From: an uncultured Actinomycetes bacterium
GTDB taxonomy: Bacteria; Actinomycetota; Thermoleophilia; Solirubrobacterales; Solirubrobacteraceae
Reading direction: 5' to 3'
Length of the DNA stretch: 64,000 nt
NCBI GenBank assembly: GCA_963705315.1
Contig: OY970068.1
Coordinates: 70,324-134,323 of the forward strand
How positions within the stretch are numbered: position 1 is the stretch's first letter; each line of letters starts with the position of its first letter. Positions 1 to 64,000 of this stretch are shown here, piece after piece. The notes below the pieces were generated by a model. It made no database searches and was not told where the DNA came from. It saw only the letters and a list, made by a program, of their open reading frames with translations. Made by a program: the position numbers and the translations under genes.

Positions 1-389
1 GCGGCGGCGTGCGGATGGGGACGGCGGAGATCTACGGCGCCGTGCTGGCGATCGACGAGGTCGTCGACGCGCTCGTCGTGGACGTCCCACGCGCAGGCGC
101 GGAGAGCTGGATGGCGCTCTTCGTTGTTGTTCGGGACGGAGCCGACCTCGATGACGACCTGCGTGGCGCCATCGCCCGCCGCATCCGTGAGGACTGCTCG
201 CCGCGCCACGTTCCCGACGACGTCTTCGCCGTGGCCGAGGTGCCGCGCACGCTGTCGGGCAAGGTGCTCGAGGTGCCCGTGAAGCGGATCCTCAGCGGCA
301 CCGCGCCCGAGGTCGCCGCGAGCCGCGACTCGCTTGCCAACCCGGCGGCGCTGGACTGGTTCGTGGACTTCGCGCGGGCCCGGGGCTAA
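1..389 (+). CDS. AMP-dependent acyl-CoA / acetoacetyl-CoA synthetase, C-terminal fragment (5' end outside window)
   Basis: The frame of ORF 9..389 stays open to the window edge. The C-terminal motif PRTLSGKVLEVPVKRIL is typical of the adenylate-forming ligase C-terminal subdomain. GC3 is high. Confidence 0.6.
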   Translation, partial: GGVRMGTAEIYGAVLAIDEVVDALVVDVPRAGAESWMALFVVVRDGADLDDDLRGAIARRIREDCSPRHVPDDVFAVAEVPRTLSGKVLEVPVKRILSGTAPEVAASRDSLANPAALDWFVDFARARG

Positions 390-403
390 CGTCCGAGCCG
401 ATC

Positions 404-1021
404 GTGAGCAAGAGCCGCGCCAAGAAGAAGCAGCGCCGGCGGACGCAGGCGGCCAGCGCGCCGGCGGCCGACGTTCCGGTGCCCGCGCGCGACGCCGTCC
501 AGGCGCGGCGCGCGCGCGTGACGCAGCACGCGCGCGTGGCGCGGCACGAGCGCGTGGCGCGTCGCGAGAGCCAGCGCCGGCCCGAGCCCGTGGGCCATCT
601 GCCCACCCGCTTTGAGGTGCGCGACGGCGTCGCGCGCCCCGAACCGCCGTGGGCGCCGTTTCCGCTGACGGAGATCGCGATCTTCGTCGGCCTCGTCCTT
701 TTCCTGCTCGGCTACTTCGCGTCGGCCGACCGGTCGCCCGCGCTGCTCGGCGCGGGCGCCCTCGTGCTCATCGTGTCCGTCGCCGAGATGTGCCTGCGCG
801 AGCATTTCGGCGGCTTTCGCTCGCACAGCATCCTGCTCGCGTTGCTGCCCGTCACCGTGGTGCACACGCTCGTCGTCTACGCCATCACGACGTCGTGGAC
901 GGGGCCGATCGCGCTGCTCGTCGACCTGGCGATCGCCGGCGCGCTGGCGTGGTTTCTGCACCAGCGCTTCCAGCGCGCGCATGCAGACGCCGAAGCACGC
1001 GCCGGCCGCGCCGCCGCCTGA
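404..1021 (+). CDS. hypothetical membrane protein with a basic N-terminus and about 4 TM helices
   Basis: ATG ORF of 205 aa. It has a Lys/Arg-rich N-terminal region followed by hydrophobic segments (IAIFVGLVLFLLGYF, LLGAGALVLIVSV, ILLALLPVTVVHTLVVYAI, IALLVDLAIAGALAWFL). Confidence 0.5.
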   Translation: MSKSRAKKKQRRRTQAASAPAADVPVPARDAVQARRARVTQHARVARHERVARRESQRRPEPVGHLPTRFEVRDGVARPEPPWAPFPLTEIAIFVGLVLFLLGYFASADRSPALLGAGALVLIVSVAEMCLREHFGGFRSHSILLALLPVTVVHTLVVYAITTSWTGPIALLVDLAIAGALAWFLHQRFQRAHADAEARAGRAAA

Positions 1022-1094
1022 TCGCGACCTCGCAGACAGAAACGGATGGTTCTGCGTGTTCGGGTGAACGTTTGCGCGCTCCCGTTCATCGGCA

Positions 1095-1460
1095 ATGGGA
1101 CGAGACCCGAAGCGCCTCGCGAACCGCCGTCGATCCGCTGCTGTCGCCGTCCTCGCCGGCCTGGCGATCACGCTTGGCGCCGCGCCCTCCGCGTCGGCGT
1201 CAGACAACCCGATCATGGGGCGCTGGCCGGCGAAGATCTCCGTCGGTGCGGTCGTGCGTGCCACGGGCTTGCCCGGCCAGTACCGGTATGTCGTGTCCAA
1301 GGGCGCGCTTCAGTGCGAGCGGGCCTCCCACGGGCTCTACACCGACGACGCGTTCTACATCGGGGACTACCGCGGGCCCTGCGCCAACCCGCTCGGCTTC
1401 ATCGGGGACATCGACGGCGTGGCGGTCGCCAACCGCGCCATCGACTGGTCGGGCAACTGA
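1095..1460 (+). CDS. small secreted hypothetical protein
   Basis: 121-aa ORF with a signal-peptide-like N-terminus (RRRSAAVAVLAGLAITLGAAPSASA) and a natural residue composition afterwards. Confidence 0.5.
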   Translation: MGRDPKRLANRRRSAAVAVLAGLAITLGAAPSASASDNPIMGRWPAKISVGAVVRATGLPGQYRYVVSKGALQCERASHGLYTDDAFYIGDYRGPCANPLGFIGDIDGVAVANRAIDWSGN

Positions 1461-1471
1461 CGTCGTCGGTC

Positions 1472-1505
1472 ATCCGCGCCGCCGCCTCATCGCGGCGACG
1501 CGGAT
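1472..1505. terminator. GC-rich hairpin between convergent genes (candidate bidirectional terminator)
   Basis: The 14-nt arm atccgcgccgccgc (1472..1485) pairs with gcggcgacgcggat (1492..1505) with one mismatch across a 6-nt loop. It lies between the stop at 1460 (+) and the stop at 1524 (-). There is no U-tract. Confidence 0.35.
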
Positions 1506-1523
1506 CAACGCAGTGCGGCGCGC

Positions 1524-2327
1524 TCAGCAGTTCACGGTGACGTTGAAGCCGTCGCCGCCGGCTGGCGTCGTGGGAGCGCCCGCCGAGTTGTAGGTGTTGA
1601 CCTCGACCGAGCTGCCGACGGGCTGGTCGGTCGACACCTCGCCGGCGGTGCCGGCCGTGCCCGCGGCGTCGCCGAGCGTTGCCGACACGCCGCAGCCGGT
1701 GATGACGCGCTCGAACGTGACGAGGAATCGCCCGACGCCCGCAAACGACACCGTGGTCGCCCCGCGGTCGCGCACGATCGTCGGCGTCGCGTCCGCGTCG
1801 ACGAGCGCCCACAGCGTCACGAGGTCCGCGGCCTCCAAACTGTCGACGCGGTCGGCGTTCAACCCGCTCGCCACGCCGTTGGCGTTCGTCGTGAACGGCT
1901 TGCCGTCGTTGGGGATCGTCGGGTCGCCGACGCTGAAGAAGCCGCCGATGTCGCCGCCGCCATCCGCCGTGGCGAACTCGAACGCGAAGCCGCCGGCCTG
2001 GTTGTTGGCCCGGATGCACGGCGCCCGGCCCTCGCCGCTGCCGCCGGCCGGGCTGCGGCAGCCGTAGATCGCCGCGCCGCCGGCCTTGATGCCGGTCTTG
2101 AGGTTCGACTGGCGGGTGACGTAGCCGCCGGTCGGCTGCTTGGCGGTGAGCTTGCCGATGATCTGCGTCTCCTTCGTGGCGGTGCCGTTGCGTTGGCCCT
2201 CGCGCAGCGCGTCGCCGGTGGCCGCCACGGCGAACGGCGACGCGATCAGCGCCGCCGCAATCAGGACGCCGACGGCGACCGGGCGGTCGCGCATGCGGCG
2301 CCTGGCTGTTGACTGCGACTCACTCAT
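1524..2327 (-). CDS. secreted hypothetical protein
   Basis: 267-aa ORF. The N-terminus RRRMRDRPVAVGVLIAAALIASPFAVAA looks like a signal or Tat-like peptide. The body is Gly/Thr/Asn-rich and ends in Cys. I recognise no family. Confidence 0.55.
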   Translation of the reverse strand: MSESQSTARRRMRDRPVAVGVLIAAALIASPFAVAATGDALREGQRNGTATKETQIIGKLTAKQPTGGYVTRQSNLKTGIKAGGAAIYGCRSPAGGSGEGRAPCIRANNQAGGFAFEFATADGGGDIGGFFSVGDPTIPNDGKPFTTNANGVASGLNADRVDSLEAADLVTLWALVDADATPTIVRDRGATTVSFAGVGRFLVTFERVITGCGVSATLGDAAGTAGTAGEVSTDQPVGSSVEVNTYNSAGAPTTPAGGDGFNVTVNC

Positions 2328-2420
2328 GGAAATTCCCCCTCTTTGTGTGGATATGCGCTGATGGATGAGTTTCGGTGGAAGGCCGGACGCCCACCCCGGC
2401 GCCCGGCCCCCAGCCGTCCC

Positions 2421-4211
2421 CTACCAGCTCGCGATCGCCGTGCGGATGGCGGCGCGGAACTTCTCGATCGAGGCGGCCGTGTACGCGTCGCCGGTGGCAA
2501 CGTCACCCGAGCAGTCCTCGCAGTTGTAGAAGTGGCCGTATGCGAACGCCCGCTGCTGCACCTGCCCGCCGACCTTGAACGGGAGCAGGATGCGGCCGAA
2601 GCCCGCGCGCACCGAGCGCTGGCCGCTGCCGTAGCTGCCGCCCTTGCCGCGGTAGACCGTGTTGTTGATGAAGCTCGCCGCGACCTGAGGCTTGCCGGCG
2701 AACGCGGCCTCCTGCGCGATGAGCGTCTGCACCGACGCCGGAACGCTCGACGCCTGGATCATCGTGTCGAAGAACCGGTTGCGCACGCCGGCGGTCGGAA
2801 GCAGCGAGCCGTTGGACGCGCGCTCGATCATGTTCCCCAGATCGACGAGCGTCGTCTCGTTCTCGGTGTCCCAGCAGCCGACGTTGTGGTTGATCTGCGT
2901 GTTCGTGGAGCCGATCGCCTGCGCGAACGCGTTGATCACCGGGCGCCCGTAGCGCTGCTCGATGGCGAACGTCGTGCGGTTGTCGGAGACCGCCATCATC
3001 TGACGGTCGGCGTTGTCGAGCGTCATGCGACCGATCGACGTAACGCCGCTGCGCGTCGGGCAGATGTCCTTCGCGGCCTTGCCGGACGCGCATTCGCCGG
3101 TCCCGCCGCTGGTCGGGCAGGTCGGGAACGCGACGATCGCGTTGAGGTTCTCGGGCGGATTGGCTTCAAGCCGCGTGTGGAGGTACAGGTGGTGCAGGGT
3201 CTTCATGACGCTCGCCGGCTCGAACACGCGATCCGCGCCGAGGCTCGACGTCGTCGGCCCGCCGACCTGCTTGACGAACATGCCGTAGCGGGCGTTGCGC
3301 AGCTTCTCCGACGCCCGGGCCAGGCTGCGAACGCGCTGGTTGAACGGGTCGGCGTTGTCGTTGATGACGATCGTGAACCGGCGCTGATTGCCGATCGTGT
3401 ACGTGTCGACGTCGACGATCCGGCCGCCGTTCTGGGAGATGAAGTCACCCGCGCGGCGCGCGTCGATGTTGATCTCGTACGCGGAGAACTCGGTCTTGCG
3501 CTTGATCTGGATCGCGTTGAAGTTGCCGTTCGGGAGCCGGTCGAGGCTGAACGTCCGCGCGCCCTTGGCGCTCGCGTTGGCCTGCACGGTCGCCAGCGGG
3601 ACGTTGCGCCAGTACCACCACGCCGACTTGTCGACGCCCTTGTTTCGGATCATCACGGCGGCGTACTTCGTGGCGCCGCCCGAGCTGTAGCTCTCGAGAT
3701 CGATGAGCCGCGACTTGTGCTCCTTCAGGCGGGCCTTCAGCTTCGCCGAGCTGATCCCGTAGTACCAGTGCCAGTTCTTGGCGGCCTGCCCCTTGTTCTT
3801 GACCATGACGATCGCGAAGCGCCGCTGGCCGCCGACCTTGTAGGTCTCCAGATCGATGAGCCGCCCCTTCTTGGCGGCGAGCTTGCTCTTGACCTGCGCC
3901 GCCGACTGGCCGTAGTACCAGTACCAGCCGCGTTGGTAGACACCGGCGTTGCGGACCATCGCGACGGCGAAGCGGTGCGGCGAGGCCTGCTCGACCTCGA
4001 TGTCGACGATGCGGTCGCCGTGCGCCTTGTACTTCGCCTTGACCTCGGCCGCCGACTGGCCGTAGTACCAGTGCCAGCCGGTCGGGGTCGTCGCGTTGCG
4101 TTCAGGATCCGGCACCGGGGCGGCGGCGGCGGCGGCAGGAGCCGCGAGGGCGAGGCCGGAGCCGATCGCGATCAGTGAAGCGGCACGTCGGGTGTGTGGG
4201 GCGAGGCGCAT
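2421..4211 (-). CDS. secreted serine hydrolase with a class A beta-lactamase-like fold and N-terminal tandem repeat modules
   Basis: Signal peptide (AIGSGLALAAPAAAAAAP). There are about 4 repeats of roughly 65 aa sharing W(H/Y)WYYG(Q/I)S..(V/L)K.K....(R)(I/L)(V/I)DLE. The C-terminal half carries an S-x-x-K motif (ASVMKTLHH) and reads like a beta-lactamase or polyglycine-hydrolase-type domain. Confidence 0.7.
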   Translation of the reverse strand: MRLAPHTRRAASLIAIGSGLALAAPAAAAAAPVPDPERNATTPTGWHWYYGQSAAEVKAKYKAHGDRIVDIEVEQASPHRFAVAMVRNAGVYQRGWYWYYGQSAAQVKSKLAAKKGRLIDLETYKVGGQRRFAIVMVKNKGQAAKNWHWYYGISSAKLKARLKEHKSRLIDLESYSSGGATKYAAVMIRNKGVDKSAWWYWRNVPLATVQANASAKGARTFSLDRLPNGNFNAIQIKRKTEFSAYEINIDARRAGDFISQNGGRIVDVDTYTIGNQRRFTIVINDNADPFNQRVRSLARASEKLRNARYGMFVKQVGGPTTSSLGADRVFEPASVMKTLHHLYLHTRLEANPPENLNAIVAFPTCPTSGGTGECASGKAAKDICPTRSGVTSIGRMTLDNADRQMMAVSDNRTTFAIEQRYGRPVINAFAQAIGSTNTQINHNVGCWDTENETTLVDLGNMIERASNGSLLPTAGVRNRFFDTMIQASSVPASVQTLIAQEAAFAGKPQVAASFINNTVYRGKGGSYGSGQRSVRAGFGRILLPFKVGGQVQQRAFAYGHFYNCEDCSGDVATGDAYTAASIEKFRAAIRTAIASW

Positions 4212-4282
4212 GGCGCGTCCTTTCTCGTGGAGGTATGACCCTCCAACTGGACGCGTCCCGGCGAATTACGCCGGCGTGGGAC

Positions 4283-7200
4283 CTACCGCTCGCCCGGCGT
4301 CTTGATCGGGTACAGCGTGACCGGGATCGAGAGGTCGAGCGTCGTCTGCACGATGCGCGACTGCTCGGCGACGTGCGCCGCCGGATAGCCCTCGCCCGGC
4401 GAGGCGCGCTCGGGGCGCCCGATGTAGCCGAAGCGCAGGCGCTCGGGGAGGATCTGCATGAGGCGCGGGAACATGTGCGCGCGGGCGCCCATGTTGCGCG
4501 GCTCCTCCTGGACCCAGACGACCTCCTCGAGGTTCGGATAGCTCTCGATGAGCTCGAGCACCTGGGCCTCGGGGAACGGATAGAGCAGCTCGATGCGCCC
4601 GATGGCGACGCCGTCGACGTCCTTGCGCTGCGGGTGGCCGACGAGGTCGTAGTAGATCTTGCCGGTGCACAGCGCGAGGCGCTTGACCTTGTCGGAGGGC
4701 ACGCGCGGCTCGCCGAGCACATGGAAGAACTTCGTCTCGGACAGGTGCTCGATGCGGTTGGTCGCCTGCGGCAGGCGCAGCAGCGACTTCGGCGTCATGA
4801 GGATGAGCGGGCGCTGCTTGGCGATCCGCGCCTGGCGGCGCAGGAGGTGGAAGTACTGCGCGGGCGTCGTGACGTTCGCCACGCGCATGTTGCCCTCGCT
4901 GGCGAGCGTGAGGAAACGCTCCAGGCGCGCGGAGGAGTGCTCGGGCCCCGAGCCCTCGTAGCCGTGCGGAAGCAGCAGGACCAGGCGCGATGTCTGCCCC
5001 CACTTCGCCAGGCCGCTGGCGATGAACTGGTCGACGATGACCTGCGCGCAGTTCACGAAGTCGCCGAACTGCGCCTCCCACAGCACGAGCGTCTCGGGCG
5101 CCTCCTGGCTGTAGCCGTACTCGAAGCCCAGGCACGCGACCTCCGAGAGCGGCGAGTTGTGCAGCTCAAACGGGGCGAGCGCGCCGGGCAGCGCCTGGAT
5201 CGGGCACAGCGTCTGGCCGGTCTTCGCGTCGTGCAGGACCATGTGGCGCTGGGAGAACGTCCCGCGCTCGACGTCCTGGCCGGTGAGCCGGATCGGCGTC
5301 CCCTCCGACAGCAGCGAGGCGAAGGCGAGCGATTCGGCGTGCGCCCAGTCGATGCCACCGGCCTTGCCGAGCGCGTCGCGCCGGCGATCGAGCTGCTTGA
5401 CGAGCTTCGGATGCACCGTGAACCCCTCGGGCACCTTCAGGAGCTCCGCGTTGAGGCTGCGCAGGCGCTCGGCGCTGACAGCCGTCTTGACGTCCGGCGA
5501 CGGCGTGCGGTCGAGCTGGTACTCGCCGGTCGGCTGCTCGATGTCGCCGACCTCCGCGGCCGCCTTGATCTGCGCCTTGAGGCGCTGGTGGCGCGACGTC
5601 AGCTCCTCCCAGACCTCGGACTTCTTGCGCTCGACGTCCTCGGTGGTCACGACGCGCTGGTCGACGAGCTGCTGCGCCCAGATGTCGGCCACGCGCTTGT
5701 GTCGCTTGATGCGCTCGACCATCTCGGGCTGCGTGTAGGCGGGCTCGTCGGCCTCGTTGTGACCGAAGCGGCGGTAGCCGATGAGATCGATCAGCACGTC
5801 GTGGCCGAACTCCTGGCGAAACTCCCACGCCAGCCGCACCGCGGAGATGCAGCCGGCGACGTCGTCGGCGTTGACGTGGATGATCGGCACGTCAAAGCCC
5901 TTGGCGACGTCAGATGCCCAGCGCGTCGAGCGCGCCTCGTCGGGGTCGGTCGTGAAGCCGATCTGGTTGTTCTGGACGAGGTGCAGCGTGCCGCCGACCG
6001 AGTAGCCGTCGAGCGTCTGGAGGTTCAGCGTCTCCGGGACGACGCCCTGCGCCGGGAGGGCGGCGTCGCCGTGCAGGATGATCGGCACGGCGGCGTTCGT
6101 GTCGCGGCGCGCGTGCGGGCCCAGGCGCTCGGTCTGCGCGGCGCGCGAGGCGCCGACGACGACCGGACCGACGTACTCCAGGTGCGACGGGTTGGACTCG
6201 AGGTTGACGAGGATCGACGAGCCGTCGGCGAGCTGGTAGGAGCCCTGGGCGCCGTGGTGGTACTTCACGTCGCCGGTGCCGCCCTGGGGGATCGTCGTCA
6301 CCGCCTCGAGCGTCGAGGCGCCTTCGAACTCCGCGAAGATCGTGTCGTACGGCCGGCCGAGGTTGTGGGCCAGGACGTTGAGCCGCCCGCGATGCGCCAT
6401 CCCCAGCACGACCTCGCGCCCGCCCTGGATGGCCGCGAGCTGAATCGCCTCGTCGAGCATCGGGACCGTCATGTCGAGGCCCTCGATCGAGAACTGCTTC
6501 TGGCCGACGTATGCGCGATGCATGAAGCGCTCGAGCGCGTCGACCTCGATCAGGCGCCGCAGCAGCGCCTTGCGCTCGTCGGGGCTCAGCGGCCCGCGGA
6601 ACTCGCCGGACTCGATCTTCTCCCGCAGCCACGTGCGCTGGCGGTGCGAGGCGATGTGCTCGATCTCGTAGGCGATCGTGCCGCAGTACGTCTCGCGCAG
6701 GTGCGGCAGCGCGTCGGCGAGCGTCGCGCCGGGCACGTGGCAGCGCAGGACCTTCGCCGGGATGCGGGCCATGATCTCGGGCGTCAGGCCGAGCGGCTCG
6801 GGATCGAGCGCGGGGTCGCCCTCGGGCTCGGTCCCCAGCGGATCCAGGCGCGCGGCGAGGTGACCGTGCGTGCGGTGGGCCTTGAGCAGCGACACCGCGG
6901 CCTGCACGGCCTCGAGCAACTCCTCGGACGGCGGCGCCCCGGTGACGCGGTCGGTGGCCGGCGTGTCTCGCGCGGCGGCCGCCGCGGCGGCGGGGGCCGG
7001 CGGCGCGGGTGCGGGGCCGAGCGTGACGCCGAGCTCGCCGAAGACGCGCTCGTAGAAGCTGTGCTCGCCCTGCAGGTGCTCCTCGACGACCTTCAGGAAC
7101 TGGCCGGACTCAGCGCCCTGGATGACGCGGTGGTCATACGTCGAGGTCATCGACATGACCTTCTCGGCGCCGATCATGTCGCCGACGCCGCCGAGGCCGA

Positions 7201-8260
7201 CCGGGTAGCCGATCGCGCCGGTGGCGACAATCGTGCCCTGCCCGGCCATGAGCCGCGGTACGGAGGCGATCGTGCCGATGGCGCCGGGATTCGTCAGCGA
7301 GATGTTCGCGCCGGCGAGATCGTCGGCCGTGAGGGCGCCGTCCCGAGCGCGGGAGACGAGGTCGCCGAACGCGTCGAGGAAATCGGCGAACCCGAGCCGC
7401 CCCGCGTCGCGGATGACCGGGACCATGAGCGTGCGCGAACCGTCCTTCTTGGCGACGTCGACGGCGATGCCGAGGTTCACCGCGGCGTCGTCGACGACAT
7501 GCGGCTTGTCGTCGATGTCGGCGTAATGGTGCGTCATGACCGGCATCTCGTTGGCTGCCGCAAGCGCGATCGCGTACGCGATGAGGTGCGTGAACGACAC
7601 CTTGTGGCCGGCGGCCTTGAGCTCTGAGCGGCGCGCGTCGAGCGCCGTGACCGTCAGCGTGCGCAGCGACGTCGCGGTCGGGACGCTGCGCGACTGCTCC
7701 ATGTAGCGCGCGAGCATCGCCGCGCCGCCCTTCAGCGGCGTCGCGCCGGCCGTGGGAGCGGTCGGCGCCGGCGCGGCCTTCGCGGCGAGCACGTCGGCCT
7801 TCGTGACGCGCCCGGCGGGCCCGCTGCCCTGCAGCTCGGAGATGTCGATGCCCTCAGCGGCCGCGACGCGACGGGCGACGGGGGAGATCGCGCCGGCGCC
7901 GCCATTCGTGGCCGCGCCGTCGGTACGCGCCGGCGTCGCGGTCGCCCCGTTGGCGCCGTCGGTGTCGGCCGACGGCGTCTCGACGGCCGTCTGCGGAGTC
8001 GTGCCCCCGCCGTCGGTGGCGATCTCCGCCAGGACGGCGCCGACGCCGACCGTGTCGCCCTCGGCGAAGTAGATCTTCACGACGGTGCCAGAGGCCGGCG
8101 CGGACACCTCGGCGTCGACCTTGTCGGTCGAAATGTCGACAAGCGGCTCGTCGACGGCGATCGCGTCGCCCTCGCGCTTATGCCATTCAAGGACGGTGCC
8201 TTCCGTGACCGACTCCCCCATTGCGGGAAGCATCACCTTGATCGTGGTATCTACGGCCAT
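4283..8260 (-). CDS. kgd: multifunctional 2-oxoglutarate dehydrogenase: lipoyl domain + E3-binding domain + E2o acyltransferase core + E1o (Kgd/OdhA type)
   Basis: 1325-aa ORF with four recognisable parts. The N-terminal lipoyl motif is PAMGESVTEGTVLEWHKREGD...STDKVDAEVSAPASG. The peripheral-subunit-binding motif is ISPVARRVAAAEGIDISELQGSGPAGRVTKADV. The E2 catalytic motif is TSTYDHRVIQGAESGQFL. The long E1o part has ThDP-type motifs (GMAHRGRLNVL, ILHGDAA, QEEPRNMGA). Confidence 0.9.
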   Translation of the reverse strand: MAVDTTIKVMLPAMGESVTEGTVLEWHKREGDAIAVDEPLVDISTDKVDAEVSAPASGTVVKIYFAEGDTVGVGAVLAEIATDGGGTTPQTAVETPSADTDGANGATATPARTDGAATNGGAGAISPVARRVAAAEGIDISELQGSGPAGRVTKADVLAAKAAPAPTAPTAGATPLKGGAAMLARYMEQSRSVPTATSLRTLTVTALDARRSELKAAGHKVSFTHLIAYAIALAAANEMPVMTHHYADIDDKPHVVDDAAVNLGIAVDVAKKDGSRTLMVPVIRDAGRLGFADFLDAFGDLVSRARDGALTADDLAGANISLTNPGAIGTIASVPRLMAGQGTIVATGAIGYPVGLGGVGDMIGAEKVMSMTSTYDHRVIQGAESGQFLKVVEEHLQGEHSFYERVFGELGVTLGPAPAPPAPAAAAAAARDTPATDRVTGAPPSEELLEAVQAAVSLLKAHRTHGHLAARLDPLGTEPEGDPALDPEPLGLTPEIMARIPAKVLRCHVPGATLADALPHLRETYCGTIAYEIEHIASHRQRTWLREKIESGEFRGPLSPDERKALLRRLIEVDALERFMHRAYVGQKQFSIEGLDMTVPMLDEAIQLAAIQGGREVVLGMAHRGRLNVLAHNLGRPYDTIFAEFEGASTLEAVTTIPQGGTGDVKYHHGAQGSYQLADGSSILVNLESNPSHLEYVGPVVVGASRAAQTERLGPHARRDTNAAVPIILHGDAALPAQGVVPETLNLQTLDGYSVGGTLHLVQNNQIGFTTDPDEARSTRWASDVAKGFDVPIIHVNADDVAGCISAVRLAWEFRQEFGHDVLIDLIGYRRFGHNEADEPAYTQPEMVERIKRHKRVADIWAQQLVDQRVVTTEDVERKKSEVWEELTSRHQRLKAQIKAAAEVGDIEQPTGEYQLDRTPSPDVKTAVSAERLRSLNAELLKVPEGFTVHPKLVKQLDRRRDALGKAGGIDWAHAESLAFASLLSEGTPIRLTGQDVERGTFSQRHMVLHDAKTGQTLCPIQALPGALAPFELHNSPLSEVACLGFEYGYSQEAPETLVLWEAQFGDFVNCAQVIVDQFIASGLAKWGQTSRLVLLLPHGYEGSGPEHSSARLERFLTLASEGNMRVANVTTPAQYFHLLRRQARIAKQRPLILMTPKSLLRLPQATNRIEHLSETKFFHVLGEPRVPSDKVKRLALCTGKIYYDLVGHPQRKDVDGVAIGRIELLYPFPEAQVLELIESYPNLEEVVWVQEEPRNMGARAHMFPRLMQILPERLRFGYIGRPERASPGEGYPAAHVAEQSRIVQTTLDLSIPVTLYPIKTPGER

Positions 8261-8328
8261 CCGTCTATCAATCCTAGAGGGGTCGCTGTCCTGTACGCCA
8301 CAGTGCGACGACCGTTACCTTTCAGGCC

Positions 8329-8622
8329 ATCGACACCGCAGACGAACTTGAGCAGCTCTCGTCGGAAAAGCTCCACGATCTCGCGGTTCGGTACGCCGCG
8401 CGCCACCTCGACGTCGGCTTCTTCTGGCGGCTGCTTGAGTACCTGCCGGCGGCGGAGGCCGCGGCCGGGAACCTCGAAGAAGCCGAGGCGGACGCGATGA
8501 CGTTGCGCGCGCGCCTGGACGACCTGACCGACTCGGGCAAGGGCGAGGTCGGCGAGATGCTGCGGCCGTACTACCTGGCGTACCTGCACGAGCATGGCGT
8601 GGAGCCGTCGTACGGGGCGTAG
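8329..8622 (+). CDS. hypothetical protein; the reading frame has no canonical start before 8497 (ATC 8329, or ATG 8497 giving 41 aa)
   Basis: Frame 1 is open from 8278 to TAG 8620..8622 with about 84% GC3. The sequence is natural (EKLHDLAVRYARHLDVGFFWRLLEYLP...MLRPYYLAYLHEHGVEPSYGA). There is no ATG, GTG or TTG between 8278 and 8496, so the ORF track does not list it. Confidence 0.3.
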   Translation: MDTADELEQLSSEKLHDLAVRYAARHLDVGFFWRLLEYLPAAEAAAGNLEEAEADAMTLRARLDDLTDSGKGEVGEMLRPYYLAYLHEHGVEPSYGA

Positions 8623-8636
8623 TGCCGCGGCAGGTT

Positions 8637-8810
8637 CAGAAACAGCATCGATAAAGAACGAGCGTTGGTGGCTCAGACCGGCGGTGCGGGCGGGATCCGG
8701 CGAGGGGCGTGGTTCAGAACGTCCACTATTTCGTCGTCTTGAACCACGCCCCCTCGCGCGCGGCGCCGCGGCGCTTCATACCCTCGTTGCCTTATCGATG
8801 CTGTTCGCTG
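8637..8810. repeat. about 174-bp nested imperfect palindrome, ACAGCATCGATAA-terminus family, copy A
   Basis: The outer arm aacagcatcgataaagaacgag (8641..8662) pairs with ctcgttgccttatcgatgctgtt (8783..8805). The inner arm gcgaggggcgtggttcagaacg pairs with cgtcttgaaccacgccccctcgc around 8700..8757. It lies between convergent genes, and its right arm encodes the last codons and stop of the DUF3817 gene. Confidence 0.75.
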
Positions 8811-9112
8811 ACCGCGCGGCCACGCGCGGCCCCCCGCCGCCCCGCCCGCACGAACTCGATCGACCCGATGAACGGCCCGACGCCGCCCAGCACGGCGACC
8901 GCGACGGCCAGCCGCAGCGTGATCACGCGTAGGCGCAGCGCGGCCATGCAGGCCAGCGACATGAGGATCCAGCCGATCCCGTGCGACCAGCCGAGCACGG
9001 TCTTCAGCCCGTCGGGGCCGGTGAAGATCGAGATGAGCAGCCCGCTGTAGATCGCCGAGTGTGTGAACGACGCCCACTTCAGGCGCTGGAACGTCAGCAG
9101 CCGGCGCAGCAT
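8792..9112 (-). CDS. DUF3817-like small membrane protein
   Basis: Internal ATG at 9112 of ORF 8792..9706, giving 106 aa (MLRRLLTFQRLKWASFTHSAIYSGLLISIF...GWSHGIGWILMSLACMAALR). The upstream part of the long ORF is Arg-rich shadow. An ATGA overlap links it to the stop of the upstream NUDIX gene. Confidence 0.65.
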   Translation of the reverse strand: MLRRLLTFQRLKWASFTHSAIYSGLLISIFTGPDGLKTVLGWSHGIGWILMSLACMAALRLRVITLRLAVAVAVLGGVGPFIGSIEFVRAGRRGAARGRAVSEQHR

Positions 9113-9765
9113 CAGAGGCCGGCCGCGAGCAGCGTCGCCATGCGGCGCAGCGGTTCGTCCGCCTCGTCGGGCCAGTCGCCGACGTCGGCCGGCCACCACG
9201 CGTACTCGTCGTGCTCGGGATCCATCGACACCTCGGCGCCGTCGGGCAGCCACGCCAGGCCGACGACCATCACGAGCTGGTGGGGGAGGCGCACGAGCGC
9301 CTCGACGGTCAGCTCGGCGGGATCGACCGACCACTCCTCGCGCAGCTCGCGCGTGAGCGTGTGCGCCGGGCTCTCGCCGACGTCGACGGCGCCGCCGGCG
9401 CCCAGCGCCCAGCGCCCCGGCCACGAGGACAGCCACGGTGCGCGCCGGCCCGCCAGCCAGCGTCCGTCGGCCGCGCGCGTGACGGTCAGCGCGGCCATCG
9501 AGCCCGACGCGTCGCCTTCGACCAGGCGCAGCGCCCAGCGCATCGGCTGGAGCTCGAGCAGGAGGTGGCCACCGCGCTCGGCGTGATCGACGAGCCGCGC
9601 CGAGAGCCCGTCGTGACTCGGCGAACCGCGGTCGCGCAGCGCCTCGATCGCATCGTCCGCGGCCTCGGCGATCTTCGCGGGCGGGTCGTAGTGCTCCTGC
9701 TGCCAACGCGCGTGAACGCGGTCGACCGGCCAGTGGCCGCGAGCGAGGATGGCAGGCTCACGCAT
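9112..9765 (-). CDS. NUDIX family hydrolase
   Basis: Nudix box GGAVDVGESPAHTLTRELREEWSV. I chose the start at ATG 9765 (MREPAILARG); the alternative is 9885. Confidence 0.7.
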   Translation of the reverse strand: MREPAILARGHWPVDRVHARWQQEHYDPPAKIAEAADDAIEALRDRGSPSHDGLSARLVDHAERGGHLLLELQPMRWALRLVEGDASGSMAALTVTRAADGRWLAGRRAPWLSSWPGRWALGAGGAVDVGESPAHTLTRELREEWSVDPAELTVEALVRLPHQLVMVVGLAWLPDGAEVSMDPEHDEYAWWPADVGDWPDEADEPLRRMATLLAAGL

Positions 9766-9923
9766 CGGTTCAACGATAGTTCGCCAACCGCACGACGGAG
9801 TTGCTCGCACAGGACCAGCCCGCGGCGCGTGCGGGTCCTCGTGACGGGCGGCTCGGGCTTCCTCGCGTCGCACGGCGTCGACCACTTCGCGCAGCCCGCT
9901 CCCGGCGGCATTAGCCTCGAAGG

Positions 9924-11540
9924 ATGCGACGCCGCAAGCACTGGGGCTGGGGCTATGAGGACGACGCCTGGGCGCCCGAGCAGCTGCGCGCGGCGATGCC
10001 CGGGCTGGAGGAGCACCTGCGGATCACCGGCGCGACCGACATCGAGACGCCGGTCGCCCTCGAGGACGTCGTGCTGGCGCAGCCGCGCCTCGCGCCGCCT
10101 CCGGAGCTGGAGGAGATCTGCGCGACCGACGCGCACGCCCGCGCGACGCACGCCTGGGGCAGGTCCTACGCGGACATCGTGCGCGGCTTTCGCGGCCGCT
10201 TCGACTTCCCGCCCGACGTCGTCGCGCGCCCCCGCGGCGAGCGCGACGTCGAGGCGGTGCTCGAGTGGGCGGCGGCCGCGAACGCCGCGGTGATCCCGTA
10301 CGGCGGCGGCACGAGCGTGGTCGGCGGCGTCCAGTGCGAGATCCCCGCACGTTTCGACGGCGCCGTGTCGCTCGACCTCGGCGCGATGGATCGCGTGCTG
10401 CAGATCGACGACATCTCGCAGGCCGCGAACATCCAGGCCGGCGCGCTCGGGCCCGTACTGGAGAAGCAGCTCAAGGCGCTTGACCTGACGCTGCGCTTCT
10501 ATCCGCAGTCCTTCGAGCTCTCCACGCTCGGCGGCTGGATCGCCACGCGCGCGGGCGGGCACTTCGCGACGGCCGAGACGCACATCGACGACCTCGTCGA
10601 GTCGATCCGCGCGATCACCCCGGCGGGCGCGTGGCAGTCGCGCCGCGTGCCCGGATCGGGCGCCGGCATCTCACCCGACAGGATGCTGCTCGGCTCGGAG
10701 GGCACGCTCGGCGTCATCACCGAGGCGTGGGTGCGCGTCCGCCCGCGGCCGCAGGCGCACTCGCTGGCGGCGGTGCGCTTCGCCGAATTCCGGTCCGGCG
10801 TCGATGCGCTGCGCGCGATCTCCCAGTCGGGACTGCGGCCGTCCAACTGCCGCCTGATCGATGCCGAGGAGGCGCGCATGACCGGCGCCGCCGACGGCAC
10901 CGCCGCGCTGCTCGTGCTCGGCTTCGAGGCGGCGACCGAGGCGCTGCTGCCGGTCGGCGAGCTGCTCGACCGCGCGCTCGCGCTGTGCGCCGACGAGGGC
11001 GGCGAATGGGACGACTCGACAGTCCGCCGGCCGCGCTTCACCGGCGACAAGGGCAGCGGCTCGGGCGGCGACGCCGTCGGCGCCTGGCGGGCGGCGTTCT
11101 TCCGCGCGCCGTACCTGCGCGACGCGTTCGTCGCGATGGGGATCCTGTCGGAGACGTTCGAGACCGCGATCACCTGGGAGCGCTTCGGCGCGCTGCACGC
11201 GGCGGTGAGCGCCGCCGCGGCCGAGGCGATCGGCGAGGGCGGCCGGGTGACGTGCCGCATCTCCCACGTCTATCCCGACGGGCCGGCGCCGTACTTCACC
11301 GTCCTCGCGGCGGCGCGCCGCGGCGAGGAGCTCGAGCAGTGGGCGCAGATCAAGCGCGCCGCGACGGACGCGCTCGTCGGCGCGGGCGCCACGATCACGC
11401 ACCACCACGCGGTCGGCCGCGATCACCGGCCGTGGTACGACGACCAGCGTCCCGAACCGTTCGCGGCGGCGCTGCGCGCGGCCAAGGCGGCGGTCGATCC
11501 GGCGGGGCGGCTCAACCCGGGGGTCTTGATCGACTCCTGA
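9924..11540 (+). CDS. FAD-linked oxidase (alkyl-DHAP synthase-like, PCMH-type FAD-binding)
   Basis: 538-aa ORF. The N-terminus RRKHWGWGYED is typical of this family. Other motifs are VIPYGGGTSVVGG, and GGWIATRAGGH together with ISHVYPDGPAPYFT. Confidence 0.8.
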   Translation: MRRRKHWGWGYEDDAWAPEQLRAAMPGLEEHLRITGATDIETPVALEDVVLAQPRLAPPPELEEICATDAHARATHAWGRSYADIVRGFRGRFDFPPDVVARPRGERDVEAVLEWAAAANAAVIPYGGGTSVVGGVQCEIPARFDGAVSLDLGAMDRVLQIDDISQAANIQAGALGPVLEKQLKALDLTLRFYPQSFELSTLGGWIATRAGGHFATAETHIDDLVESIRAITPAGAWQSRRVPGSGAGISPDRMLLGSEGTLGVITEAWVRVRPRPQAHSLAAVRFAEFRSGVDALRAISQSGLRPSNCRLIDAEEARMTGAADGTAALLVLGFEAATEALLPVGELLDRALALCADEGGEWDDSTVRRPRFTGDKGSGSGGDAVGAWRAAFFRAPYLRDAFVAMGILSETFETAITWERFGALHAAVSAAAAEAIGEGGRVTCRISHVYPDGPAPYFTVLAAARRGEELEQWAQIKRAATDALVGAGATITHHHAVGRDHRPWYDDQRPEPFAAALRAAKAAVDPAGRLNPGVLIDS

Positions 11541-11566
11541 ACCGGCGATAGGTTTCACGACTTCGC

Positions 11567-11983
11567 ATGGCAGCTGACACGTCGAAGATCGCCGCCAACC
11601 TGCGCGCCTTCCGGATCGGGGTCAACTCGCATGACCGTGAGAACCCGACGCACACCGCCCACGGCATCGGCCTGAACCCGTTCGACATGGAGCGGCTCGG
11701 CTTCGACGAGGGCGAGGAGATCTTCCCGGGGATCACGATCCAGGCCGACAGCGGCGTGACCGGCAACTTCCGCGTGCTGTGCGACGGCGATCACCTCGAG
11801 GAGCTCGAGGCCGAGGAGTCCGAGGTCATCGAGGCGGTCTCGACGCAGCCGGCGATGGTGCCGGTTGGGGTACCTAAGGTGACGTCGCCGGAAGGTCGCC
11901 GTACCACCCGCTGCGCGGGCGGTGCCAGGCGACCGGACGGCGAAACTCTGTTGCCTTCACGCGAGGACGAGCGTCTGACTTGA
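11567..11983 (+). CDS. hypothetical protein whose 3' end runs into a repeat element
   Basis: 138-aa ATG ORF. The first 100 aa or so have a natural acidic composition. The last 35 aa are encoded by the repeat at 11879..11946 and are probably not conserved. Confidence 0.4.
   Translation: MAADTSKIAANLRAFRIGVNSHDRENPTHTAHGIGLNPFDMERLGFDEGEEIFPGITIQADSGVTGNFRVLCDGDHLEELEAEESEVIEAVSTQPAMVPVGVPKVTSPEGRRTTRCAGGARRPDGETLLPSREDERLT
11879..11946 (+). repeat. GTRACGTCGNC-hairpin-GGCGAAAC motif, copy 1 of 5
   Basis: The copy reads gtgacgtcgcc ... ggtcgcc/ggcgacc stem ... ggcgaaac. It has the same architecture and orientation as the copies at 30820, 37860, 55072 and 61848. Confidence 0.6.
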
Positions 11984-12136
11984 GGGGGACGGGCGGTATG
12001 GGGCGCGCGCGGCCTGGGAGGAGCCGCGCGCGCCCCGCCCACGCCCGCGTTCGGTCTGCGGCGTCGCCGGTGAGAGTGCGGGATCCGTCGAGGAGCTGCA
12101 CAGTGAGCTCCGGGTGCCGGACGGTCCTACAGCGCG

Positions 12137-12252
12137 TGTCGCCTATGCAGCGCCATAGGCAGCAAGTTCGACACGCACCCGTCTGACAGGCTCAACGCAG
12201 GCGAACGATGTCGCCTATGCAGCGCCATAGGCAGCAACTTCGACACGCACCC
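12137..12252. repeat. two 44-bp direct repeat units 72 bp apart, each with an internal 7-bp hairpin
   Basis: tgtcgcctatgcagcgccataggcagcaa(g/c)ttcgacacgcaccc occurs at 12137..12180 and 12209..12252 (43/44 identical). The core gcctatg-cagcgc-cataggc is a stem-loop. About 90% of the core recurs at 29209..29309. Confidence 0.8.
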
Positions 12253-12604
12253 ACGGTGCGCCTATTCGCGCGGAGCGCAACCGCTTCGGCGCGGTGAGCC
12301 GCCGCCGCTCAGGCGGCTGAATGACCCGTCGTGGCAGCGCTTGTCCGGATGCCGGCGCTTGGTCTCCGCGCAGTACATCGGGATCAAGATCGATGTCGCC
12401 GGGCCACACGATCGTGCCGAACTCCGAATCGACCGCAACAGCCTCAAAGACGCTGCGGTCGTCGCGAACCGGGGCGAAGACGCCGCCGGCCTCGAACAAA
12501 CCGGCGAGATCGACCTCGTGCACGGCGCCGTCGCCGAACGTCAGCCGCACCCAGCGCTCGGCGAGCGGGTCAACGTCAGTGATGGTTGTACGCGAGGCGG
12601 TCAT
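12215..12604 (-). CDS. DUF2442 domain protein
   Basis: 129-aa ORF containing VRLTFGDGAVHEVDLAGLFEAGGVFAPVRDDRSVFEAVAVDSEFGTIVWPGDIDLDPDVL, a typical DUF2442 pattern. The C-terminal tail is encoded by the repeat at 12209..12252. Confidence 0.7.
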   Translation of the reverse strand: MTASRTTITDVDPLAERWVRLTFGDGAVHEVDLAGLFEAGGVFAPVRDDRSVFEAVAVDSEFGTIVWPGDIDLDPDVLRGDQAPASGQALPRRVIQPPERRRLTAPKRLRSARIGAPWVRVEVAAYGAA

Positions 12605-12860
12605 GGCAGCGGCGCGATCGGCGCCGGCTGCTCAGGAACCTGGATTCGCTCCCAGTTGGCGGCGAGCTCGTCGCGATGAATCGACGCCCATTCTCGCACC
12701 ATCCGCAACGCCCGTCGGGCAACGCGCCCCGAACGATCTCGCCGGTCGCGATCGCGATGACCGCCTCCTCACCCGCGGACACCGCGTGGAAATGCGGCGG
12801 CGCATTATCCGCGAAGTACATCCGGACCACGATCCCGTAGAAGCGACTGATCGTCGGCAC
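12601..12860 (-). pseudogene. DUF4160 domain protein, frameshifted (apparent 1-nt deletion at the run 12717..12719)
   Basis: From GTG 12860 the frame reads VPTISRFYGIVVRMYFADNAPPHFHAVSAGEEAVIAIATGEIVRGALP. The canonical continuation RRALRMVREWASIHRDELAANWERIQ...LP* is in the -1 frame and ends at TGA 12601..12603 in an ATGA overlap with the DUF2442 start. The span is 260 nt, one short of a multiple of three. Confidence 0.65.
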
Positions 12861-12926
12861 ACCACCAGCATCGTCGCGACGACGGATGCCAAGCTCCGCG
12901 ACCAGCGCTTGCCAGCTCTGCCTCAC

Positions 12927-13709
12927 TCACGACAGCTCGACGTCCAAGCCCTCAGCGATGAAGCACACGAGGCCCGCGATCTTCATCGCCTCGGCGCGCG
13001 GCAGCTCGTAGGTGACCGCGCCGTCCTCGAAGACCTCGCCGCCGGCGTGCACGTGCCAGTACGTCGCCTCGCCCTTGTAGGGGTCGACCGTGCGCGTGCG
13101 GCTCGGCGCGAGGCGCCCGGCCTGCACGACGCCCGGCGCCATGTAGGCGCGCACGGGCTCACCGGTCTCGAACAGCAGCCGCGGGCGCTGCACCGTCGCG
13201 ATGACGTCGTCGCCGACGCTGATGCGCGCCGGGCGCGAGCTCGGGTACACGTCGATGCGGTGGTACGGGTCGCGCAGGTGGCCGACGACCTCCTCGTCCT
13301 CGACGAGCCAGCGGTCGGCCTTGTCGAAGTACATGGCAGCGAATCCCTTCAGCCACGCCGCACGCTCGATCGGCTCCTCGTAGGCCCAGACGGCGTCCTC
13401 GCGCATGTCGTCGCCGGCGCGAACCGACCAGTACGTCGCGTCGCCCTTGAACGGGCAGTGCGTCGTCGTCGTCGAGCGCTCCATGACGGACATGTCGTAG
13501 TCCGCCAGCGGCACGTACGCGACCGGTCGGATTCCGGTCTCGTGCATGAGCTTCGCCTGGGTCGTGTCGAGGACAAGGTGATCGCCGACGTAGGCGCGCA
13601 GCCGGCGCGCATCGGGCTCGAAGAGCATGCGGTGCGGCGGCGAGTCGATCGTGTAGTTCGTCTCGGCCGCGCGGCCGCTGAGCGGGCCGGAGCCCGTCGT
13701 CAGGCTCAT
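12927..13709 (-). CDS. protein with two DUF427 domains
   Basis: 260 aa containing two copies of the pattern ...HCPFKGDATYWSV... / ...DPYKGEATYWHV..., which is characteristic of DUF427. Confidence 0.7.
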   Translation of the reverse strand: MSLTTGSGPLSGRAAETNYTIDSPPHRMLFEPDARRLRAYVGDHLVLDTTQAKLMHETGIRPVAYVPLADYDMSVMERSTTTTHCPFKGDATYWSVRAGDDMREDAVWAYEEPIERAAWLKGFAAMYFDKADRWLVEDEEVVGHLRDPYHRIDVYPSSRPARISVGDDVIATVQRPRLLFETGEPVRAYMAPGVVQAGRLAPSRTRTVDPYKGEATYWHVHAGGEVFEDGAVTYELPRAEAMKIAGLVCFIAEGLDVELS

Positions 13710-15235
13710 CGGTTTGGTGCCTGCACCTTCAGCTTGCGGTGAAACGCGCGAGCGAACAGATCGACCTCGCGCTCGACGGCCCAGCGCTCGACGCTCGCGG
13801 TGCCGTCGGCCTCGAGCTCGAGGCGGATCGTGCCGTTGTCGGATTGCACGTGCGCGGCGTGGACGGTCTGGTCGCGGCTGCGCTCGAGGTCCTCGGCGAG
13901 GCGCAGCAGCGTCGCCAGCCGGTCGAGCCTCTCGGCGTCGCCCTCGGTCGCGAGCGGCTCGAGCTCGCCGAACTCCGGCGTCCCCTTGCGGTGATAGCGC
14001 GCCGCCTGCGCGATGAGCGCGACCTCGCGCGGCTCGAAGCCCGCCAGCCCGGCATTGAGGATGAGGTAGCGCGAGTGCTTGTGGTGGTCGTCGTAGTCGA
14101 CGGACATGCCGATGTCGTGCAGCACGCTGGCGGAGACGAGCAGCTCGCGCTCGATCGGGTCGCCGGGGTGCAGGCCGGCCGCGGCCAGCTGGTCGAAGAG
14201 GTCCGTGGCGAGGCGCGTGACGTGTTCGGTGTGCGCCGGATCGACGTGGTAGCGCGCGGCGAGATTCACGACGCTCGACCGCCGCACGTCGTCGAAGAGT
14301 GGCGGCTCGCCGTCGAGGTAGGAGTCAAAGAAGATGCCCTCCCGCAGGCCGGCCTCCGTGACCTCGATCGCCGCGAACGCACCGATGTCGAGCACCGATC
14401 GCACGACGATCGCGCCGGCCAGGATGAGGTCGGCGCGGGCGTACTTGATGCCCTTCAGGCTGCTGCGCTCGGAGGCGGGGAGGTCCGCAAGCTCGTGGAT
14501 GAGGTCGTCGAGCGCGTCGCGCTCGATCTTGAAGCCCTGCACCCCGACCGACGGCTCACCGGCCTTGGCCTGCGCGGCGGCGGCGAGGTTGCGCATGGTG
14601 CCGCCGATGCCGACGATCCGCCGCCCGGAGCGCGGCAGCCAGGCGGCGGCTTCGTCGAGCGTCTCCTCGACGTGCGCGCGCAGCGCCTTGCGTTCCTTCT
14701 TGGACCGTCCCTCGTCCTCTGACAGGAAGTGCTCGGTCATGCGCACGGCACCGAGCGGCCAGGAGCCGAGCTGGCCGGCGTGCCGACCCTTGACCTCGAC
14801 GAGCTGCAGCGAGCCACCGCCGAGGTCGAATACCGCGCCGTCGGAAAGCGTCGTCGAGTTGACGGCGGCGAGATAGCCGAACCGCGCCTCCTCCTCGCGC
14901 GGGAGGACGCGGACGTCGAGGCCGGTCTCGCTCTTCACGCGGTCAAGGAACACCTGCTGGTTGGACGCGTCGCGGATCGCGCTGGTCGCAACCGCGCGGA
15001 CGTCGGGCGCCTCGATGCCCTGCGCGCGGCAGAAATGCGCAAAGACGTCGATCGCCTGGAGCGCTCGCCTCATCGGCTTGGCGCCGAGCTCGCCGCTCGC
15101 CTCGAGCCCCTGCCCGATCCGCACCGCCTCGTAGATCTCGTCGGTCCGTTTCCACCACCCGTCGGCGTCGGTGAAGACAACAAGCCGGAACGAGTTCGAG
15201 CCGAGGTCGATGACTGCGGTGCGTTGCTCGGCCAC
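13706..15235 (-). CDS. ppx: Ppx/GppA family exopolyphosphatase / guanosine pentaphosphate phosphohydrolase with a C-terminal HD-like region
   Basis: AVIDLGSNSFRLVVF and DLGGGSLQLV are ASKHA phosphate motifs, and LHDIGMSVDYDDHHKHS is HD-like. I chose the start at GTG 15235 because the upstream part of ORF 13706..15397 is Arg-rich. The stop overlaps the DUF427 start (ATGA at 13706..13709). Confidence 0.8.
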   Translation of the reverse strand: MAEQRTAVIDLGSNSFRLVVFTDADGWWKRTDEIYEAVRIGQGLEASGELGAKPMRRALQAIDVFAHFCRAQGIEAPDVRAVATSAIRDASNQQVFLDRVKSETGLDVRVLPREEEARFGYLAAVNSTTLSDGAVFDLGGGSLQLVEVKGRHAGQLGSWPLGAVRMTEHFLSEDEGRSKKERKALRAHVEETLDEAAAWLPRSGRRIVGIGGTMRNLAAAAQAKAGEPSVGVQGFKIERDALDDLIHELADLPASERSSLKGIKYARADLILAGAIVVRSVLDIGAFAAIEVTEAGLREGIFFDSYLDGEPPLFDDVRRSSVVNLAARYHVDPAHTEHVTRLATDLFDQLAAAGLHPGDPIERELLVSASVLHDIGMSVDYDDHHKHSRYLILNAGLAGFEPREVALIAQAARYHRKGTPEFGELEPLATEGDAERLDRLATLLRLAEDLERSRDQTVHAAHVQSDNGTIRLELEADGTASVERWAVEREVDLFARAFHRKLKVQAPNR

Positions 15236-15575
15236 GGGCTTCGAGGATAGATGGCGGTCCGGGCGGAGCAGGAGAGCGAGCGCGCGACCGCGACCGCGAG
15301 GTCGCGCGCCGTGCCGGGCGTCGGCACGGCGTCGTGGCGTGACGGCAACTGCTCGCGATCGGCTCAGCCCGCGCGCCGTCGACGGGTGACTCAGCAAGGG
15401 CCGACCTCGGCTGGCACGACCGACCGGTGATCTCAGAGCTCGACGATGTCGAGCTGCTCGTCGCGGGCCATTGCGACGAGCATCGCGTCCAGCGTGGCGA
15501 TCGAGTCACCCGGGTCGGTGCATGCAAGCAATGCACAGTTCACCAATGACACCGGGCGACGCGTGCGGTGATAAT

Positions 15576-15614
15576 GGGGTGCCGTTAAAAAACGTCGCAC
15601 CAGGTGACAAGTAG
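15576..15614 (+). repeat. left terminal inverted repeat (IRL) of the Tn3-family element
   Basis: It starts with GGGG, as in Tn3-family IRs, and matches IRR at 34/39 positions. It is preceded by ATAAT. Confidence 0.85.
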
Positions 15615-15646
15615 CCGGATCGGACGCGCTGTGTGTGGAGCGCGGT

Positions 15647-17300
15647 TCAGACCGTCTCGTCGTCGCTCTCCGCCGGCGAGGCCTGGCTGAGGGCGAGGCG
15701 CTTGGTCATGTTGAGCGTGATCTCGCCGTAGGGTCGGACGTGCGCCCAGAACAGCGCGGTGAGGCCGCGGTGGTCTTCGGCGGTGAGCACGCCCTGCCAT
15801 TCGGGCTCGGCGAGGATGTCCTGGAGCATCAGCGTGTTCACGTAGACGAGCGCGGCTTGGAGGATGTGCAGGGCGAGCATCCCGAGTTGTTGCTGGTCGC
15901 GCCGGTTGGTTGCGAACTCGCCGCTCTTGCCGAAGAAGATGACGCCGTTGACGCGGTTCCAGGACTCGAAGCGCGTCGTTGAGCGCGGCGAGCTCGGTGC
16001 GCATCTCCTCCCGCAGCCCGGCGGTGAAGACGGCAGGGTCCAGGGGCTTGCGCAGCTTGTCGTAGTGCTCGGCTCGGTGGACCTCGAAGTCGGCCGGGAG
16101 GTCCTCGTCGGGGTTTCGCCATTCGTGCGCGCCGACGACCCAGATCTCCTTGCAGCGCAGCCGCTCGCGCAACGCTTGAATGACGCGCGCCTCGTAGACG
16201 CCACGCACCACGCGGGCCCGGCCACGCGAGTCGGTCTTGGTCAACAGCTCGGTCCAGTCGGCGTTGACGGCGCCGTCCAGGACGACGTGCTCGCCGAGCG
16301 GGTAGTACGTGCCGCCGTGGTGGGCGTAGCGGACGATCAGTCCGAGGGCGTCGATGACGGGCTGATGCGTGGTGTTGTTGGATCTGAACTCGAGCACGCC
16401 GAGCAGCCGGATCAGGCCGCGCCGGTAGTGGTTGGTGTAGGAGGCCTTGAAGACCTTGCGCTTCTGACGCTGATACTCCGAGCCGGTCGCGCGGTACTCC
16501 TTGACCAAGTCGGTCAGCGTCGCCTCGCCGCCGACGACCGGGTAGATCACCTCCCGGACGCTGTCGTCCGGGGTCTTGAGGGAGGCTTCGGCGATCTTGC
16601 GCAGCATCGCGTCCTTGCCGCGAACGCGGCGGAAGTCCTTGACGAACTCCTCGACGACCTTCTGCTCGGCATGTGCGTTGATCCTGTGGATCGTCGAGAT
16701 GAGCAGCTGCGCGAGCGTGTCGGTGACCTCCCGCTCACGCAGGACCAGCAGCGCGCATAACAAGGCGAGCCTGGTCGGCCGGGGATGCTCGCGCAGATGG
16801 CTGGGCGACTCGACCATCGCTCGGGCCCGCCAGCCCGCGACGATCTTCGGCGCGACGCCGGCGAACAGGTCGCCGGGGAGCCCGATCGCTCGGATCGCCT
16901 CGAGCTTTGAGATCTCGACGAGCATCGTGTCCAGGCTCACGTTGCCCGGTGCCGACTTGATTACGGCCAGCACATCCTCACCGTCATCGTGCTCGTCATC
17001 GCTGTTTGCGATCAGCGCCTGGACGCGCTTGGCCGCAGCCACGCCGACACGGTCGGCGACAAGCGCCAGCAGCGCCTGTTCGGCTTGATAGAGCGCCGAC
17101 CTGACGATCTCGGCGAGCCTGTCGGGGGTGGGCGGCTCGATCAGTTCCGCGCGACAGCGCGCGAGCAACTGCTCGTGAACGCGGTCGTGGCCGCGCTCGA
17201 CGCCGGCGACGTGCTCCGTTAACCACGCCGTCAACGGGTCGGCGTCGGTGACACTGCATTCCCTGAAGCCCGCGTAGGCACGGCTCTCCGTGCGGTGGCG
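15647..17300 (-). pseudogene. tnpA: Tn3-family transposase TnpA remnant (5'-truncated, about 1.4-kb internal deletion with frameshift)
   Basis: ORF 15585..17234 carries the DUF4158-distal and central TnpA regions (EISKLEAIRAIGLPGDLF, HLREHPRPTRLALLCALLV). Homology continues upstream to an in-frame TAG at 17301..17303. The extreme C-terminus (NGVIFFGKSGEFATNRRDQQQLGMLALHILQAALVYVNTLM...RPYGEITLN) is in another frame (ORF 15647..16225). About 530 codons remain of an expected 1000, and the DDE catalytic core is missing. Confidence 0.8.
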
Positions 17301-17361
17301 CTAGCGCCTGGGCGGAAAACCCGGGTCTTGCCGCGCTGACGGGTGTGGAACAGATTGCCGA

Positions 17362-17496
17362 TCAGACGCTCTCAGTGTCTCGAAGCGCTGCGACCTGTCG
17401 GTGGCGGCGGGCCGCTTCGATCGCGTCGATGGGTAGAAAGAGTGGGCAGCCGACGTGGTCCTCGCGGTGCAGCAAGTTGTTGGCGATGACGGTCAC
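17362..17496 (-). CDS. 44-codon ORF translationally coupled (GTGA) to the upstream membrane-protein gene; possibly a gene fragment
   Basis: GTG 17494..17496 overlaps TGA 17493..17495. The product is MTVIANNLLHREDHVGCPLFLPIDAIEAARRHRQVAALRDTESV. I recognise no family. Confidence 0.2.
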   Translation of the reverse strand: MTVIANNLLHREDHVGCPLFLPIDAIEAARRHRQVAALRDTESV

Positions 17497-17906
17497 TTCG
17501 CAGCCGCCTTGGCGTCGGGCGTCGGGCGACGGGCGACGGGCGACGAGGTTCCGTAGAAGAGGAACGCGGCACCGGCGGTCGCGGGCACTGCGAACAGGGC
17601 GATGATGACGGCCGCGTTGAGCGCGTGAGCGAGCAGGCCTGATGCGCGTAGCGGCTGCGGCCAGCGGTGCGCTCGCGCCGCGAGGGCGCCGGGGATCACG
17701 GCAGGCATCGCGACAAGCCCGAGTGCGGCGTCTTGTGCGTCGGGGTCGCGCCAGAGCAGCGCGAGCGCGATGAGCGTGATGCCGAGGAGCGCGCGAGCGA
17801 TAACACCGGCTGGTCCGATCGCGCTGGCGCAGGCGGCGGCGAGCTTGGCGGGGTGGCTCACGGTGTCAAACGCTGCGCTGCTGCCGGCGGGTGGTGGCGC
17901 TGGCAC
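17493..17906 (-). CDS. hypothetical membrane protein, divergent from the ArsR-family regulator
   Basis: 137-aa GTG ORF with 3-4 hydrophobic segments (VIARALLGITLIALALLW, LGLVAMPAVIPGALAA, LNAAVIIALFAVPATAGAAFLFY). It shares the palindromic operator region with the regulator. Confidence 0.4.
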   Translation of the reverse strand: MPAPPPAGSSAAFDTVSHPAKLAAACASAIGPAGVIARALLGITLIALALLWRDPDAQDAALGLVAMPAVIPGALAARAHRWPQPLRASGLLAHALNAAVIIALFAVPATAGAAFLFYGTSSPVARRPTPDAKAAAK

Positions 17907-17910
17907 TGGT

Positions 17911-17932
17911 CATGTCAGGTTATACTGACATG
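17911..17932. promoter_or_regulatory. perfect 8-6-8 palindrome: candidate ArsR-type operator overlapping divergent -10 elements
   Basis: CATGTCAG-GTTATA-CTGACATG. The centre reads TATACT on the + strand, ending about 7 nt before GTG 17934. On the - strand it reads TATAAC, about 10 nt before GTG 17906. This suggests two leaderless or near-leaderless transcripts. Confidence 0.45.
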
Positions 17933-17933
17933 A

Positions 17934-18308
17934 GTGTCTGAGAACGCAACGATCGGCGGGCCGTTCTTGCTGCCGCAGCGCCCGACCGAGCCCGATCTGG
18001 TCGCGAAGTACTTCAAGGTGCTGTCTGATCCCGCGCGGGTTCGTGTGCTCGAGCTGCTGCGCGAGCGCGGCGAGCTGTCGGTCGGGCAGCTGACCGAGGC
18101 GCTGGGGCTGGGGCGTACGAATTTGTCCAATCACCTTGGGTGTCTGCGCTGGTGTGGGTTCGTGCTCACGCGTCGCCAGCACCGCACTATCTACTACCGC
18201 GTCGCCGACGCGCGGGTCAGCGAGCTGCTGGCGCTCGGCCGCGCGCTGCTTGAGGACAACGCCGAGCACGTCGCCGCGTGCCGGCGCGTCGATTCGAAGG
18301 GACGCTGA
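17934..18308 (+). CDS. ArsR/SmtB-family metal-sensing repressor (CmtR-like cysteine pattern)
   Basis: The HTH core is LSDPARVRVLELL...LSVGQLTEALGLGRTNLSNHLGCLRWCGFV. It has a C-x3-C pair in the recognition-helix region and a C-terminal Cys (HVAACRR), as in CmtR-type Cd/Pb/Hg sensors. Confidence 0.75.
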   Translation: MSENATIGGPFLLPQRPTEPDLVAKYFKVLSDPARVRVLELLRERGELSVGQLTEALGLGRTNLSNHLGCLRWCGFVLTRRQHRTIYYRVADARVSELLALGRALLEDNAEHVAACRRVDSKGR

Positions 18309-18571
18309 TGGACGACAAGCCAAAGGGGCTACGGGGCACTCCCAGGACGGGGTTCGCCGCGCTGGGTATCGGGACGTTTGCGGTCGTGTGCTGCGCCGGC
18401 TTGCCGTTGCTCGCCGGGGTGCTGGGCGGTGTTGCGCTGGGCAGCGTGCTTGGTGTCGGTGCGGGTTTGCTGGCCGTGATCGTCGTGATCGCCTTGGTCG
18501 TGGTGCGAGCGCGCCGACAGCGCGCGTGCGCGACAGCGCGCGTCACGCCGCGTCGTGGCGGTCAGGCATGA
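18308..18571 (+). CDS. small two-TM membrane protein with a vicinal Cys pair (MerF-like metal uptake protein)
   Basis: ATG 18308 overlaps the regulator's TGA by 1 nt. The 87-aa product has FAVVCCAGLPLLAGVLGGVALG in TM1, comparable to the LVALCCFTPVLV motif of MerF. A second TM follows, with one more Cys after it. Confidence 0.5.
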   Translation: MDDKPKGLRGTPRTGFAALGIGTFAVVCCAGLPLLAGVLGGVALGSVLGVGAGLLAVIVVIALVVVRARRQRACATARVTPRRGGQA

Positions 18572-19917
18572 GCGCGGCGCGCTACGGCGCGGTCGTGATC
18601 GGCGGCGGCCCGGCCGGAGAGGTCGCCGTCTCACGCCTGAACGCGCAGGGCCTCAGGGTCGCGCTGGTCGAGCGTGAGCTGGTCGGCGGCGAGTGCGCCT
18701 ATTGGGCGTGCATCCCGTCAAAGGTGCTCATGCGCCCGCCCGAGGCGCGCGGGGAAGCCACGCGTGCGGCCGGCGTCGCGACGCCCGCGATCGACTGGCC
18801 GCAGGTCGCGGCGTACCGCGACTACATGATCCGCAACCTCGACGACGCCGCGCAGGTCAAGGCCTACCGCGACGACGGCATCGACGTCTTCAAAGGCGAC
18901 GCCCGGATCGACGGGCCCGGCCACGTCGCCGTCGACGGGCAGGTGCTTGTGACCGAGCGGATCGTCGTCGCAACCGGCAGTGATGCGCGGATCCCGCCGA
19001 TCGACGGTCTCGTGCAGGCGGGCTACTGGACCAACCGTGAGGCAACGACGCTCACCGACATCCCGGACAGCGTCGTGATCCTTGGCGGCGGCCCCTTCGG
19101 CGTCGAGCTCGGCCAGTTCATGCGCCGCTTCGGAACACGCGTGACGATCGTCGATCACGGTGATCGGCTCATCTCGCGTGACGACCCGGTCGTCGGCGAG
19201 CTGATCGCCACAGCCCTGCGCGCCGAAGGCATCGAACTGCGGCTCGGCGCGAAGGCCGTCAGCGTGACGCTCACAGATGGCGTGCGTGTCGTGCTGCTCG
19301 ACGACGGCGAGCAGGTCAGCGGACGCGAGCTGCTGGTCGCGACCGGCCGTGCGCCGCGGGTGCACGACATCGGCCTTGAGAGCATCGCCATCACGCCCGA
19401 TCCAGCGGGCCTACAGGTCGACGAGCGCTGCCGTGCCGCGGAGGGCGTGTGGGCGATCGGCGACGTCACCGGCGTGCTGGCGTTCACGCACGTCGGGATG
19501 TACCAGGGGCGCATCACCGCGGCCGACATCGCCGGTGAAACGGTCCGCGCGGACTACACCGCGATCCCACGCGTCGTCTTCACGGACCCCGAGATCGCCG
19601 CCGTCGGCCTGACCGAACACCAGGCCCGCGAGCAGGGCATCCCGGTCGCGACCTCGCGTGTCGCGCTGGCCGACACGATCGCGCGACCGTGGACCTATCA
19701 GCAGGACCCCGGCGGCGAGCTCGGGCTGATCGGCGACCGTGATCGCCAGGTGCTGATCGGCGCGTGGGCGGTCGCTCCGCTGGCCGGCGAATGGATCCAT
19801 TACGCAGCGCTGGCGATCAAGACCCAGACGCCGCTGTCGGTGCTGCGCGACACCGTCGCGCAGTTCCCCACCTTCACCGAGGCCTACCTCAAAGCAGCTG
19901 AGCGCCTTGACGCCTGA
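18568..19917 (+). CDS. class I pyridine nucleotide-disulfide oxidoreductase: MerA-like paralog lacking the C-terminal Cys pair
   Basis: Internal ATG 18568 in an ATGA overlap with the upstream stop. Motifs are VVIGGGPAGE, the redox-active GGECAYWACIPSK, and an NAD motif ILGGGPFGVELG. It ends ...FTEAYLKAAERLDA with no CC. Confidence 0.75.
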   Translation: MSAARYGAVVIGGGPAGEVAVSRLNAQGLRVALVERELVGGECAYWACIPSKVLMRPPEARGEATRAAGVATPAIDWPQVAAYRDYMIRNLDDAAQVKAYRDDGIDVFKGDARIDGPGHVAVDGQVLVTERIVVATGSDARIPPIDGLVQAGYWTNREATTLTDIPDSVVILGGGPFGVELGQFMRRFGTRVTIVDHGDRLISRDDPVVGELIATALRAEGIELRLGAKAVSVTLTDGVRVVLLDDGEQVSGRELLVATGRAPRVHDIGLESIAITPDPAGLQVDERCRAAEGVWAIGDVTGVLAFTHVGMYQGRITAADIAGETVRADYTAIPRVVFTDPEIAAVGLTEHQAREQGIPVATSRVALADTIARPWTYQQDPGGELGLIGDRDRQVLIGAWAVAPLAGEWIHYAALAIKTQTPLSVLRDTVAQFPTFTEAYLKAAERLDA

Positions 19918-21316
19918 CCGCGACCACGCTGATCACACGTACGACCTGGCGATCGTCGGTTCGGGTGGCGGCGCGTTCGCCGCGGCGATCGCCGCGCGCC
20001 GACGCGACCTGCGTGTCGTCATGATCGAGCACGCCACGGTCGGCGGGACGTGCGTGAACGTCGGCTGCATCCCGTCCAAGGCGCTGCTGGCCGCCGCCGA
20101 AACCCGCCACCGCGCCGGCCACGACCGCTTTGCCGGCATCAGCACGCACGCCGGACCGGTCGACTTCGCGGCGCTGATCGCCGGCAAGGACGAGATCGTC
20201 AACGGCTTGCGCCAGGAGAAGTACCTCGACATCGCCGCCGAGTACGACATCGAGCTCGTCCACGGCCACGCGCGCTTCATCAATGGTCCCGCGCTGGATA
20301 TCGACGGGCGCCGCATCGACGCCGCGCACTACCTGATCGCGACCGGCAGCCAACCGCACATCCCCGACATTCCCGGGCTGGCCGACAGCGGCTACCTGAC
20401 GTCGACCTCGGCGATGGAGCTCGAGCAGTTGCCCGCGTCGATGATCGTCATCGGCGGCGGGTACGTCGCGATGGAGCAAGCCCAGCTGTTCTCCCACCTC
20501 GGCACCCGCGTGACGATGCTCGTGCGCTCAAGATTGGCGCGCGGCGAGGAACCCGAGCTCGCCCAGAGCATCCGCGACGCGTTCACCGAGCAGGGCATCG
20601 AGATCCATGAGGGCATCCAGGCGACCGCCGTGCGCCGCGACGGCGACGGCGACGTCACGCTCACAGCGGGCGACCGCGAGTTTCGAGCCGCGCGAATGCT
20701 GCTCGCCACGGGCCGGACGCCGAGCACATCCGGCCTCGGCCTGCAGGGCATCGGCGTGCAGACAGGGGCTCGTGGCGAGGTCGTCGTCGACGAGCACACG
20801 AGCACCACCAATCCGCGGGTATGGGCGGCCGGCGACGTCACCGGTCATCCGCAGTTCGTGTACGTCGCCGCCAAGCACGGCAGCATGGTCGTCGACAACG
20901 CCTTTGACCGGGCCGGGCGACGAATCGACTACCAGGCATTGCCGCGGATCACCTTCACCACCCCGACACTCGCCTCAGCAGGCCTCACCGAAGCCCAAGC
21001 CATCGATCACGGCCTGCGCTGCGAGTCGCGCGTGCTCGCGCTCGAACACGTCCCACGCGCGATCGTCAGCCGCAACACCAGCGGCATGGTCAAGCTCGTC
21101 GCCGAGCGCGACAGCGGCCGAATTCTCGGGGTGCACCTACTCGCCGACGGCGCAGGCGACGCCATCCTCGCCGGCGTCTACGCGATCCAGGCCGCATTGA
21201 CGGTCGCGCAGCTCGCGTCAAGCTGGAACCCGTACCTGACGATCGGCGAGGCGATCCACCTCACGGCGCAGTCCTTCACCCTCGACCCCAGCAAACTGTC
21301 GTGCTGCGCGGCGTGA
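19907..21316 (+). CDS. merA: mercuric reductase core (no N-terminal HMA/NmerA domain)
   Basis: Motifs are YDLAIVGSGGGAF, the redox-active GGTCVNVGCIPSK, and the C-terminal vicinal cysteines KLSCCAA* that are diagnostic of MerA. The TTG start overlaps the preceding gene by 11 nt. Confidence 0.8.
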   Translation: MTPDRDHADHTYDLAIVGSGGGAFAAAIAARRRDLRVVMIEHATVGGTCVNVGCIPSKALLAAAETRHRAGHDRFAGISTHAGPVDFAALIAGKDEIVNGLRQEKYLDIAAEYDIELVHGHARFINGPALDIDGRRIDAAHYLIATGSQPHIPDIPGLADSGYLTSTSAMELEQLPASMIVIGGGYVAMEQAQLFSHLGTRVTMLVRSRLARGEEPELAQSIRDAFTEQGIEIHEGIQATAVRRDGDGDVTLTAGDREFRAARMLLATGRTPSTSGLGLQGIGVQTGARGEVVVDEHTSTTNPRVWAAGDVTGHPQFVYVAAKHGSMVVDNAFDRAGRRIDYQALPRITFTTPTLASAGLTEAQAIDHGLRCESRVLALEHVPRAIVSRNTSGMVKLVAERDSGRILGVHLLADGAGDAILAGVYAIQAALTVAQLASSWNPYLTIGEAIHLTAQSFTLDPSKLSCCAA

Positions 21317-21496
21317 GCACGCGAAACCGGGTGTCGCACAGACCACGCGCGGTCACGGCGACCGCGACGCGCTCGACGGTCATTGCGTTCACGGTCGTGA
21401 GCTGGGTGCGCGGGCGAGCATTATCGCCATCAGTGCTGGGGCTGCCGGGCCAGATCGAACGCCCGTCGCTGCTATGACCGAGAAAGCAGGAGCAAC

Positions 21497-22153
21497 ATGA
21501 AACGCGAGCAGAGCGCCGAGACACCACGGAGACGGCAGCCGTTGAGCCGGGTGAGCGGCACGGGGGTAGACGAACCGGTCGGTGGGCGATCAGCGCCGCC
21601 GTGCTGGCGGCGCTTGTCACGCTTGTCGTCGTGGCAACACAGCGCGCACCCGCCCGGGGGGTCGCCCCTCCTCAAACAGGACGTTGCGCAGCAGAACTCG
21701 ACGAGCGCAACCGCAGATGACGGGCAGGCGTCCAGCAAGACCGTGCGGAGCTTCTCGCTCGCGGACGTTGATGGCCGCCAGGTCATGCGACCGTCGGGGC
21801 GCAGGCCCGGCGTGCTGGTGTTCACCGCGAGCAATTGCTCGCCGTGCATCGTTCAGGCCCCCGGCCTACTCGCCGAGATGCGCAAGTTCGGCTCACGAGC
21901 GGAGATCCTGACGGTGAGCATTGACCCCGGCGACTCCAGTTCAGCGCTGCGCGATGCGTTCAAGCCCGCGATCGGCAGCGCTCGGAACTATCCGCTGGCC
22001 GTCGACCGAAGCGGTCAGCTGGCGCCGGCCTTCGGCGTGACCGCGACAGGCACCGAGATCGTCTATGACCGCGCGGGCCGCGAGGTGTAGCGCGGCGTAT
22101 CAAGCCCGGTGAGCGAGATTGGCGCGGCGTTGCGCAAGGCTGGCGCCGCGTGA
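21497..22153 (+). pseudogene. TlpA/ResA-like membrane-anchored thioredoxin-fold protein, apparently disrupted (in-frame TAG at 22088; membrane anchor in another frame)
   Basis: AGGAG lies 5 nt upstream of ATG 21497. The thioredoxin motif is VLVFTASNCSPCIVQAP. TAG 22088..22090 is followed in frame by RGVSSPVSEIGAALRKAGAA and TGA 22151..22153, which overlaps the GTG of the ccdA fragment. A signal-anchor (RRTGRWAISAAVLAALVTLVVVATQ) is encoded in the +2 frame between the G5 run at 21562..21566 and the G6 run at 21656..21661. Confidence 0.55.
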
Positions 22154-22245
22154 GCGCGGCGGTGTCGTTTGCCTTCGCGGCGGGACTGCTGGCCACCGTC
22201 AACCCGTGTGGCTTCACGATGCTGCCGTCCTTTCTGACGTTCTAG
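22150..22245 (+). pseudogene. CcdA/DsbD-family cytochrome c biogenesis protein: N-terminal 31-codon fragment
   Basis: VSAAVSFAFAAGLLATVNPCGFTMLPSFLTF* carries the conserved NPC(G/A)F.MLP motif of CcdA TM1. The reading frame ends at TAG 22243..22245 and the similarity stops there. Confidence 0.6.
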
Positions 22246-22352
22246 GGAACGAGGCACCAACCGACAAGTAGGTCGGGATCGGGGGTCTACGGAGAGTTCG
22301 TGCGGACAACCGGGTCAGGCCGTGCGGCGCCCAGCCTGAGTCATGTGGTCGA

Positions 22353-22865
22353 TCAGCGCAGGTACGTGTTGCGTGGTCGCGCGAGCAGCAGCCAGACATT
22401 CAGCAGCGCAAACGCCGCGACGAAGTTCGCGCCGCACACCATGCACGTCTCCACGGTGACACCTTCCGCAAGCAGCGTCCCGAGGTCCTTCAGCAGCGTG
22501 ATTGCGACGCCGACGACGAAGGACAGCACGAGCGTGCGGCGCAGATGCTCACGCGCGAAGCCCCAGGCCGCGACGACGGGTGCCTTGGGCGGAGAAACCG
22601 GGTCGTTGTCGGCTGCGACGATGTTCAGGCGGGGGGACGTGCTGTGGGCGTCGAGGTGCGCGATGACGCGCTCGGCAAGCCCGTCGGGCGCCGCGCTGCT
22701 GATCGAGCGCAACTGCCGTCCGAGTGCGGTCAGCTCTTCGAGCGACCCGCGACACGCCACGCATTCGCGGAGGTGCTCGCGCACGCGACGGGTTTCGTCG
22801 TCTGGCAGCGCGCTATCGCGGTAGTCGCACAGTCGCGTGGACGCGAAGTGATGCTCGGCGCTCAC
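22353..22865 (-). CDS. anti-sigma factor: N-terminal zf-HC2 with a C-terminal two-TM domain
   Basis: The H-x3-C-x2-C motif is HLRECVACRG. The gene overlaps the ECF sigma stop by 4 nt. The C-terminal hydrophobic segments are TLVLSFVVGVAITLL and GANFVAAFALLNVWLLLA. Confidence 0.7.
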   Translation of the reverse strand: MSAEHHFASTRLCDYRDSALPDDETRRVREHLRECVACRGSLEELTALGRQLRSISSAAPDGLAERVIAHLDAHSTSPRLNIVAADNDPVSPPKAPVVAAWGFAREHLRRTLVLSFVVGVAITLLKDLGTLLAEGVTVETCMVCGANFVAAFALLNVWLLLARPRNTYLR

Positions 22866-23491
22866 AGCGAACCCCGCTGCCCCGCATCGTCGGCGAGTGC
22901 TGTGCGAAGCGTCCCGCGCGCGCGATGCAGACGGCTCTTGAACGCCGCCTCGCTCAGGCCGAGAGCCGATGCCGCTTGCGCGGTCGAGAGTCCCTCGACA
23001 TCGCGCAGCACGAGCGCTGCGCGCCGATCGACCGGTAGCGTCGAGATCGCGCGATCGAGCACGCGTCGTAGCTCGCTCTGCTCGGCACGGTCCGCTGGAC
23101 GTATCGAGCGGTCGGGTGACTCGTGCTCGCGGTGATCATCCAGCGGCAGAAGCCTCGCGTCAGCGCGGCGGTGCTGGCGTTCGGCGCGGCGCCTGGCCTC
23201 GTTGACGCCGATCCGGTACAGCCAGGTGAAGAATTGCGCGTCACCGCGAAACGCGGGCAGTCCACGCCACGCGCGCAGGAACGCGTCCTGTGTGACCTCC
23301 TCCGCTTCGTGCGCATCCGCGCACAATCGCACGACAACGGCGTACAGACCGGCGGCATGACGGCGCACGAGTTCGTCAAAGGCCGCCCGGTCGCCCCCTC
23401 GCGCGAGCGCCACGAGCGCGCGATCGTCCTCGATCAAGCGTGGCGCGACCATCCCGCCACGATAACCCGCTGTCGTGCGCTCGGACGCCAT
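22862..23491 (-). CDS. ECF-type RNA polymerase sigma-70 family factor
   Basis: Region 2 is AFDELVRRHAAGLYAVVVRLC...AEEVTQDAFLRAWRGLPAFRG...FFTWLYRIGVNEA. Region 4 is RAALVLRDVEGLSTAQAASALGLSEAAFKSRLHRAR. Confidence 0.85.
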   Translation of the reverse strand: MASERTTAGYRGGMVAPRLIEDDRALVALARGGDRAAFDELVRRHAAGLYAVVVRLCADAHEAEEVTQDAFLRAWRGLPAFRGDAQFFTWLYRIGVNEARRRAERQHRRADARLLPLDDHREHESPDRSIRPADRAEQSELRRVLDRAISTLPVDRRAALVLRDVEGLSTAQAASALGLSEAAFKSRLHRARGTLRTALADDAGQRGSL

Positions 23492-23888
23492 AGACCCTCA
23501 GACCCGGACGCCACCCCAACGATTCGTCGCGCTGCACCGATCGACGGGCGCCTGCGGTCGATGATGTTCCCGCGGAGTGGTCAGCGGTCGGCGAGCAGCG
23601 CGCAGATCACGTTTCGCGAGTCCGACGATGCCGGTCAGCACGGCATATCTGCGCGCGCCGGTGAGCGTGGCGTCGACGACGAGCGTCATGGTGCTGGCGT
23701 CGACGGGGTCTGTCTCGATGTCGAGTCGAGGCGCTGCGCGGCGATCGCGGGGGTCGCGCCAGGACCAGCGCCCCGCATCTCTGCTCTGAGGCTAGACAGA
23801 CCCCTTGCAGGGCAGCCGCGAGCGGAATCTTGAACCGATCTGCTGGTGCAGGGGTCCAACCCCGCGAACGGATCCTCTCTGAAAGGAC

Positions 23889-24401
23889 ATGATGAATCTC
23901 GCTCACGATCTGGACCGGCGCATCGCCTACGGCGTGGTCGGCGGGACCTTCGCAGGGCTGCTGTTCTTGCTGGCGAACATGTGGTACGCCGACGGGCAGG
24001 GCCTTCCTGCGGTCGCCCCGCTGTACGACATCTCAACGATCTTCTACTTCTCCGACAAGCCCGACCCGCAGCCGATCAATGCTGCTGTCGGCCTCGTCAT
24101 GCACCTGACGCTGGCAGCTGCGTTCGGGGCGATGCTCGCCGTGCTCGCTCCGCTGGCCCGCGGCGCAGCGCGCCTCGCCGGGCTCGCCGCCGCGTTCGGC
24201 CTTGTGCTGTACATCGTGAACTTCCAAATTCTCGGACGCCTTGTGTTCGAGTGGTTCCAGGTGGGACCCAATCAAACCTTCGAGGTCTTCGCGCACGTCG
24301 GGTACGGCCTGCTCGTCATTCCGTTCGTCATGCGCTTCGCGGCCGCGAGCAGCCGATCACCCGCCACCGCGCCTAGCGCGGCACGTCCGGCCGCCCGGTG
24401 A
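23889..24401 (+). CDS. hypothetical 4-TM membrane protein
   Basis: 170-aa ATG ORF with four hydrophobic segments. I recognise no family. Confidence 0.5.
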   Translation: MMNLAHDLDRRIAYGVVGGTFAGLLFLLANMWYADGQGLPAVAPLYDISTIFYFSDKPDPQPINAAVGLVMHLTLAAAFGAMLAVLAPLARGAARLAGLAAAFGLVLYIVNFQILGRLVFEWFQVGPNQTFEVFAHVGYGLLVIPFVMRFAAASSRSPATAPSAARPAAR

Positions 24402-24783
24402 CGTAGACCGAGATCACGGCGCACCCGGCGCCGCGATACCGTCGCAAGCCGCGCGACGGCGCGCGGCGCGGCGCGGCGCGGCGCGGACCGCCGTGCCTGC
24501 CGCGATCAGCTCGTCACGGCTCGACGGCGGCCAGTACGTCCGGCGCGGGACTACGAGCGTCACACGTAGGCCACGAGCCTGGGTAGCTGTCCCCACGTGC
24601 AAAGTAGAAGCCGAGCCGTTCGCTGAAGCGCCCATACTCACCGGCCTATACCCCGCCCCGCAACGCTTGCGCCCCGTAGGCTCCCCCGCGCTGACTGTGG
24701 CGCGATCGGGCGGCCGCGGGCCGCCTACTGGCGGCGGGAGCCTCTGCCGAGCAACTCAACGCGGAGCCAGCCGGCCCCCGCCA

Positions 24784-24914
24784 TGTCCGGGGACGATCGT
24801 TCACGGACACCCTTGGAGCAGAAATCGGGCAGCCCGCCATTCCGGGCTCCGCGTTTGTAACGAAACCCGTGTACTCGGCAACGTAACGCGCTCCCCCGTT
24901 CGTCTACACTCCAA
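24784..24914 (+). promoter_or_regulatory. candidate res (resolution) site upstream of tnpR
   Basis: TGTCCG-gggacgATcgttca-CGGACA (24784..24809) is a 26-bp dyad with a central AT, resembling a res subsite I. It lies about 105 bp upstream of tnpR, which leaves room for subsites II and III. Confidence 0.3.
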
Positions 24915-25496
24915 GTGATGCGGATCGGCTACGGGCGGGTATCCACCCGCGATCAGAATCCAGACAGCCAGCGCGACGCCCTCGCCGCCGCCAACTGCGA
25001 TGAGATCTTCGTCGACAACGCCAGCGGCAAGCTCGCCAGCCGTCCAGAACTCGACAAGGCGCTACTCGTCGCCAAGCGCGCCGGCGACAAGCTCGTCATC
25101 ACCAAGCTCGACCGCCTCGGCCGCTCCCTCGAGCACCTCATCGCCCTATCTCGCGACCTCCAGGCGCGTGGGGTAGACCTCGTCGTGCTCGACCAGGGCG
25201 TCGACACCTCAACCGCCGCCGGGCGCATGTTCTTTCAGACCCTCGGCGCGATCGCCGAGTTCGAGCACGCGCTGATGTCCGAACGCACCCGCGACGGCCT
25301 CGACGCCGCCCGCGCGCGCGGACGCACCGGTGGGCAGAAACCCAAGCTCACCGCCCGCCAGGCGAAGATCGCTCAGGACATGTACGACGAGCTCGGCGAC
25401 GACGGACGGCGGGCACACACCGTGCAGCACATCGCCAACGAGTTCGGCGTCACCCGCCCAACGATCTACCGCCACCTCCAACGGCGCATGCGCTGA
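24915..25496 (+). CDS. tnpR: serine recombinase / Tn3-family resolvase
   Basis: MRIGYGRVSTRDQNPDSQ contains the catalytic Ser motif. Other motifs are KLDRLGRS and a C-terminal HTH (IANEFGVTRPTIYRHL). The start is GTG 24915 or ATG 24918. Confidence 0.9.
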   Translation: MMRIGYGRVSTRDQNPDSQRDALAAANCDEIFVDNASGKLASRPELDKALLVAKRAGDKLVITKLDRLGRSLEHLIALSRDLQARGVDLVVLDQGVDTSTAAGRMFFQTLGAIAEFEHALMSERTRDGLDAARARGRTGGQKPKLTARQAKIAQDMYDELGDDGRRAHTVQHIANEFGVTRPTIYRHLQRRMR

Positions 25497-25512
25497 CCGC
25501 GGCCAGCGCGCC

Positions 25513-25551
25513 CTACGTGTCCTCTGGTGCCACGTTTCTTAACGGCACCCC
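25513..25551 (-). repeat. right terminal inverted repeat (IRR) of the Tn3-family element
   Basis: See IRL. It is followed by ATAAT at 25552..25556. Confidence 0.85.
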
Positions 25552-25600
25552 ATAATGGCGCGCCCGCAGCTCCCCCACGCGCCACGCGCGCGCGCCGTCG

Positions 25601-25632
25601 AGTGAGACGAGGTGAGAGTGAGACGAGGTGAG
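25601..25632. repeat. perfect 16-bp tandem duplication
   Basis: agtgagacgaggtgag occurs twice, at 25601..25616 and 25617..25632, in the unannotated flank right of the transposon. Confidence 0.8.
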
Positions 25633-25769
25633 CGACGGGCCCGTCGACGAGCGGTGCCAGCAACTCCTGCGCGAAGATGCCGAACGTCGCGGCGCGGCCC
25701 TCGGGCGCCACCAGCCGGAGGTTGCTGTCGACACGGATGCCTGAACTGAAAAACCGGCCCAATTACAGG

Positions 25770-26147
25770 CTATTCGTGTTTCTCGATGAGCTCGATCCGA
25801 TACCCGTCGGGGTCGCGGACGAAGCACAGCAGCGAGCCGCCCTCGCGGACGCGGTAGGGCGGCTTCTCGGGCTCGATGCCCTGACCGGCAAGCTCGGCGA
25901 GCGCGGCGTCCATGTCGGCGACGCTGATCGCGATGTGGTTGTAGCCCGTGCCGAGCTCGTACTCCGAGACGCCGTGGTTGTAGGTCAGCTCGAGGCGGGG
26001 GCCGTCTTCGGGGAAGCCCATGAAGACGTTGATCGCCTCGTCGCGGATGTTCATCCGGCGCATCTCCTGCAGTCCGAGCGCCCCGTAGAAGGCGACGGAG
26101 CGGTCGATGTCACCGATCCGGTAACACGTATGTAGAAGCTCTGGCAT
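25770..26147 (-). CDS. gloA: lactoylglutathione lyase (glyoxalase I, VOC family)
   Basis: Internal ATG 26147, giving 125 aa: MPELLHTCYRIGDIDRSVAFY...LELTYNHG...GYNHIAISV...DPDGYRIELIE, a typical GloA pattern. Confidence 0.8.
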   Translation of the reverse strand: MPELLHTCYRIGDIDRSVAFYGALGLQEMRRMNIRDEAINVFMGFPEDGPRLELTYNHGVSEYELGTGYNHIAISVADMDAALAELAGQGIEPEKPPYRVREGGSLLCFVRDPDGYRIELIEKHE

Positions 26148-26170
26148 GACGCCAGATACTAGGAAACGCG

Positions 26171-26662
26171 CTAGCCCTTGCCCTGCTTGGCTTCGAACAT
26201 GAACAGGACCATCCCGGCGTCGCGCTCGCTCTCCTGCGAGTTCTTCGCCAGACGCTCGGCCGAGGACCGCGCGATGCGGTCGGCCTGCCTGAGCAGGTCG
26301 TCGCACGCTCGCGAGAGCTGCTGCCAGCCCTTCGTGTCCAGGCGCAGCCGGGCGCGCGTCGCCAGCGATTGGGCATCCTCGAAGCTGCCGATGGCCGCCA
26401 CCGAGCAGACGCTCGGGTCAAGCGGCGACACCTCCGCGCCGGGGCCGCCGCCGGGCGACGTCCCGTTTGACGGCGCCTCGTCCGGCGCGGTCACCGCGCG
26501 GTAGTGGTGGGCCACCGCGCCGCGCACGCGCGTCTCGCCCGTGAGCTCGATGAGCCCGAGCGCGTGCAGCGTTCGCACGTGGTAAGCGACGGTCCCGACG
26601 CTCGCGCCCAGATTGCTCGCGAGCTGGGTCGGCGTCGCTTCGCGCGCCTGCAGTGTGCTCAA
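26171..26662 (-). CDS. ArsR-like winged-HTH transcriptional regulator; the N-terminus probably extends upstream without a canonical start
   Basis: TPTQLASNLGASVGTVAYHVRTLHALGLIEL. The frame stays open upstream of TTG 26662 and encodes DPRYAKAVRHPLRARILSTL, the usual start of the HTH domain. No ATG, GTG or TTG is available there. Confidence 0.6.
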   Translation of the reverse strand: MSTLQAREATPTQLASNLGASVGTVAYHVRTLHALGLIELTGETRVRGAVAHHYRAVTAPDEAPSNGTSPGGGPGAEVSPLDPSVCSVAAIGSFEDAQSLATRARLRLDTKGWQQLSRACDDLLRQADRIARSSAERLAKNSQESERDAGMVLFMFEAKQGKG

Positions 26663-26857
26663 TATGCGGGCGCGCAGAGGGTGCCGTACCGCTTTTGCGT
26701 AACGTGGATCTTCAGTGTTCAGAACGGCCTCGCGTTCCCCGTAGGCCAGACAAAATTTAGGAATCGCACATTATCCGCCTTCGCGGACTCGCACAATGCT
26801 CAAACGTCCAGTGTTCAGCGAGCCCGGTCCGCGACGCTGCCGCAGTACCCTGACGGC

Positions 26858-27577
26858 ATGCTGATCGAGCGCGCCATGTCCGACGGTTTTCTTACGAACA
26901 CGTACCTCGTCGCGGCGCAGCCCGGCGGCCCGGGTTTCCTGATCGACGCCGGCGGGCCTATGGGGCCGCTGTTCGACGCCGCCGAGCGCGAGTCGATCGA
27001 TGTCACGCATCTGCTGCTGACCCACCACCACCACGACCACGTCCTGGCGCTCGACGAGGTCACGCAACGCTTCCCCGGCATCGTCGTCCTCGCGCACCCC
27101 GACGAGCCGGTCGAGGCCGAGCCGTTTGCCCCGCTGCAGATCGGCGGCCTCGACGTCGACGCCCTCCACACGCCGGGCCACACGGCGGGGATGCTGAACT
27201 TCACCGTCCCCGGCCATGTCTTCACGGGCGACACGCTCTTCAAGCACTCGATCGGCGGTGTCCGCGCGCCCGGCAGCACGGGCTACGCCGACATCAAGGC
27301 CTCGATCATGGACACGCTGATGGGCCTCGATCACGCGACCGAGGCCCACCCCGGGCACACCGACCCGACGACGATCGGCGACGAGTGGGAGCACAACGCG
27401 TTCATCCGCGTATGGCGCGGGCTGGATGACGAGGGCGACGAGCGGGTCACGGTCTGGGGCGAGCCCGCGACGCTCGTCGTGTGGGGCGAGGACTACGACG
27501 GGGGCCACAAGGCGTGGGTGCGCTGGGCGGATGGGCGCGATGACATCGTCCCCGGCTCCCAGGTAGAGCGCGGGTAG
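26858..27577 (+). CDS. MBL-fold metallo-hydrolase (glyoxalase II-like)
   Basis: Internal ATG 26858. Motifs are LLTHHHHDHV (H-x-H-x-D-H) and HTPGHTAG. It is divergent from the regulator and 0.7 kb from gloA. Confidence 0.75.
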   Translation: MLIERAMSDGFLTNTYLVAAQPGGPGFLIDAGGPMGPLFDAAERESIDVTHLLLTHHHHDHVLALDEVTQRFPGIVVLAHPDEPVEAEPFAPLQIGGLDVDALHTPGHTAGMLNFTVPGHVFTGDTLFKHSIGGVRAPGSTGYADIKASIMDTLMGLDHATEAHPGHTDPTTIGDEWEHNAFIRVWRGLDDEGDERVTVWGEPATLVVWGEDYDGGHKAWVRWADGRDDIVPGSQVERG

Positions 27578-27584
27578 CGCGCGG

Positions 27585-28991
27585 GTGGCCAAGAAGGACT
27601 CGATCCCGACCTCGCGCCTGAGCCGCTCGTCGAAGGTCGGGCGGTTGGCGGCAACGCAGGCGGCCAAGCAGATCGGGACGCGGGCGACGAACGTGGCGCG
27701 CTCCGAGGAGGGCAAGCAGAAGGCGCTGAACAAGCGCCAGCTCGAGACCGCCGAGCAGATCGTCTCCGCGCTGGGGACGATGAAGGGCGCGGCGATGAAG
27801 CTCGGCCAGGTGATGTCGTTCCTCGACGTCGGCCTCGTCCCGGAGGAGTACCGCGAGGAGTTTCAGGCCAAGCTCGCGGAGTTGCGCGACGCGGCGCCGA
27901 AGGTGGCCTTCAAGGAGATGAAGCAGGTCATCGAGGGCGAGTACGGCGAGCGCATCGAGGACACGTTCGCGACGTTCGACCCCGTGCCGATCGCCGCCGC
28001 CTCGATCGGCCAGGTCTACAAGGCGCGCATCGAGGACGGCCGCGACGTCGCGGTGAAGGTGCAGTACCCGGGCGTCGCGCAGGCGGTGCGCGCGGACATG
28101 ATGAACCTCGGGATCATCCTGCGGCTCATGAAGCGCGTCGCGCCGGGCCTCGATCCCAAGGCGATGGGCGAAGAGATCCGGCTGCGCATCGACGAGGAGC
28201 TCGACTACGAGCTCGAGGCCCAGAACCAGCGCACGCTCGCGCGGCTGTATCGCGGCCACCCGTTCATCACGGTGCCGGGGGTCGTCACGGCGCTGTCGCA
28301 CGAGAAGGTCGTCGTGACGGAGTTCGTCAACGGCCGCGGCTTCGAGGAGCTCAAGCAGCTCCCGCAGGCCGAGCGCGACCGCCTCGGCGAGATCATCTTC
28401 CGCTTCTACTTCGGCTGCATGTACCGCCATTACCAGTTCTCCGGCGACCCGCATCCCGGCAACTCCATGCTGCTCGACGACGGCCGGATGGCGTTCCTGG
28501 ACTTCGGTCTGTTCAAGCGCATCCCGCCCGAGGTCGCCGAGTTCGAGCTGCAGAGCGCGCGGCTGGGCATCGCCGGCGATGGCGCCGAGCTGATCGAGCA
28601 CCTGCACCGCGGTGGCTTCATCGGCCAGCCGGAGTACTACACGCCGGAAGGGATCCTCGAGCAGTTCCACGACCTGACGTGGTGGTACACGAGCGACGAG
28701 GAGATCGCATTGACGCCGGAGATCGCGACCGAGGTCGTCATCGAGATGTCCGACCCGCGCTCGACGCACTTCGCCAAGATGCGCCACGAGACACTGCCGC
28801 CCGACCACCTCTTCGGCCGCCGCCTCGAGATGCTGACGCTCGCGGTGATGAGCCAGTTGCGCGCGCGCGGCAACTGGCACCGGATCGCCCGCGAGTGGAT
28901 CTACGGCGATGAGCCGGTCACGGAGCTCGGACGCCAGGAGGCGGCGTTCTTCGCCAAGCACCCGCCGGTGGCGATGCGCGGCGCGGCGTAG
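27585..28991 (+). CDS. ABC1/UbiB-family atypical kinase
   Basis: FDPVPIAAASIGQVYKARIEDGRDVAVKVQYPG and GDPHPGN are characteristic ABC1 motifs. Confidence 0.8.
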   Translation: MAKKDSIPTSRLSRSSKVGRLAATQAAKQIGTRATNVARSEEGKQKALNKRQLETAEQIVSALGTMKGAAMKLGQVMSFLDVGLVPEEYREEFQAKLAELRDAAPKVAFKEMKQVIEGEYGERIEDTFATFDPVPIAAASIGQVYKARIEDGRDVAVKVQYPGVAQAVRADMMNLGIILRLMKRVAPGLDPKAMGEEIRLRIDEELDYELEAQNQRTLARLYRGHPFITVPGVVTALSHEKVVVTEFVNGRGFEELKQLPQAERDRLGEIIFRFYFGCMYRHYQFSGDPHPGNSMLLDDGRMAFLDFGLFKRIPPEVAEFELQSARLGIAGDGAELIEHLHRGGFIGQPEYYTPEGILEQFHDLTWWYTSDEEIALTPEIATEVVIEMSDPRSTHFAKMRHETLPPDHLFGRRLEMLTLAVMSQLRARGNWHRIAREWIYGDEPVTELGRQEAAFFAKHPPVAMRGAA

Positions 28992-29142
28992 GCGCTGATG
29001 TCGTGAGTCGTTGGCTGGTGCAGCGATCGGGATGCGGGGGGCGGTGTCCTGGTGGTCGTCGGCGACCGCGGTCGTAGTGGTGGTTCCGGCGAGCAGCCGA
29101 CGACACGAGGTCTCTGTGTCGGTCGCGGGGCTGCGATGCGTA

Positions 29143-29159
29143 AACAGCATCGATGAAGG
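29143..29159. repeat. solo terminus of the ACAGCATCGAT palindrome family
   Basis: aacagcatcgatgaagg matches the left terminus of the copies at 8641 and 30918. I see no partner arm nearby. Confidence 0.4.
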
Positions 29160-29208
29160 ACTGGGGAAGGGGCGCTGGCGGCGGTCGCGAGGCGGCGCAG
29201 GCGCATCG

Positions 29209-29309
29209 ATGGCGCCTATGCCGCGCCATGGGCAGCAATTTCGACATCCATCTCGCGGGGGTGCAATGGATGGCGCCTATGCCGCGCCACGAGCCGCAAT
29301 TTCGACATC
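29209..29309. repeat. two 41-bp direct repeat units 60 bp apart, the same family as 12137..12252
   Basis: atggcgcctatgccgcgccatgggcagcaatttcgacatc (29209..) and atggcgcctatgccgcgccacgagccgcaatttcgacatc (29269..) share the core CGCCTATGCNGCGCCA..GC.GCAA.TTCGACA with the 12137 pair. Confidence 0.75.
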
Positions 29310-29388
29310 GACGCCTCGCGAGGAGCCGACGGCGGCCAAGCGCGCTTGCGCCCACCGTGCTGCCGGCGAACCAACGACTCACGAAGCT

Positions 29389-30801
29389 CTAGGACAGCTC
29401 CTGCACGACGAACAGCGAGGTCGACCCCGGCCGCTCGGTCGGCAGCCCGGCGGTGACGCCGACGCGCTGGCCGGGCTGACACCAGCCGAGCTCGACCACG
29501 CGCCGGCAGGCGTCGAGGACGAGCTCCTCGGTGATGCCGTGGCGGCGGATCGACGCCGCGCGCACGCCCCACATGAGCCCGCAGCGACGGACCGTCTCGC
29601 GTCCCGGCGACAGCGCGATGATCGGCACCGTCGGCCGGTGCGCGGAGACGAGGCGGGCGCTGCGGCCCGAGAGCGTCGGGACGACGAGCGCGTCGAGCTC
29701 GAGCTCGCGCGCGGCCATGCACGCGGAGTACGCGATCGTGTAGGACGGATCGCGGGCGTCGCGATGCACCCGGCGCTCGTTCCACTCCTGGTAGGGCGCC
29801 GCCGTCTCGGTCGTCTCGGCGATCGCGGCCATCATCGCCACGGCCTCGACGGGATGCGCGCCGACCGCCGTCTCCTGGGAGAGCATCACCGCGTCGGTGC
29901 CATCGAGGATCGCGTTGGCGACGTCAGCGACCTCGGCGCGGGTCGGCCGCGACGAGACGACCATCGAGTCGAGCATCTGCGTCGCCGTGATCGACGGGCG
30001 GGCGAGGCGGCCGGCGATCTTCAGCAGCTGCTTCTGCACGATCGGCACGCGCTCGACGGGCAGCTCGATCCCGAGGTCGCCGCGCGCCACCATCACGCAG
30101 TCCGCGGCTTGGATGATCTCCTCCGCGCAGTCGACCGCCTGCGGCTTCTCGATCTTCGCGATGAGCGGCAGCCGCGTGTGGGCACGGACCTGCGCGATGT
30201 CGTCTGGCCCGCGCACGAACGACAGCGCGACGAGATCGACGCCCATGCGCTGGCCGGCGCGCAGCATGTCAAGGTCCTCCTCGGGCACCGCCGCGAGCGC
30301 ATCCAGCGGACCGGGTACGTTGAGCCCCTGGCGCGAGGCGACGGCGCCGCCGACCTCGATCTCGGCGTCGATCTCCTGCTCGCCCCGACGCACCGCGCTC
30401 ACGCGCAGGCGAATCGCGCCGTCGGCGAGGTACATGATGTCCCGCGGCGCCATGGCGGCGAAGAGCTCCGGGCGGGCGACGGTCATCCGCTGCGCGGTCC
30501 CGGGGCCGTTGTCGGCGCAGGTGAACGTCACGTGGTCGCCCGGCTTGAGTTCGACGATGTCGTCGGCCAGCGCGCCGATGCGCAGCTTGGGACCGGGGAG
30601 GTCCTGGAGGATCGCGACGGGACGCCCGGCGCGGCCGGCGGCGTCGCGCACGCGCTCGACGGTCTCGGCGTGCTGCTCGATCGTGCCGTGCGAGAAGTTC
30701 AGCCGCGCGACGTCGATGCCCGCCTCGACGAGCCGCACGAGCGTCTCCGTGTCACGGGAGACCGGGCCGATCGTGGCGACGATCTTCGTGCGGCGAGTCA
30801 C
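29389..30801 (-). CDS. pyk: pyruvate kinase
   Basis: From GTG 30801 the product reads VTRRTKIVATIGPVSRDTETLVRLVEAGIDVARLNFSHG. Other motifs are IAKIEKPQAV and MVARGDLGIELP. The upstream part of ORF 29389..31068 is repeat-encoded. Confidence 0.9.
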   Translation of the reverse strand: MTRRTKIVATIGPVSRDTETLVRLVEAGIDVARLNFSHGTIEQHAETVERVRDAAGRAGRPVAILQDLPGPKLRIGALADDIVELKPGDHVTFTCADNGPGTAQRMTVARPELFAAMAPRDIMYLADGAIRLRVSAVRRGEQEIDAEIEVGGAVASRQGLNVPGPLDALAAVPEEDLDMLRAGQRMGVDLVALSFVRGPDDIAQVRAHTRLPLIAKIEKPQAVDCAEEIIQAADCVMVARGDLGIELPVERVPIVQKQLLKIAGRLARPSITATQMLDSMVVSSRPTRAEVADVANAILDGTDAVMLSQETAVGAHPVEAVAMMAAIAETTETAAPYQEWNERRVHRDARDPSYTIAYSACMAARELELDALVVPTLSGRSARLVSAHRPTVPIIALSPGRETVRRCGLMWGVRAASIRRHGITEELVLDACRRVVELGWCQPGQRVGVTAGLPTERPGSTSLFVVQELS

Positions 30802-30819
30802 GCCTTCACCGTAGCTCCT

Positions 30820-30868
30820 GTGACGTCGTCCGAAGGTCTGCGCTTGCGCTGACCGGAGGGCGAAACCC
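30820..30868 (+). repeat. GTRACGTCGNC-hairpin-GGCGAAAC motif, copy 2 of 5
   Basis: gtgacgtcgtc-cgaa-ggtctgcgc/ttgcgctgacc-ggag-ggcgaaaccc. It begins 19 nt beyond the pyk start codon, on the opposite strand. Confidence 0.6.
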
Positions 30869-30915
30869 GTCTGATGCGTATCCGGTTGGCTGCATCGGGT
30901 CGCGCGGCGGGTCGG

Positions 30916-31137
30916 GCGAACAGCATCGATGACGGCATCGGGGCGGGCCGCGCGGAGAGGCCCGCGCGGTCGTGGCGAATCAGGCGCGGATATGGCCCCT
31001 GAGGCGCCACGATCGGCGGCGGAACATCGAGATGGCTCAAGACCACGTATATCGGGGCCTTCAACCATCTCGATCGCTCAGACCCCCCGCGCCTCGCCGA
31101 ACCGCTCGTCCCTCCGTCCTTTATCGATGCTGTTCGC
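30916..31137. repeat. about 222-bp nested imperfect palindrome, ACAGCATCGATAA-terminus family, copy C
   Basis: The termini are gcgaacagcatcgatgacgg (30916..) and tcctttatcgatgctgttcgc (..31137). The inner arms are atcgagatggctcaag and cttcaaccatctcgat. Confidence 0.75.
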
Positions 31138-31231
31138 GCCCACGCGACCGTCGATGCCACGCGCCAACCACCGGATGGACCGAGCCGGATACGGGGTACG
31201 CCGGGCGCCCGTGCGGGGCGACGTTCCGCGG

Positions 31232-32707
31232 CTACTTGTCGCCGACGTACGTCAGGTACGCGTTCCCGCCGGTGCACGAGAACACGATGTAGTTGCCGCG
31301 AGCGCTCGTGAACATGTGATTCACGTCGCCCTGGCCGGGCGGGCAGTAGCCCTGCGGGAGCTTCTTGCCGAAGCGGTTGCTCACGGCCCACAGGTAGACA
31401 AACGGGCCCTTGGCGAACATGACCTGCGTTCCCCCTGCGGTCATCGCCGGCAGCGCTCCCGGGCCGATGGACTGCTCGCCGGTGCCGAGCGCCTTGTAGA
31501 AGCTCGCGCCCCCCCGCTCGTAGGCGACGTGGCGGATCTTGCCGGCGGGCCGGCCGCCGTCGGATGTCGGGTTGGCGCCGGCGGCGACGCGGCGGGCACC
31601 GCCTCCGACGCGGCGGGTGAAGACGCGGCCGCCGTTGGCGTAGCTGATCTGCTTGCCGTTGAAGGTCAGGTCGGGCGCGCTCACGCCGCCGCCGACGACC
31701 TTGCGCATCCGCTTGGCGCCGCGCTTGGTGTAGAGCGTGCCGCCCGCGACCATGGCGACCGTCGTGCAGTCGCCGGCCACCGCGGCTTCCTGGGCGGGCT
31801 TGCCCGCCGGCGAGGCGATGCGGCGCAGCTTGCCGCCGCGCAGCTTGCGGACGAACATGTCGGCCTGGTTGTTGCCATCACCGGCGACGAGGTTCGACGC
31901 GCTGGAGACGAAGGCCAGGCAGGTCGGCCGGTGGGCGTCGTCGCCCTTGGTCCAGCCGTCGAGCGCGGGCGACCAGGAGTCGCCGTTGGCGGGTGCGCCA
32001 CCGAGCCCGCGGGAGGCGAGGACGACGCTGCCGTATTTCCACGGCGTGCCGTACTTGCCCGGCGTTTCGCCGCGCTTGACGAGGAAGACGTTGCTGTGGC
32101 CGTCGGTACCCGCCGTGATGTTCGTCGCCGTGGAGACGTAGGCGACGTAGCGCCCGGTGCGGGCGTCCCACGAGATTACGGGATCGATCGTGGGGGCGTT
32201 CGGCGCGCCGCCGTCGCCGGCACGGGCGATGAGCTGCTGCTTGACGTAGCGCACCGATGTCAGGCGGCCCGAGGGAGGCTTGGGGTCGTCGTCGAGGATC
32301 TTGCCCAGGCCGGTGCTGCCGACGACCTCGGGGCCGCTCAGGCGGACCTTGAAGTGCTCGGTGTCCTCCGGCAGCTGATCGTTGACGATCGGCACGCGAA
32401 TGATGAAGGTCTGCGTCCCGCCCAGCAGCGCTGCGGGGAAGCGCACGCCGCCGCTCGTCGCCACGTAGTCGGCAGGACTGACCGCGGCGACGTTCTCGGT
32501 CGTGTAGCTGATCCCGATCGCGGGAGCGAGAAGCCCGGCCTTGCGGGTCACGACGAAGGCGGCGGCGCCGGCCGGATCGCCCTCGCTGATCTGCGCGTCG
32601 GAGATCGTGACGGCCGCGTTCGCCGCCGCGGGCGCGATGGCCATGACCGACAGCGCCGCGAGTGGCGCGGCGAGGAGCGCGAAACGGTTGAGGGCGGGAG
32701 TGGCCAT
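31232..32707 (-). CDS. secreted protein: N-terminal Calx-beta-like domain plus a beta-propeller-like (TolB/PD40-type) region
   Basis: Signal peptide (LLAAPLAALSVMAIAPAAANA). The segment ISDAQISEGDPAGAAAFVVTR...ADYVATSGGVRFPA...IIRVPIVNDQLPEDTEHFKV resembles Calx-beta. The rest is Gly/Val-rich repetitive beta structure. Confidence 0.6.
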   Translation of the reverse strand: MATPALNRFALLAAPLAALSVMAIAPAAANAAVTISDAQISEGDPAGAAAFVVTRKAGLLAPAIGISYTTENVAAVSPADYVATSGGVRFPAALLGGTQTFIIRVPIVNDQLPEDTEHFKVRLSGPEVVGSTGLGKILDDDPKPPSGRLTSVRYVKQQLIARAGDGGAPNAPTIDPVISWDARTGRYVAYVSTATNITAGTDGHSNVFLVKRGETPGKYGTPWKYGSVVLASRGLGGAPANGDSWSPALDGWTKGDDAHRPTCLAFVSSASNLVAGDGNNQADMFVRKLRGGKLRRIASPAGKPAQEAAVAGDCTTVAMVAGGTLYTKRGAKRMRKVVGGGVSAPDLTFNGKQISYANGGRVFTRRVGGGARRVAAGANPTSDGGRPAGKIRHVAYERGGASFYKALGTGEQSIGPGALPAMTAGGTQVMFAKGPFVYLWAVSNRFGKKLPQGYCPPGQGDVNHMFTSARGNYIVFSCTGGNAYLTYVGDK

Positions 32708-32747
32708 GGATGCAAGCCCTGCGGCGTTGCTCCCATGTGATCGGCGG

Positions 32748-33842
32748 CTAACCCGAATCCCTCAACGCAAACCTTCCGTCCTCCACGATCAGCTCGCCGT
32801 CGGCGGTCAGCCGGCCGCCCCTGCGCAGGTCGCAGATGAGGTCCCAGTGCAGGGCAGATTCGTTCTTGCCACCGGTCTCCGGGTACGAGCGGCCGAGGGC
32901 CAGATGGACGGTCCCGCCGATCTTCTCGTCGAAGAGCGTCGCCCCGATCGCCTGCTGGATGCCGAAGTTCGTGCCGATGCCGATCTCGCCGAGGCGGCGC
33001 GCCCCGTCGTCGGTCGCCAGGGCCCGTTGCAGGTAGGCGTTGCCGCGCTCGGCGTGCGCGGCCACGACCTCGCCGTCGCGGAACTCCAGGTCGACGCCCG
33101 CGACCTCGACGCCGGCGGGCGAGGACGGGACGTCGAATTGGATCCGGCCCGTCGCGCTGCCCTCATGCGGCCCCGTGAAGACCTCGCCGCTGGGCATGTT
33201 GCGCCGCCCATCGGAGTTCACCCACGTTCGCCCGCCGACGGCAAGGCGCAGGTCGGTTCCCGGCATCTGGATGCGCAGCTGCTTCGCACGCTCGAGCCGC
33301 GCGATGAGCGCCGCCTGGACGGCGCGCAGCTCGCCCCACGCGCGGACCGGATCGGGCTGGTCGAGGAACAGCGCGCGCTCGACGAACGCCTCGAAATGGG
33401 CGAGGCTCATGCCCGCCTGCTGGGCGCTGGCCTGCGTCGGCCACAGCGTCGAGCACCAGCGCTTCTTCAGCGCCTGATCGCGCAGCGGCTTGCGCGCACG
33501 GGCCGCGCGCGCGAGTCGCTCGGGGTCGATGCCCGTGAGCGCCCGCGTGTTCTCGGGCGCCTGGATCGCGAGCTGGCAGTGCGCCTTGCGCGCCTCGGCG
33601 TAGGCGACCTCGGAGAAGCCGTCGAGGTGAACGTCGCGCGCGTGCTCGTGGAAGGACGCCGTCGAACCCGGCAGCTCGACGCGCAGCGAGGGCCACGCGT
33701 CGCGGGCGAGAACGGCGCGCTGAACCTCGAGCAGCAATGGCTCGGCGAGCGTCGTCGAGCGGACGAGGATCTCCTGACCGGCCTGCACCTCGAGGCAATA
33801 GCCGACGAGCAGCTCGGCGAAGCGGGCGGGGTCGAGGGCCAC
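32748..33842 (-). CDS. aminopeptidase, M29 (AmpS/PepS) family
   Basis: 364 aa. The segments FAELLVGYCLEVQAGQEILV..., PSGEVFTGP and HLALGRSYPETGG are typical of thermophilic metalloprotease M29. Confidence 0.75.
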   Translation of the reverse strand: MALDPARFAELLVGYCLEVQAGQEILVRSTTLAEPLLLEVQRAVLARDAWPSLRVELPGSTASFHEHARDVHLDGFSEVAYAEARKAHCQLAIQAPENTRALTGIDPERLARAARARKPLRDQALKKRWCSTLWPTQASAQQAGMSLAHFEAFVERALFLDQPDPVRAWGELRAVQAALIARLERAKQLRIQMPGTDLRLAVGGRTWVNSDGRRNMPSGEVFTGPHEGSATGRIQFDVPSSPAGVEVAGVDLEFRDGEVVAAHAERGNAYLQRALATDDGARRLGEIGIGTNFGIQQAIGATLFDEKIGGTVHLALGRSYPETGGKNESALHWDLICDLRRGGRLTADGELIVEDGRFALRDSG

Positions 33843-33854
33843 TCGTCCCTCTGG

Positions 33855-34022
33855 CTAGTGGGCCTTCTCGGAACGCTCGGCCGGAAACCCCGGGATGCCG
33901 GCGCCGGCTGGCAAGGACGCAGGGAGGGCGCAATGGCAGGGCCATGGCCCCGACCGAGGACACCGCCGGGCGGCGATCGGCGCCCGGGGTTTGCGGTCAG
34001 ACGTTTGGAGAAGGCCCACTAG
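33855..34022. mobile_element. 168-bp MITE-like element, copy 1 (terminal inverted repeats GTGGGCCTTCTC, flanking TA)
   Basis: c-TA-gtgggccttctcggaacg...cgtttggagaaggcccac-TA-g. It is about 85-90% identical by eye to 58523..58691. It has no ORF of its own. Its right-end CTA supplies the TAG stop of the minus-strand aminotransferase gene. Confidence 0.75.
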
Positions 34023-35185
34023 GCGTGCCAGCCGGCGTCCAGCGCGGCCAGCGGCTCGGCGGGATCGGCTCCCAGGAGCTCCGCCAGCGCGTTGACGAGC
34101 TGCTCCTGCGGCTCGCGGCGGGCGCCCTGGCCCATGACGCCGATCCGCCACAGGTTCCCGGCGAGCGGTCCGAGGCCGCCGGAGATCTCGATGCCGTGCT
34201 CGAGCAGCAGGCGGGTCCGCACGGCGGCCTCGTCGATGCCGTCGGGCGGGGTGACCGCGAGCAGCGGATGCAGCTGCTCGCCGTCCGGGGCCAGGCGCGC
34301 ACAGCCGAACATGGCGAGCGCGTCGCGCAGCGCGTGATGCGCGCGGCGGTGACGCTCCCACGTCGTTGGCAGCCACTCCTCGCCCACGGCGATCCGCAGC
34401 GCCTCGCGCAGCGCGTAGATCATGTTGATCGGCGCGGTGTGGTGATAGGCGCGCCTCACTCCAGGGCTCCAGTAGCCGAGCACGAGTGAGAGGTCGAAGT
34501 ACCACGAGCGGCCCGGCTGCTCGCGGGCAGCGAGCTTGGCGAGCGCGCGCTCGTTGGCGGTGAACGGCGCGAGCCCGGGCGGGCAGTTCAGGCACTTCTG
34601 CGTGCCGGAAAACGCGGCGTCCACGCCGGCCTCGTCGAGGCGCAGGGGATGTCCGCCGAGCGACGTCACGCAGTCGATGAGCAGCAGCGCGTCGCGCTCG
34701 TGACACGCGTCCGCGAGCCCCTCCAGCGGCTGGGCGACGCCCGTCGACGTCTCGCCGTGTACGACGACCATCGCGTCCAGGCCGCCGGCGGCCGCCGCGA
34801 TGAGCTCCTCCTGGGCGATCGCGCGGCCCCACTCGGCCTCGACGCGCACGACGTCGGCGCCGGCGCGCGTCAGCTCGTCGGCCATCCGCTCGCCGAACAG
34901 CCCGTGAACACCGCAGACGACGCGATCGCCGGGATCGACGAAGTTCGCCACGAGCGCCTCCATCCCGGCGCTGCCGGTTCCCGAGACCGGCAGCGTGGCG
35001 ACGTTCTCGGTGACGAACGCGTCGCGCAGCAGGGCGATCGTCTCGCTCATGATCGCGCCGAAGGCCGGGTCCATGTGCCCGATCGTCGGCTGGGCGAGCG
35101 CGGCGAGCACGCGGTCGGGAACGGGGCTCGGCCCCGAGCCGAGCAGCAGGCGCTCGGGAACGTCGGTCTGGGGTGTGGTCGTCAC
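34019..35185 (-). CDS. class V aminotransferase (serine-pyruvate / alanine-glyoxylate type)
   Basis: GTG 35185 forms a GTGA overlap with the upstream gene's stop. Motifs are LLLGSGPSPVPDRVL, VVVHGETSTGV, LLIDCVTSLGG and FSGTQKCL (PLP lysine). Confidence 0.8.
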   Translation of the reverse strand: MTTTPQTDVPERLLLGSGPSPVPDRVLAALAQPTIGHMDPAFGAIMSETIALLRDAFVTENVATLPVSGTGSAGMEALVANFVDPGDRVVCGVHGLFGERMADELTRAGADVVRVEAEWGRAIAQEELIAAAAGGLDAMVVVHGETSTGVAQPLEGLADACHERDALLLIDCVTSLGGHPLRLDEAGVDAAFSGTQKCLNCPPGLAPFTANERALAKLAAREQPGRSWYFDLSLVLGYWSPGVRRAYHHTAPINMIYALREALRIAVGEEWLPTTWERHRRAHHALRDALAMFGCARLAPDGEQLHPLLAVTPPDGIDEAAVRTRLLLEHGIEISGGLGPLAGNLWRIGVMGQGARREPQEQLVNALAELLGADPAEPLAALDAGWHA

Positions 35186-35565
35186 GGGGCCTCGATGTCG
35201 GGGAAATGGTCGGCGAGGTGCTGGCGCATGGTGTCGCGGATCCAGCGCTTCTCCTCCGCGCTGGCGATGCGGTAGCGCTGGAGCAGTTCCTTCTGGTCCT
35301 CGGTCGGCACGTCGTAGATCGTCCAGCGCGCGACGAGCCGCTCGAAGAGAAACTCGACCGCGCGGTGCCACGAGTCGTCGGTCGTCTTGCGCTGGTCGTG
35401 GAGCACCGCCGCGTACTTGCGCCGCGTGAGCGGCGACATCGACCCGCGCAGGGTCAGGATGTTGCCATCGCCGTCCTGGTAGTCGGTGGTGTCGGCCGAG
35501 ATCCGGCCGAGCCCGCGGTTGCGCTTGCCCATGGCCTTGGAATCTAGCGTCGTGTTCCCGTACAT
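35182..35565 (-). CDS. hypothetical protein
   Basis: 127-aa ATG ORF with a natural, non-shadow composition (…YAAVLHDQRKTTDDSWHRAVEFLFERLVARWTIYDVPTEDQKELLQRYRIASAEEKRWIRD…). It is translationally coupled to the aminotransferase gene. Confidence 0.55.
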   Translation of the reverse strand: MYGNTTLDSKAMGKRNRGLGRISADTTDYQDGDGNILTLRGSMSPLTRRKYAAVLHDQRKTTDDSWHRAVEFLFERLVARWTIYDVPTEDQKELLQRYRIASAEEKRWIRDTMRQHLADHFPDIEAP

Positions 35566-35771
35566 CCGGGCTCCGCTCGTGCTCGGCGGCGCTCAAGCAC
35601 GCTGTGCGGCTCCGTCATCACGCCGATCTGGGCCACGACCATGCCGCGGCATGGGTCGAGTGCGAGTCGTGCGGAGAGCGCCCCGACAAGCGATCGTGTC
35701 GAACCGAGCGCGCATAGCGACCATTAAGGCGACACGACGCTCACTGGCCCGCGCGCTCGTCGCTCCCGCGC

Positions 35772-37556
35772 TCAGCCCTCGTTGAGCAGCAGGCCGAGGA
35801 TCGCCGCCGTGCCGCGCGTGTCCAGGGCGACCTTCAGGCCGGCTGCCTCGATCGCGCTCAGGGCACCCTCGTCGCGGGCGCGGTCGACGCCGCTGCCCAT
35901 CGCGTCGGCGAGCTCGTCGTCGCTGACACCCGGGGGCGGCTCGCCGTCGAGCAACGGGAGCAGGAGGTCCTCGCGCGTCGTGCCGAGCTTGCACGCGCCG
36001 CCGTCCAGCGCGGCGAGCACGGCGCGCTGGGTGTCCCCGACGGCGGGGCGAGCGCGCGGCTGGCACGGATCCGCGACGCCGTGTGACTCGAAGGATCCTC
36101 CGCCGAGGGCGATGTAGACGGCCACGACAAGCACCGCCACCGTGACGGCGCCGGTGACCGCCACCGGCAGCGGCGCGCCGGAGGCGAGGTGGCTGCCGTT
36201 GGATGCCGCGGCGCCGCCTGCCCCCCCGGGCCGCGCGCCGCGCGCGGCGAGGCCAACCGCGCCCGCGGCGAGCAGCGCGAGCAGCGCGGCCGCGAGGAAT
36301 GCCGTCGAGAACGCGTGCGTGCCGGCGCGGTCGAGCTCGTCCTCGAGATCGGCACGCAGCCGGTCGACCGCCGGGCGCTCCTCGGCGGGCACGTCGACGC
36401 CGTCGAACCCGCGGCTGAGGTCGGGCAGCTCGTCGCCGGAGGACGCGACCTCGTCGCCGAGCGCGCGGGCCAGGTCGAGCTTTGTCGACAGGGCAACCGG
36501 CGCGTCGAGGAGGGCGGAGATCCCGGCGCGCATCGCCGGCGGGCGGGCGTCATCCAGGCCGGCGGTGAAGATCGGCGTGAGGATCAAGAGGCCGGCGACG
36601 ATCCCGGCGTGCCGGGCGGCGATCGTCCACGCGGCGGGCTCGTCGGGCGCGGAGTCCCCCTCCGCGTGGACCGTCACGCGTACCAGCGGCGCGAGCGCGA
36701 GGCCGAGGCCCGCGCCGATCGCCAGCTGCGGCACGACGGTCCACAGCGGCCCGGCTCCGGGCAGCAACCCGAGCGCCGCCAGGCCGCCCGCCACGAGGAC
36801 ACAGCCGGCGACCGCGACCCACAGCCCCTCGCGCTCGCGGGCCCAGCGGCCGGCGAGCAGCGCCGCGACCGGCATGACGGTCACGGTCACGGCGGCGATC
36901 CCCGGTGAGTGCTGCCAGCCCTCGATGAGCAGGATGACGAGCAGAAACAGCGCCGCGGCGAGCGCGGCCGAGAGCAGCGCGAGCCCGGCGAGCGGAAGCG
37001 CCGGCGGCCGCTGTCCGCCGTCGACCACGACCGGTGCGACCCGCGGCGCCCCGCGGACGGCGACCAATGCGATGAGCGCGACGGGCACCTGGAGCGCAAA
37101 CATCGCCTCCCACGAGAACGCCTCGGTGAGAAACCCGCCGGCGGCAGGCCCGACCGCGGCGCCGAGCACGCCCGCGGCGGCCCACAACGCGACGGCGCGG
37201 CGGCCCCCGACGCGCGCGGCCATCAGATCGAGCGCAGCCGCGACGACGACCGCGCCGGACACGCCCTGCGCGGCACGAGCGGCGATGAGCGCGGTGATCG
37301 ACGGCGCCGCGGCGCAGGCGACGGAGGCCAGCGCGAACAGCGCGAGCGAGACCACATACGCGCGCTGCGTGCGCGCCCTGGCCAGGCGCGAGCCCGGCAG
37401 CGCCGCGAGCGCCAGCGCAAGGTTGAACGCGATCAGGACCCAGGCGACGGTCGCGACCGTCGTGTCGAGCTCGCGCAGGATGTCGGGCAGCGCGAGCGTG
37501 ACGACCGACGAGTCGGCCAGGACGAGGGCGACCGCCAGCGCGAGCAGAAAGATCAC
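35772..37556 (-). CDS. MFS transporter (DHA2-like, about 12-14 TM) with a C-terminal soluble extension
   Basis: 594 aa. It opens with ADSSVVTLALPDILRELDTTVATVAWVLIAFNLALA followed by many hydrophobic helices. The last 170 aa or so are hydrophilic. Confidence 0.7.
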   Translation of the reverse strand: MIFLLALAVALVLADSSVVTLALPDILRELDTTVATVAWVLIAFNLALALAALPGSRLARARTQRAYVVSLALFALASVACAAAPSITALIAARAAQGVSGAVVVAAALDLMAARVGGRRAVALWAAAGVLGAAVGPAAGGFLTEAFSWEAMFALQVPVALIALVAVRGAPRVAPVVVDGGQRPPALPLAGLALLSAALAAALFLLVILLIEGWQHSPGIAAVTVTVMPVAALLAGRWAREREGLWVAVAGCVLVAGGLAALGLLPGAGPLWTVVPQLAIGAGLGLALAPLVRVTVHAEGDSAPDEPAAWTIAARHAGIVAGLLILTPIFTAGLDDARPPAMRAGISALLDAPVALSTKLDLARALGDEVASSGDELPDLSRGFDGVDVPAEERPAVDRLRADLEDELDRAGTHAFSTAFLAAALLALLAAGAVGLAARGARPGGAGGAAASNGSHLASGAPLPVAVTGAVTVAVLVVAVYIALGGGSFESHGVADPCQPRARPAVGDTQRAVLAALDGGACKLGTTREDLLLPLLDGEPPPGVSDDELADAMGSGVDRARDEGALSAIEAAGLKVALDTRGTAAILGLLLNEG

Positions 37557-37559
37557 GGG

Positions 37560-37850
37560 TCAGCCAGGCTCACCGGACTCGATGTCGAGCCCCTCGACGA
37601 GGCGCGGCTGCCCGTCCACCTCGTAGCGGACGTCGATCGAGTCGTTCTGACGGTACGTCCCGACGCCCCACGCGCCCATGAACCAGCGCCAGGCCCCGAG
37701 CTTGCCCTCCTTCTTCAGCTCGCGCTCGAAGACCAGCGCGCCGTCACGCACGAGGTAGTCGACGTTCTCCTCCTGGTGCACGCCGTTGACGTAGACCTCG
37801 AAGGGAGCGCGCACGGCCCGGGGAAGAGGCACGATTGAGCGGTCGGGCAC
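37560..37850 (-). CDS. small hypothetical protein
   Basis: I chose the start at GTG 37850. The 96-aa product reads VPDRSIVPLPRAVRAPFEVYVNGVHQEENVDYLVRDGALVFERELKKEGKLGAWRWFMGAWG.... The upstream part of ORF 37560..38039 is repeat-encoded. Confidence 0.5.
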   Translation of the reverse strand: MPDRSIVPLPRAVRAPFEVYVNGVHQEENVDYLVRDGALVFERELKKEGKLGAWRWFMGAWGVGTYRQNDSIDVRYEVDGQPRLVEGLDIESGEPG

Positions 37851-37859
37851 ATCGCCATT

Positions 37860-37908
37860 GTGACGTCGACGGGAGGTCGGTGCTTGCACTGACCGCACGG
37901 CGAAACCC
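37860..37908 (+). repeat. GTRACGTCGNC-hairpin-GGCGAAAC motif, copy 3 of 5
   Basis: gtgacgtcgac-ggga-ggtcggtgc/ttgcactgacc-gcac-ggcgaaaccc. It begins 10 nt beyond the start codon of the minus-strand gene 37560..37850. Confidence 0.6.
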
Positions 37909-37945
37909 ATACTCTCCAGAGTGAGTTGATCGCAGGGGGGAGTGC

Positions 37946-38656
37946 GTGGAGGGCGAACTCCCCAGGAGGGGCGCGATGCCGCCCATATTTCCCATGACCT
38001 CCCCTGTCCCATATCGCGTTCGCAGATCCGACCGAGCACGTCGCGTGCGGGTCAGCGTCGATGCGCATGGCGGCGTCGAGGTCGTGCTCCCGCGCAACAG
38101 CCCGCGCAGCGCCGCGACGGCCGCCGTCGTCGAGCTGGCGCCGTGGATCGAGCGCCGCCTGGAGGAGACGCGCGCGGTGCACGAGGCGATCGCCGCGCGC
38201 GGCGAAACGGTCCCGTACCTCGGCACGAACCTCGCCCTCAAGCGCGAGGCGGGCCGCACCCGCGCGCACCGCCGCGGCGACACGCTGCTCGTGCCCGGCG
38301 ACCGCGCCGAGGCGCTGGCCGCGATCGAGCGCTGGTACCGTCGCGCGGCGCGCCGGGAGATCGCCCCGCGCCTGGACCGCGCGGTCGTCGCGCTGGGATG
38401 TGAGTACTCCGCGCTGACGATCCGAAACCAGCGCACACGCTGGGGATCTTGCTCGTCGAGCGCAGCGATGAGCTTCAACTGGCGGCTGCTGCTGGCGCCC
38501 GAAGACGTGCTCGACTACGTTGTCTGGCACGAGGCCTGTCACCTGCGCGTCATGGACCACTCGCCCCGCTTCTGGTCGCTGCTGGAAGCGCACCTGCCGG
38601 GATATGAGATTCACCGGCGCTGGCTGCGGCGCCAGGGGACTACATTGGTGCTCTAG
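37946..38656 (+). CDS. DUF45 / YgjP-like (M48-type, SprT-like) zinc metallopeptidase
   Basis: Motifs are RNQRTRWGSCS and the HExxH motif VVWHEACHLRVMDHS. Alternative starts are ATG 37976 and 37994. The TAG stop at 38654..38656 overlaps the GTG of the first mce gene by 1 nt. Confidence 0.75.
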   Translation: MEGELPRRGAMPPIFPMTSPVPYRVRRSDRARRVRVSVDAHGGVEVVLPRNSPRSAATAAVVELAPWIERRLEETRAVHEAIAARGETVPYLGTNLALKREAGRTRAHRRGDTLLVPGDRAEALAAIERWYRRAARREIAPRLDRAVVALGCEYSALTIRNQRTRWGSCSSSAAMSFNWRLLLAPEDVLDYVVWHEACHLRVMDHSPRFWSLLEAHLPGYEIHRRWLRRQGTTLVL

Positions 38657-40047
38657 TGGGTCTCGCGGAGGGGAGAGGACGGATCCTTGTACTGGTGGCG
38701 GCTGTCGCCATCACGCTGATCGTCCTGCTCGTGCTGCTCCTCGGCGGCAGCAGCTACACGGTCAACGCGCGCTTCGTCTCGGCAAGCCAGATCGTCGAGG
38801 GCAACGCCGTGAAGGTCAGCGGCGTGACCGTCGGATCGGTCAAGGACATCGAGCTCACCGACGACGGCCAGGCACAGATCACGCTGGCGATCTCCGATGA
38901 CCGTTATTACCCTCTGCGACGCGGCACGCGGGCGATCATCCGCCAGGCGTCGCTCTCGGGCGTGGCCAACCGCTACGTCGACCTGCAGCTCGGCCCGGCT
39001 GGCGGCGCCGACATCGCCGACGGCTCGGACCTGACGACCGACGAGACCGAGGCCGCCGTCGATCTCGACCAGATCTTCGACACGTTTGACCTTGAAGCGC
39101 GCAACGGCGTGCAGAAGTCCGTCGAGTTCCTGCGCGACTTCCAGGCGGGCAGCGAGGACGACGCCAACGAGGCGCTGCGCTACCTCAACCCCGCGCTGTC
39201 GTCGACGAGCCGCCTGTTCGCCGAGCTGAACCGCAACACGCCGGACTTCGAGCGCTTCATCGTCGAGACCTCCAAGCTCGTCACCGACGTCTCCTCGCGC
39301 GACGACGCGCTCGCCCAGCTCGTGCGCAACCTGGGAACGACGACGGCCGCGCTGACCTCGGGCGGCGACAGCCTCGCGCAGGCCGTCGGCCTGCTGCCGA
39401 TCGTCATGCGCAAGTCCAACTCGACGTTCGTCAACCTGCGCTCCGCGCTGGATGACCTCGACCCGCTCGTCAACGACGCCAAGCCGGTCGTGCGCACCAA
39501 GCTCATCCCGCTGCTGCGCGAGCTGCGCCCGTTCGCCCGCGAGGCGCAGCCGACGGTTCGCAGCCTCTCACGGACGGTCCGCCGACCGGGCGCCGACAAC
39601 GACCTCGTCGAGCTGCTGCGCCGCCAGCCCGCGATCAACGCGATCGCCAACGAGACGGCGCGGCGCAACGGCGAGGATCGTCCGGGGGCGCTGCCGACGC
39701 TGCGCAAGGCGCTGCGCGGCGCGGCCCCGCAGCTCGGGTTCCTGCGGCCCTACGCGCCCGACCTCATCGGCTGGTTCGACGACTTCTCGACGAGCGGCGC
39801 CTACGACGCGATGGGCAACTTCTCGCGCGCCGGCCTGCAGCTCGGCGGCTTCACGCTCGGCCCCGTTCTCGACCTGCTGCCGATCCCGATCGAGCTGCGC
39901 AACCTGCTGCTGTCGGCCGGGGTCAAGATCGGGCGCAACAACCGCTGCCCGGGCGCGATCGAGCGGCGCGCCGCTGACGGCTCCAACCCCTACCGGCCGT
40001 CGCCGGACTTCAACTGCGACCCCAGCCAGGTGCCGATCGGGCCATGA
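38656..40047 (+). CDS. MCE-family (MlaD-domain) protein 1 of 6
   Basis: N-terminal TM (ILVLVAAVAITLIVLLVLLLGG) followed by the MCE-domain pattern YTVNARFVSASQIVEGNAVKVSGVTVGSVKDIEL. Confidence 0.85.
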   Translation: MGLAEGRGRILVLVAAVAITLIVLLVLLLGGSSYTVNARFVSASQIVEGNAVKVSGVTVGSVKDIELTDDGQAQITLAISDDRYYPLRRGTRAIIRQASLSGVANRYVDLQLGPAGGADIADGSDLTTDETEAAVDLDQIFDTFDLEARNGVQKSVEFLRDFQAGSEDDANEALRYLNPALSSTSRLFAELNRNTPDFERFIVETSKLVTDVSSRDDALAQLVRNLGTTTAALTSGGDSLAQAVGLLPIVMRKSNSTFVNLRSALDDLDPLVNDAKPVVRTKLIPLLRELRPFAREAQPTVRSLSRTVRRPGADNDLVELLRRQPAINAIANETARRNGEDRPGALPTLRKALRGAAPQLGFLRPYAPDLIGWFDDFSTSGAYDAMGNFSRAGLQLGGFTLGPVLDLLPIPIELRNLLLSAGVKIGRNNRCPGAIERRAADGSNPYRPSPDFNCDPSQVPIGP

Positions 40048-41567
40048 GAAGCAAGGTTCTGGTAAGCGTCATTGCCTTCGCCGCCGCCTGCGGCGCGTGG
40101 CTCGCCGCCGGCCCGGCCGGCGCGGACGACAGCGAGCGCTACACCGTCGTGCTCGACAACGCGTTCGGCCTCACCGAGGGCTCGGACCTGCGGTCGGGCG
40201 GCGTGAAGGTCGGCACGATCGAGAAGCTCGACATCGAGCGCAAGACGGCGCGCGCGCTGGCGACGGTCGTCGTCAGCGAGCCGAACTTCGCCGGCTTTCG
40301 CAAGGACGTGTTCTGCGAGATCAAGCCGCAGTCGCTGATCGGCGAGTACTTCATGGACTGCCGCTCGGGCACGTCGCCCGACCCGGCGCCCAAGCGCATC
40401 CCCGTCGAGCAGACCGCCGGCACGATCCCGCCCGACCTCGTGCTCGACATCATGCGCCGCCCGGCACGCGAGCGCTTCGGGCTCATCCTCGCCGAGCTCG
40501 GCGGGGGCCTGGCTGCGCGCGGCGAGGACCTGCAGACGACGATCCGCCGCGGCGTCCCGGCGCTGCGCGAGACCGACAAGGTCCTCGACCTCCTCTACGC
40601 GAACCGCCGCACGCTGCGCGACCTGGCCCGCGAGGCCGATCAGGTGCTCGTCAAGCTCGCCGCCAACCGCGACAACGTCGCTCGCTTCGTCTCCGAGGCG
40701 CGCGACACGACGTCCGCGTCGGCAGACCGCCGCGACGAGCTCAAGGCCACGGTCCAGCGGCTGCCCGGCTTTTTGCGCGAGCTGCGCCCGGCGCTGGCCG
40801 ACCTCGGCACTGCCGCGCGGGAGCAGACTCCCGCGCTGGCCGACCTGCGCGCGGCGGCACCGGACCTCACGACGACGCTGCGCCGACTCGGCCCGTTCTC
40901 CGACTCGGCCCGTCCCGCCGTCCGGACGCTCGGTGACGTCGCCCAGACCGGCATCGGCGCCGCCCGTGAGGCGCGCTCGACGGTCAAGGAGCTGCGCAAC
41001 CTCGGCTCGGTGAGCACCGAGCCGAGCCGCAATCTGCGCTTCCTGCTCGAGGACATCGACGATCGCGAGCGCGCCACCGAGCCGAACAAGCTCAGCCCGA
41101 CCGGCGCGGGCTTCACCGGCATCGAGGCCTTCCTGCAGTACCTGTTCGTGCAGTCCCAGGCGATCAACATCTTTGATTCGAAGGGCTACATCCTCAAGCT
41201 CGCCCTGCTCGTCAACAACTGCTCGACGTACGTCAACGCGCAGACCGCGCGCGAGGACACCGAGCACACCGAGCAGTGCAAGCAGTGGCTCGGCCCCAAC
41301 CAGCCGAACATCACCACCGGCGTCTCGGCCACGAAGAAGCTGAAGGCGACCCCGCCCAAGCGCTCTGACGAGGCCAAGCGGCCGTCGGCCGCCCCCGCCG
41401 CTCCGACGTCGCCGCAGCAGCAGCCCTCCACGCCTCCGTCCGGCTCGGGCAACCTGCTCCAGGACCTGCTCGACCAGCTGCCCGAGATCTCGATCGGCCC
41501 GAAGTCCGGCAGCGGGGCGAGCGCGCAGAGCGAGCAGAACCTCCTCGACTTCCTGCTCGGGCCATGA
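40044..41567 (+). CDS. MCE-family protein 2 of 6
   Basis: ATGA overlap with gene 1. It has a signal/TM segment, then YTVVLDNAFGLTEGSDLRSGGVKVGTIEKLDI, and a Pro-rich C-terminal tail. Confidence 0.85.
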   Translation: MRSKVLVSVIAFAAACGAWLAAGPAGADDSERYTVVLDNAFGLTEGSDLRSGGVKVGTIEKLDIERKTARALATVVVSEPNFAGFRKDVFCEIKPQSLIGEYFMDCRSGTSPDPAPKRIPVEQTAGTIPPDLVLDIMRRPARERFGLILAELGGGLAARGEDLQTTIRRGVPALRETDKVLDLLYANRRTLRDLAREADQVLVKLAANRDNVARFVSEARDTTSASADRRDELKATVQRLPGFLRELRPALADLGTAAREQTPALADLRAAAPDLTTTLRRLGPFSDSARPAVRTLGDVAQTGIGAAREARSTVKELRNLGSVSTEPSRNLRFLLEDIDDRERATEPNKLSPTGAGFTGIEAFLQYLFVQSQAINIFDSKGYILKLALLVNNCSTYVNAQTAREDTEHTEQCKQWLGPNQPNITTGVSATKKLKATPPKRSDEAKRPSAAPAAPTSPQQQPSTPPSGSGNLLQDLLDQLPEISIGPKSGSGASAQSEQNLLDFLLGP

Positions 41568-43096
41568 GAGGCCGCCGCGCACCATCCGTCGGCGCGAACC
41601 CCGTGTTCATCGGGGCCGTCACGACGCTCGTCGTGCTCGCCGCCGTGCTGCTGGCCTACAACGCGAACAAGGGCCTGCCGTTCATCCCGAGCTTCGAGAT
41701 CAAGGTCGACACGCCCAACGCCGTCCGTCTCGTCGTCGGCAACGAGGTGCGCGAGGGCGGCTTCCGCATCGGTCAGATCACGAAGATCGAGCCGGTCAAG
41801 GCCGACGGCAAGCCGAGCGCCGCGCAGCTGACGCTGAAGCTCGACAAGTCCGCCACGCCGATCCCGGAGGACTCGACCATCCGGATCCGGCCGCGCTCGG
41901 CGCTCGGGCTGAAGTACGTCGAGCTCGTGCGCGGCAGGTCCGGCAGCGCGCTCGAGGAGGGCGAGGTCATCGCGAGCAAGGAGGGCGCCGTGCCGCCCGA
42001 GCTCGACGACTTCTTCGCGATCTTCGACGAGCCGACGCGCCGCAACGTCGAGAGCGTCCTGGACTACTTCGGGACCGCGCTGGCCGGGCGCGGCCGCTCG
42101 CTGAACCAGACCCTCGCCGCGACCCCCGAGCTCTTCGGCGACCTGCCGCCGGTGATGCGCAACCTCGCCGCGCCGAGCACGCAGCTCGAGCGCATGCTGC
42201 GTGAGCTCGAGGACGGCGCGCGCATCGCCGCGCCGCTGTCGGACACGCTCGCCAACGGCTTTACGGGGATGGCCGACACCTTCGCGGCGCTCTCGATCGA
42301 CGACGGCCAGCCTCTGCGCGACACGATCGAGCGCTCCCCGGGGACGCTCGGCGAGGGCATCTTCTCGCTACCGCTGACGCGCCCGTTCCTCGCCCGACTG
42401 GCGGAGATCTCCCCCGAGCTGCGCGGGGCGGCGGCCGAGCTGCGGCTGAGCCTGCCGGCGATCAACCGCGCGCTGCTGGCGGGCATCCCGGTGCTGAAGC
42501 GCACCCCGCCGTTCAACCGCAAGCTCGAGCGCACGCTCGCGGCGCTGCGAGATCTCGCCGAGTCGCCGACGACCGATCCCACATTGCGCGGGCTGACGGC
42601 GACGATGACGACGCTCAACCCGACGCTGCGGTGGATCGGCCCGCACCAGACGGTCTGCAACTACTTCAACTACTGGTGGACGCACCTCTCCGACCACCTG
42701 TCCGAGGAGGACGCCACCGGCACGCTGCAGCGCATCCAGGTGAAGTTCTCGCCGCTCACGCAGGAGAACCCGCTGGGCGAGTTCGGGCGGCCGTACCCCG
42801 CCAACGGCGGCACGGTGGATCCGATCACCCACGCGCTCCAGGGCGACGCCGTGAACTTCCACGGCCAGGACTACGGCGCCGCCGTCGACGCGAAGGGCAA
42901 CGCCGACTGCGAGTCCGGCCAGCGCGGCTACCCCGACCGCCTGGCGACGGGCTTTGACCCGAGCCTGAACATCGTCACCGACCCGCGCTCGCCAGGCAGC
43001 CAGGGCCCGACCTTCCGCGGCCGCGCCCGTGTCCCGGCCGGCCAGTCGTTCTCCGCTGAGCCGAACGGCATCGCACCCGCGGTGGTGAACCCATGA
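41564..43096 (+). CDS. MCE-family protein 3 of 6
   Basis: ATGA overlap. TM segment (VFIGAVTTLVVLAAVLLAY) followed by FEIKVDTPNAVRLVVGNEVREGGFRIGQITKIEP. Confidence 0.85.
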   Translation: MRGRRAPSVGANPVFIGAVTTLVVLAAVLLAYNANKGLPFIPSFEIKVDTPNAVRLVVGNEVREGGFRIGQITKIEPVKADGKPSAAQLTLKLDKSATPIPEDSTIRIRPRSALGLKYVELVRGRSGSALEEGEVIASKEGAVPPELDDFFAIFDEPTRRNVESVLDYFGTALAGRGRSLNQTLAATPELFGDLPPVMRNLAAPSTQLERMLRELEDGARIAAPLSDTLANGFTGMADTFAALSIDDGQPLRDTIERSPGTLGEGIFSLPLTRPFLARLAEISPELRGAAAELRLSLPAINRALLAGIPVLKRTPPFNRKLERTLAALRDLAESPTTDPTLRGLTATMTTLNPTLRWIGPHQTVCNYFNYWWTHLSDHLSEEDATGTLQRIQVKFSPLTQENPLGEFGRPYPANGGTVDPITHALQGDAVNFHGQDYGAAVDAKGNADCESGQRGYPDRLATGFDPSLNIVTDPRSPGSQGPTFRGRARVPAGQSFSAEPNGIAPAVVNP

Positions 43097-44676
43097 AGGG
43101 TCGCCGTGGACCGGGCCCGAGCTCGTTCGCCGTCGGCCTGGCGGTGGTCATCGTGTCGGTCATCGTCGTCTGGCTGGGCTTCTCCAAGGACGTGCCGCTG
43201 CTCAACGAGCCCTACGAGATCAAGGCCGCGTTCCGCGATACGAGCGGGATCAACAAGGGCTCCCCCGTGCGCGTCGCCGGCAAGGACATCGGCAAGGTCT
43301 CGGGCATCGAGTTCACGAGCCGCGGATCGCAGTCGGCGACCGTGACGCTCGCGATCGCCGACGACGACGCGCGGCCGATCCACAACGACGCGAACGCGAA
43401 GATCCGCCCGCGCATCTTCCTCGAGGGCAACTTCTTCGTCGACCTGTCGCCCGGCTCCTCGTCGGCCGGCGAGATGGACGACGGCGACACGATCCCCGCC
43501 GACCGGACTTCCAACCCCGTCCAGTTCGACCAGCTGCTCGCGGCGCTGAAGAGCGACACCCGCAACGACCTGCGCCAGGTCTTCACCGAGGTCGGGATCG
43601 CCCAGGACAACGGCGGGGCGAAGGCCTTCAACGACTCGCTGCGCTACCAGCCCGACGCCTACAAGTTCACCGCGATCGTCACCGAGGCGCTGCTCGGCAA
43701 GGCGCCGGGCGACCTCGGCGACTGGATCCGCGACCAGGGCATCGTCTCGGAGGCGCTCGAGGCCGATCCAGCCCAGCTGCGGGCGCTCGTGGTCGACTTC
43801 AACACCACCGCCGGCGCGTTCGCCGCGCGCGAGGCGTCGCTGCGCCAGGCCGTCGCCGAGCTGCCGCTGACGCTGCGCGCGGCGATCCCGACGCTCGACT
43901 CGCTGAACCGCGCCCTCCCCGACGTGCGTCGCTTCGCCGTCGCCGCCCGGCCGGGCGTGCGCTCGCTCGGGCCGACCGTCGATTCGCTGCTGCCGCTGGT
44001 CAAGCAGCTGCGCGGGCTCGTGCAGCCCGCCGAGCTTCAGGGCCTCGCGCGCCAGCTCAGCGCCGCGACGCCGCCGCTCGCGCGGGTCGCCAAGACCTCG
44101 GTTCCGGTGCTCCAGAAGCTGCGCGCCTTCGCGAGCTGCACGGCCGAGCAGCTCGTGCCGTTCGGCAACGACCAGCTCGTCGACGCGCGCTTCCCCGCCA
44201 ACGGGCCCGTCTACCAGGAGGCGGCGAAGTTCCTGCCCGGCCTCGCCGGTGAGAGCCGCTCCTTCGACGCCAACGGCCAGTACTTCAAGGTCCTCGGCAC
44301 CGGCGGCCTGGACACGGTCAACCTCGGCAACGGGCGCTTCGGCAGCGGGGCGATCACCGGCCACAACCCCGGGCCGGTCCGCACACGCCCGCCGCTGCGT
44401 CCGCACGTCCCGTGTGAGACGCAGGACGCGCCGGACCTGCGCTCGATCCCCAAGGGGGCACCGGCGACCGTCCGCACCAACCGGGCGGCGGTGCGCGCCC
44501 GCAACGCGAAGTCCCAGGACGTCGCGGTCTCGATCATGCGCGCGCTGCTGAAGGCCCAGGGCTCCAAGCGCGGCGTGAGCGACACACCGCTCTCGCTCGC
44601 CCAGATCCGCCAGCTCGCGCAGCGCAACGGGCTGACCAAGCAGCTCGACAAGGCGCTGAAGGCGGCCGGGCAGTGA
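43093..44676 (+). CDS. MCE-family protein 4 of 6
   Basis: ATGA overlap. TM segment (FAVGLAVVIVSVIVVWLGF) followed by YEIKAAFRDTSGINKGSPVRVAGKDIGKVSGIEF. Confidence 0.85.
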   Translation: MKGRRGPGPSSFAVGLAVVIVSVIVVWLGFSKDVPLLNEPYEIKAAFRDTSGINKGSPVRVAGKDIGKVSGIEFTSRGSQSATVTLAIADDDARPIHNDANAKIRPRIFLEGNFFVDLSPGSSSAGEMDDGDTIPADRTSNPVQFDQLLAALKSDTRNDLRQVFTEVGIAQDNGGAKAFNDSLRYQPDAYKFTAIVTEALLGKAPGDLGDWIRDQGIVSEALEADPAQLRALVVDFNTTAGAFAAREASLRQAVAELPLTLRAAIPTLDSLNRALPDVRRFAVAARPGVRSLGPTVDSLLPLVKQLRGLVQPAELQGLARQLSAATPPLARVAKTSVPVLQKLRAFASCTAEQLVPFGNDQLVDARFPANGPVYQEAAKFLPGLAGESRSFDANGQYFKVLGTGGLDTVNLGNGRFGSGAITGHNPGPVRTRPPLRPHVPCETQDAPDLRSIPKGAPATVRTNRAAVRARNAKSQDVAVSIMRALLKAQGSKRGVSDTPLSLAQIRQLAQRNGLTKQLDKALKAAGQ

Positions 44677-46055
44677 CGCGCGTCATCCGCAAGAACCTCG
44701 GCCCGTTCGTCGCGATCATCGCGCTCGTCGTGATCGCGGTCGTCGTCGGCGCCTACATCCTCGACCAGCAGCGCTTCCAGTTCCCGTTCGTCGAGGAGAA
44801 GCCGACGCGCATCAACGTCGAGCTCGACACGGCGCAGGCGGTCACGCCGGGCCAGGGCCAGACGGCGCAGGTGGCCGGCGTGCAGATCGGCGACATCGGC
44901 GAGGTCTCGCTGAAGGACGGGCGCGCGATCGTCGGCCTGGACATCAAGCCCGAGTACTCCGACCTCATCCACCGCGACGCGACCGCGATGCTGCGGCCGC
45001 GGACCGGGTTGAAGGACATGTACGTGCAGATCTTCCCCGGCACGGAGGGCCCGCCGGTCAAGGAGGGCTTCACGATCCCGGTGGCGGCGTCGCTGACCGA
45101 TGTCGACCTCGACGAGATCCTCTCCCAGCTCGACAGCCGCACGCGCGACTACGTCACGCTGCTGGCCAACGGCGCCGGCGAGGGCCTGCGCGGGCGCGGC
45201 AAGGATCTCGCGCGGATCCTCAAGCGCTACGGGCCGACGGTGCGCGACCTCGGCCGGGTCAACGCGTCGCTGGCATCCGAGCGCGTCGCGCTGCGGCGGC
45301 TCGTGACGTCCCTGGCGAAGCTCAACCGCAAGCTCGCCTCCAAGCCGCAGGATCTCTCGCAGCTCGTCGACACGGCCGCCATCACGCTGCGCGCGTTCGC
45401 GTCCGAGCAGGGCAACCTGCGCGATGCCGTCGGCGAGCTCGGGCCGACGCTCCAGCAGGCGACGACGACGCTGCGGGCCGTCGGCCCGTTCGCCGACCAG
45501 CTCGGGCCCACGACCCGCGCGCTGATCCCGGCCGTGCGCGAGCTCGAGACCGTCAACGACTCGCTCGGGCCGTTCGCGCGGGAGGCGACGCCGATCGTGC
45601 GCACGAAGATCCGCCCCTTCACAAAGGTCGCGCAGCCGCTCGTGCGCGACCTCGCGCCGGCTGCGCGCGGGCTCGCCCGGACGCTGCCCGAGCTCAACCG
45701 CGACGCGAACGTGCTCAACCACTTCGTGAACATGCTCGGCCACAACCCCAACGGCCGCGAGGCGCCCGACAAGGCCGGGCGCGAAGAGGGCTACCTCTTC
45801 TGGCTGGCGTGGCTGACACACCAGACGGCGAACCTCCAGAGCCTCGAGGACGCCAACGGCCCGATCCGCCCGATCTACCTCACCGGCACCTGCACGACGC
45901 TGACCGCGCTCGTCAACGAGAGCCCGCTGGCGGAGTTCGCGCTCGGGCTCTCGCCGGTGCTCGCGGCGGCGTGCGCGGACCCGATGACGCGCTCGCTCGA
46001 CGTGTCCAAGGCGGTCCGGGCGACGGTCGGAGACCCCAAGGCGAAGAAGAAGTGA
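44673..46055 (+). CDS. MCE-family protein 5 of 6
   Basis: 4-nt overlap. TM segment (FVAIIALVVIAVVVGAYIL) followed by INVELDTAQAVTPGQGQTAQVAGVQIGDIGEVSL. Confidence 0.85.
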   Translation: MTRVIRKNLGPFVAIIALVVIAVVVGAYILDQQRFQFPFVEEKPTRINVELDTAQAVTPGQGQTAQVAGVQIGDIGEVSLKDGRAIVGLDIKPEYSDLIHRDATAMLRPRTGLKDMYVQIFPGTEGPPVKEGFTIPVAASLTDVDLDEILSQLDSRTRDYVTLLANGAGEGLRGRGKDLARILKRYGPTVRDLGRVNASLASERVALRRLVTSLAKLNRKLASKPQDLSQLVDTAAITLRAFASEQGNLRDAVGELGPTLQQATTTLRAVGPFADQLGPTTRALIPAVRELETVNDSLGPFAREATPIVRTKIRPFTKVAQPLVRDLAPAARGLARTLPELNRDANVLNHFVNMLGHNPNGREAPDKAGREEGYLFWLAWLTHQTANLQSLEDANGPIRPIYLTGTCTTLTALVNESPLAEFALGLSPVLAAACADPMTRSLDVSKAVRATVGDPKAKKK

Positions 46056-47467
46056 ACACCTCCGCCCCCACACTCGGCCGCCTGCTCATCATCAGCGCGT
46101 TCTCGCTCGTGTGCTTCGGGCTGCTGCTGTTCTTGTGGAAGGCGTTCGGCGGCCCGATCCCGCTGCAGCCCAAGGGCTACCAGGTCCAGGTCGCCTTCAC
46201 GGACGCGACGACGCTCGCCGAGCAGGCCGACGTCCGCGTCGCAGGCGTGTCCGTCGGCAAGGTCGTCGCCAAGGATCTCGCGCCCGGCGGCAACCGCACG
46301 CTGGCGACGATCGAGCTCCAGGACAAGTACGCCCCGCTGCACACCGACGCGCGCGCGATCCTGCGCCAGAAGACGCTCATCGGCGAGACGTACGTCGAGC
46401 TGACGACCGGCAGCAAGGACTCGCCGACCGTGAAGGAGAACGGGCGCCTGGGCGACGGCCAGGTCGCGCAGGCCGTCGAGTTCGACGAGCTGCTGGAGAT
46501 CTTCGACGAGCCGACGCGCAAGGCGTTTCGCGAATGGCAGGCGAGCGTTGCGAAGGCCGGGGCCGGCCGCGGGCGCGACCTCAACGACGCGATCGGCAAC
46601 CTCGGCGTGTTCGCCGAGAACGCGCAGGGCGTCGTCGACGTGCTCGCCAAGCGTCGCGAGGCGCTGACGAACCTCGTCAGGAACACGGGCCGGACCTTCG
46701 AGCAGATCACCCGCGACGAGGCCGCGCTGACGACGCTGATCTCGACGAACTCCGAGCTCTTCACCGAGATCGGGGCGCGCAGCGACTCGCTCGCGCAGGC
46801 GATCCGCATCTTCCCGACGTTCCTGGACGAGACGAAGCTCACGCTCGCCCGGCTGCGCACGTTCGCGATCAACACCGAGCCGCTCATCCGCGATCTCGAG
46901 CCGGTGCTCGACGACCTGCAGCCGACGATGGCGTCGCTGCGGCGCCTGTCGCCGGACCTCGAGAACCTCTTCGACAACCTCGGGCCGCTCATCAGCGCGG
47001 GCGACAAGGGCCTGCCCGCGCTGTCGCGCGTGCTGCGCGGGCTGGACCCGACGCTCGAGGCCACCGGACCGTTCCTCCAGCAGCTCAACCCGCTGCTGCG
47101 CTACCTGGAGTTCAACCAGACGAAGGTCTCGGACTTCTTCAACATCGGCCCGGTCGCGCTCGGCGGCCTGCGCGGGACGCTGCCCAACAGCAAGAGCAAC
47201 GGGCACGTGCTGCCGCAGATCATCATGTTCGGCGCCGAGTCGCTGCCGGCGCTCACGCGCAGCAGCTCCAACCGCGGCAACGCCTACCTGAAGCCGAACT
47301 CCTTGCGCGATCCCAACACGCTCGTGCTGCCGAGCTTTGACTGCAACAACAGCGGCGAGAAGGGGCCGAGCGCGACGCCGGGCTGCAAGCCGCAGGGGAT
47401 CGTCCCGTTCGGCGGCCAGAGCCTGACGTTCCCGCAGGTGCAAGCGGGCGCCGTCGACGGGAAGTAG
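46052..47467 (+). CDS. MCE-family protein 6 of 6
   Basis: GTG 46052 forms a GTGA overlap. TM segment (LLIISAFSLVCFGLLLFLW) followed by YQVQVAFTDATTLAEQADVRVAGVSVGKVVAKDL. The upstream part of ORF 45809..47467 overlaps gene 5 and is discarded. Confidence 0.85.
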   Translation: MNTSAPTLGRLLIISAFSLVCFGLLLFLWKAFGGPIPLQPKGYQVQVAFTDATTLAEQADVRVAGVSVGKVVAKDLAPGGNRTLATIELQDKYAPLHTDARAILRQKTLIGETYVELTTGSKDSPTVKENGRLGDGQVAQAVEFDELLEIFDEPTRKAFREWQASVAKAGAGRGRDLNDAIGNLGVFAENAQGVVDVLAKRREALTNLVRNTGRTFEQITRDEAALTTLISTNSELFTEIGARSDSLAQAIRIFPTFLDETKLTLARLRTFAINTEPLIRDLEPVLDDLQPTMASLRRLSPDLENLFDNLGPLISAGDKGLPALSRVLRGLDPTLEATGPFLQQLNPLLRYLEFNQTKVSDFFNIGPVALGGLRGTLPNSKSNGHVLPQIIMFGAESLPALTRSSSNRGNAYLKPNSLRDPNTLVLPSFDCNNSGEKGPSATPGCKPQGIVPFGGQSLTFPQVQAGAVDGK

Positions 47468-47470
47468 GCA

Positions 47471-48346
47471 GTGGGCGGCGGCGAAGGCGTCCGCGTCGGC
47501 GTCGTCGGGCACGTCGAGTGGGTGCAGTTCGCGTGCGTCCCGCGCGTCCCGCGGGCCGGCGAGATCGTCCACGCCAGCGACGTGTTTTCCGACGCGGCCG
47601 GCGGCGGGTCGGTCGCCGCCGTACAGCTGCGCAAGCTCGCGGGCGCCGCGACGTTCCTGACCGCGCTCGGCGAGGACGGCGAAGGCCGGCGGGCGGCGCA
47701 GCGGCTGCGCGAGCACTACGGCGTCACGCTGCACGCCGCTGTGCGGGCGGCGGGCCAGCGGCGCACGTTCACGTTCCTCGACGAGGCGGGCGAGCGCACG
47801 ATCACGGTGCTCGGCGAGCGGATCGTGCCCGCGCTGGACGACCCGCTGCCGTGGGACACGCTCTGCGAGCTCGACGGGATCTACCTGACCGGCGGCGACG
47901 CGGCCGCCGTGCGCGCCGCGCGGGCGGCGCGAGTGCTCGTCGCGACCCCGCGCGCGCTGGGCGCGCTACGGGAGTCCGGCGTGCTGCTCGACGTGCTCGT
48001 CGGCAGCGCGACGGACCCGGGCGAGGTGTACGAAGCGGGGGTGTTGGACCCTGATCCGCGGGTGGTCGTCCGCACGCGCGGCGCGGACGGCGGCGCGTGG
48101 GAGGCGACGGGCGCGGGTGACGACGTTCCCGCGTGGCTACCCGAGGCGGCGTCGGGGGAATGGGAGGCGACGTCGCTTCCGGCCGCGCCGGTGGACGCCT
48201 ACGGCTGCGGCGACTCGTTCGCGGCGGCGCTGGCGTACGGGCTGGCGGCGGGGATGGGGCTGGTCGAGGCGTTGGAGCTGGGAGCGCGCTGCGGAGCGGC
48301 GTGTTTGTGCGGGCGCGGGCCGTATGAGGGGCAACTGGCGCTGTAG
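47471..48346 (+). CDS. PfkB-family (ribokinase-like) carbohydrate/nucleoside kinase
   Basis: It starts 3 nt after the last mce stop. The segments VGVVGHVEWVQF... and AAGGGSVAAVQL are present. The PfkB signature-2-like motif is VDAYGCGDSFAAALAYGL. Confidence 0.7.
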   Translation: MGGGEGVRVGVVGHVEWVQFACVPRVPRAGEIVHASDVFSDAAGGGSVAAVQLRKLAGAATFLTALGEDGEGRRAAQRLREHYGVTLHAAVRAAGQRRTFTFLDEAGERTITVLGERIVPALDDPLPWDTLCELDGIYLTGGDAAAVRAARAARVLVATPRALGALRESGVLLDVLVGSATDPGEVYEAGVLDPDPRVVVRTRGADGGAWEATGAGDDVPAWLPEAASGEWEATSLPAAPVDAYGCGDSFAAALAYGLAAGMGLVEALELGARCGAACLCGRGPYEGQLAL

Positions 48347-48447
48347 GCCAGTGGTCGGTCGGCCCCGGTCCGCTTGGTGTTGCGAAGCCAACGGCAGCAT
48401 TGAGAGAACGAGGCAGCGAGGCCGCCGCGAGCCCCGTCAAACGGCAG

Positions 48448-48570
48448 GGATCCGGACGAGTTCGCAGTTTGACGCGTATATGAGGCACAACTGCGAACTC
48501 GTCGATCCGACGCCGCCGAGTTCGCAGTTCGACGCGTATATGAGGCACAACTGCGAACTCGTGGATCCGA
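48448..48570. repeat. tandem doublet (60-bp period) of a perfect 12-bp-stem hairpin with an AT-richer 19-nt loop
   Basis: gagttcgcagtt-(t/c)gacgcgtatatgaggcac-aactgcgaactc occurs at 48458..48500 and 48518..48560. The arms extend imperfectly to ggatcc.gac / gtc.gatcc. It lies between convergent genes. Confidence 0.8.
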
Positions 48571-48660
48571 ACGCGCTCTCGCGTCCCGCCAAGCCGCTCC
48601 AAACCCGCATCCCTTTCGATGCAGTTTCGTGAACCCCGCGCCCCCGGCCCTCGAACGGCT

Positions 48661-49008
48661 TTAGGCCCCCAGCACCCGCCGCAGCGCATCGAACGCCGAC
48701 TCCCCGCGCTCCTGCTCGACGAGCTCGCGCATGACCTTGCCGCGGTAGGCCTCGATCGAGCCGTCGCCGCGAACGTCGGCGCCGGCGCGCACGGCTGGGC
48801 GCAGGCGGCCCGGGCCCGTGAGCTCGCCGCGGGCGGAGACCTGGGCGACCGGCTCGTACTCGCGCCGGAACGCCCGCGCCGTGTCGCGTCTGGCCTCGCC
48901 GCCGAGGTTCGAGAGGCGATGCTCCAGCAGCTCGATGGCTCCTCCGAGGGTGTCGCTGCGCTCGCGGGTGACGGTCGAGCCGACGCGGATCTTCACGGTG
49001 TACGCCAC
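48661..49008 (-). CDS. hypothetical protein
   Basis: I prefer the GTG 49008 start (VAYTVKIRVGSTVTRERSDTLGGAIELLEHRLSNLGGEARRD...). The alternative is 49053. I recognise no family. Confidence 0.45.
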   Translation of the reverse strand: MAYTVKIRVGSTVTRERSDTLGGAIELLEHRLSNLGGEARRDTARAFRREYEPVAQVSARGELTGPGRLRPAVRAGADVRGDGSIEAYRGKVMRELVEQERGESAFDALRRVLGA

Positions 49009-49043
49009 GCGGTGATCGTAAGGGGACGTAGACTGCGCGCCGC

Positions 49044-49526
49044 ATGAGGCCATCGCGCACCGCGCTGTTGACGATCGCCACGCTCGCGCTGGGCGTCGGT
49101 GCCTGCGGTGGCGGGGGCGACGGCGACGACAAGCTCGCGAAGGCCGACCTGGCCAAGCAGGCCAGCGCGATCTGCAAGGAGTTCGACGAGAAGATCAAGG
49201 CGGTCCCGCAGCCGACCGGCGCGCGCGACCCCGGCAGCGCCGCCGCGTACTACGAGAAGACGCGACCGCTCATCGAGGGCTCGATCGCCGAGCTCGAGAA
49301 GCTCGAGCCCGACGACGCCGTCCAGCAGGACTGGAAGACGTTCATCGACAAGCAGAACGAGGCCGCGCGACTCCTCTCTACCCTTCTCACGCAGATCAAG
49401 GCCCGTGACGCCGCCGCCCAGCAAACGCTCGCGCAGATCAACGAGGCGGTCGCCGACGGCAGCGCGGCGGTCCGGCGCATCGGCGCAGATGGCTGCGCGT
49501 CGGCGCCCGCATCGTCCTCGAGCTGA
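49044..49526 (+). CDS. lipoprotein, paralog 1
   Basis: Lipobox LALGVGAC. The body is helical and acidic/Lys-rich. It is similar in architecture and in short motifs (ICKEFDEKIKAVPQPTG vs VCAKFEKQIDAIPTPTG) to the next gene. Confidence 0.6.
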   Translation: MRPSRTALLTIATLALGVGACGGGGDGDDKLAKADLAKQASAICKEFDEKIKAVPQPTGARDPGSAAAYYEKTRPLIEGSIAELEKLEPDDAVQQDWKTFIDKQNEAARLLSTLLTQIKARDAAAQQTLAQINEAVADGSAAVRRIGADGCASAPASSSS

Positions 49527-49547
49527 CCCCTCCCGAAGGAGCCGCAC

Positions 49548-50015
49548 ATGACTCGTAGATTCACCGTCCCGTTCACCGTCGCCGCCATGGCGCTCGGCGC
49601 GGGAGCCTGCGGAGGAGAAGACAGCACGCAGACGCTGCCCCGCGCCGAGTTCTCCACCCAGGCCAACGCGGTCTGCGCGAAGTTCGAGAAGCAAATCGAC
49701 GCGATCCCTACGCCGACCGGTGGCGGCAGTGACGACGAGCAGCTCAAGCGGTACGCCGACTACGTCGACAAGGTTGCGCCGGTGACCTCCAAGGCGCACG
49801 ACGAGCTGAGCGCCCTCGCCCCCGACGACGAGGCGCTGGCGAAGAAGTGGGACGCGTACCTCGACCAGGTCGAGGACGGCATCGACGACATCGAGGAGAG
49901 CGCCGACAAGGCGCGCGACGGCGACAAGGCCGGCACGCAGGCGGCGGCCAAGCGCCTGTCTGCTCGCAACCCCGACGCCGAGCCGATCACCGGCAAGGGC
50001 GCCTGCGCCGGGTAG
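49548..50015 (+). CDS. lipoprotein, paralog 2
   Basis: Lipobox MALGAGAC. It is a tandem paralog of 49044..49526. Confidence 0.6.
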   Translation: MTRRFTVPFTVAAMALGAGACGGEDSTQTLPRAEFSTQANAVCAKFEKQIDAIPTPTGGGSDDEQLKRYADYVDKVAPVTSKAHDELSALAPDDEALAKKWDAYLDQVEDGIDDIEESADKARDGDKAGTQAAAKRLSARNPDAEPITGKGACAG

Positions 50016-50019
50016 CCGC

Positions 50020-50697
50020 TCAGACGGGCCACGCCTCGCGGCGCCAGCCCATGTCCCAGAACATCCACTCGTAGCGCGACGTGACGCCAAAGCGCGCGGC
50101 CGCCGCGGCGCGGTCGCCCGCCGACAGCGTCGGACCGATCCGGTCGGTCAGGTCGAGGACGGCCTGGACGACGGCGCCGAACTCCTCCCCGCCGTAGGTC
50201 TCGATCCAGCGCGCGTACAGCGGGTTCGGGGAACCGCGCGTCAGCAGCTCGCTCCCGACCTCGCGGTAGATCCAGTAGCACGGCAGCACGGCGCCGAGCG
50301 CCTCGGCGAACGAGCCGCCGTAGGCGCTGGCGAGCAGGTAGCTGCAGTACGCGACGTTCGTCGGTGCCATCGGCGTCGCGGCGATCGTCTCCTCGGTCAG
50401 GCCCATCGCCGCGAAGAAGGACTCGTGCAGCTCGCGCTCGACGGCGATCGCGCCGGCGGCGTGCTCGGCGAACATCGCGATCGCCGGCTCGCCGGGGGCG
50501 CGCGCCGCGCAGACGCTCAGCGCTCGCGCGTACTCGCGCAGGTAGTGCGCGTCCTGCACGACGTAGAACGCGAACGCCGCCTCATCCAGGTCGCCGCTCG
50601 TCAGGCCCGCGATGAACGGGTGCGCGAGGATCTCGGCATAGACGTCCTCGATCCCCGCCCAGAGGCTCGCGCTGAAGGCGCCGCTCTCGCCGGCCAA
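50020..50697 (-). CDS. tenA: TenA/thiaminase II family protein
   Basis: Motifs are HPFIAGLTSGDLDEAAFAFYVVQDAHYLREYARAL and VLPCYWIY together with RYEWMFWDMG. I chose the TTG 50697 start so that the gene does not overlap gltA. Confidence 0.7.
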   Translation of the reverse strand: MAGESGAFSASLWAGIEDVYAEILAHPFIAGLTSGDLDEAAFAFYVVQDAHYLREYARALSVCAARAPGEPAIAMFAEHAAGAIAVERELHESFFAAMGLTEETIAATPMAPTNVAYCSYLLASAYGGSFAEALGAVLPCYWIYREVGSELLTRGSPNPLYARWIETYGGEEFGAVVQAVLDLTDRIGPTLSAGDRAAAAARFGVTSRYEWMFWDMGWRREAWPV

Positions 50698-50701
50698 CCG
50701 C

Positions 50702-52060
50702 TCAGCGCTGGTCGATCGGCACGTACTCGCGCTGGCGCTCGCCCGTGTAGATCTGCCGCGGGCGGGAGATCTTCTGCTCGGGGTCCTCGACCATCTCACG
50801 CCATTGGGCGACCCAGCCGCTCGTGCGCCCGATCGCGAACATCACCGGGAACATCGCGACGGGCAGGCCCATCGCCTCGTAGATGAGACCCGAGTAGAAG
50901 TCGACGTTCGGATACAGCTTGCGCTCGATGAAGTAGTCGTCTTCGAGCGCGATCTGCTCGAGCTCGAGCGCGATGTCGAGCAGCGGGTTGCGGCCCGTCA
51001 CCTCAAAGACGTCCTCGGCGGCCGACTTGATGATCCGCGCGCGCGGGTCGTAGTTCTTGTAGACGCGGTGGCCGAAGCCCATGAGGCGCTGCTTGCCCGC
51101 CTTCACGCCCTTGACGAAGTCCGGGATGTTGTCGCGCGTTTTGATCTGGCGCAGCATCCGCAGCACGGCCTCGTTGGCTCCGCCGTGCAGCGGGCCGTAG
51201 AGGGCGGCGATGCCGCCGGCGACTGCCGAATACGGATCGGGCTTGGCCGAGCCGATCGAGCGCACGGCGCTCGTCGAGCAGTTCTGCTCGTGATCGGCAT
51301 GCAGGATGAACAGGACGTCGAGCGCGCGTTCGAGCCGCGGATCGGGCTCGTACTTCAGCTCGGTCATCTTGTACATCATGTTCAGGAAGTTGCCCGAGTA
51401 GTTCAGGTCGTTGTCGGGATAGACATACGGCTGGCCCTGGGCGTGGCGGTAGGCGAAGGCCGCCAGCGTCGGGATCTTCGAGATGAGCCGGATCGTCTGG
51501 ATGTGGCGGTTCTCCTCGTCGTCGATGTCGACCGCGTCGGGGTAGAACGTCGACAGCGCGCCGGTCGCGCCGAGCAGCATGCCCATCGGGTGCGCGTCGT
51601 GGCGAAAGCCGCCGAGGAACTCCTTGATGTTCTCGTGCACGAACGTGTGGATCGTGATCTGGTTGTTCCACGCATCCAGCTGCGATGCCGTCGGCAGCTC
51701 GCCGTGGACGAGGAGGTAGGCGACCTCCAGATAGGACGAGTGCGCGGCGAGCTGTTCGATCGGATAGCCGCGGTACTCGAGCACGCCCTCGGCTCCGTCA
51801 AGAAACGTGACCGAAGAGCGGCACGCCGCGGTGTTCATGAATGCCGGGTCGTACGTCATGAGGCCGAAGTCGTTCTCTGACGTACGGATCGCGCGGAAGT
51901 CCAGCGCGCGCACGGTCCCGTCGGTGATGGGGATTTCGTACGTGCGGCCGGTGCGGTTGTCGGTGACGCTGAGCGTCTCGTTGAGAGCCGCGTGGTCGGC
52001 GCCGTTGCTGTCCGGGCTGCCCTCGGTGCGGGTCTCTTCTGGCTGTGTCTGCTTGCTCAC
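50702..52060 (-). CDS. gltA: citrate synthase (type II)
   Basis: 452 aa. Motifs are LFILHADHEQNCSTS, GPLHGGANE and GFGHRVYKNYDPRA. Confidence 0.9.
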   Translation of the reverse strand: MSKQTQPEETRTEGSPDSNGADHAALNETLSVTDNRTGRTYEIPITDGTVRALDFRAIRTSENDFGLMTYDPAFMNTAACRSSVTFLDGAEGVLEYRGYPIEQLAAHSSYLEVAYLLVHGELPTASQLDAWNNQITIHTFVHENIKEFLGGFRHDAHPMGMLLGATGALSTFYPDAVDIDDEENRHIQTIRLISKIPTLAAFAYRHAQGQPYVYPDNDLNYSGNFLNMMYKMTELKYEPDPRLERALDVLFILHADHEQNCSTSAVRSIGSAKPDPYSAVAGGIAALYGPLHGGANEAVLRMLRQIKTRDNIPDFVKGVKAGKQRLMGFGHRVYKNYDPRARIIKSAAEDVFEVTGRNPLLDIALELEQIALEDDYFIERKLYPNVDFYSGLIYEAMGLPVAMFPVMFAIGRTSGWVAQWREMVEDPEQKISRPRQIYTGERQREYVPIDQR

Positions 52061-52129
52061 TACCCCCGATTATGCACCCCGCCGACTCTCACCGAGGCAA
52101 AACTGCGTTGTGAAATTTCGGGGATGGGG

Positions 52130-52480
52130 TTACTGGTCGCGCTTCCAGCCGCCGCCGAAGAAGCGTCCGAGGCGCCCGCTGCGGGTGTTGGCACGGAAGG
52201 TTCTGGCGCCCGCGGGGTCCTGCTCGGGCAGGGCGTCCACGGCGTCTGCGTCGATCGTGAGCGTCACGCGCAGCTCCGCGATCCGGGCAACCTCCGGCGC
52301 GTCGACGAAGCGCTGTCCGGCAGACGTGTCGATCACGATGCCGTCGAAGATGTGCTCGGCCTTGTTCTCCAGCACCTCGCGCACCGTTCCGACGTCGGTC
52401 CCGTCAGATGCCTGCACCGGGGTGCCGGGCTCCAGCACCTTGTAGGAGACCGCGTGACCGTCGTCGTCAGAGGGCGACAT
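52130..52480 (-). CDS. hypothetical protein, possibly PRC-barrel-like
   Basis: Internal ATG 52480. The product reads ...VLEPGTPVQASDGTDVGTVREVLENKAEHIFDGIVIDTSAGQRFV.... The family assignment is tentative. Confidence 0.45.
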   Translation of the reverse strand: MSPSDDDGHAVSYKVLEPGTPVQASDGTDVGTVREVLENKAEHIFDGIVIDTSAGQRFVDAPEVARIAELRVTLTIDADAVDALPEQDPAGARTFRANTRSGRLGRFFGGGWKRDQ

Positions 52481-52733
52481 AGATCGCCATCGACACGGCC
52501 GCGAAGAGGCCCGCCACGCTCGCCGCCATGACACCGCGGCTGGCGCCGTCGGTCGACGGGAAGTCGGGACGCATGAAGCCGTAGACGCTGATCGCGACGG
52601 CGAACAGCGCCCACGCGAGGCCCGCGACGAAGAACGGCACCTCGGACTTGTGCTCCTCGTGCTCCGCGGCGGCTCCGGCGCCGTGCTCGGCGGCGCTCTC
52701 CGCGGCGGCCAGGATGCTGAGGATGGTGCTCAT
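52467..52733 (-). CDS. small two-TM membrane protein
   Basis: 88-aa ORF with the hydrophobic segments VPFFVAGLAWALFAVAISVYGF and VMAASVAGLFAAVSMAIYVAL. Confidence 0.5.
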   Translation of the reverse strand: MSTILSILAAAESAAEHGAGAAAEHEEHKSEVPFFVAGLAWALFAVAISVYGFMRPDFPSTDGASRGVMAASVAGLFAAVSMAIYVAL

Positions 52734-52745
52734 CGCGGCGCGACC

Positions 52746-53339
52746 TTATCGCACCGGTCCGGGAGCCGGTCCCCCCTCGTAGCGGCTCTCGGTGGCGTCG
52801 ACTTGGCCGTGGTAGTGGCTGCCCAGCTCGGGGTGGCCGTAGGGGCGCAGCGCCGGCGCGTCGAGCGTCATGAACGACAACTGCGCGATCGGCTTATTCG
52901 CCCACAGCTTGATCGGCACGCGCGTGAGGTTCGTGATCTCCAGCGTGAGCGTGCCCTTCCAGCCGGGATCGACGAACCCCGCGGTGGCGTGGACGATGAG
53001 CCCGAGGCGGCCCAGCGAGCTCTTGCCCTCGATGCGCGCCACGATGTCGTCGGGGAGCTCGACCCACTCCAGCGTGCGGCCGAGGACGAACTCGCCAGGA
53101 TGGATGATGAACGGCTCTTCGTCGCCGATGACGATCTGCTCGGTGAGGTTCGTGGGCGGCTTGGCGAGGTCGATCGCCGCCGTGCGGTGGTTGTGAAAGA
53201 CGCGGAAGCTGTCGCCGAGGCGCAGGTCGACGCTCGCGGGCTGCACCATCCCCGGATCCCACGGATCGATCCTGATCCGCCCCTCGTCGACGAGGCGCAG
53301 GATCGTGCCGTCGGACAGGACGGAGGCGGGGCCGGACAT
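52746..53339 (-). CDS. dcd: dCTP deaminase (dUTPase-superfamily)
   Basis: Motifs are ILSDGTILRLVDEGRIRIDPWD, ASVDLRLG, GKSSLGRLGL and GFVDPGWKGTLTLEITN. Confidence 0.9.
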   Translation of the reverse strand: MSGPASVLSDGTILRLVDEGRIRIDPWDPGMVQPASVDLRLGDSFRVFHNHRTAAIDLAKPPTNLTEQIVIGDEEPFIIHPGEFVLGRTLEWVELPDDIVARIEGKSSLGRLGLIVHATAGFVDPGWKGTLTLEITNLTRVPIKLWANKPIAQLSFMTLDAPALRPYGHPELGSHYHGQVDATESRYEGGPAPGPVR

Positions 53340-53399
53340 CTGCGCGTAAGCCTACGGGGAGCGGCATGACCCGCGCGGCGGGGCGAATCGGGTGAGTCT

Positions 53400-53553
53400 G
53401 TCGAGTTGTGGTCGGTATGCGAACACAACTCGACATCCTCGCCTCCCAGCATCGTGAATGGCGGGTTCGCCGCTATGTGCGCGGACAATCTGCCACGACC
53501 GCCTCGCGAGCCGGGTGGCGACCCTCCCTGGTTCCCTTATCGATGCTGTTCGC
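53400..53553. repeat. 11-bp-stem hairpin followed by a degenerate copy of the ACAGCATCGATAA palindrome family (copy D)
   Basis: The hairpin gtcgagttgtg-N13-cacaactcgac spans 53400..53434. A left-terminus-like cccagcatcgtgaatgg lies near 53445, and a clean right terminus cttatcgatgctgttcgc spans 53536..53553. Confidence 0.55.
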
Positions 53554-53601
53554 TCGACCCGCCACGCGGATCGAGCCAACGGTGACGAACCGCGACCGCG
53601 C

Positions 53602-53868
53602 CTAGCGCCCGACGCGGCGAGCGCGGGCGACCACCCTGCGGGTGCGGGCGGGCGGGGGGGCCGGCGGATCGCCGTGCGGGCCGCGGCGCGGCGGGCGCGG
53701 GCGGTGGGGGCGCGGGTGGGCGCGGGTGGGCTGCTTGGTACCGCCGTCCTCGTCGACTCCGGGCGCCTCGTTCTCCGGCACCGCGTGCACCGCCCACCAG
53801 ACGATGTAGAGCAGCAACGCGATCGGGAGCTTTAGGACGACCATGATGAAGAAGAAGGTCGCGCTCAT
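53602..53868 (-). CDS. small membrane protein with a Pro/Arg-rich tail
   Basis: 88-aa ORF. The N-terminal TM is FFFIMVVLKLPIALLLYIVWWAV, and the tail is low-complexity. Confidence 0.4.
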   Translation of the reverse strand: MSATFFFIMVVLKLPIALLLYIVWWAVHAVPENEAPGVDEDGGTKQPTRAHPRPHRPRPPRRGPHGDPPAPPPARTRRVVARARRVGR

Positions 53869-53964
53869 CTGGGCGGACCTTACCCTTCACGGTCGCCGCG
53901 CGCACGTGTTTCTGCGCGCCATGTAGGTGATCCGTTGCGCGGGCCTCCCCGCAACTCACCACGG

Positions 53965-54303
53965 ATGGATCGCCAGCTTTCACGCTTGCTGGTGTCGTCC
54001 GTCGTGCTGACCGCGCTGCTCGCGGGCCCTGTGGCCCCGACGGGCGCAGCCAGCAAGACGGTCGTGCTCAAGGACATCGCATTCGCCCCGCGAGGCCTCA
54101 CGGTCTCGCGCGGGTCGAAGGTGACGTTCCGCTGGCGCGACGACATCACGCGGCACAACGTTCACAGCCGAGGCGCACCGCGCTTCAAGGGCTCTCGGTC
54201 GAAGTCGACCGGCAAGCACGTCGTGCGCTTCACGAAGGCCGGCATCTACCGCTACGAGTGCACCCTCCACCCCGGGATGACCGGGCGGATCACCGTGCGC
54301 TGA
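53965..54303 (+). CDS. cupredoxin-like (plastocyanin/azurin family) copper protein
   Basis: Internal ATG 53965 with a signal peptide. The type-1 copper ligand pattern is YECTLHPGM (C-x2-H-x2-M), with an upstream His in RHNVHS. Confidence 0.7.
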   Translation: MDRQLSRLLVSSVVLTALLAGPVAPTGAASKTVVLKDIAFAPRGLTVSRGSKVTFRWRDDITRHNVHSRGAPRFKGSRSKSTGKHVVRFTKAGIYRYECTLHPGMTGRITVR

Positions 54304-54329
54304 ACCTCCCGAGACTGGAGAAACCACCC

Positions 54330-55031
54330 GTGTCACACCTTCCCAACCTGGATGCGCTCGACATCGACGGCGCGATCCGCGACTCCGCCGAGGCCGCCGG
54401 CCTGGACCGCAGCGACTTCCTCAAGAAGGGCGTCCTTGCCGGCGGCGGCCTGATCGCCGGTGGCGCGCTGTTCGGCCCGCTCCTGGCCTCGGCCGAGGCG
54501 AAGATCTCGTCCAAGCAGTCGGTCAAGAACGACATCAAGATCCTCAACTACGCGCTCACGCTGGAGTACCTCGAGGCCGCGTTCTACAAGCAGGCGGTCA
54601 CGAACCGCGCCTATGGCACCGACCCGCAGCTGCGCCGCTTCGCCGAGATCGTCGCCCTGCACGAGGCCAAGCACGTCGGCTTCCTCCGCGGCGTCCTGGG
54701 CTCCAAGCGCATCAGCAAGCCGAAGTTCGACTTCAAGGACACGGTCACCGACCCGGCGAAGTTCGCCGCGACGGCCCAGGTCCTCGAGGACACGGGCGTC
54801 ACCGCCTACCTCGGCCAGGTCGCGAACATCAAGCAGGGCGCGGTCCTGAAGGCGGCCGGCACGATCGCGACCGTCGAGGCGCGCCACGCGGCCTGGATTC
54901 GCTTCATCAACGCCGGAGCGAACGCGACGACGCCGACGAGCAAGCTCCCGGCGCCGAACGACTTCGACAAGCGCCGGTCCGAGAAGGCCATTCTCAAGGC
55001 TGTCGGCGGCACCGGCTTCATCGTTTCGTAG
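54330..55031 (+). CDS. ferritin-like domain protein with a Tat-type signal
   Basis: GTG 54330 with GGAG about 10 nt upstream. Motifs are RSDFLKKGVLAGGGLIAGGALF (Tat-like), ILNYALTLEYLEAAFY and VEARHAAW. Confidence 0.7.
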   Translation: MSHLPNLDALDIDGAIRDSAEAAGLDRSDFLKKGVLAGGGLIAGGALFGPLLASAEAKISSKQSVKNDIKILNYALTLEYLEAAFYKQAVTNRAYGTDPQLRRFAEIVALHEAKHVGFLRGVLGSKRISKPKFDFKDTVTDPAKFAATAQVLEDTGVTAYLGQVANIKQGAVLKAAGTIATVEARHAAWIRFINAGANATTPTSKLPAPNDFDKRRSEKAILKAVGGTGFIVS

Positions 55032-55071
55032 CTCAGAACGGGGCTCCCGGTCCGCCGTCGGCGGGCCGGGG

Positions 55072-55118
55072 GTAACGTCGCCGCCGGTCGCCGGTTCCGG
55101 CGACCGGAAGGCGAAACC
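55072..55118 (+). repeat. GTRACGTCGNC-hairpin-GGCGAAAC motif, copy 4 of 5
   Basis: gtaacgtcgcc-gcc-ggtcgccgg/ttccggcgacc-ggaa-ggcgaaacc, between convergent genes. Confidence 0.6.
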
Positions 55119-55125
55119 GATCTGG

Positions 55126-56067
55126 CTACGTCAGCGCCGGTGACTTCTCGGCGTCGAACGCCGTGATGCGCTGAAGCTCCCTGACGCGCTCGACGATCTC
55201 CTCTGACGTCAGCCGGGCGACGCGCTCGGTGCCGAACTCCTCGACGTTGTAGGACGCCACCGCGGTGCCGTAGGCCATCGCGAGCCGCAACGTGTCGGCC
55301 GTCACCTCCTCGCCCGTCTGCACGGCGGCGGCGACGCAGCCGACGAAGCCACCGGCGAACGAATCGCCCGCGCCCGTCGGATCGGCGACGAACCGCACGG
55401 GAAACGCCGGCACCCAGAACGAGTCGTCGGCGGTCACGAGCGCCGCGCCGTACTTGCCGAGCTTGACGACCATCGCCGTCGGGCCGAGCTCGAGGATCTT
55501 GCGCGCGCCCTCGACGACCTCGCGCTCGCCGGTGAACAGCTCGACCTCGGAGTCGTTGAGGATCACGCAGTCGACGGTCTCGATCGCCGCGACGAGCTTC
55601 TCGCGGGCGATGTTGATCCACAGGTCCATCGAGTCGAGCGCGACGAACTTCGCTCGCTCACACTGCCGGCGGACGCCGAGTTGCAGCTCGGGCAGGATGT
55701 TCGCGAGGAACAGGACGTCGCAGTCGCGCGAGGCGTCCGACAGCTTGGGATCGAAGGTCTCGAAGACGTTGAGGTCGGTCTCGAGCGTCTCGCGCGAGTT
55801 CATGTTGTGGCCGTAGACGCCGCTCCAGAAGAACGTCTTGCCGCCCTCGACGTGCTCGATCGCGTCCGTGTTGACGCTGCGGCCGTGCAGGACGGCGTAC
55901 TCGTCCGCGCCGAAGTCATCGCCGACGGGGCCGACGACGTGCACCTCGTCGAAGAACGACGCCGCGAGCGAGAAGTGGACGGCGGCGCCGCCGAGCATGC
56001 GCTCACGACCGCCGTGCGGGGTCTGCACGGCGTCGAAGGCGATCGATCCGACGACGGTAACGCTCAT
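55126..56067 (-). CDS. PfkB-family sugar/nucleoside kinase
   Basis: 313 aa. Motifs are VVGSIAFD, GGAAVHFS and DPTGAGDSFAGGFVG (PfkB signature 2). Confidence 0.8.
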   Translation of the reverse strand: MSVTVVGSIAFDAVQTPHGGRERMLGGAAVHFSLAASFFDEVHVVGPVGDDFGADEYAVLHGRSVNTDAIEHVEGGKTFFWSGVYGHNMNSRETLETDLNVFETFDPKLSDASRDCDVLFLANILPELQLGVRRQCERAKFVALDSMDLWINIAREKLVAAIETVDCVILNDSEVELFTGEREVVEGARKILELGPTAMVVKLGKYGAALVTADDSFWVPAFPVRFVADPTGAGDSFAGGFVGCVAAAVQTGEEVTADTLRLAMAYGTAVASYNVEEFGTERVARLTSEEIVERVRELQRITAFDAEKSPALT

Positions 56068-56141
56068 GTCCCTGAACCTATCTTTTCTGTGTGGGAGTAC
56101 GCGGGGAGCCTGGCACTCCGCAGTACAGCAATATTCTCGCC

Positions 56142-57101
56142 ATGAGCATGCGCGCGATCCAGATGACCGAATACGGCGGCCCGGAGGTCTTGCGGCTCGT
56201 CGACCTCGAGGTCCCGCAGCCCGCTGACGGCGAGGTGCTCATCAAGGTAAGCAGAGCAGGCCTGAACTTCGCCGACACGCATCGCCGCGAGAACACCTAC
56301 CTGGCCAAGGACGAGCTGCCGCTCGTGCCCGGTTCGGAGGTCGCCGGAACGCGCGAGGACAACGGCCAGCGCGTCGTCGCGCTCCTCGGAGCCGGCGGCT
56401 ACGCCGAGTACGCGGTCGCGCCCGCTGCGCTGACGTTCGCAATCCCCGAGGGCGTCGACGACGAGACGGCGCTCGCGCTCATGCTTCAGGGGCTGACGGC
56501 CTGGCACCTGTACCGCACGTGCGGGAATGTCGCCCCGGGCGAGACCGTCGTCGTGCACGCCGCGGCCGGCGGCGTCGGGTCGCTCGCCGTCCAGCTCGGC
56601 CGGCCGATGGGCGCCGGGCGCGTCATCGCGACCGCCTCGACCGAGGACAAGCGCGCCCTCGCGCTCGAGCTCGGCGCGGACGTCGCGATCGACGGCTCGC
56701 CGGAGAACCTCAAGGAGCGCCTCATCGAGGCGAACCTCGGCCAGAAGGTCGACGTCGTCCTGGAGATGGTCGGCGGCAAGGTCTTCGACGAGTCGCTCGC
56801 GGCACTCGGCCCATTCGGACGGCTCGTCACGTACGGCATCGCGTCGCGGGAGAACAACACCGTGCGCAGCGGCGACCTCATGCGCAGCTCGCGCTCGGTC
56901 GTCGGCTTCTGGCTCATGCACTGCATCGGGCGCCCGGCGATGATCGACGAGGCGCTCGCCGATCTCTTCGAGCGCGTCGCCCGCGGCGAGCTACGCGTCG
57001 TGCCCGGCGCGTCGTACCCGCTGGCCGACGCCGCGCAGGCGCACACCGATCTCGCCGCCCGCCGCACGACCGGCAAGGTCACGCTGGATCCCACGACGTA
57101 G
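56142..57101 (+). CDS. qor: NADPH:quinone oxidoreductase / zinc-type alcohol dehydrogenase superfamily
   Basis: Internal ATG 56142. Motifs are MRAIQMTEYGGPEVLRLVDLEVPQP, GLNFADTH and VVVHAAAGGVGSLAVQL. Confidence 0.8.
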   Translation: MSMRAIQMTEYGGPEVLRLVDLEVPQPADGEVLIKVSRAGLNFADTHRRENTYLAKDELPLVPGSEVAGTREDNGQRVVALLGAGGYAEYAVAPAALTFAIPEGVDDETALALMLQGLTAWHLYRTCGNVAPGETVVVHAAAGGVGSLAVQLGRPMGAGRVIATASTEDKRALALELGADVAIDGSPENLKERLIEANLGQKVDVVLEMVGGKVFDESLAALGPFGRLVTYGIASRENNTVRSGDLMRSSRSVVGFWLMHCIGRPAMIDEALADLFERVARGELRVVPGASYPLADAAQAHTDLAARRTTGKVTLDPTT

Positions 57102-57122
57102 TGCTGCACGTAGGCTCGGAGC

Positions 57123-58526
57123 GTGATCAACCGGCCACCACCGCTGGCCGACGTCGCGGAGCCGCTGGGCAAGCTGCAGCGAGGTCTGGGCTCCGGGTAT
57201 CTGTGGGCGCTCGATGCCCACCGCTCGGTCGCGCACGCGCTCGTCGTGCACTGCCTGTTCAACGATCCGCGCTGGGATCAGCAGCTCGACGCGCGCGACG
57301 ACTACTACGCGACGCTCGCGCTCGACATCGGGCTCGATCTCGCCCCGCTGCAGACGTGGCTGCGCGATCACGAGGACGAGAGCGCGGAGACCGAGTCCGG
57401 GGTGCTCGGGCTGCTCGGCCGCCTGGCGATCCGCGACCACGCCGAGGCGCGGCGCATCCTGCGCGAGTACGTCGCCTACGGCCGCGCGTGGCCGCGGGCC
57501 ATCGAGTTGCTGACCGGAGACCCCGAGGCCAAGCCGGTCGGCGCGCCGTGGCCCGAGGTCGTCGCCGGCCTCGACGACGTCCTCGTCGCGCGCTTCCCCG
57601 GCGAGAGCGCGCTCGCCGAGGCGCTCTCCGACATCGACGGGCGCGATCGCCCGTGGACGCTGTGGTCGCTGGAGAACCACAAGATCGCGGGCGCGCTCGC
57701 CACCGGGCACCGCGTCCCGCTGCCGGCGCGCACGCGCCGCCGGCCGACGCGCCGCAAGCCGGCCAACCCGCGCACGCTGAGCACGGAGGCGCTGCTCGAG
57801 ATCCCCGAGGAGACGCGCTGGCGCCAGATCGCCGACGAGCTCACGCTGCGTCGCAGCCGCGACGACGTGCAGCGCATGCTCGCCGCGGCGCGCGATCCCG
57901 ACCGCGCGATGCGGCGCGCGGCGATCCTCGCGCTCGCCAACCAGGGCCGCCGCGACGTCCTGGCGATCGCCGAGGAGACGACGAGCGAGGAGCAGCGCGG
58001 CAAGCTCCAGGGCACGATCGCGCTCGCGCTCGAGGCGATGCCGGTCGCGCAGACGCGGACGCTCGCCTACGACTGGCTGCGCTCGCCGGACTGGAGCCGG
58101 CGGCGCAAGGCGGCCGGCATCCTCGCCAGCCACGCCGAGGACGAGGACCTCGGCCCGGCGCGCGACGCGCTCGCGCGCGAGCTGGACTTCGGCCTGGAGG
58201 GCGACGTCTTCGTCGTCTGCTCGCTCGCCGAGGCGCTCGGCCGCTTCCCGGCGCACGGCCCGTTCGACGAGCTGTCGCGGGCCTACGAGGAGATCCCGTA
58301 CTCCTACGGGCGGCGCTTCATCGTGTCGGCTCTCGCCGCCTCCGATCCGACGTTCGCCGGCGACCTCGCGGTCGAGTGCCTGTGGGACTGCGAGATCGAA
58401 TCGCGCGAGATCGCCGCCAGCCACGTCGACCGGCGCATCCGGCTGGCGTCCCAGCGGCTGGCTGAGCTCGTCGGCGACGAGGCGCAGGCGGCGTCGGTGC
58501 GGTCAGCGGCGGGCGGCGGGCGCTAG
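57123..58526 (+). CDS. hypothetical protein with a HEAT/ARM-like helical repeat C-terminal half
   Basis: 467-aa ORF with a natural composition and repeated helical segments (AMRRAAILALANQG..., SRRRKAAGILASH...). The stop TAG 58524..58526 lies inside the MITE terminus. Confidence 0.55.
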   Translation: MINRPPPLADVAEPLGKLQRGLGSGYLWALDAHRSVAHALVVHCLFNDPRWDQQLDARDDYYATLALDIGLDLAPLQTWLRDHEDESAETESGVLGLLGRLAIRDHAEARRILREYVAYGRAWPRAIELLTGDPEAKPVGAPWPEVVAGLDDVLVARFPGESALAEALSDIDGRDRPWTLWSLENHKIAGALATGHRVPLPARTRRRPTRRKPANPRTLSTEALLEIPEETRWRQIADELTLRRSRDDVQRMLAAARDPDRAMRRAAILALANQGRRDVLAIAEETTSEEQRGKLQGTIALALEAMPVAQTRTLAYDWLRSPDWSRRRKAAGILASHAEDEDLGPARDALARELDFGLEGDVFVVCSLAEALGRFPAHGPFDELSRAYEEIPYSYGRRFIVSALAASDPTFAGDLAVECLWDCEIESREIAASHVDRRIRLASQRLAELVGDEAQAASVRSAAGGGR

Positions 58527-58691
58527 TGGGCTTTCTCGGAACGTTCGGCCGCAAACCCCGGGACGGCGCCGGCTGGCAAGGACGCAGGCAGGGCGCAATG
58601 GCAGGGCCATTGCCCCGACCGAAGGACGCCGCCAGGGGGCGATTGGCGCCCGGGGCTTCCGGTCAGAGGTTTGGAGAAGGCCCACTGCTAG
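58523..58691. mobile_element. MITE-like element, copy 2
   Basis: c-TA-gtgggctttctcggaacg...ggtttggagaaggcccac-tgc-TA-g. It aligns along its full length with 33855..34022. Its left TAG is the stop of the upstream + strand gene. Confidence 0.75.
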
Positions 58692-58823
58692 ACGTGCGAC
58701 GCGCACGCCAGCCGCTCGGCGCGCTCGTCCTCGCCCGGGACCTCGAACGGCACGCGGGGACGCGATCCGCCAGACCGCGTCGATCGCGCGGTGCGCTTCG
58801 GCCGCCACGAGCGCCTTAGACGT

Positions 58824-58853
58824 TTGATTGCGACTCGCGGAATTCGCAATCAA
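58824..58853 (-). terminator. perfect 10-bp hairpin 4 nt downstream of the YciI-family gene stop (terminator or operator candidate)
   Basis: ttgattgcga-N10-tcgcaatcaa. The stem is unusually AT-rich for this genome. There is no U-tract. Confidence 0.35.
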
Positions 58854-58857
58854 CCAT

Positions 58858-59283
58858 CTACTCGCGGGCTTGCGCCTCGGCGCGCAGCTGCGCTTCCTTC
58901 TCGGCGAGCTCGGGGTTCAGCTCGTCGCCGAAGTCCGACGCCTCGAACACCTGGCGGATCTCGATCTCCGACTCATCATCCATCGGGTTCGGGCAGCGCT
59001 TGACCCACTCGATCGCCTCTTCCAGCGAACTGACCTCAATGAGCCAGAAGCCGGCGATGAGCTCCTTGGCCTCGGTGAACGGCCCGTCGACGACGTTGCG
59101 CTGCTTGCCCGAGAAGTGCACGCGCGCGCCCCTGGAGCTCGGGTGCAGACCCTCACCCGCGAGCAGGACGCCGGCGTTGGAGAGCGCCTCGTTGTAAGCC
59201 ATCATCTCGGTGAGCAGCTGCTCGTCGGGCATGACGCCCGCCTCGGACTCCGCGGTGGCCTTGACCAGGATCATGAAGCGCAT
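58858..59283 (-). CDS. YciI-family (DGPF domain) protein
   Basis: MRFMILVKATAESEAGVMP...DGPFTEAKELIAGFWLIEVSSLEEAIEW is a typical YciI-like pattern. Confidence 0.8.
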   Translation of the reverse strand: MRFMILVKATAESEAGVMPDEQLLTEMMAYNEALSNAGVLLAGEGLHPSSRGARVHFSGKQRNVVDGPFTEAKELIAGFWLIEVSSLEEAIEWVKRCPNPMDDESEIEIRQVFEASDFGDELNPELAEKEAQLRAEAQARE

Positions 59284-59386
59284 GATGTGCCTCCCTCTCG
59301 ATTGGTTGCCATCTACCCAGACGACGAACGAGACCGGGCGCGATCGACAAAGTCATCGCGAGAAGTGTGCGCGGTGCGCCACGCCA

Positions 59387-60337
59387 TCACTCCCGCGTCG
59401 TGATGACCGCGATGTCCGAGCGGTTGTTGCCGCTGATCGTCACCGACTGCGTGAAGTCCACGCGCACGACCCAGCCCGTCCCCGGGTCGTAGAGGACGCG
59501 GCTCGTGTCGTGCACGCCGATGCCCGCGCGCTTGGCCGCCGCGGGGACGTCCTCGGCGTCGCCGCCGAACGTCTTGGTGAGCGAGTCGGTGAGCGCGGCG
59601 CGGGAGGGCTTGACGTCGAGCTCCACGACGGCGCAGCCATTCTCGTCGCGCGCCTCGACGAGCTCGGCGGTGCCCTTCGCCTCCAGCGCCGCGCCGCCGA
59701 ACGGGTTCGGGATCACGCGCGTGATCCGCTGCGGCCTGCCCTCGGCGAGCTTCAGGCCGTAGGCGCTGTGCAGCATCGGGATCTCCTTGACGACCGACGT
59801 CTGGATGAACGCGTCCGAGAGGATGATCGGGCGAGTCCGGGCGACCGACTCGGCCTGCGTGGGATCCTCCTCGAGCAGGTCGAGCACCCGCGTGAGCTGG
59901 TCGCGAATCGCCGCCACGTTCTGCTTGCGCCGGTACTCCCCACCGGTATCGGTGCTATAGACGACCTCGAAGTCCTTTGCCGCGTCGCGCAGCCGGTTCT
60001 TGGCGTCGTCGGGCAGTTGGTCGTCGGGCAGGACGAGGTCGGTGGAGCGCCATTGCAGGCGCGCGCCGTTCTGTGCGACGCCGACGACGCGCAGGTTCGC
60101 GGTCGCCGACGACTCGCTGGCCTCCTCGCCGGTCTCCTCGCGCGACTTGGAGATGCGCACCGAGCGCGTGTCCCCGACCGACCACTTCGGCTCGATGTTC
60201 ACGCTCGTCGGCGTTCCCGGGGCGGGCGTGCACTTCGGCGGCTGCAGGGACGCCGCCGGCTTGTCGTCGTCGCCGCCGAAGCACGCGCCGAGGGTGAGCG
60301 CCATCGCGACGAGCGCTGCCGTGGAGATCGACCTCAT
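59387..60337 (-). CDS. lipoprotein, hypothetical
   Basis: Internal ATG 60337 with the lipobox MALTLGAC. I recognise no family. Confidence 0.55.
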   Translation of the reverse strand: MRSISTAALVAMALTLGACFGGDDDKPAASLQPPKCTPAPGTPTSVNIEPKWSVGDTRSVRISKSREETGEEASESSATANLRVVGVAQNGARLQWRSTDLVLPDDQLPDDAKNRLRDAAKDFEVVYSTDTGGEYRRKQNVAAIRDQLTRVLDLLEEDPTQAESVARTRPIILSDAFIQTSVVKEIPMLHSAYGLKLAEGRPQRITRVIPNPFGGAALEAKGTAELVEARDENGCAVVELDVKPSRAALTDSLTKTFGGDAEDVPAAAKRAGIGVHDTSRVLYDPGTGWVVRVDFTQSVTISGNNRSDIAVITTRE

Positions 60338-60432
60338 GATCAGCCGTCCGAAGGCCTTTTCGCCGCCGGCCCATTCGTACAGCGTCGGCATTGGCCGCGG
60401 AGTCTATGCAACGACCGCCTATCCTGAGACGC

Positions 60433-61851
60433 GTGAGTACCTTCGCCGATCTCGGCCTTTCTACAAGCACGCTCGACGCTCTCGATGATGTCGGGTACGA
60501 GAAGCCGAGCCCGATCCAGGAGCAGGCGATCCCGCCGATGCTCGAAGGCCGCGACGTCATCGGCCAGGCCCAGACGGGCTCCGGCAAGACCGCCGCGTTC
60601 GGGCTGCCGATCATCGAGTACGTCGATCCGACCGAGCCCGAGGTGCAGGCGCTCGTGCTCACGCCGACGCGCGAGCTGTGCATCCAGGTCACGCAGGCGA
60701 TCCGCGCGTACGCGCAGCGCAAGGGCGCCGACGTCGTCGCCGTCTTCGGCGGCGCGCCGATCCGCACGCAGCAGGCGCAGCTGAAGGCCGGCGGGCACAT
60801 CGTCGTCGGCACGGTCGGCCGCGTGCTCGATCTCATCGGCCGTCGCTCGCTCGTCCTGGATTCCTGTCGCTTCGTCGTGCTCGACGAGGCCGACGAGATG
60901 CTCGACCTCGGCTTCCTGGAGGACGTCGAGAAGATCCTGCGCCTGACGCCCAACAGCCGGCAGACCGCGCTCTTCAGCGCGACGATGCCGCCGCCGATTC
61001 GCAAGCTCGCCGACAACTACCTCTATGACCCCGAGCACGTGAAGGTGCAGTCGGCGACGATGACCGTCGACTCCGTCGAGCAGTTCCAGCTCGACGTCAA
61101 GTCCGCCGACAAGGCCGACAAGCTCGTCGAGGTCCTCGACGCCGAGAAGCCCGACCAGGCGATCGTCTTCGTGCGCACGAAGATCCGCACCGACCAGCTC
61201 TACAAGAAGATGCGCGACCGCGGCTTGAACGTGAAGGCGCTGCACGGCGACATGACGCAGGGCTCGCGCGACGGCGTGATGCTCGGCTTCAAGGGCGGCC
61301 GCGTGCCGATCCTCGTCGCCACCGACGTCGCCGCGCGCGGGCTGGACATCTCGACCGTCACCCACGTCATCAACTTCGACGTGCCGCGTTCGCCCGACGT
61401 CTACGTGCACCGCATCGGACGCACGGGGCGCGTGGGGCGCGCAGGCCGCGCGATCACCTTCGTCGAGCCCAAGCAGGAGCGCGAGCTGGTGGCGATCGAG
61501 AACCACATCGGCATCAAGGTCGCACCGTGGGAGGCCGGCGCGCACGTCGAGCCGGCGAAGGTCACCCCGAAGCCGCGCCGCCACGAGAAGCCGCACCTCA
61601 CGCGCAACGGCGATGAGCCGTACGCGAAGCTCATGGTGCGCGGCGGCCGCTCCGCCGGCATCGAGGTCGCCGACCTCGTCGGCGCGATCACGCACGCCGC
61701 CGGCGTCGACGGCGAAGCCGTCCGCGACGTCAAGGTGCTCGAGCACTTCGCCTTCCTGTCGGTGCCCGCCGACGACGCCGAGAGGATCGCCGCCGCGGTC
61801 GACGGCGAGCGCGTTCGCGGGCGGCCGATCCGGGTCGAGCCCGCCCGGTAA
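60433..61851 (+). CDS. DEAD-box ATP-dependent RNA helicase with a C-terminal DbpA-like RNA-binding extension
   Basis: From GTG 60433. Motifs are the Q-motif (FADLGL...PSPIQ), AQTGSGKTAAF, DEAD, SAT and HRIGRTGRVGRAG. Confidence 0.9.
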   Translation: MSTFADLGLSTSTLDALDDVGYEKPSPIQEQAIPPMLEGRDVIGQAQTGSGKTAAFGLPIIEYVDPTEPEVQALVLTPTRELCIQVTQAIRAYAQRKGADVVAVFGGAPIRTQQAQLKAGGHIVVGTVGRVLDLIGRRSLVLDSCRFVVLDEADEMLDLGFLEDVEKILRLTPNSRQTALFSATMPPPIRKLADNYLYDPEHVKVQSATMTVDSVEQFQLDVKSADKADKLVEVLDAEKPDQAIVFVRTKIRTDQLYKKMRDRGLNVKALHGDMTQGSRDGVMLGFKGGRVPILVATDVAARGLDISTVTHVINFDVPRSPDVYVHRIGRTGRVGRAGRAITFVEPKQERELVAIENHIGIKVAPWEAGAHVEPAKVTPKPRRHEKPHLTRNGDEPYAKLMVRGGRSAGIEVADLVGAITHAAGVDGEAVRDVKVLEHFAFLSVPADDAERIAAAVDGERVRGRPIRVEPAR

Positions 61852-61895
61852 CGTCGCCCGAACGTCGCCGGTTCCGGCGACGGTGGGGCGAACCC
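61848..61895 (+). repeat. GTRACGTCGNC-hairpin-GGCGAAAC motif, copy 5 of 5
   Basis: gtaacgtcgcc-cgaac-gtcgccgg/ttccggcgac-ggtgg-ggcgaaccc. Its first bases contain the TAA stop (61849..61851) of the helicase gene. Confidence 0.6.
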
Positions 61896-61959
61896 GACGT
61901 TTCCCAGAACAGCCTGACCCGCAACTCGCCTGCGCCCAGCCCGTTACCCTGTCTACACC

Positions 61960-62973
61960 GTGACGAGTCTCCTGCGAGATCGCGACGCTGCCGCTGATCC
62001 CGAGGCCCAGCCGGGCGACGGTCAGCACGTCGACGTTCCCCCGTACGCCTGCGAAGCGTGTGGCGGGGGCATGCTCGAAGGCCAGGACTGGTGCCTGGAT
62101 TGCGGCACCGCCGCGCCCGGCCGGCTCGGCTCGCGGCCCGGCTGGCGCGCCGCCTTGACGGTCGTCGGCCTGACGCTGCTGCTGCTCACCGGCGCGGTGG
62201 CCGCGAGCTACGCGGCGCTCACGAGCGACGCCGAGCGCGAAGCCGCCAGGCCGACGCAGGGCTCGGGCAATCCGATCACCGCGCAGACGCCCGGCCTCGG
62301 GCAGCCGGCCAGCCCGGTGACGCCGGGCGAGACGGGTCCGGGCACGCAGGCGCCCGCGGTGCCGCCGGCCGCCGTGGTGCCGCCGGCCGCCGTGGTGCCG
62401 CCCCCGACGGCGGTCACACCGCCGGTGGCGCCTCCGGCGACCACGACCGACCCGGCCACGAGCAACAGCACGGGTACCGACGACACGGACGACACGACGA
62501 GCGATGCGACCACATCGACCGGCCCCAAGCCGATCGCCGGCGTCAAGGCGACGCTCTACGACCCGGCCAAGCGCCCCGGCGCGGAGTTCGGGCCGCCGGA
62601 GAACGCCGTCGACGCCAAGACCTCGACCGTCTGGGACGTCACCGTCCCCGTGGACAACGAGCCGCTGGGCGTCGGGCTCGTCCTCGATCTCGGCGGGCTG
62701 TACACGCTGAAGTCCCTGAAGATCACCACGCCGACCTCGGGCTTCGACGTCGAGCTCTACGGGGCGAAGGGCACGAAACTGCCGCCCGACATCCTCGACA
62801 GCCGCTGGGATCATCTCGTCGACGGCTCGAACTACGCCGACGGCAGGTCGCTGAAGCTGACGGGCAAGACCGACGGCAAGGTGCGCCACATCGCCCTGTG
62901 GTTCGCCGAGGCGTCCGACGCCAAGGACCCGCGGGTCGCCATCGGCGATGTCAAGGTCTTCGGAACCAAGTAG
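61960..62973 (+). CDS. zinc-ribbon / single-TM / Pro-Thr-rich linker / discoidin (F5/8 type C, galactose-binding-like) domain protein
   Basis: The Cys4 ribbon is CEACGG...CLDCG and the TM is ALTVVGLTLLLLTGAVAASYAAL. A Pro-rich linker contains an 18-bp tandem duplication. The C-terminus reads AVDAKTSTVWDV...LKITTPTSGFDVELYG...RHIALWF. Confidence 0.6.
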   Translation: MTSLLRDRDAAADPEAQPGDGQHVDVPPYACEACGGGMLEGQDWCLDCGTAAPGRLGSRPGWRAALTVVGLTLLLLTGAVAASYAALTSDAEREAARPTQGSGNPITAQTPGLGQPASPVTPGETGPGTQAPAVPPAAVVPPAAVVPPPTAVTPPVAPPATTTDPATSNSTGTDDTDDTTSDATTSTGPKPIAGVKATLYDPAKRPGAEFGPPENAVDAKTSTVWDVTVPVDNEPLGVGLVLDLGGLYTLKSLKITTPTSGFDVELYGAKGTKLPPDILDSRWDHLVDGSNYADGRSLKLTGKTDGKVRHIALWFAEASDAKDPRVAIGDVKVFGTK

Positions 62974-62985
62974 GTTGCACGGCCG

Positions 62986-63444
62986 ATGTCCGTAGCCGCC
63001 ATCAGAACCACCGAGGGCGTCATCGTCCTACAGATGTTCGACGAGGACGCGCCCAAGACCGTCGAGAACTTCCGCAAGCTCGCCGCGGACGGCTTCTACG
63101 ACGGCCTCACGTTCCATCGCATCATCAAGGACTTCATGGCTCAGGCCGGCTGCCCGCAGGGCACCGGCACCGGCGGCCCCGGGTATCAGTTCGAGGACGA
63201 GTTCAACGAGCACAAGATCGTGCGCGGCGCGCTGGCGATGGCGAATGCCGGGCCGAACACGAACGGCTCGCAGTTCTTCATCGTCACGGCCGAGGAAGCG
63301 CCGTGGCTCGACGGCAAGCACACCGTGTTCGGCGAGGTGATCGAGGGGCTGGACGTGCTCGACCGCCTCAACGAGGTGCCGACCGGCGGAGCGGATCGTC
63401 CGCTGACCCCGGTCTACATCTCGTCGATCGACCTCGGCGACTAA
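62986..63444 (+). CDS. cyclophilin-type peptidyl-prolyl cis-trans isomerase
   Basis: Motifs are FHRIIKDFMAQAGCP, GGPGYQFEDEF, ANAGPNTNGSQFFI and LDGKHTVFGEV. Confidence 0.9.
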   Translation: MSVAAIRTTEGVIVLQMFDEDAPKTVENFRKLAADGFYDGLTFHRIIKDFMAQAGCPQGTGTGGPGYQFEDEFNEHKIVRGALAMANAGPNTNGSQFFIVTAEEAPWLDGKHTVFGEVIEGLDVLDRLNEVPTGGADRPLTPVYISSIDLGD

Positions 63445-63450
63445 CCCCGC

Positions 63451-64000
<550 letters not shown>

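Follow-up and report, generated by a model that had tools for sequence, protein, structure and literature searches.

The DNA between gloA and ppx in the 64-kb stretch analysed here (hereafter the window), from a soil actinobacterium of the Solirubrobacteraceae, raises the question of whether the 9,976 bp at window positions 15576-25551 arrived as a single mobile unit, and if so, of which kind and with which cargo. Our analysis leaves little doubt that this segment is a Tn3-family (class II, replicative) transposon, now non-autonomous, that carries a mercury-resistance module and was inserted at the pentamer ATAAT. Its features are listed in Table 1.

The terminal inverted repeats, IR-L and IR-R, match at 34 of 39 positions when IR-R is reverse-complemented, and they form the best and longest inverted repeat in the range searched (14000-27000). 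Both are GGGG-initiated, of the ~38-bp type, and begin with GGGGTGCCGTTAA, a string that occurs exactly twice in the window, at the two element ends, against 0.02 occurrences expected from shuffles. A preliminary description of this DNA had reported the 34/39 match, the common start, and an ATAAT immediately outside each end; realignment of the two ends and reading of the flanking bases gave the same result. Published traits of the Tn3 family are AT-rich targets, 38-bp IRs, and 5-bp repeats (PMC4133298, PMC7157771), and imperfect IRs of comparable length are known in the family, such as the 41-bp IRs of Tn4662a with 5 differences (PMC4133298).

We rebuilt the empty site by joining 15100-15575 to 25557-25900 and aligned it to the related Solirubrobacteraceae genomes L017 and L002. 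It aligned across the junction without a break to L017 6894-7152 (89.5% over 275 bp), and it was likewise unbroken in L002. At this site each has a single ATTAT, corresponding to ATAAT on the plus strand of the window, inside the vapC codons CAT TAT. An uninterrupted target with one pentamer indicates a single transposition event with a 5-bp duplication, as the preliminary description had proposed, naming this very check. That description also placed the element between ppx and gloA in otherwise housekeeping DNA; the position stands, but the setting does not, as the element struck a decayed gene there, a vapC (PIN toxin) pseudogene, in its 3′ half. The pseudogene lacks ~53 N-terminal codons, and its proximal piece contains a 16-bp tandem duplication at 25600-25631 and is joined to a vapB remnant through an older deletion. 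In L017 the orthologue is intact: ORF 6724-7125 encodes a PIN domain protein (PF01850, 39.6 bits; cutoff 23.6) and is overlapped by an upstream 87-aa ORF, the arrangement of a VapBC type II toxin–antitoxin system. Orthologues of ppx are present in 80 Solirubrobacterales loci; 49 related loci have gloA upstream of ppx, and the spacer, hypervariable among relatives, ranges from 21 bp to 8.2 kb. At 80 metagenomic ends of the same IR family, AT content is 60.5% in the 5 bp adjoining the IR on its outer side, compared with 33.6% for whole contigs.

Table 1. Features of the transposon and its flanks (window coordinates).
Feature	Position	Strand	Evidence
ppx (exopolyphosphatase), flank outside element	13706..15237	-	Ppx-GppA 189.8 bits
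vapC pseudogene 3′ end (distal target piece)	15436..15575	-	~ L017 VapC residues 83-133, tblastn 90% identity
Left target-site duplication ATAAT	15571..15575		Single copy at L017 and L002 empty sites
IR-L, 39 bp, tnpA end	15576..15614	+	GGGGTGCCGTTAAAAAACGTCGCACCAGGTGACAAGTAG
tnpA 3′ fragment, last ~106 codons and stop	15647..15969	-	Out of frame with upstream fragment
tnpA middle fragment	15970..17302	-	Equivalent to residues 86-529 of intact TnpA, 90.5% identical
Second deletion scar and 115 bp of backbone upstream of tnpA	17303..17429	-	Mapped on L084
Hypothetical membrane protein ORF, 137 aa	17493..17906	-	ORF list
ArsR/SmtB-family metalloregulator	17934..18308	+	NF033788 84.7 bits (cutoff 55); Pfam HTH_5
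87-aa two-helix membrane protein, vicinal Cys-Cys in helix 1	18308..18571	+	ORF sequence
MerA-like FAD/NAD(P)H disulfide oxidoreductase paralogue	18568..19917	+	Pyr_redox_2/dim; TIGR02053 314 bits, cutoff 454
merA, mercury(II) reductase	19907..21316	+	TIGR02053 equivalog 552.7 bits (cutoff 454.45)
Thioredoxin-fold thiol:disulfide oxidoreductase, CSPC motif	21497..22090	+	AhpC-TSA 39.2 bits; weak ResA-like match; start codon uncertain
Membrane-anchored zf-HC2 anti-sigma factor, H-x3-C-x2-C motif	22353..22865	-	PF13490 30 bits (cutoff 22.2)
ECF sigma factor	22862..23491	-	Sigma70_r2, Sigma70_r4_2; TIGR02937 99 bits
Hypothetical membrane protein, 170 aa	23889..24401	+	ORF
Putative res site	24784..24914	+	Conserved palindrome and blocks upstream of tnpR
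tnpR, small serine recombinase (resolvase), 192 aa	24918..25496	+	PF00239 142.6 bits; Ser10 present
IR-R, 39 bp, tnpR end	25513..25551	-	Reverse complement = GGGGTGCCGTTAAGAAACGTGGCACCAGAGGACACGTAG
Right target-site duplication ATAAT	25552..25556		Directly outside IR-R
vapC middle fragment, ~residues 54-87 (proximal target piece)	25557..25720	-	tblastn and empty-site alignment
gloA (glyoxalase I-like), flank outside element	25770..26147	-	Glyoxalase 69 bits

The tnpA remnant reads toward IR-L. Its 3′ fragment corresponds, at 96% identity, to residues 882-987 of P0242, an intact TnpA of 988 aa that carries DUF4158 (PF13700) and DDE_Tnp_Tn3 (PF01526); the fragment has 97.7% nucleotide identity to the related locus L084 and covers only positions 304-388 of 389 of the DDE_Tnp_Tn3 profile (73.9 bits). 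A deletion of 1,058 bp at 15969/15970 separates it from the middle fragment, and the missing stretch is held by L084 (10759-11816) and L148 (643-1698). A second deletion of ~615 bp removed tnpA codons 1-85 plus adjoining upstream sequence; in the alignment to L084, window 15970-17302 corresponds to 10758-9427 and window 17315-17429 to 8811-8697. The window tnpA is missing reference residues 1-85 and 530-881 and PF01526 positions 1-303. Judged by the homology of its remnants, the gene would have encoded a Tn3-type transposase. It is now dead, which bears on the autonomy of the element and not on its family origin: since the whole DDE core is lost, the element is non-autonomous. The closest backbones (94-98% nucleotide identity on the tnpA side) come from contigs of MAGs and metagenomes, Solirubrobacteraceae is the label on closely related TnpA proteins, and the nearest plasmid-borne relatives in PLSDB (58-66% amino acid identity) are unnamed “Tn3 family transposase” genes of Streptomyces, Rhodococcus, Pseudonocardia, and Nocardia. 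These affiliations support the high-GC actinobacterial donor suggested in the preliminary description. Domain and homology matches likewise uphold its reading of a tnpA remnant directed toward the left IR and a serine resolvase directed toward the right IR, the former now extended to loss of the whole DDE core.

In contrast to tnpA, tnpR is intact. It reads toward IR-R, and its product matches the gamma-delta and Tn3 resolvase structures over the full length, which identifies it as a resolution recombinase. A res site spans ~100-150 bp, comprises three subsites, and adjoins tnpR. Here, a 26-bp palindrome with a central AT (TGTCCGGGGACG-AT-CGTTCACGGACA, 24784-24809) is likely the crossover site I, and conserved candidate accessory blocks at ~24857-24910 adjoin the tnpR start. 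Both lie within 131 bp upstream of tnpR; L084 and L087 share them, and L081 does so in part. The half-sites are proposed from conservation in three or four elements only. The outer edge of the palindrome is precisely where homology to L087, which has no cargo, ends.

These features suggest the following history. A Tn3-type DDE transposase, either the element's own before its decay or that of a related element in trans, would have recognised the 39-bp IRs and joined them to 5-bp staggered cuts at ATAAT. Replication through the element would have generated a cointegrate, which TnpR may have resolved at the putative res site upstream of tnpR, and the outcome is one copy flanked by a 5-bp duplication. 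With the two deletions in tnpA the element is incapable of self-movement, while the IRs, the putative res, and tnpR were kept. Instead of decaying in place as an autonomous transposon, the element possibly arrived already defective, an IR-bounded, non-autonomous cargo unit mobilised in trans by the transposase of an intact relative, although we regard this as somewhat doubtful. Two large deletions mark tnpA, yet both IRs, the putative res, and tnpR are intact, an intact relative with a 988-aa TnpA exists in L087, L086 contains a mini element (IR-IR, 256 bp) of this IR family, and mobilisation in trans of transposase-less Tn3 derivatives was shown experimentally (PMC4133298). However, an intact member of the IR family was not found within the 64-kb window, nor was a second copy with identical deletions in plasmids or metagenome loci, and decay of tnpA in situ fits the data equally well, the flanking vapBC itself being in decay.

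The cargo occupies ~7.3 kb between the putative res and tnpA. It had been described as a metal module, an ECF sigma pair, and membrane proteins between tnpA and tnpR; this composition is correct, and the metal can now be specified as mercury. The merA product is a pyridine-nucleotide disulfide oxidoreductase of the core type, which has no HMA domain at its N-terminus; it shows the CxxxxC active site (CVNVGC) and the C-terminal Cys pair (...SCCAA) of MerA. The gene is 72% identical to Streptomyces merA at the nucleotide level, and the protein is 87-92% identical to metagenomic MerA. As a member of this family it is expected to reduce Hg(II) to volatile Hg(0). The ArsR/SmtB-family protein, 95% identical to its homologue in L085, is presumed to be the mer regulator and, as a repressor, probably controls merA. 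The 87-aa Cys-Cys protein is a putative importer that probably takes up Hg(II); it is MerF/MerE-like by motif only, matches MerE faintly (E = 0.22) and NCBIfam families not at all, and is kept beside merA in L085 (84% identity). The MerA paralogue has a CAYWAC active site and no C-terminal Cys pair. The 3.4-kb block from arsR to merA recurs, at 91.4% identity, on a metagenome contig that has no transposon backbone. Putatively accessory redox proteins and the ECF sigma/anti-sigma pair accompany the mer genes; the anti-sigma factor matches NCBIfam anti-sigma families below their curated cutoffs only. The 137-aa and 170-aa ORFs had no family match in profile searches.

The 39-bp IR family (consensus GGGGTGCCGTTAAGGAACGTgGCACCAggtGaCAAGTAG) was found on a Pseudonocardia plasmid and in MAG contigs with other cargo; at least 120 stretches of soil metagenomes contain it as well. 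The plasmid, pFRP1-1 of Pseudonocardia sp. EC080625-04 (NZ_CP010990.1, ~252.8-259.0 kb), shares the IR family and the 5-bp duplication. Flanking short duplications are TAGGT in pFRP1-1 and, in three of the MAG contigs, GAACA (L084), AACATC (L087), and CGTA(G) (L083). These four relatives share tnpR at one end, tnpA at the other, and a conserved site I palindrome. IR-L agrees with its counterpart at the tnpA end of L083 and L084 in 37 of 39 positions, and both loci have the tnpR-res-cargo-tnpA layout of the window. Their cargo differs and is sulfur-related (ArsR-MMPL-rhodanese-MBL-TauE-OsmC); that of pFRP1-1 is an ERCC4-domain gene, and L087 is a cargo-less tnpR-res-tnpA core. Among the IR-family relatives seen, the window element is the sole copy with mer genes and the sole copy with both tnpA deletions. 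Searches of plasmids, 80 related genomic loci, and 80 metagenome loci yielded no second copy of the exact mer-carrying element; therefore, its movement as this particular unit rests on a single insertion. Apparently the mer-carrying element has no name so far, while its kind is already known.

It is very unlikely that the element is a composite assembled in place by two independent events, whether from two IR-bearing fragments or by a one-ended insertion followed by cargo gain. The backbone is indeed a mosaic relative to L084 (94-98% identical on the tnpA side, 82-85% on the tnpR side), and the mer block also occurs outside such a backbone; however, the identical 5-bp repeats and the clean empty site, with one copy and nothing else lost or gained, are the signature of one whole-unit insertion. 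Recombination that preceded the insertion accounts better for the mosaicism, and L083 and L084 share the architecture. A genomic island integrated by a serine recombinase, or an IR similarity due to chance or to the genome-wide repeat unrelated to transposition that the preliminary description had raised against itself, is effectively refuted despite the serine recombinase gene at one end and the hypervariable gloA-ppx spacer, as small serine resolvases are not known to make 5-bp duplications beside 39-bp GGGG-initiated inverted repeats, the IR is confined in the window to the two ends and elsewhere always abuts Tn3-type tnpA or tnpR, and it is absent from all 80 related ppx loci.

We next compare the element with known systems. 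Like Tn3 (Tn3 subgroup; V00613), it has GGGG-initiated IRs of ~38 bp and duplicated 5 bp of an AT-rich target. As in Tn3, the gene for a large DDE TnpA points to one IR, and the serine resolvase gene is divergently oriented, with res, in the window a putative one, upstream of it; in Tn3 res, the accessory sites are proximal to tnpR and the crossover site is distal (PMC7157771). The cargo-less L087 has the same tnpR-res-tnpA core as Tn3. In contrast to Tn3, the window element carries its 7.3 kb of cargo between res site I and tnpA rather than downstream of tnpR, its IRs are 39 bp and end in AAGTAG/ACGTAG, its tnpA is deleted, and the TnpA of its intact relative is <60% identical to enterobacterial plasmid copies. 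Tn501 and Tn21 (Tn21 subgroup) are Tn3-family elements with a serine TnpR, res, and a mer operon passenger including merA (PMC7157771). In those elements tnpR and tnpA are collinear and adjacent with mer beyond res, whereas cargo separates tnpA from res in the window. They have a MerR-family regulator, MerT/MerP transporters, and MerA with an N-terminal HMA domain; the window has an ArsR-family regulator, an unclassified Cys-Cys protein as candidate transporter, and core-type MerA. TIMEs, TIME-RES, and TIME-COMP (Szuplewska et al. 2014, PMC4133298) are IR-bounded and have no working transposase, some keep a resolvase and res, their AT-rich targets are duplicated over 5 or 6 bp, and they are movable in trans. 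The window element is likewise IR-bounded and without a working transposase, but it keeps 1.65 kb of decayed tnpA and ~7 kb of cargo, and for it trans-mobilisation is only a possibility.

We add a speculation that we hold with low confidence: these elements may represent an undescribed actinobacterial/Thermoleophilia Tn3 lineage, in which the space between res site I and tnpA has served as a “cargo bay” and been repeatedly reloaded with self-contained detoxification modules, for mercury in the window and for sulfur/persulfide in L083 and L084. The mer version would have its own ECF sigma/zinc-finger (H-x3-C-x2-C) anti-sigma switch, possibly sensing Hg(II) or thiol stress directly. If so, the mer version would be a portable sensor-regulator-effector circuit.

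The ends of the element are readable in the window sequence: the left end (15571-15614) reads GGTGATAAT followed by GGGGTGCCGTTAAAAAACGTCGCACCAGGTGACAAGTAG, and the right end (25513-25556) reads CTACGTGTCCTCTGGTGCCACGTTTCTTAACGGCACCCC followed by ATAATGG. The two 39-mers are inverted copies that match at 34 of 39 positions, and they form the top-ranking inverted repeat in the 14-27 kb interval. The 13-mer GGGGTGCCGTTAA occurs twice in the 64-kb window, both times at an element end (0.02 occurrences expected), and ATAAT lies immediately outside both ends. The decisive evidence came from the empty site. When the flanks were joined (15100-15575 to 25557-25900), the reconstructed site aligned unbroken over the junction with L017, a related ppx locus (6894-7152, 89.5% over 275 bp), and L002, a second such locus, also matched across the junction (9619-10136). 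Both targets read ...GGGCGCGCC ATTAT CACCGCACGCG..., with one pentamer each, indicating that one insertion duplicated 5 bp. Thus, a single insertion with a 5-bp duplication placed an element with Tn3-type ends at this site. No IR of the element was found in the 80 related ppx loci.

These results agree with the preliminary description, which had claimed the inverted 39-bp ends, the flanking ATAAT and a single Tn3-family transposition, and had suggested looking in relatives for an uninterrupted locus with a single pentamer. The element has the structural features of the Tn3 family, with a putative res site and except for an intact transposase. By analogy with established Tn3 biology (PMC7157771), it would have arrived by copy-in transposition via a cointegrate, which TnpR would then have resolved at res.

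Features of the element, its flanks and its sister elements
Feature	Position	Evidence or remark
ppx	13706-15237 (-)	Ppx-GppA; flanks element
tnpA side, first block	15576-15969 = L084 12210-11817	97.7%, DNA comparison
tnpA side, second block	15970-17302 = L084 10758-9427	93.8%, DNA comparison
tnpA side, third block	17315-17429 = L084 8811-8697	89.6%, DNA comparison
Two unclassified membrane proteins	17493-17906; 23889-24401	without family match
ArsR/SmtB regulator	17934-18308	profile match
87-aa membrane protein	18308-18571	Cys-Cys pair; without significant family match
MerA-like oxidoreductase	18568-19917	under MerA cutoff
merA	19907-21316	552.7 bits against cutoff of 454; CVNVGC; C-terminal SCCAA
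Thioredoxin-fold CSPC protein	21497-22090	
zf-HC2 anti-sigma	22353-22865	
ECF sigma	22862-23491	
tnpR	24918-25496	PF00239, 142.6 bits; intact, Ser10 present
gloA	25770-26147 (-)	Glyoxalase; flanks element
L084 element (MAG contig)	461-12210	11.75 kb; flanking repeat GAACA
L083 element (MAG contig)	3173-12226	flanking repeat CGTA(G)
pFRP1-1 element (L081, Pseudonocardia plasmid)	1548-7698	6.15 kb; flanking repeat TAGGT
L087 element (MAG contig)	2291-6248	3.96 kb; flanking repeat AACATC; cargo-less, intact TnpA

The insertion site was described as lying between ppx and gloA; both flanking genes were identified, but the immediate target, absent from that description, is a decaying vapC. In L017, the aligned target block corresponds to the 3' half of a gene for a 133-aa PIN-domain protein (PF01850, 39.6 bits, cutoff 23.6). 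An overlapping 87-aa ORF precedes this gene, and the two constitute a vapBC-like pair; the target pentamer falls in the vapC codons CAT TAT (His-Tyr). The window copy lacks approximately 53 codons at the N-terminal end of vapC together with the 3' portion of vapB, and its vapC remnant contains a perfect 2 x 16-bp tandem duplication (25600-25631; GAGTGAGACGAGGTGA) that is found in neither L017 nor L002. The vapBC copy of L002 is likewise truncated. The vapBC locus of the window was thus already in decay when hit. The conserved junction block was also considered as an RNA or a 39-aa small ORF; both were rejected, since Rfam was negative and the L017 ORF list shows the 3' end of vapC. A vapBC-like module (possibly an AbrB-type antitoxin, with a PIN toxin) lies between gloA and ppx in only three of about 80 related genomes: the window (15436-15575 and 25557-25720), L017 (6464-7125, intact) and L002 (9619-9880, truncated). 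The vapBC-like DNA of the window and L017 is 89.5% identical, whereas their Ppx proteins are just 76% identical, suggesting that the toxin-antitoxin module is recently mobile or unusually conserved.

The Ppx scan of species-representative genomes yielded 80 loci, all from Solirubrobacterales/Thermoleophilia and mostly from Solirubrobacteraceae MAGs. The top match reached 86% identity, which places the host in Solirubrobacteraceae and indicates that its own genome is absent from the representative set. In 49 of the 80 loci, gloA lies on the ppx strand and upstream of that gene, and the spacer varies from 21 bp to 8.2 kb across these 49 Solirubrobacterales loci; therefore, gloA-ppx is a variable spot, apparently a site of repeated landing or variation.

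The gene content first read from the sequence also stood. The Tn3-type tnpA remnant was confirmed by homology to an intact transposase, the serine resolvase gene proved intact, and the cargo comprises a metal module, an ECF sigma pair and membrane proteins, the metal being mercury. The 549-aa tnpA ORF (15585-17234) had no Pfam match, and a PDB sequence search with the remnant gave no match. The ORF aligned to residues 87-554 of a Tn3-type transposase of a Pseudonocardia plasmid, and the last ~92 tnpA codons continue in a different frame. A protein search with tnpA gave many near relatives (85-94% identity) that carry DUF4158 and DDE_Tnp_Tn3 domains; some are annotated as Tn3 family transposases from Solirubrobacteraceae. 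In the intact 988-aa TnpA of L087 (P0242), the remnants correspond to residues 86-529 (90.5%) and 882-987 (96%). Of the 389 positions in the DDE_Tnp_Tn3 model, the C-terminal piece covers just 304-388. The alignment blocks with L084 indicate that the window is missing 1,058 bp (L084 10759-11816) and ~615 bp (L084 8812-9426); the metagenome locus L148 keeps ~1,056 bp absent from the window. The catalytic DDE core has thereby been lost, and the 1,058-bp deletion shifts the frame as well. Decay of tnpA after arrival is the probable course; movement in trans of a unit that was already defective is a less likely one. The tnpR product shows full-length similarity to gamma-delta and Tn3 resolvase, and exact-sequence look-up of three start variants in an index without the window genome gave no match.

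Upstream of tnpR, the palindrome TGTCCGGGGACG-AT-CGTTCACGGACA (24784-24809) is conserved in L084 and L087 and present in a weaker form in pFRP1-1, and more conserved blocks (24857-24910) adjoin the tnpR start. In the res of Tn3 and Tn501, the crossover site is distal and the accessory sites are tnpR-proximal (PMC7157771), and the window layout agrees with this arrangement. By this analogy, the palindrome is a candidate res site I, and the other res subsites are putative. Both the window and L084 lose their homology to L087, which has no cargo, exactly at the outer edge of the palindrome (L087 3051; window 24784); on the tnpA side, they have a common backbone that extends 115 bp upstream of tnpA. 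These limits indicate that the window cargo (~17430-24733) and the L083 and L084 cargo fill the same bay, bounded by the candidate res site I and by tnpA. Their contents differ, since L083 and L084 carry ArsR, MMPL, rhodanese, MBL-rhodanese, TauE and OsmC. A cargo swap exactly at the crossover dinucleotide of site I was rejected because the window and L084 still share ~30-50 bp past site I. The backbone is a mosaic: the tnpA/IR-L side (15576-17429) shares 94-98% identity with L084 and L083, but the res/tnpR/IR-R side (24734-25551) just 82-85% with L083, L084 and L087, which suggests an earlier recombination between two lineages near res.

The profile match shows that the predicted product of 19907-21316 belongs to the MerA family; the mercury phenotype and the regulator and transporter roles are presumed. 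The 3.4-kb arsR-to-merA block (17910-21322) has a counterpart of 91.4% identity, free of transposon backbone, in JGI contig L085; L086, another contig with mer genes, contains a shorter version. The mer block is thus a captured module. Each of the three mer loci examined has an ECF sigma/zf-HC2 pair no more than a few kb from merA (window 22353-23491, L085 15392-16197, L086 11475-12307). A conserved mer-sigma module of orthologous pairs was unsupported, since the L085/L086 sigmas are just 46% identical to that of the window and their anti-sigmas are soluble (77-79 aa), whereas that of the window is membrane-anchored (170 aa). Two further genes lie upstream of the arsR-merA block in L085 (5745-7886) and L086 (7175-9319). 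One encodes a conserved membrane protein of 186 aa; the other is divergently transcribed and encodes a third pyridine-nucleotide disulfide oxidoreductase, which shares 42-43% identity with the MerA-like oxidoreductase next to merA (L085 8662-10011 and its window counterpart). Both are absent from the window element.

The 39-bp IR family has the consensus GGGGTGCCGTTAAGGAACGTgGCACCAggtGaCAAGTAG; L082 has one end only. At least 120 JGI metagenome stretches contain its 20-nt terminus. For 80 of these ends (L088-L167), some of which may be one insertion resampled (e.g. TACTC six times), AT content is 60.5% in the 5 bp just outside the IR, compared with 33.6% for the contigs. AT-rich target preference is a reported Tn3-family trait (PMC4133298), and this family shares it. 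The target profile is GC-rich at -10 to -6 and roughly W-W-S-W-N at -5 to -1, with A/T 75% at -4, G/C 72% at -3 and T 62% at -2. A search for a mer-carrying variant in these 80 loci gave backbone matches only. A megablast search of PLSDB plasmids with the complete element gave no close relative, matching only merA (72%) and tnpA (70%). P0242 aligned full-length to thousands of plasmid Tn3-family transposases at up to ~66% identity, the nearest being from Streptomyces, Rhodococcus, Pseudonocardia and Nocardia, all generically annotated.

Other arrangements were observed in the related contigs. In L084 (461-2779), a thiC-like gene (665-2032) and a duplicated tnpR 3' end (~500-666) separate the IR from the complete tnpR (2180-2779), which is an unusual internal insertion or rearrangement. 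L086 4574-4829 is a 256-bp unit between two diverged IR copies of the family, without a clean duplication (GTGAA/AAATG), and resembles a Tn3-derived miniature element (TIME). In L087 (1993-8848), the 3.96-kb element adjoins the gene for another Tn3-type transposase, of 870 aa (6236-8848, on the opposite strand), as well as a DDE_Tnp_Tn3 fragment (1993-2289); this is a cluster or nest of Tn3 elements.

The element resembles Tn3 in its core of divergent tnpA/tnpR and a putative res, and Tn501 and Tn21 in its passenger function, presumably mercury resistance. In contrast to classical mer transposons, its cargo lies between res and tnpA, its regulator is ArsR instead of MerR, and its host lineage differs. 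The Tn3 paradigm is unchanged, and the window copy is a fossil, a well-documented defective copy. To our knowledge, the mobile elements of Solirubrobacteraceae, a soil lineage, are almost undescribed, and our literature search on Tn3 elements in Solirubrobacter/Solirubrobacteraceae found none. The element is a clean natural case from this family, in which one can read the two ends, the target duplication and the orthologous empty site. The IR consensus, candidate res site I and target-site profile will aid annotation of this transposon family. In Solirubrobacteraceae, mercury resistance can travel on a Tn3-type backbone, one that soil metagenomes contain in abundance.

What the first reader, a model, noticed from the sequence alone, without database searches (positions are those of the whole stretch)
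17362..21316. Tightly coupled metal module: CmtR-like ArsR, MerF-like CC protein, a MerA paralog without the C-terminal Cys pair, and MerA
Four genes are translationally coupled: TGATG at 18306..18310, ATGA at 18568..18571, and an 11-nt overlap at 19907..19917.
- The last gene is a core MerA. It has GGTCVNVGCIPSK and the C-terminal SCCAA, and it lacks NmerA.
- The preceding gene is a class I disulfide reductase with an unusual redox motif, GGECAYWACIPSK. It has no C-terminal cysteines, so it cannot take Hg(II) the way MerA does.
- The regulator belongs to the ArsR family, not the MerR family. Its C-x3-C plus C-terminal Cys pattern matches CmtR.
- The only transporter candidate is an 87-aa two-TM protein with a single vicinal CC in TM1.
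- There is no merT, merP or merB.

I could not match the role of the second reductase, and this gene order, to any mer operon I know.
Basis: partly seen in the sequence, partly recalled or inferred. Interest (0 to 1): 0.6.

Follow-up and report, generated by a model that had tools for sequence, protein, structure and literature searches.

The report
Mercury operon with an extra reductase
This is a transposon-borne mercury-resistance operon of the known actinobacterial type, but it also carries a second, uncharacterised flavoprotein reductase from a conserved family that sits beside mercury genes in many Actinomycetota, which makes it a candidate new mercury-resistance gene.

Summary
On the + strand, four genes overlap end to end:
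- an ArsR-type regulator (17934-18308)
- an 87-aa two-helix membrane protein with a Cys-Cys pair (18308-18571)
- a 449-aa class I flavoprotein reductase, here called "FDR2" (18568-19917)
- a core MerA (19907-21316)

A TlpA-like thioredoxin and a deleted ccdA stub follow. A frameshifted membrane gene and a conserved palindrome lie upstream. All of this sits inside a Tn3-family element.

ArsR regulator, small Cys-Cys protein, TlpA, CcdA and core MerA make up the known Streptomyces lividans-type mer layout. FDR2 is the new part.
- **Its own clade.** FDR2 lies outside Lpd, Gor, RclA and mycothione reductase. It groups with MerA only moderately (87/84).
- **A fixed signature.** GGECAYWACIPSK is nearly invariant. 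Phe replaces the catalytic His, and there are no C-terminal cysteines.
- **Linked to mer genes.** 45 of 94 FDR2 loci have mer-type genes within 5 kb. In an even sample of 401 genomes of the phylum, 7 of the 9 genomes with both genes have them within 2.5 kb of each other.
- **No name, no paper.** Annotated Rhodococcus, Mycolicibacterium and Pseudarthrobacter plasmids call it only "NAD(P)/FAD-dependent oxidoreductase". I found no paper on it.

Its substrate is unresolved. My leading guess is a reductase for thiol-loving metals, about 0.4. Other first-stage notes of this scan flagged the same gene in other genomes.

The parts
17362..17906 (-). Divergent membrane-protein gene. It has no family match and is frameshifted in this window.
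   Evidence: The open frame is 17493-17906. The intact L001 homologue (177 aa) aligns in two frames, at 17903-17532 and 17520-17365. The cause is an 8-nt insertion in a GGGCGAC repeat. Homologues sit next to arsR in L001, L050, L064 and L124. Pfam and NCBIfam give no match.
17911..17932 (.). Perfect 8-6-8 palindrome (core TGTCAG-N6-CTGACA) between the two divergent starts. It is the likely ArsR operator.
   Evidence: Read directly from the sequence. The core is found, abutting the arsR start, in L001, L002, L004 and L023. It has one exact copy in the window.
17934..18308 (+). ArsR/SmtB-family metal-sensing repressor of the mer-operon type. It has the CmtR-like C-x3-C in the recognition helix and a Cys near the C-terminus.
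   Evidence: NF033788 scores 84.7 bits (cut-off 55); CmtR scores 62 bits (cut-off 150). The C-x3-C aligns with CmtR in 2jsc. CLxWCG and the C-terminal Cys are conserved in 35 mer-linked homologues.
18308..18571 (+). 87-aa protein with two transmembrane helices, a Cys-Cys pair in helix 1 and an Arg-rich stretch followed by Cys in the tail. It is the candidate Hg(II) importer, with a MerF-like layout.
   Evidence: 92 homologues were found, all unnamed. The alignment shows an invariant Cys-Cys, and a tail Cys in 17 of 20. Pfam and NCBIfam give no family; MerE matches only at E = 0.0085. A protein-atlas search gives a MerF lead at 0.88.
18568..19917 (+). FDR2: a 449-aa class I flavoprotein reductase with GGECAYWACIPSK. 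Phe replaces the catalytic His, and there is no C-terminal Cys pair.
   Evidence: Pyr_redox_2 and Pyr_redox_dim domains are present. No NCBIfam model passes its cut-off; the best is the MerA model at 314 bits against 454. It forms a distinct clade. It is linked to mer genes.
19907..21316 (+). Core mercuric reductase MerA, without NmerA.
   Evidence: TIGR02053 scores 552.7 bits (cut-off 454). It has GGTCVNVGCIPSK, Tyr in PYLT and a C-terminal SCCAA.
21497..22090 (+). TlpA/AhpC-like thioredoxin-fold protein. It is the counterpart of the extracytoplasmic thioredoxin of actinobacterial mer operons.
   Evidence: AhpC-TSA matches at 7.9e-10. It stands in the same position in L001.
22075..22260 (+). 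Stub of ccdA, about 62 codons. The rest was lost in a 1.58-kb deletion relative to L001.
   Evidence: tblastn with the 340-aa L001 frame holding CcdA matches only its residues 3-64. In blastn, L001 8729-10307 has no counterpart in the window.

Best explanation
This is a mercury-resistance operon of the actinobacterial (Streptomyces lividans) type, carried on a Tn3-family transposon.

**How the known parts work (inferred from family knowledge).**
- The ArsR-type repressor binds the palindrome between the divergent genes. It is released when Hg(II) binds its Cys cluster.
- The 87-aa Cys-Cys membrane protein brings Hg(II) across the membrane, as MerF does. The TlpA-like thioredoxin assisted it, and so did CcdA before its deletion.
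- Core MerA reduces Hg(II) to Hg(0) with NADPH.

**FDR2.** The gene coupled between importer and MerA is neither a decayed MerA copy nor a stray housekeeping Lpd or mycothione reductase. It belongs to a conserved, unnamed flavoprotein family that has been recruited into mer clusters again and again across Actinomycetota.

**Most likely chemistry of FDR2, probability about 0.4.**
- It keeps the redox Cys pair but lacks the acid-base His that known class I disulfide reductases (GR, Lpd, Mtr) retain. MerA and GbsMerA lack that His too.
- It carries an invariant Glu directly before the first Cys.
- So I judge it most likely to be a reductase acting on a thiol-loving metal substrate, probably a Hg(II) species. 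It would take the metal without a C-terminal Cys relay and complement MerA.

**What is shown and what is inferred.** Shown: gene identities, family separation, conservation, linkage. Inferred: transport route, operator function and the FDR2 substrate. I put about 0.9 on the operon identity and on FDR2 being a true mer-associated accessory gene.
For: **Operon identity**
- MerA scores above its curated cut-off, and the regulator is ArsR/SmtB.
- The regulator's C-x3-C aligns with CmtR.
- The palindrome is conserved upstream of arsR.
- L001, a 92-97% identical element, shows the intact order arsR, Cys-Cys gene, FDR2, merA, tlpA, ccdA.
- The same gene set is annotated on Rhodococcus ruber, Mycolicibacterium chubuense and Pseudarthrobacter plasmids.
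- ArsR-regulated mer operons in Actinobacteria are documented (PMC3466566).

**FDR2 is a separate family**
- In the careful tree, FDR2 with its close relatives has support 100/99 and MerA 100/100.
- Both lie outside Lpd, Gor, RclA and mycothione reductase.

**FDR2 is conserved**
- 90 invariant positions in 25 sequences that are 54-92% identical to the window's FDR2. These include E42, C43, Y45, W46, C48, N156, R157, Y312, Q313, W400, E408, W409, H411, Q432 and F433.

**FDR2 is linked to mer genes**
- 45 of 94 loci have mer-type genes within 5 kb.
- In an even sample of 401 genomes, 17 have FDR2, 40 have MerA, 9 have both and 7 have them within 2.5 kb. About 1.7 genomes with both would be expected under independence.
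- Linked copies are spread over the family tree, with at least 15 changes of state.

**FDR2 acts on a metal**
- Phe stands where every outgroup has His. MerA and the 'par3' paralogue have Tyr there.
- Modules of arsR, the Cys-Cys gene and FDR2, sometimes with merB, occur in genomes where no MerA was found: G377, G388, G402 and G404.
- GbsMerA is an experimentally characterised Hg(II) reductase without C-terminal Cys-Cys or NmerA (PMC10587081).
- Thermophile MerA works with Phe at this position paired with an active-site Glu (PMC4500099).
Against: - About half of FDR2 genes have no mer neighbour. One clade of 22 sits in housekeeping-like chromosomal synteny (acyltransferase, BrkB, ferritin-like, DJ-1, MsrA), yet keeps the same invariant residues. 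That points to a general function not tied to Hg.
- Where FDR2 is mer-linked it usually stands beside MerA. That argues for a complementary role, not a redundant one.
- FDR2 lacks the features known to matter for Hg handling. It has no C-terminal Cys pair. It has Phe where GbsMerA Y437F is inactive. It has Thr, not Glu, at the position that pairs with Phe in thermophile MerA. The Tyr264-equivalent is only 60-90% conserved.
- The invariant His411 could be a relocated acid-base residue.
- The grouping with MerA is only moderately supported (87/84), with just 8 outgroup sequences.
- No experiment on any family member was found.
Confidence: 0.55

Rival explanations
1. FDR2 is a thiol-maintenance enzyme. 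It would use NAD(P)H to re-reduce a low-molecular-weight disulfide, or the Cys pairs of the mer relay proteins (the Cys-Cys protein tail, CcdA/TlpA, thioredoxin). That would keep Hg(II) ligands and transporters functional while MerA does all the metal reduction.
For: - The fold and redox Cys pair are those of disulfide reductases.
- Chromosomal copies without mer genes lie near MsrA, DJ-1 and ferritin-like genes.
- FDR2 directly follows ccdA in Rhodococcus ruber, Streptomyces barkulensis and L003.
- FDR2 usually co-occurs with MerA rather than replacing it.
- The invariant His411 and Glu408 could stand in for the missing dyad.
- From my own knowledge, not checked here: the Thermus thermophilus mer operon carries a thiol-synthesis gene. 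Only the reference to that work (Norambuena et al. 2018) was seen.
Against: - The acid-base His kept by GR, Lpd and Mtr is Phe here in 99% of family members.
- The host lacks MshC and mycothione reductase. Yet the gene moves between hosts with different thiols, so a thiol-specific enzyme is unlikely.
- Only 11 of 45 mer-linked loci have TlpA and CcdA.
- Class I enzymes that reduce proteins normally need a C-terminal redox relay, which FDR2 lacks.
Confidence: 0.3
2. FDR2 is an ordinary housekeeping dihydrolipoamide dehydrogenase or mycothione reductase that lies next to merA by chance or as transposon hitch-hiking.
For: Source annotations call homologues 'dihydrolipoamide dehydrogenase'. The Lpd model scores 300 bits.
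Against: - FDR2 scores below every curated cut-off.
- It falls outside the Lpd and mycothione reductase clades with strong support.
- It lacks the catalytic His.
- The genome has its own Lpd (L087), and the two same-genus genomes lack FDR2.
- The linkage to merA recurs across several orders.
Confidence: 0.03
3. FDR2 is a decaying or inactive duplicate of MerA that lost its C-terminal cysteines.
For: Its best HMM match is the MerA model. It sits next to merA.
Against: - It is only about 32% identical to the adjacent MerA.
- It forms a deep, separate clade.
- It has 90 invariant positions, including a family-specific active-site motif and intact FAD and NAD folds.
- It is full-length in nearly all loci.
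Confidence: 0.02
4. The arsR, Cys-Cys protein and FDR2 core is a module for another soft metal or metalloid (Cd, Pb, Cu, Au, Te or Se), and merA was merely added to it.
For: - The regulator has the CmtR-type Cd/Pb site.
- The three-gene core occurs without MerA.
- RclA is a Cu(II) reductase of the same fold without C-terminal Cys (E. coli annotation; PMC10587081).
Against: - The regulator is not a CmtR orthologue. The same ArsR subfamily is the one found beside merA and merB throughout.
- merB is also a frequent neighbour.
- No efflux pump or other metal-specific gene recurs.
Confidence: 0.1

Closest known systems
Streptomyces lividans 1326-type actinobacterial mer operon (ArsR-family MerR, small membrane ORF, thioredoxin-like ORF, CcdA-like transporter, merA, merB)
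   Same: - It has an ArsR-type repressor instead of MerR, and a core MerA without NmerA.
- It has a small Cys-Cys membrane protein, a TlpA-like thioredoxin and CcdA. CcdA is intact in L001 and a stub here.
- The same set is annotated on Rhodococcus and Mycolicibacterium plasmids (PMC3466566; PMC12195606).
   Different: - All genes run in one direction and overlap, rather than forming two divergent units.
- There is no merB.
- An extra flavoprotein reductase sits between the importer and merA.
- The published S. lividans layout is from my own recall and was not re-read here.
MerF (two-helix mercuric ion transporter, Pfam PF11431)
   Same: - About 80-90 aa with two transmembrane helices.
- A vicinal Cys-Cys followed by Pro in helix 1.
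- A basic stretch followed by Cys in the cytoplasmic tail. Mycobacterial and Streptomyces homologues have Cys-Cys-Pro-Pro there.
- A protein-atlas search gives a MerF lead at 0.88.
   Different: - Neither Pfam nor NCBIfam returned a MerF match.
- The window's copy has a single tail Cys.
- The MerF motifs are from my own recall.
MerA (mercuric reductase, TIGR02053)
   Same: - FDR2 shares the fold, the redox C-x4-C pair and the loss of the catalytic His.
- Its best HMM match is the MerA model.
- It groups with MerA at 87/84 support.
   Different: - It scores 314 bits, below the 454 cut-off.
- It has no C-terminal Cys pair.
- It has Phe instead of Tyr at the His position.
- Its motif is ECAYWAC instead of TCVNVGC.
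GbsMerA of Gelidibacter salicanalis, and E. coli RclA (class I flavoproteins without C-terminal Cys that act on metal ions)
   Same: - No NmerA and no C-terminal Cys-Cys.
- GbsMerA lies in an ArsR-regulated mer operon, reduces Hg(II) and has an acidic residue flanking the redox pair (PMC10587081).
   Different: - They are different families. FDR2 matches GbsMerA (8k40) at only 151 bits, against 211 for Tn501 MerA.
- GbsMerA needs Tyr437, where FDR2 has Phe.
- RclA keeps the His-Glu dyad.
CmtR (Mycobacterium tuberculosis Rv1994c, Cd/Pb sensor)
   Same: Both are ArsR/SmtB proteins. The two recognition-helix cysteines align exactly, and there is a further Cys near the C-terminus.
   Different: The window's regulator scores 62 bits against an equivalog cut-off of 150. 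Its genomic context is mer, not a Cd/Pb efflux ATPase.

Membership tests
MerA (TIGR02053), applied to gene 19907-21316 | HMM score above the curated cut-off | tested here: met
   552.7 bits against 454.45.
MerA (TIGR02053), applied to gene 19907-21316 | Redox C-x4-C, C-terminal vicinal Cys pair, and Tyr at the 264- and 605-equivalent positions | tested here: met
   It has GGTCVNVGCIPSK, Tyr in GYLTST, Tyr in PYLT and a terminal SCCAA. The criteria are those listed in PMC8261052.
MerA (TIGR02053), applied to FDR2 18568-19917 | HMM score above the curated cut-off | tested here: not met
   314.4 bits against 454.45.
MerA (TIGR02053), applied to FDR2 18568-19917 | C-terminal vicinal Cys pair, and Tyr at the 605-equivalent position | tested here: not met
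   FDR2 ends in AERLDA. It has Phe433 where MerA has Tyr. This holds across the family.
Dihydrolipoamide dehydrogenase (TIGR01350), applied to FDR2 | HMM score above the cut-off, and the His-Glu catalytic dyad | tested here: not met
   299.6 bits against 408.8. QFPTFTE aligns with HPTLSE of Thermus Lpd, so His is replaced by Phe. FDR2 lies outside the Lpd clade.
Mycothione reductase (TIGR03452 / NF005884), applied to FDR2 | HMM score above the cut-off, and placement in the Mtr clade | tested here: not met
   185.7 bits against 635.65, and 210.7 against 501. FDR2 is separate from Mtr in both trees. No MshC or Mtr was found in the host genome.
MerF (PF11431), applied to the 87-aa protein | Match to the family model | tested here: not met
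   No MerF match in Pfam or NCBIfam at E <= 0.01. The only related hit is MerE at E = 0.0085.
MerF (PF11431), applied to the 87-aa protein | Two transmembrane helices, a vicinal Cys pair in helix 1 and a second Cys pair in the C-terminal tail | tested here: inconclusive
   The two hydrophobic segments and the invariant Cys-Cys are met. The tail has one Cys here, but Cys-Cys in the Mycolicibacterium and Streptomyces homologues.
CmtR (NF047906), applied to the regulator | Equivalog score above the cut-off | tested here: not met
   62.2 bits against 150.
CmtR (NF047906), applied to the regulator | Metal ligands Cys57 and Cys61 in the recognition helix, plus a C-terminal Cys | tested here: met
   The C-x3-C aligns with CmtR. 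A Cys near the C-terminus is conserved in the subfamily. Whether it corresponds to CmtR Cys102 was not shown by alignment.
ArsR/SmtB metalloregulators (NF033788) | HMM score above the cut-off | tested here: met
   84.7 bits against 55. HTH_5 matches at 1.8e-12.
Actinobacterial (S. lividans-type) mer operon | ArsR-type regulator, thioredoxin-like gene, CcdA-like gene and merA in one cluster | tested here: met
   All are present. ccdA is reduced to a stub here but is intact in the 92-97% identical L001.

The most novel reading that the evidence does not exclude
FDR2 is a second, unrecognised class of mercuric reductase. It would take Hg(II) without a C-terminal Cys relay, using the Glu-flanked ECAYWAC centre, possibly fed by the tail Cys of the MerF-like protein or by MerB. 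It could then serve as the only Hg(II) reductase in genomes that carry arsR, the Cys-Cys gene, FDR2 and sometimes merB, but no MerA. Surveys that demand the C-terminal Cys pair would have missed it.
Probability: 0.25. Interest if true: 0.8.

Novelty: new variant of a known kind. Interest (0 to 1): 0.55.

Why it matters
**A missing gene in mer surveys.** Mer operons are among the best-studied resistance systems, yet the reviews I read list no second reductase among their accessory genes (PMC3466566; PMC8261052). MerA surveys filter out homologues that lack the C-terminal Cys pair. A conserved, mobile, mer-linked flavoprotein with its own active-site signature is therefore a concrete new candidate mer gene in Actinomycetota. 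It is present on plasmids of culturable, non-pathogenic strains: Rhodococcus ruber C1, Mycolicibacterium chubuense NBB4 and Pseudarthrobacter chlorophenolicus A6. That makes it directly testable.

**What a result would mean.**
- If it reduces Hg(II), it is a third solution to Hg delivery, after the C-terminal relay of MerA and the Tyr/Asp site of GbsMerA.
- If it maintains thiols, it shows how Gram-positive mer systems keep their Cys relays reduced.

**What it does not explain.** Half of merB-carrying genomes are reported to lack MerA. In my sample, only 1 of 51 MerB-only genomes had FDR2 beside merB.

Tried and rejected
- **Structure search.** The AlphaFold2 model has pLDDT 88, but only 51-71 over residues 41-80 around the redox helix. 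Foldseek ranks Thermus Lpd and Tn501 MerA equally, so the fold does not discriminate.
- **Cofactor preference.** The window's copy has an Asp typical of NADH enzymes. The position is not conserved in the family, so I dropped the idea of an NADH-linked partner for an NADPH-linked MerA.
- **Chromosomal neighbours of non-mer FDR2 genes.** They are heterogeneous and carry no operon-level clue.
- **MerB-only genomes.** I tested whether FDR2 fills the gap left by a missing MerA. Only G377 fits, so this fails as a general explanation.
- **Literature.** Searches for the motif CAYWAC and for a second reductase in actinobacterial mer operons found nothing on this family. Absence from the held library is not proof that no paper exists.
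- **Small protein.** Pfam and NCBIfam scans found no family for it or for its Rhodococcus, Mycolicibacterium and Pseudarthrobacter counterparts.
- **A MerF reference.** The small gene before merA in the Brucella plasmid hit only MerT weakly, so I made no profile comparison with true MerF.
- **Mycothione-reductase substitute.** Rejected. No MshC or Mtr was found in the host (EgtD is present), and FDR2 also occurs in mycothiol-producing genera.
- **Motif invariance is partly biased.** ECAYWACI was one of the search patterns used. Loci found independently by whole-genome search show the same motif with rare variants, GGECGYWACIPSK and GGECTNWACIPTK.

Full report
**What is there**

Window 17362-22260 holds the following, in order.
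- A divergent minus-strand membrane gene at 17362-17906. It is frameshifted by an 8-nt insertion in a GGGCGAC repeat relative to its intact homologue in L001.
- A perfect 8-6-8 palindrome at 17911-17932.
- On the + strand: an ArsR/SmtB regulator (17934-18308), an 87-aa membrane protein (18308-18571), a 449-aa class I flavoprotein reductase that I call FDR2 (18568-19917), and MerA (19907-21316).
- A TlpA/AhpC-like thioredoxin-fold gene at 21497-22090.
- A ccdA stub of about 62 codons at 22075-22260.

The last one rests on a TTG start, the only start codon upstream of MerA's dinucleotide-binding motif.

The cluster lies next to a damaged Tn3-family transposase at 15585-17234 (NF033527). Other first-stage notes place it inside a Tn3-type element at about 15571-25556. 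I did not re-examine the element's ends.

**Identity of the known parts**

*MerA.*
- It passes the curated model (552.7 bits, cut-off 454).
- It has the redox pair, both tyrosines and the terminal Cys pair.
- It has no NmerA domain.

*Regulator.*
- It passes the ArsR/SmtB model, but not the CmtR equivalog (62 bits against 150).
- Its C-x3-C aligns exactly with CmtR Cys57/Cys61 in 2jsc.
- In 35 homologues from related loci, CLxWCG and a Cys near the C-terminus are conserved.

*Palindrome.* Its core TGTCAG-N6-CTGACA abuts the arsR start in L001, L002, L004 and L023 as well. This fits an operator.

*87-aa protein.*
- No Pfam or NCBIfam family matches it.
- It has 92 unnamed homologues.
- An alignment of 20 copies found after arsR shows two hydrophobic helices and an invariant Cys-Cys in the first. 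An Arg-rich stretch follows, then a Cys in 17 of 20 copies. In Mycolicibacterium and Streptomyces that Cys is a Cys-Cys-Pro-Pro motif.
- This is the MerF layout as I recall it. A protein-atlas search gives a MerF cluster as a lead at 0.88.

*Absent genes.* The Pfam models found no MerB or MerT in the complete 3.78-Mb genome.

**The operon type is known; the element is mobile**

- L001, a metagenome-assembled Actinomycetota genome, is 92-97% identical in DNA across the region. It carries an intact CcdA after TlpA. The window lacks 1.58 kb there. The ancestral operon was therefore arsR, Cys-Cys gene, FDR2, merA, tlpA, ccdA.
- Annotated plasmids show the same building blocks:
  - Rhodococcus ruber C1 has merB, MerR and merA, then divergently ArsR, a hypothetical protein, TlpA, CcdA and an NAD(P)/FAD-dependent oxidoreductase.
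  - Mycolicibacterium chubuense NBB4 has CcdA, thioredoxin, a hypothetical protein and ArsR, then divergently merA, merB and the oxidoreductase.
  - Pseudarthrobacter chlorophenolicus A6 has merA, merB, a hypothetical protein and the oxidoreductase.
- ArsR-regulated mer operons in Actinobacteria, including Streptomyces lividans, are documented (PMC3466566). TrxA- and CcdA-type 'mercury transporters' are listed for Actinomycetes (PMC12195606).
- The two same-genus genomes in the sample have neither FDR2 nor MerA. This fits acquisition on the transposon.

**FDR2 is a family of its own**

*Model scores.* No curated model accepts it. MerA gives 314 bits (cut-off 454), Lpd 300 (409), and mycothione reductase 186-211 (501-636).

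*Missing His.* In the alignment with Thermus Lpd, its QFPTFTE lies on HPTLSE. The acid-base His is therefore Phe.

*Conservation.* Across 25 members that are 54-92% identical to it, 90 positions are invariant. They include E42, C43, Y45, W46, C48, N156, R157, H308, Y312, Q313, W400, E408, W409, H411, Q432 and F433. Every outgroup has His at position 433. MerA and a third paralogue ('par3') have Tyr there.

*Trees.*
- A 143-sequence quick tree and a 45-sequence careful tree (LG+C20 PMSF) both recover MerA (100/100) and FDR2 with its 42-47% identical relatives (100/99) as separate clades.
- Both clades lie outside E. coli Lpd, Gor and RclA, the host's own Lpd, and four mycothione reductase-type sequences.
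- FDR2 plus par3 plus MerA form a 'His-less' group at 87/84, which is suggestive only.
- The outgroup sampling is thin: 8 sequences, no archaeal MerA and no GbsMerA.

*Host genome.* It has just four class I members: Lpd, par3, and the two on the transposon.

**FDR2 is linked to mer genes**

- *Loci.* Among 94 loci with an FDR2 orthologue (at least 50% identity), 45 have at least one of arsR, the Cys-Cys protein, MerA, MerB, TlpA or CcdA within 5 kb. Of these, 26 have MerA. A few loci are duplicates of one genome (L010 = L122, L047 = L123) or near-identical plasmids.
- *Even sample.* In 401 genomes of the phylum, 17 have a full-length FDR2 (at least 52% identity) and 40 have MerA above cut-off. 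Nine have both, where about 1.7 would be expected under independence. In 7 of these the two genes are at most 2.5 kb apart: G000, G045, G011, G026, G056, G141 and G180. Five of the seven belong to one family (f19), so they are not independent.
- *Named genera.* The named loci add Mycolicibacterium, Rhodococcus, Streptomyces, Nocardiopsis, Pseudarthrobacter, Kocuria and Cellulosimicrobium.
- *On the tree.* Linked copies are scattered over the family tree, with at least 15 changes of state. One clade of 22 is purely chromosomal.
- *Gene order.* It varies: arsR, Cys-Cys gene, FDR2, merA; or arsR, Cys-Cys gene, merA, FDR2; or merA, merB, FDR2; or ccdA, FDR2.

**What FDR2 does: argument and limits**

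*For a metal substrate.*
- The class I enzymes I know that keep the Cys pair but lack the His are MerA, GbsMerA and 2-KPCC. The 2-KPCC case is from my own recall.
- The disulfide reductases I know of in the class (GR, Lpd, Mtr, high-Mr TrxR) keep the His.
- GbsMerA reduces Hg(II) without NmerA or a C-terminal Cys-Cys, and has an acidic residue beside the redox pair (PMC10587081).
- Thermophile MerA works with Phe at the His position, paired with an active-site Glu (PMC4500099). FDR2 has Phe433 and an invariant Glu42 directly before Cys43.
- Modules without MerA exist:
  - G377 has arsR, the Cys-Cys gene, a membrane gene, merB and FDR2. No MerA was found in this 97%-complete genome.
  - G388 has the Cys-Cys gene and FDR2.
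  - G402 has arsR, the Cys-Cys gene and FDR2.
  - G404 has arsR, the Cys-Cys gene, merB and FDR2.

*Against a metal substrate.*
- About half of the family has no mer context, yet keeps the same invariant residues.
- FDR2 mostly accompanies MerA rather than replacing it.
- FDR2 has Thr, not Glu, at the position that pairs with Phe in thermophile MerA.
- The GbsMerA mutant Y437F is inactive.
- His411 could act as a relocated base.

*My estimates.* Thiol-loving-metal reductase about 0.4; thiol or protein-disulfide maintenance about 0.3; other about 0.3.

*A test that failed.* FDR2 does not explain the reported excess of MerB-only genomes. Of 51 MerB-positive, MerA-negative genomes in the sample, only G377 has FDR2 beside merB.

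**Comparison, novelty and earlier notes**

- The operon is a member of the known actinobacterial mer design. The tightly coupled extra reductase is a variant that I could not find described. MerA surveys explicitly require the C-terminal Cys pair.
- The scan has met this before. First-stage notes in other genomes describe a CAYWAC/QFPTY reductase beside merA (e1-1988465, e1-3303730, e1-3865955). A followed-up Chloroflexota operon had two reductases (e1-1448473). I did not test those loci.

**Unpublished genomes**

These claims rest partly on genomes flagged as unpublished.
- G018 (L107): adjacency of an FDR2 relative, arsR and MerA. It is also one of the nine genomes with both genes.
- G239: counted among FDR2 genomes without MerA.
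- G391 (L112): a tree row only.
- G403 (L045): a TRASH-like gene after arsR.
- G404 (L064): arsR, Cys-Cys gene, merB and FDR2 with no MerA found.
- G120, G174 and G226: appear only in tallies.

No conclusion depends on these genomes alone.

Noticed in passing
Not in the window: G045:C5:380047-380403, G223:C6:139349-139705, G291:C3:702100-702447 and about 30 others: About 30 of some 85 MerB-domain matches across the phylum carry exactly one in-frame TGA inside the domain, in many different families. This could be a selenocysteine-containing or otherwise recoded MerB-like subfamily.
   Followed up: no
window 17362-17906 (-): The divergent membrane gene is split into two frames by an 8-nt insertion in a GGGCGAC repeat at about 17527-17545, relative to L001. 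The intact protein has a C-terminal soluble part with two cysteines and belongs to no known family. It recurs beside arsR in L001, L050, L064 and L124.
   Followed up: partly
window 22075-22260 against L001:8554-10307: A 1.58-kb deletion removed most of ccdA and the DNA after it. The neighbouring TlpA-like gene is still open.
   Followed up: yes
L045:~760-1130 and L048:~1265-1660: In two Solirubrobacterales/Thermoleophilaceae loci, the gene after arsR is not the Cys-Cys membrane protein. It is a Cys-rich soluble protein (CPTCGC ... CCQ.C ... CPTC) that resembles TRASH/YHS metal-binding domains, as in Sulfolobus mer operons. FDR2 follows it.
   Followed up: no
own genome G000:C1:2733519-2734862 (L085), outside the window: A third paralogue ('par3') also lacks the catalytic His. 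It has GGDCLFGGCVPSK, YPTFAEG with Tyr at that position, and a basic C-terminal extension. It scores 378 bits on the MerA model. It forms a separate clade with L050:50-1468 and is sister to the FDR2 family.
   Followed up: partly
own genome: No MshC or mycothione reductase was found above cut-off, but EgtD (ergothioneine synthesis) is present. The host probably does not use mycothiol.
   Followed up: partly
L009:742-2412: Here the MerA open frame loses similarity after about 307 residues and ends without the Cys pair, so merA is probably broken. The downstream merB and FDR2 are intact.
   Followed up: no
L007, L011, L078, L083, L118-L120 (between merA or merB and FDR2); L010, L013, L078, L122 (after FDR2): Two further recurrent neighbours of mer-linked FDR2 are a ~160-aa DUF1440-like membrane protein directly upstream and a HAD-family hydrolase directly downstream.
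   Followed up: no
L002:2071-3558 (-) and L023:2082-3509 (-): A long-branched, 41%-identical relative of FDR2 lies 1.5 kb upstream of the mer operon on the opposite strand. My motif search did not find the C-x4-C there.
   Followed up: no
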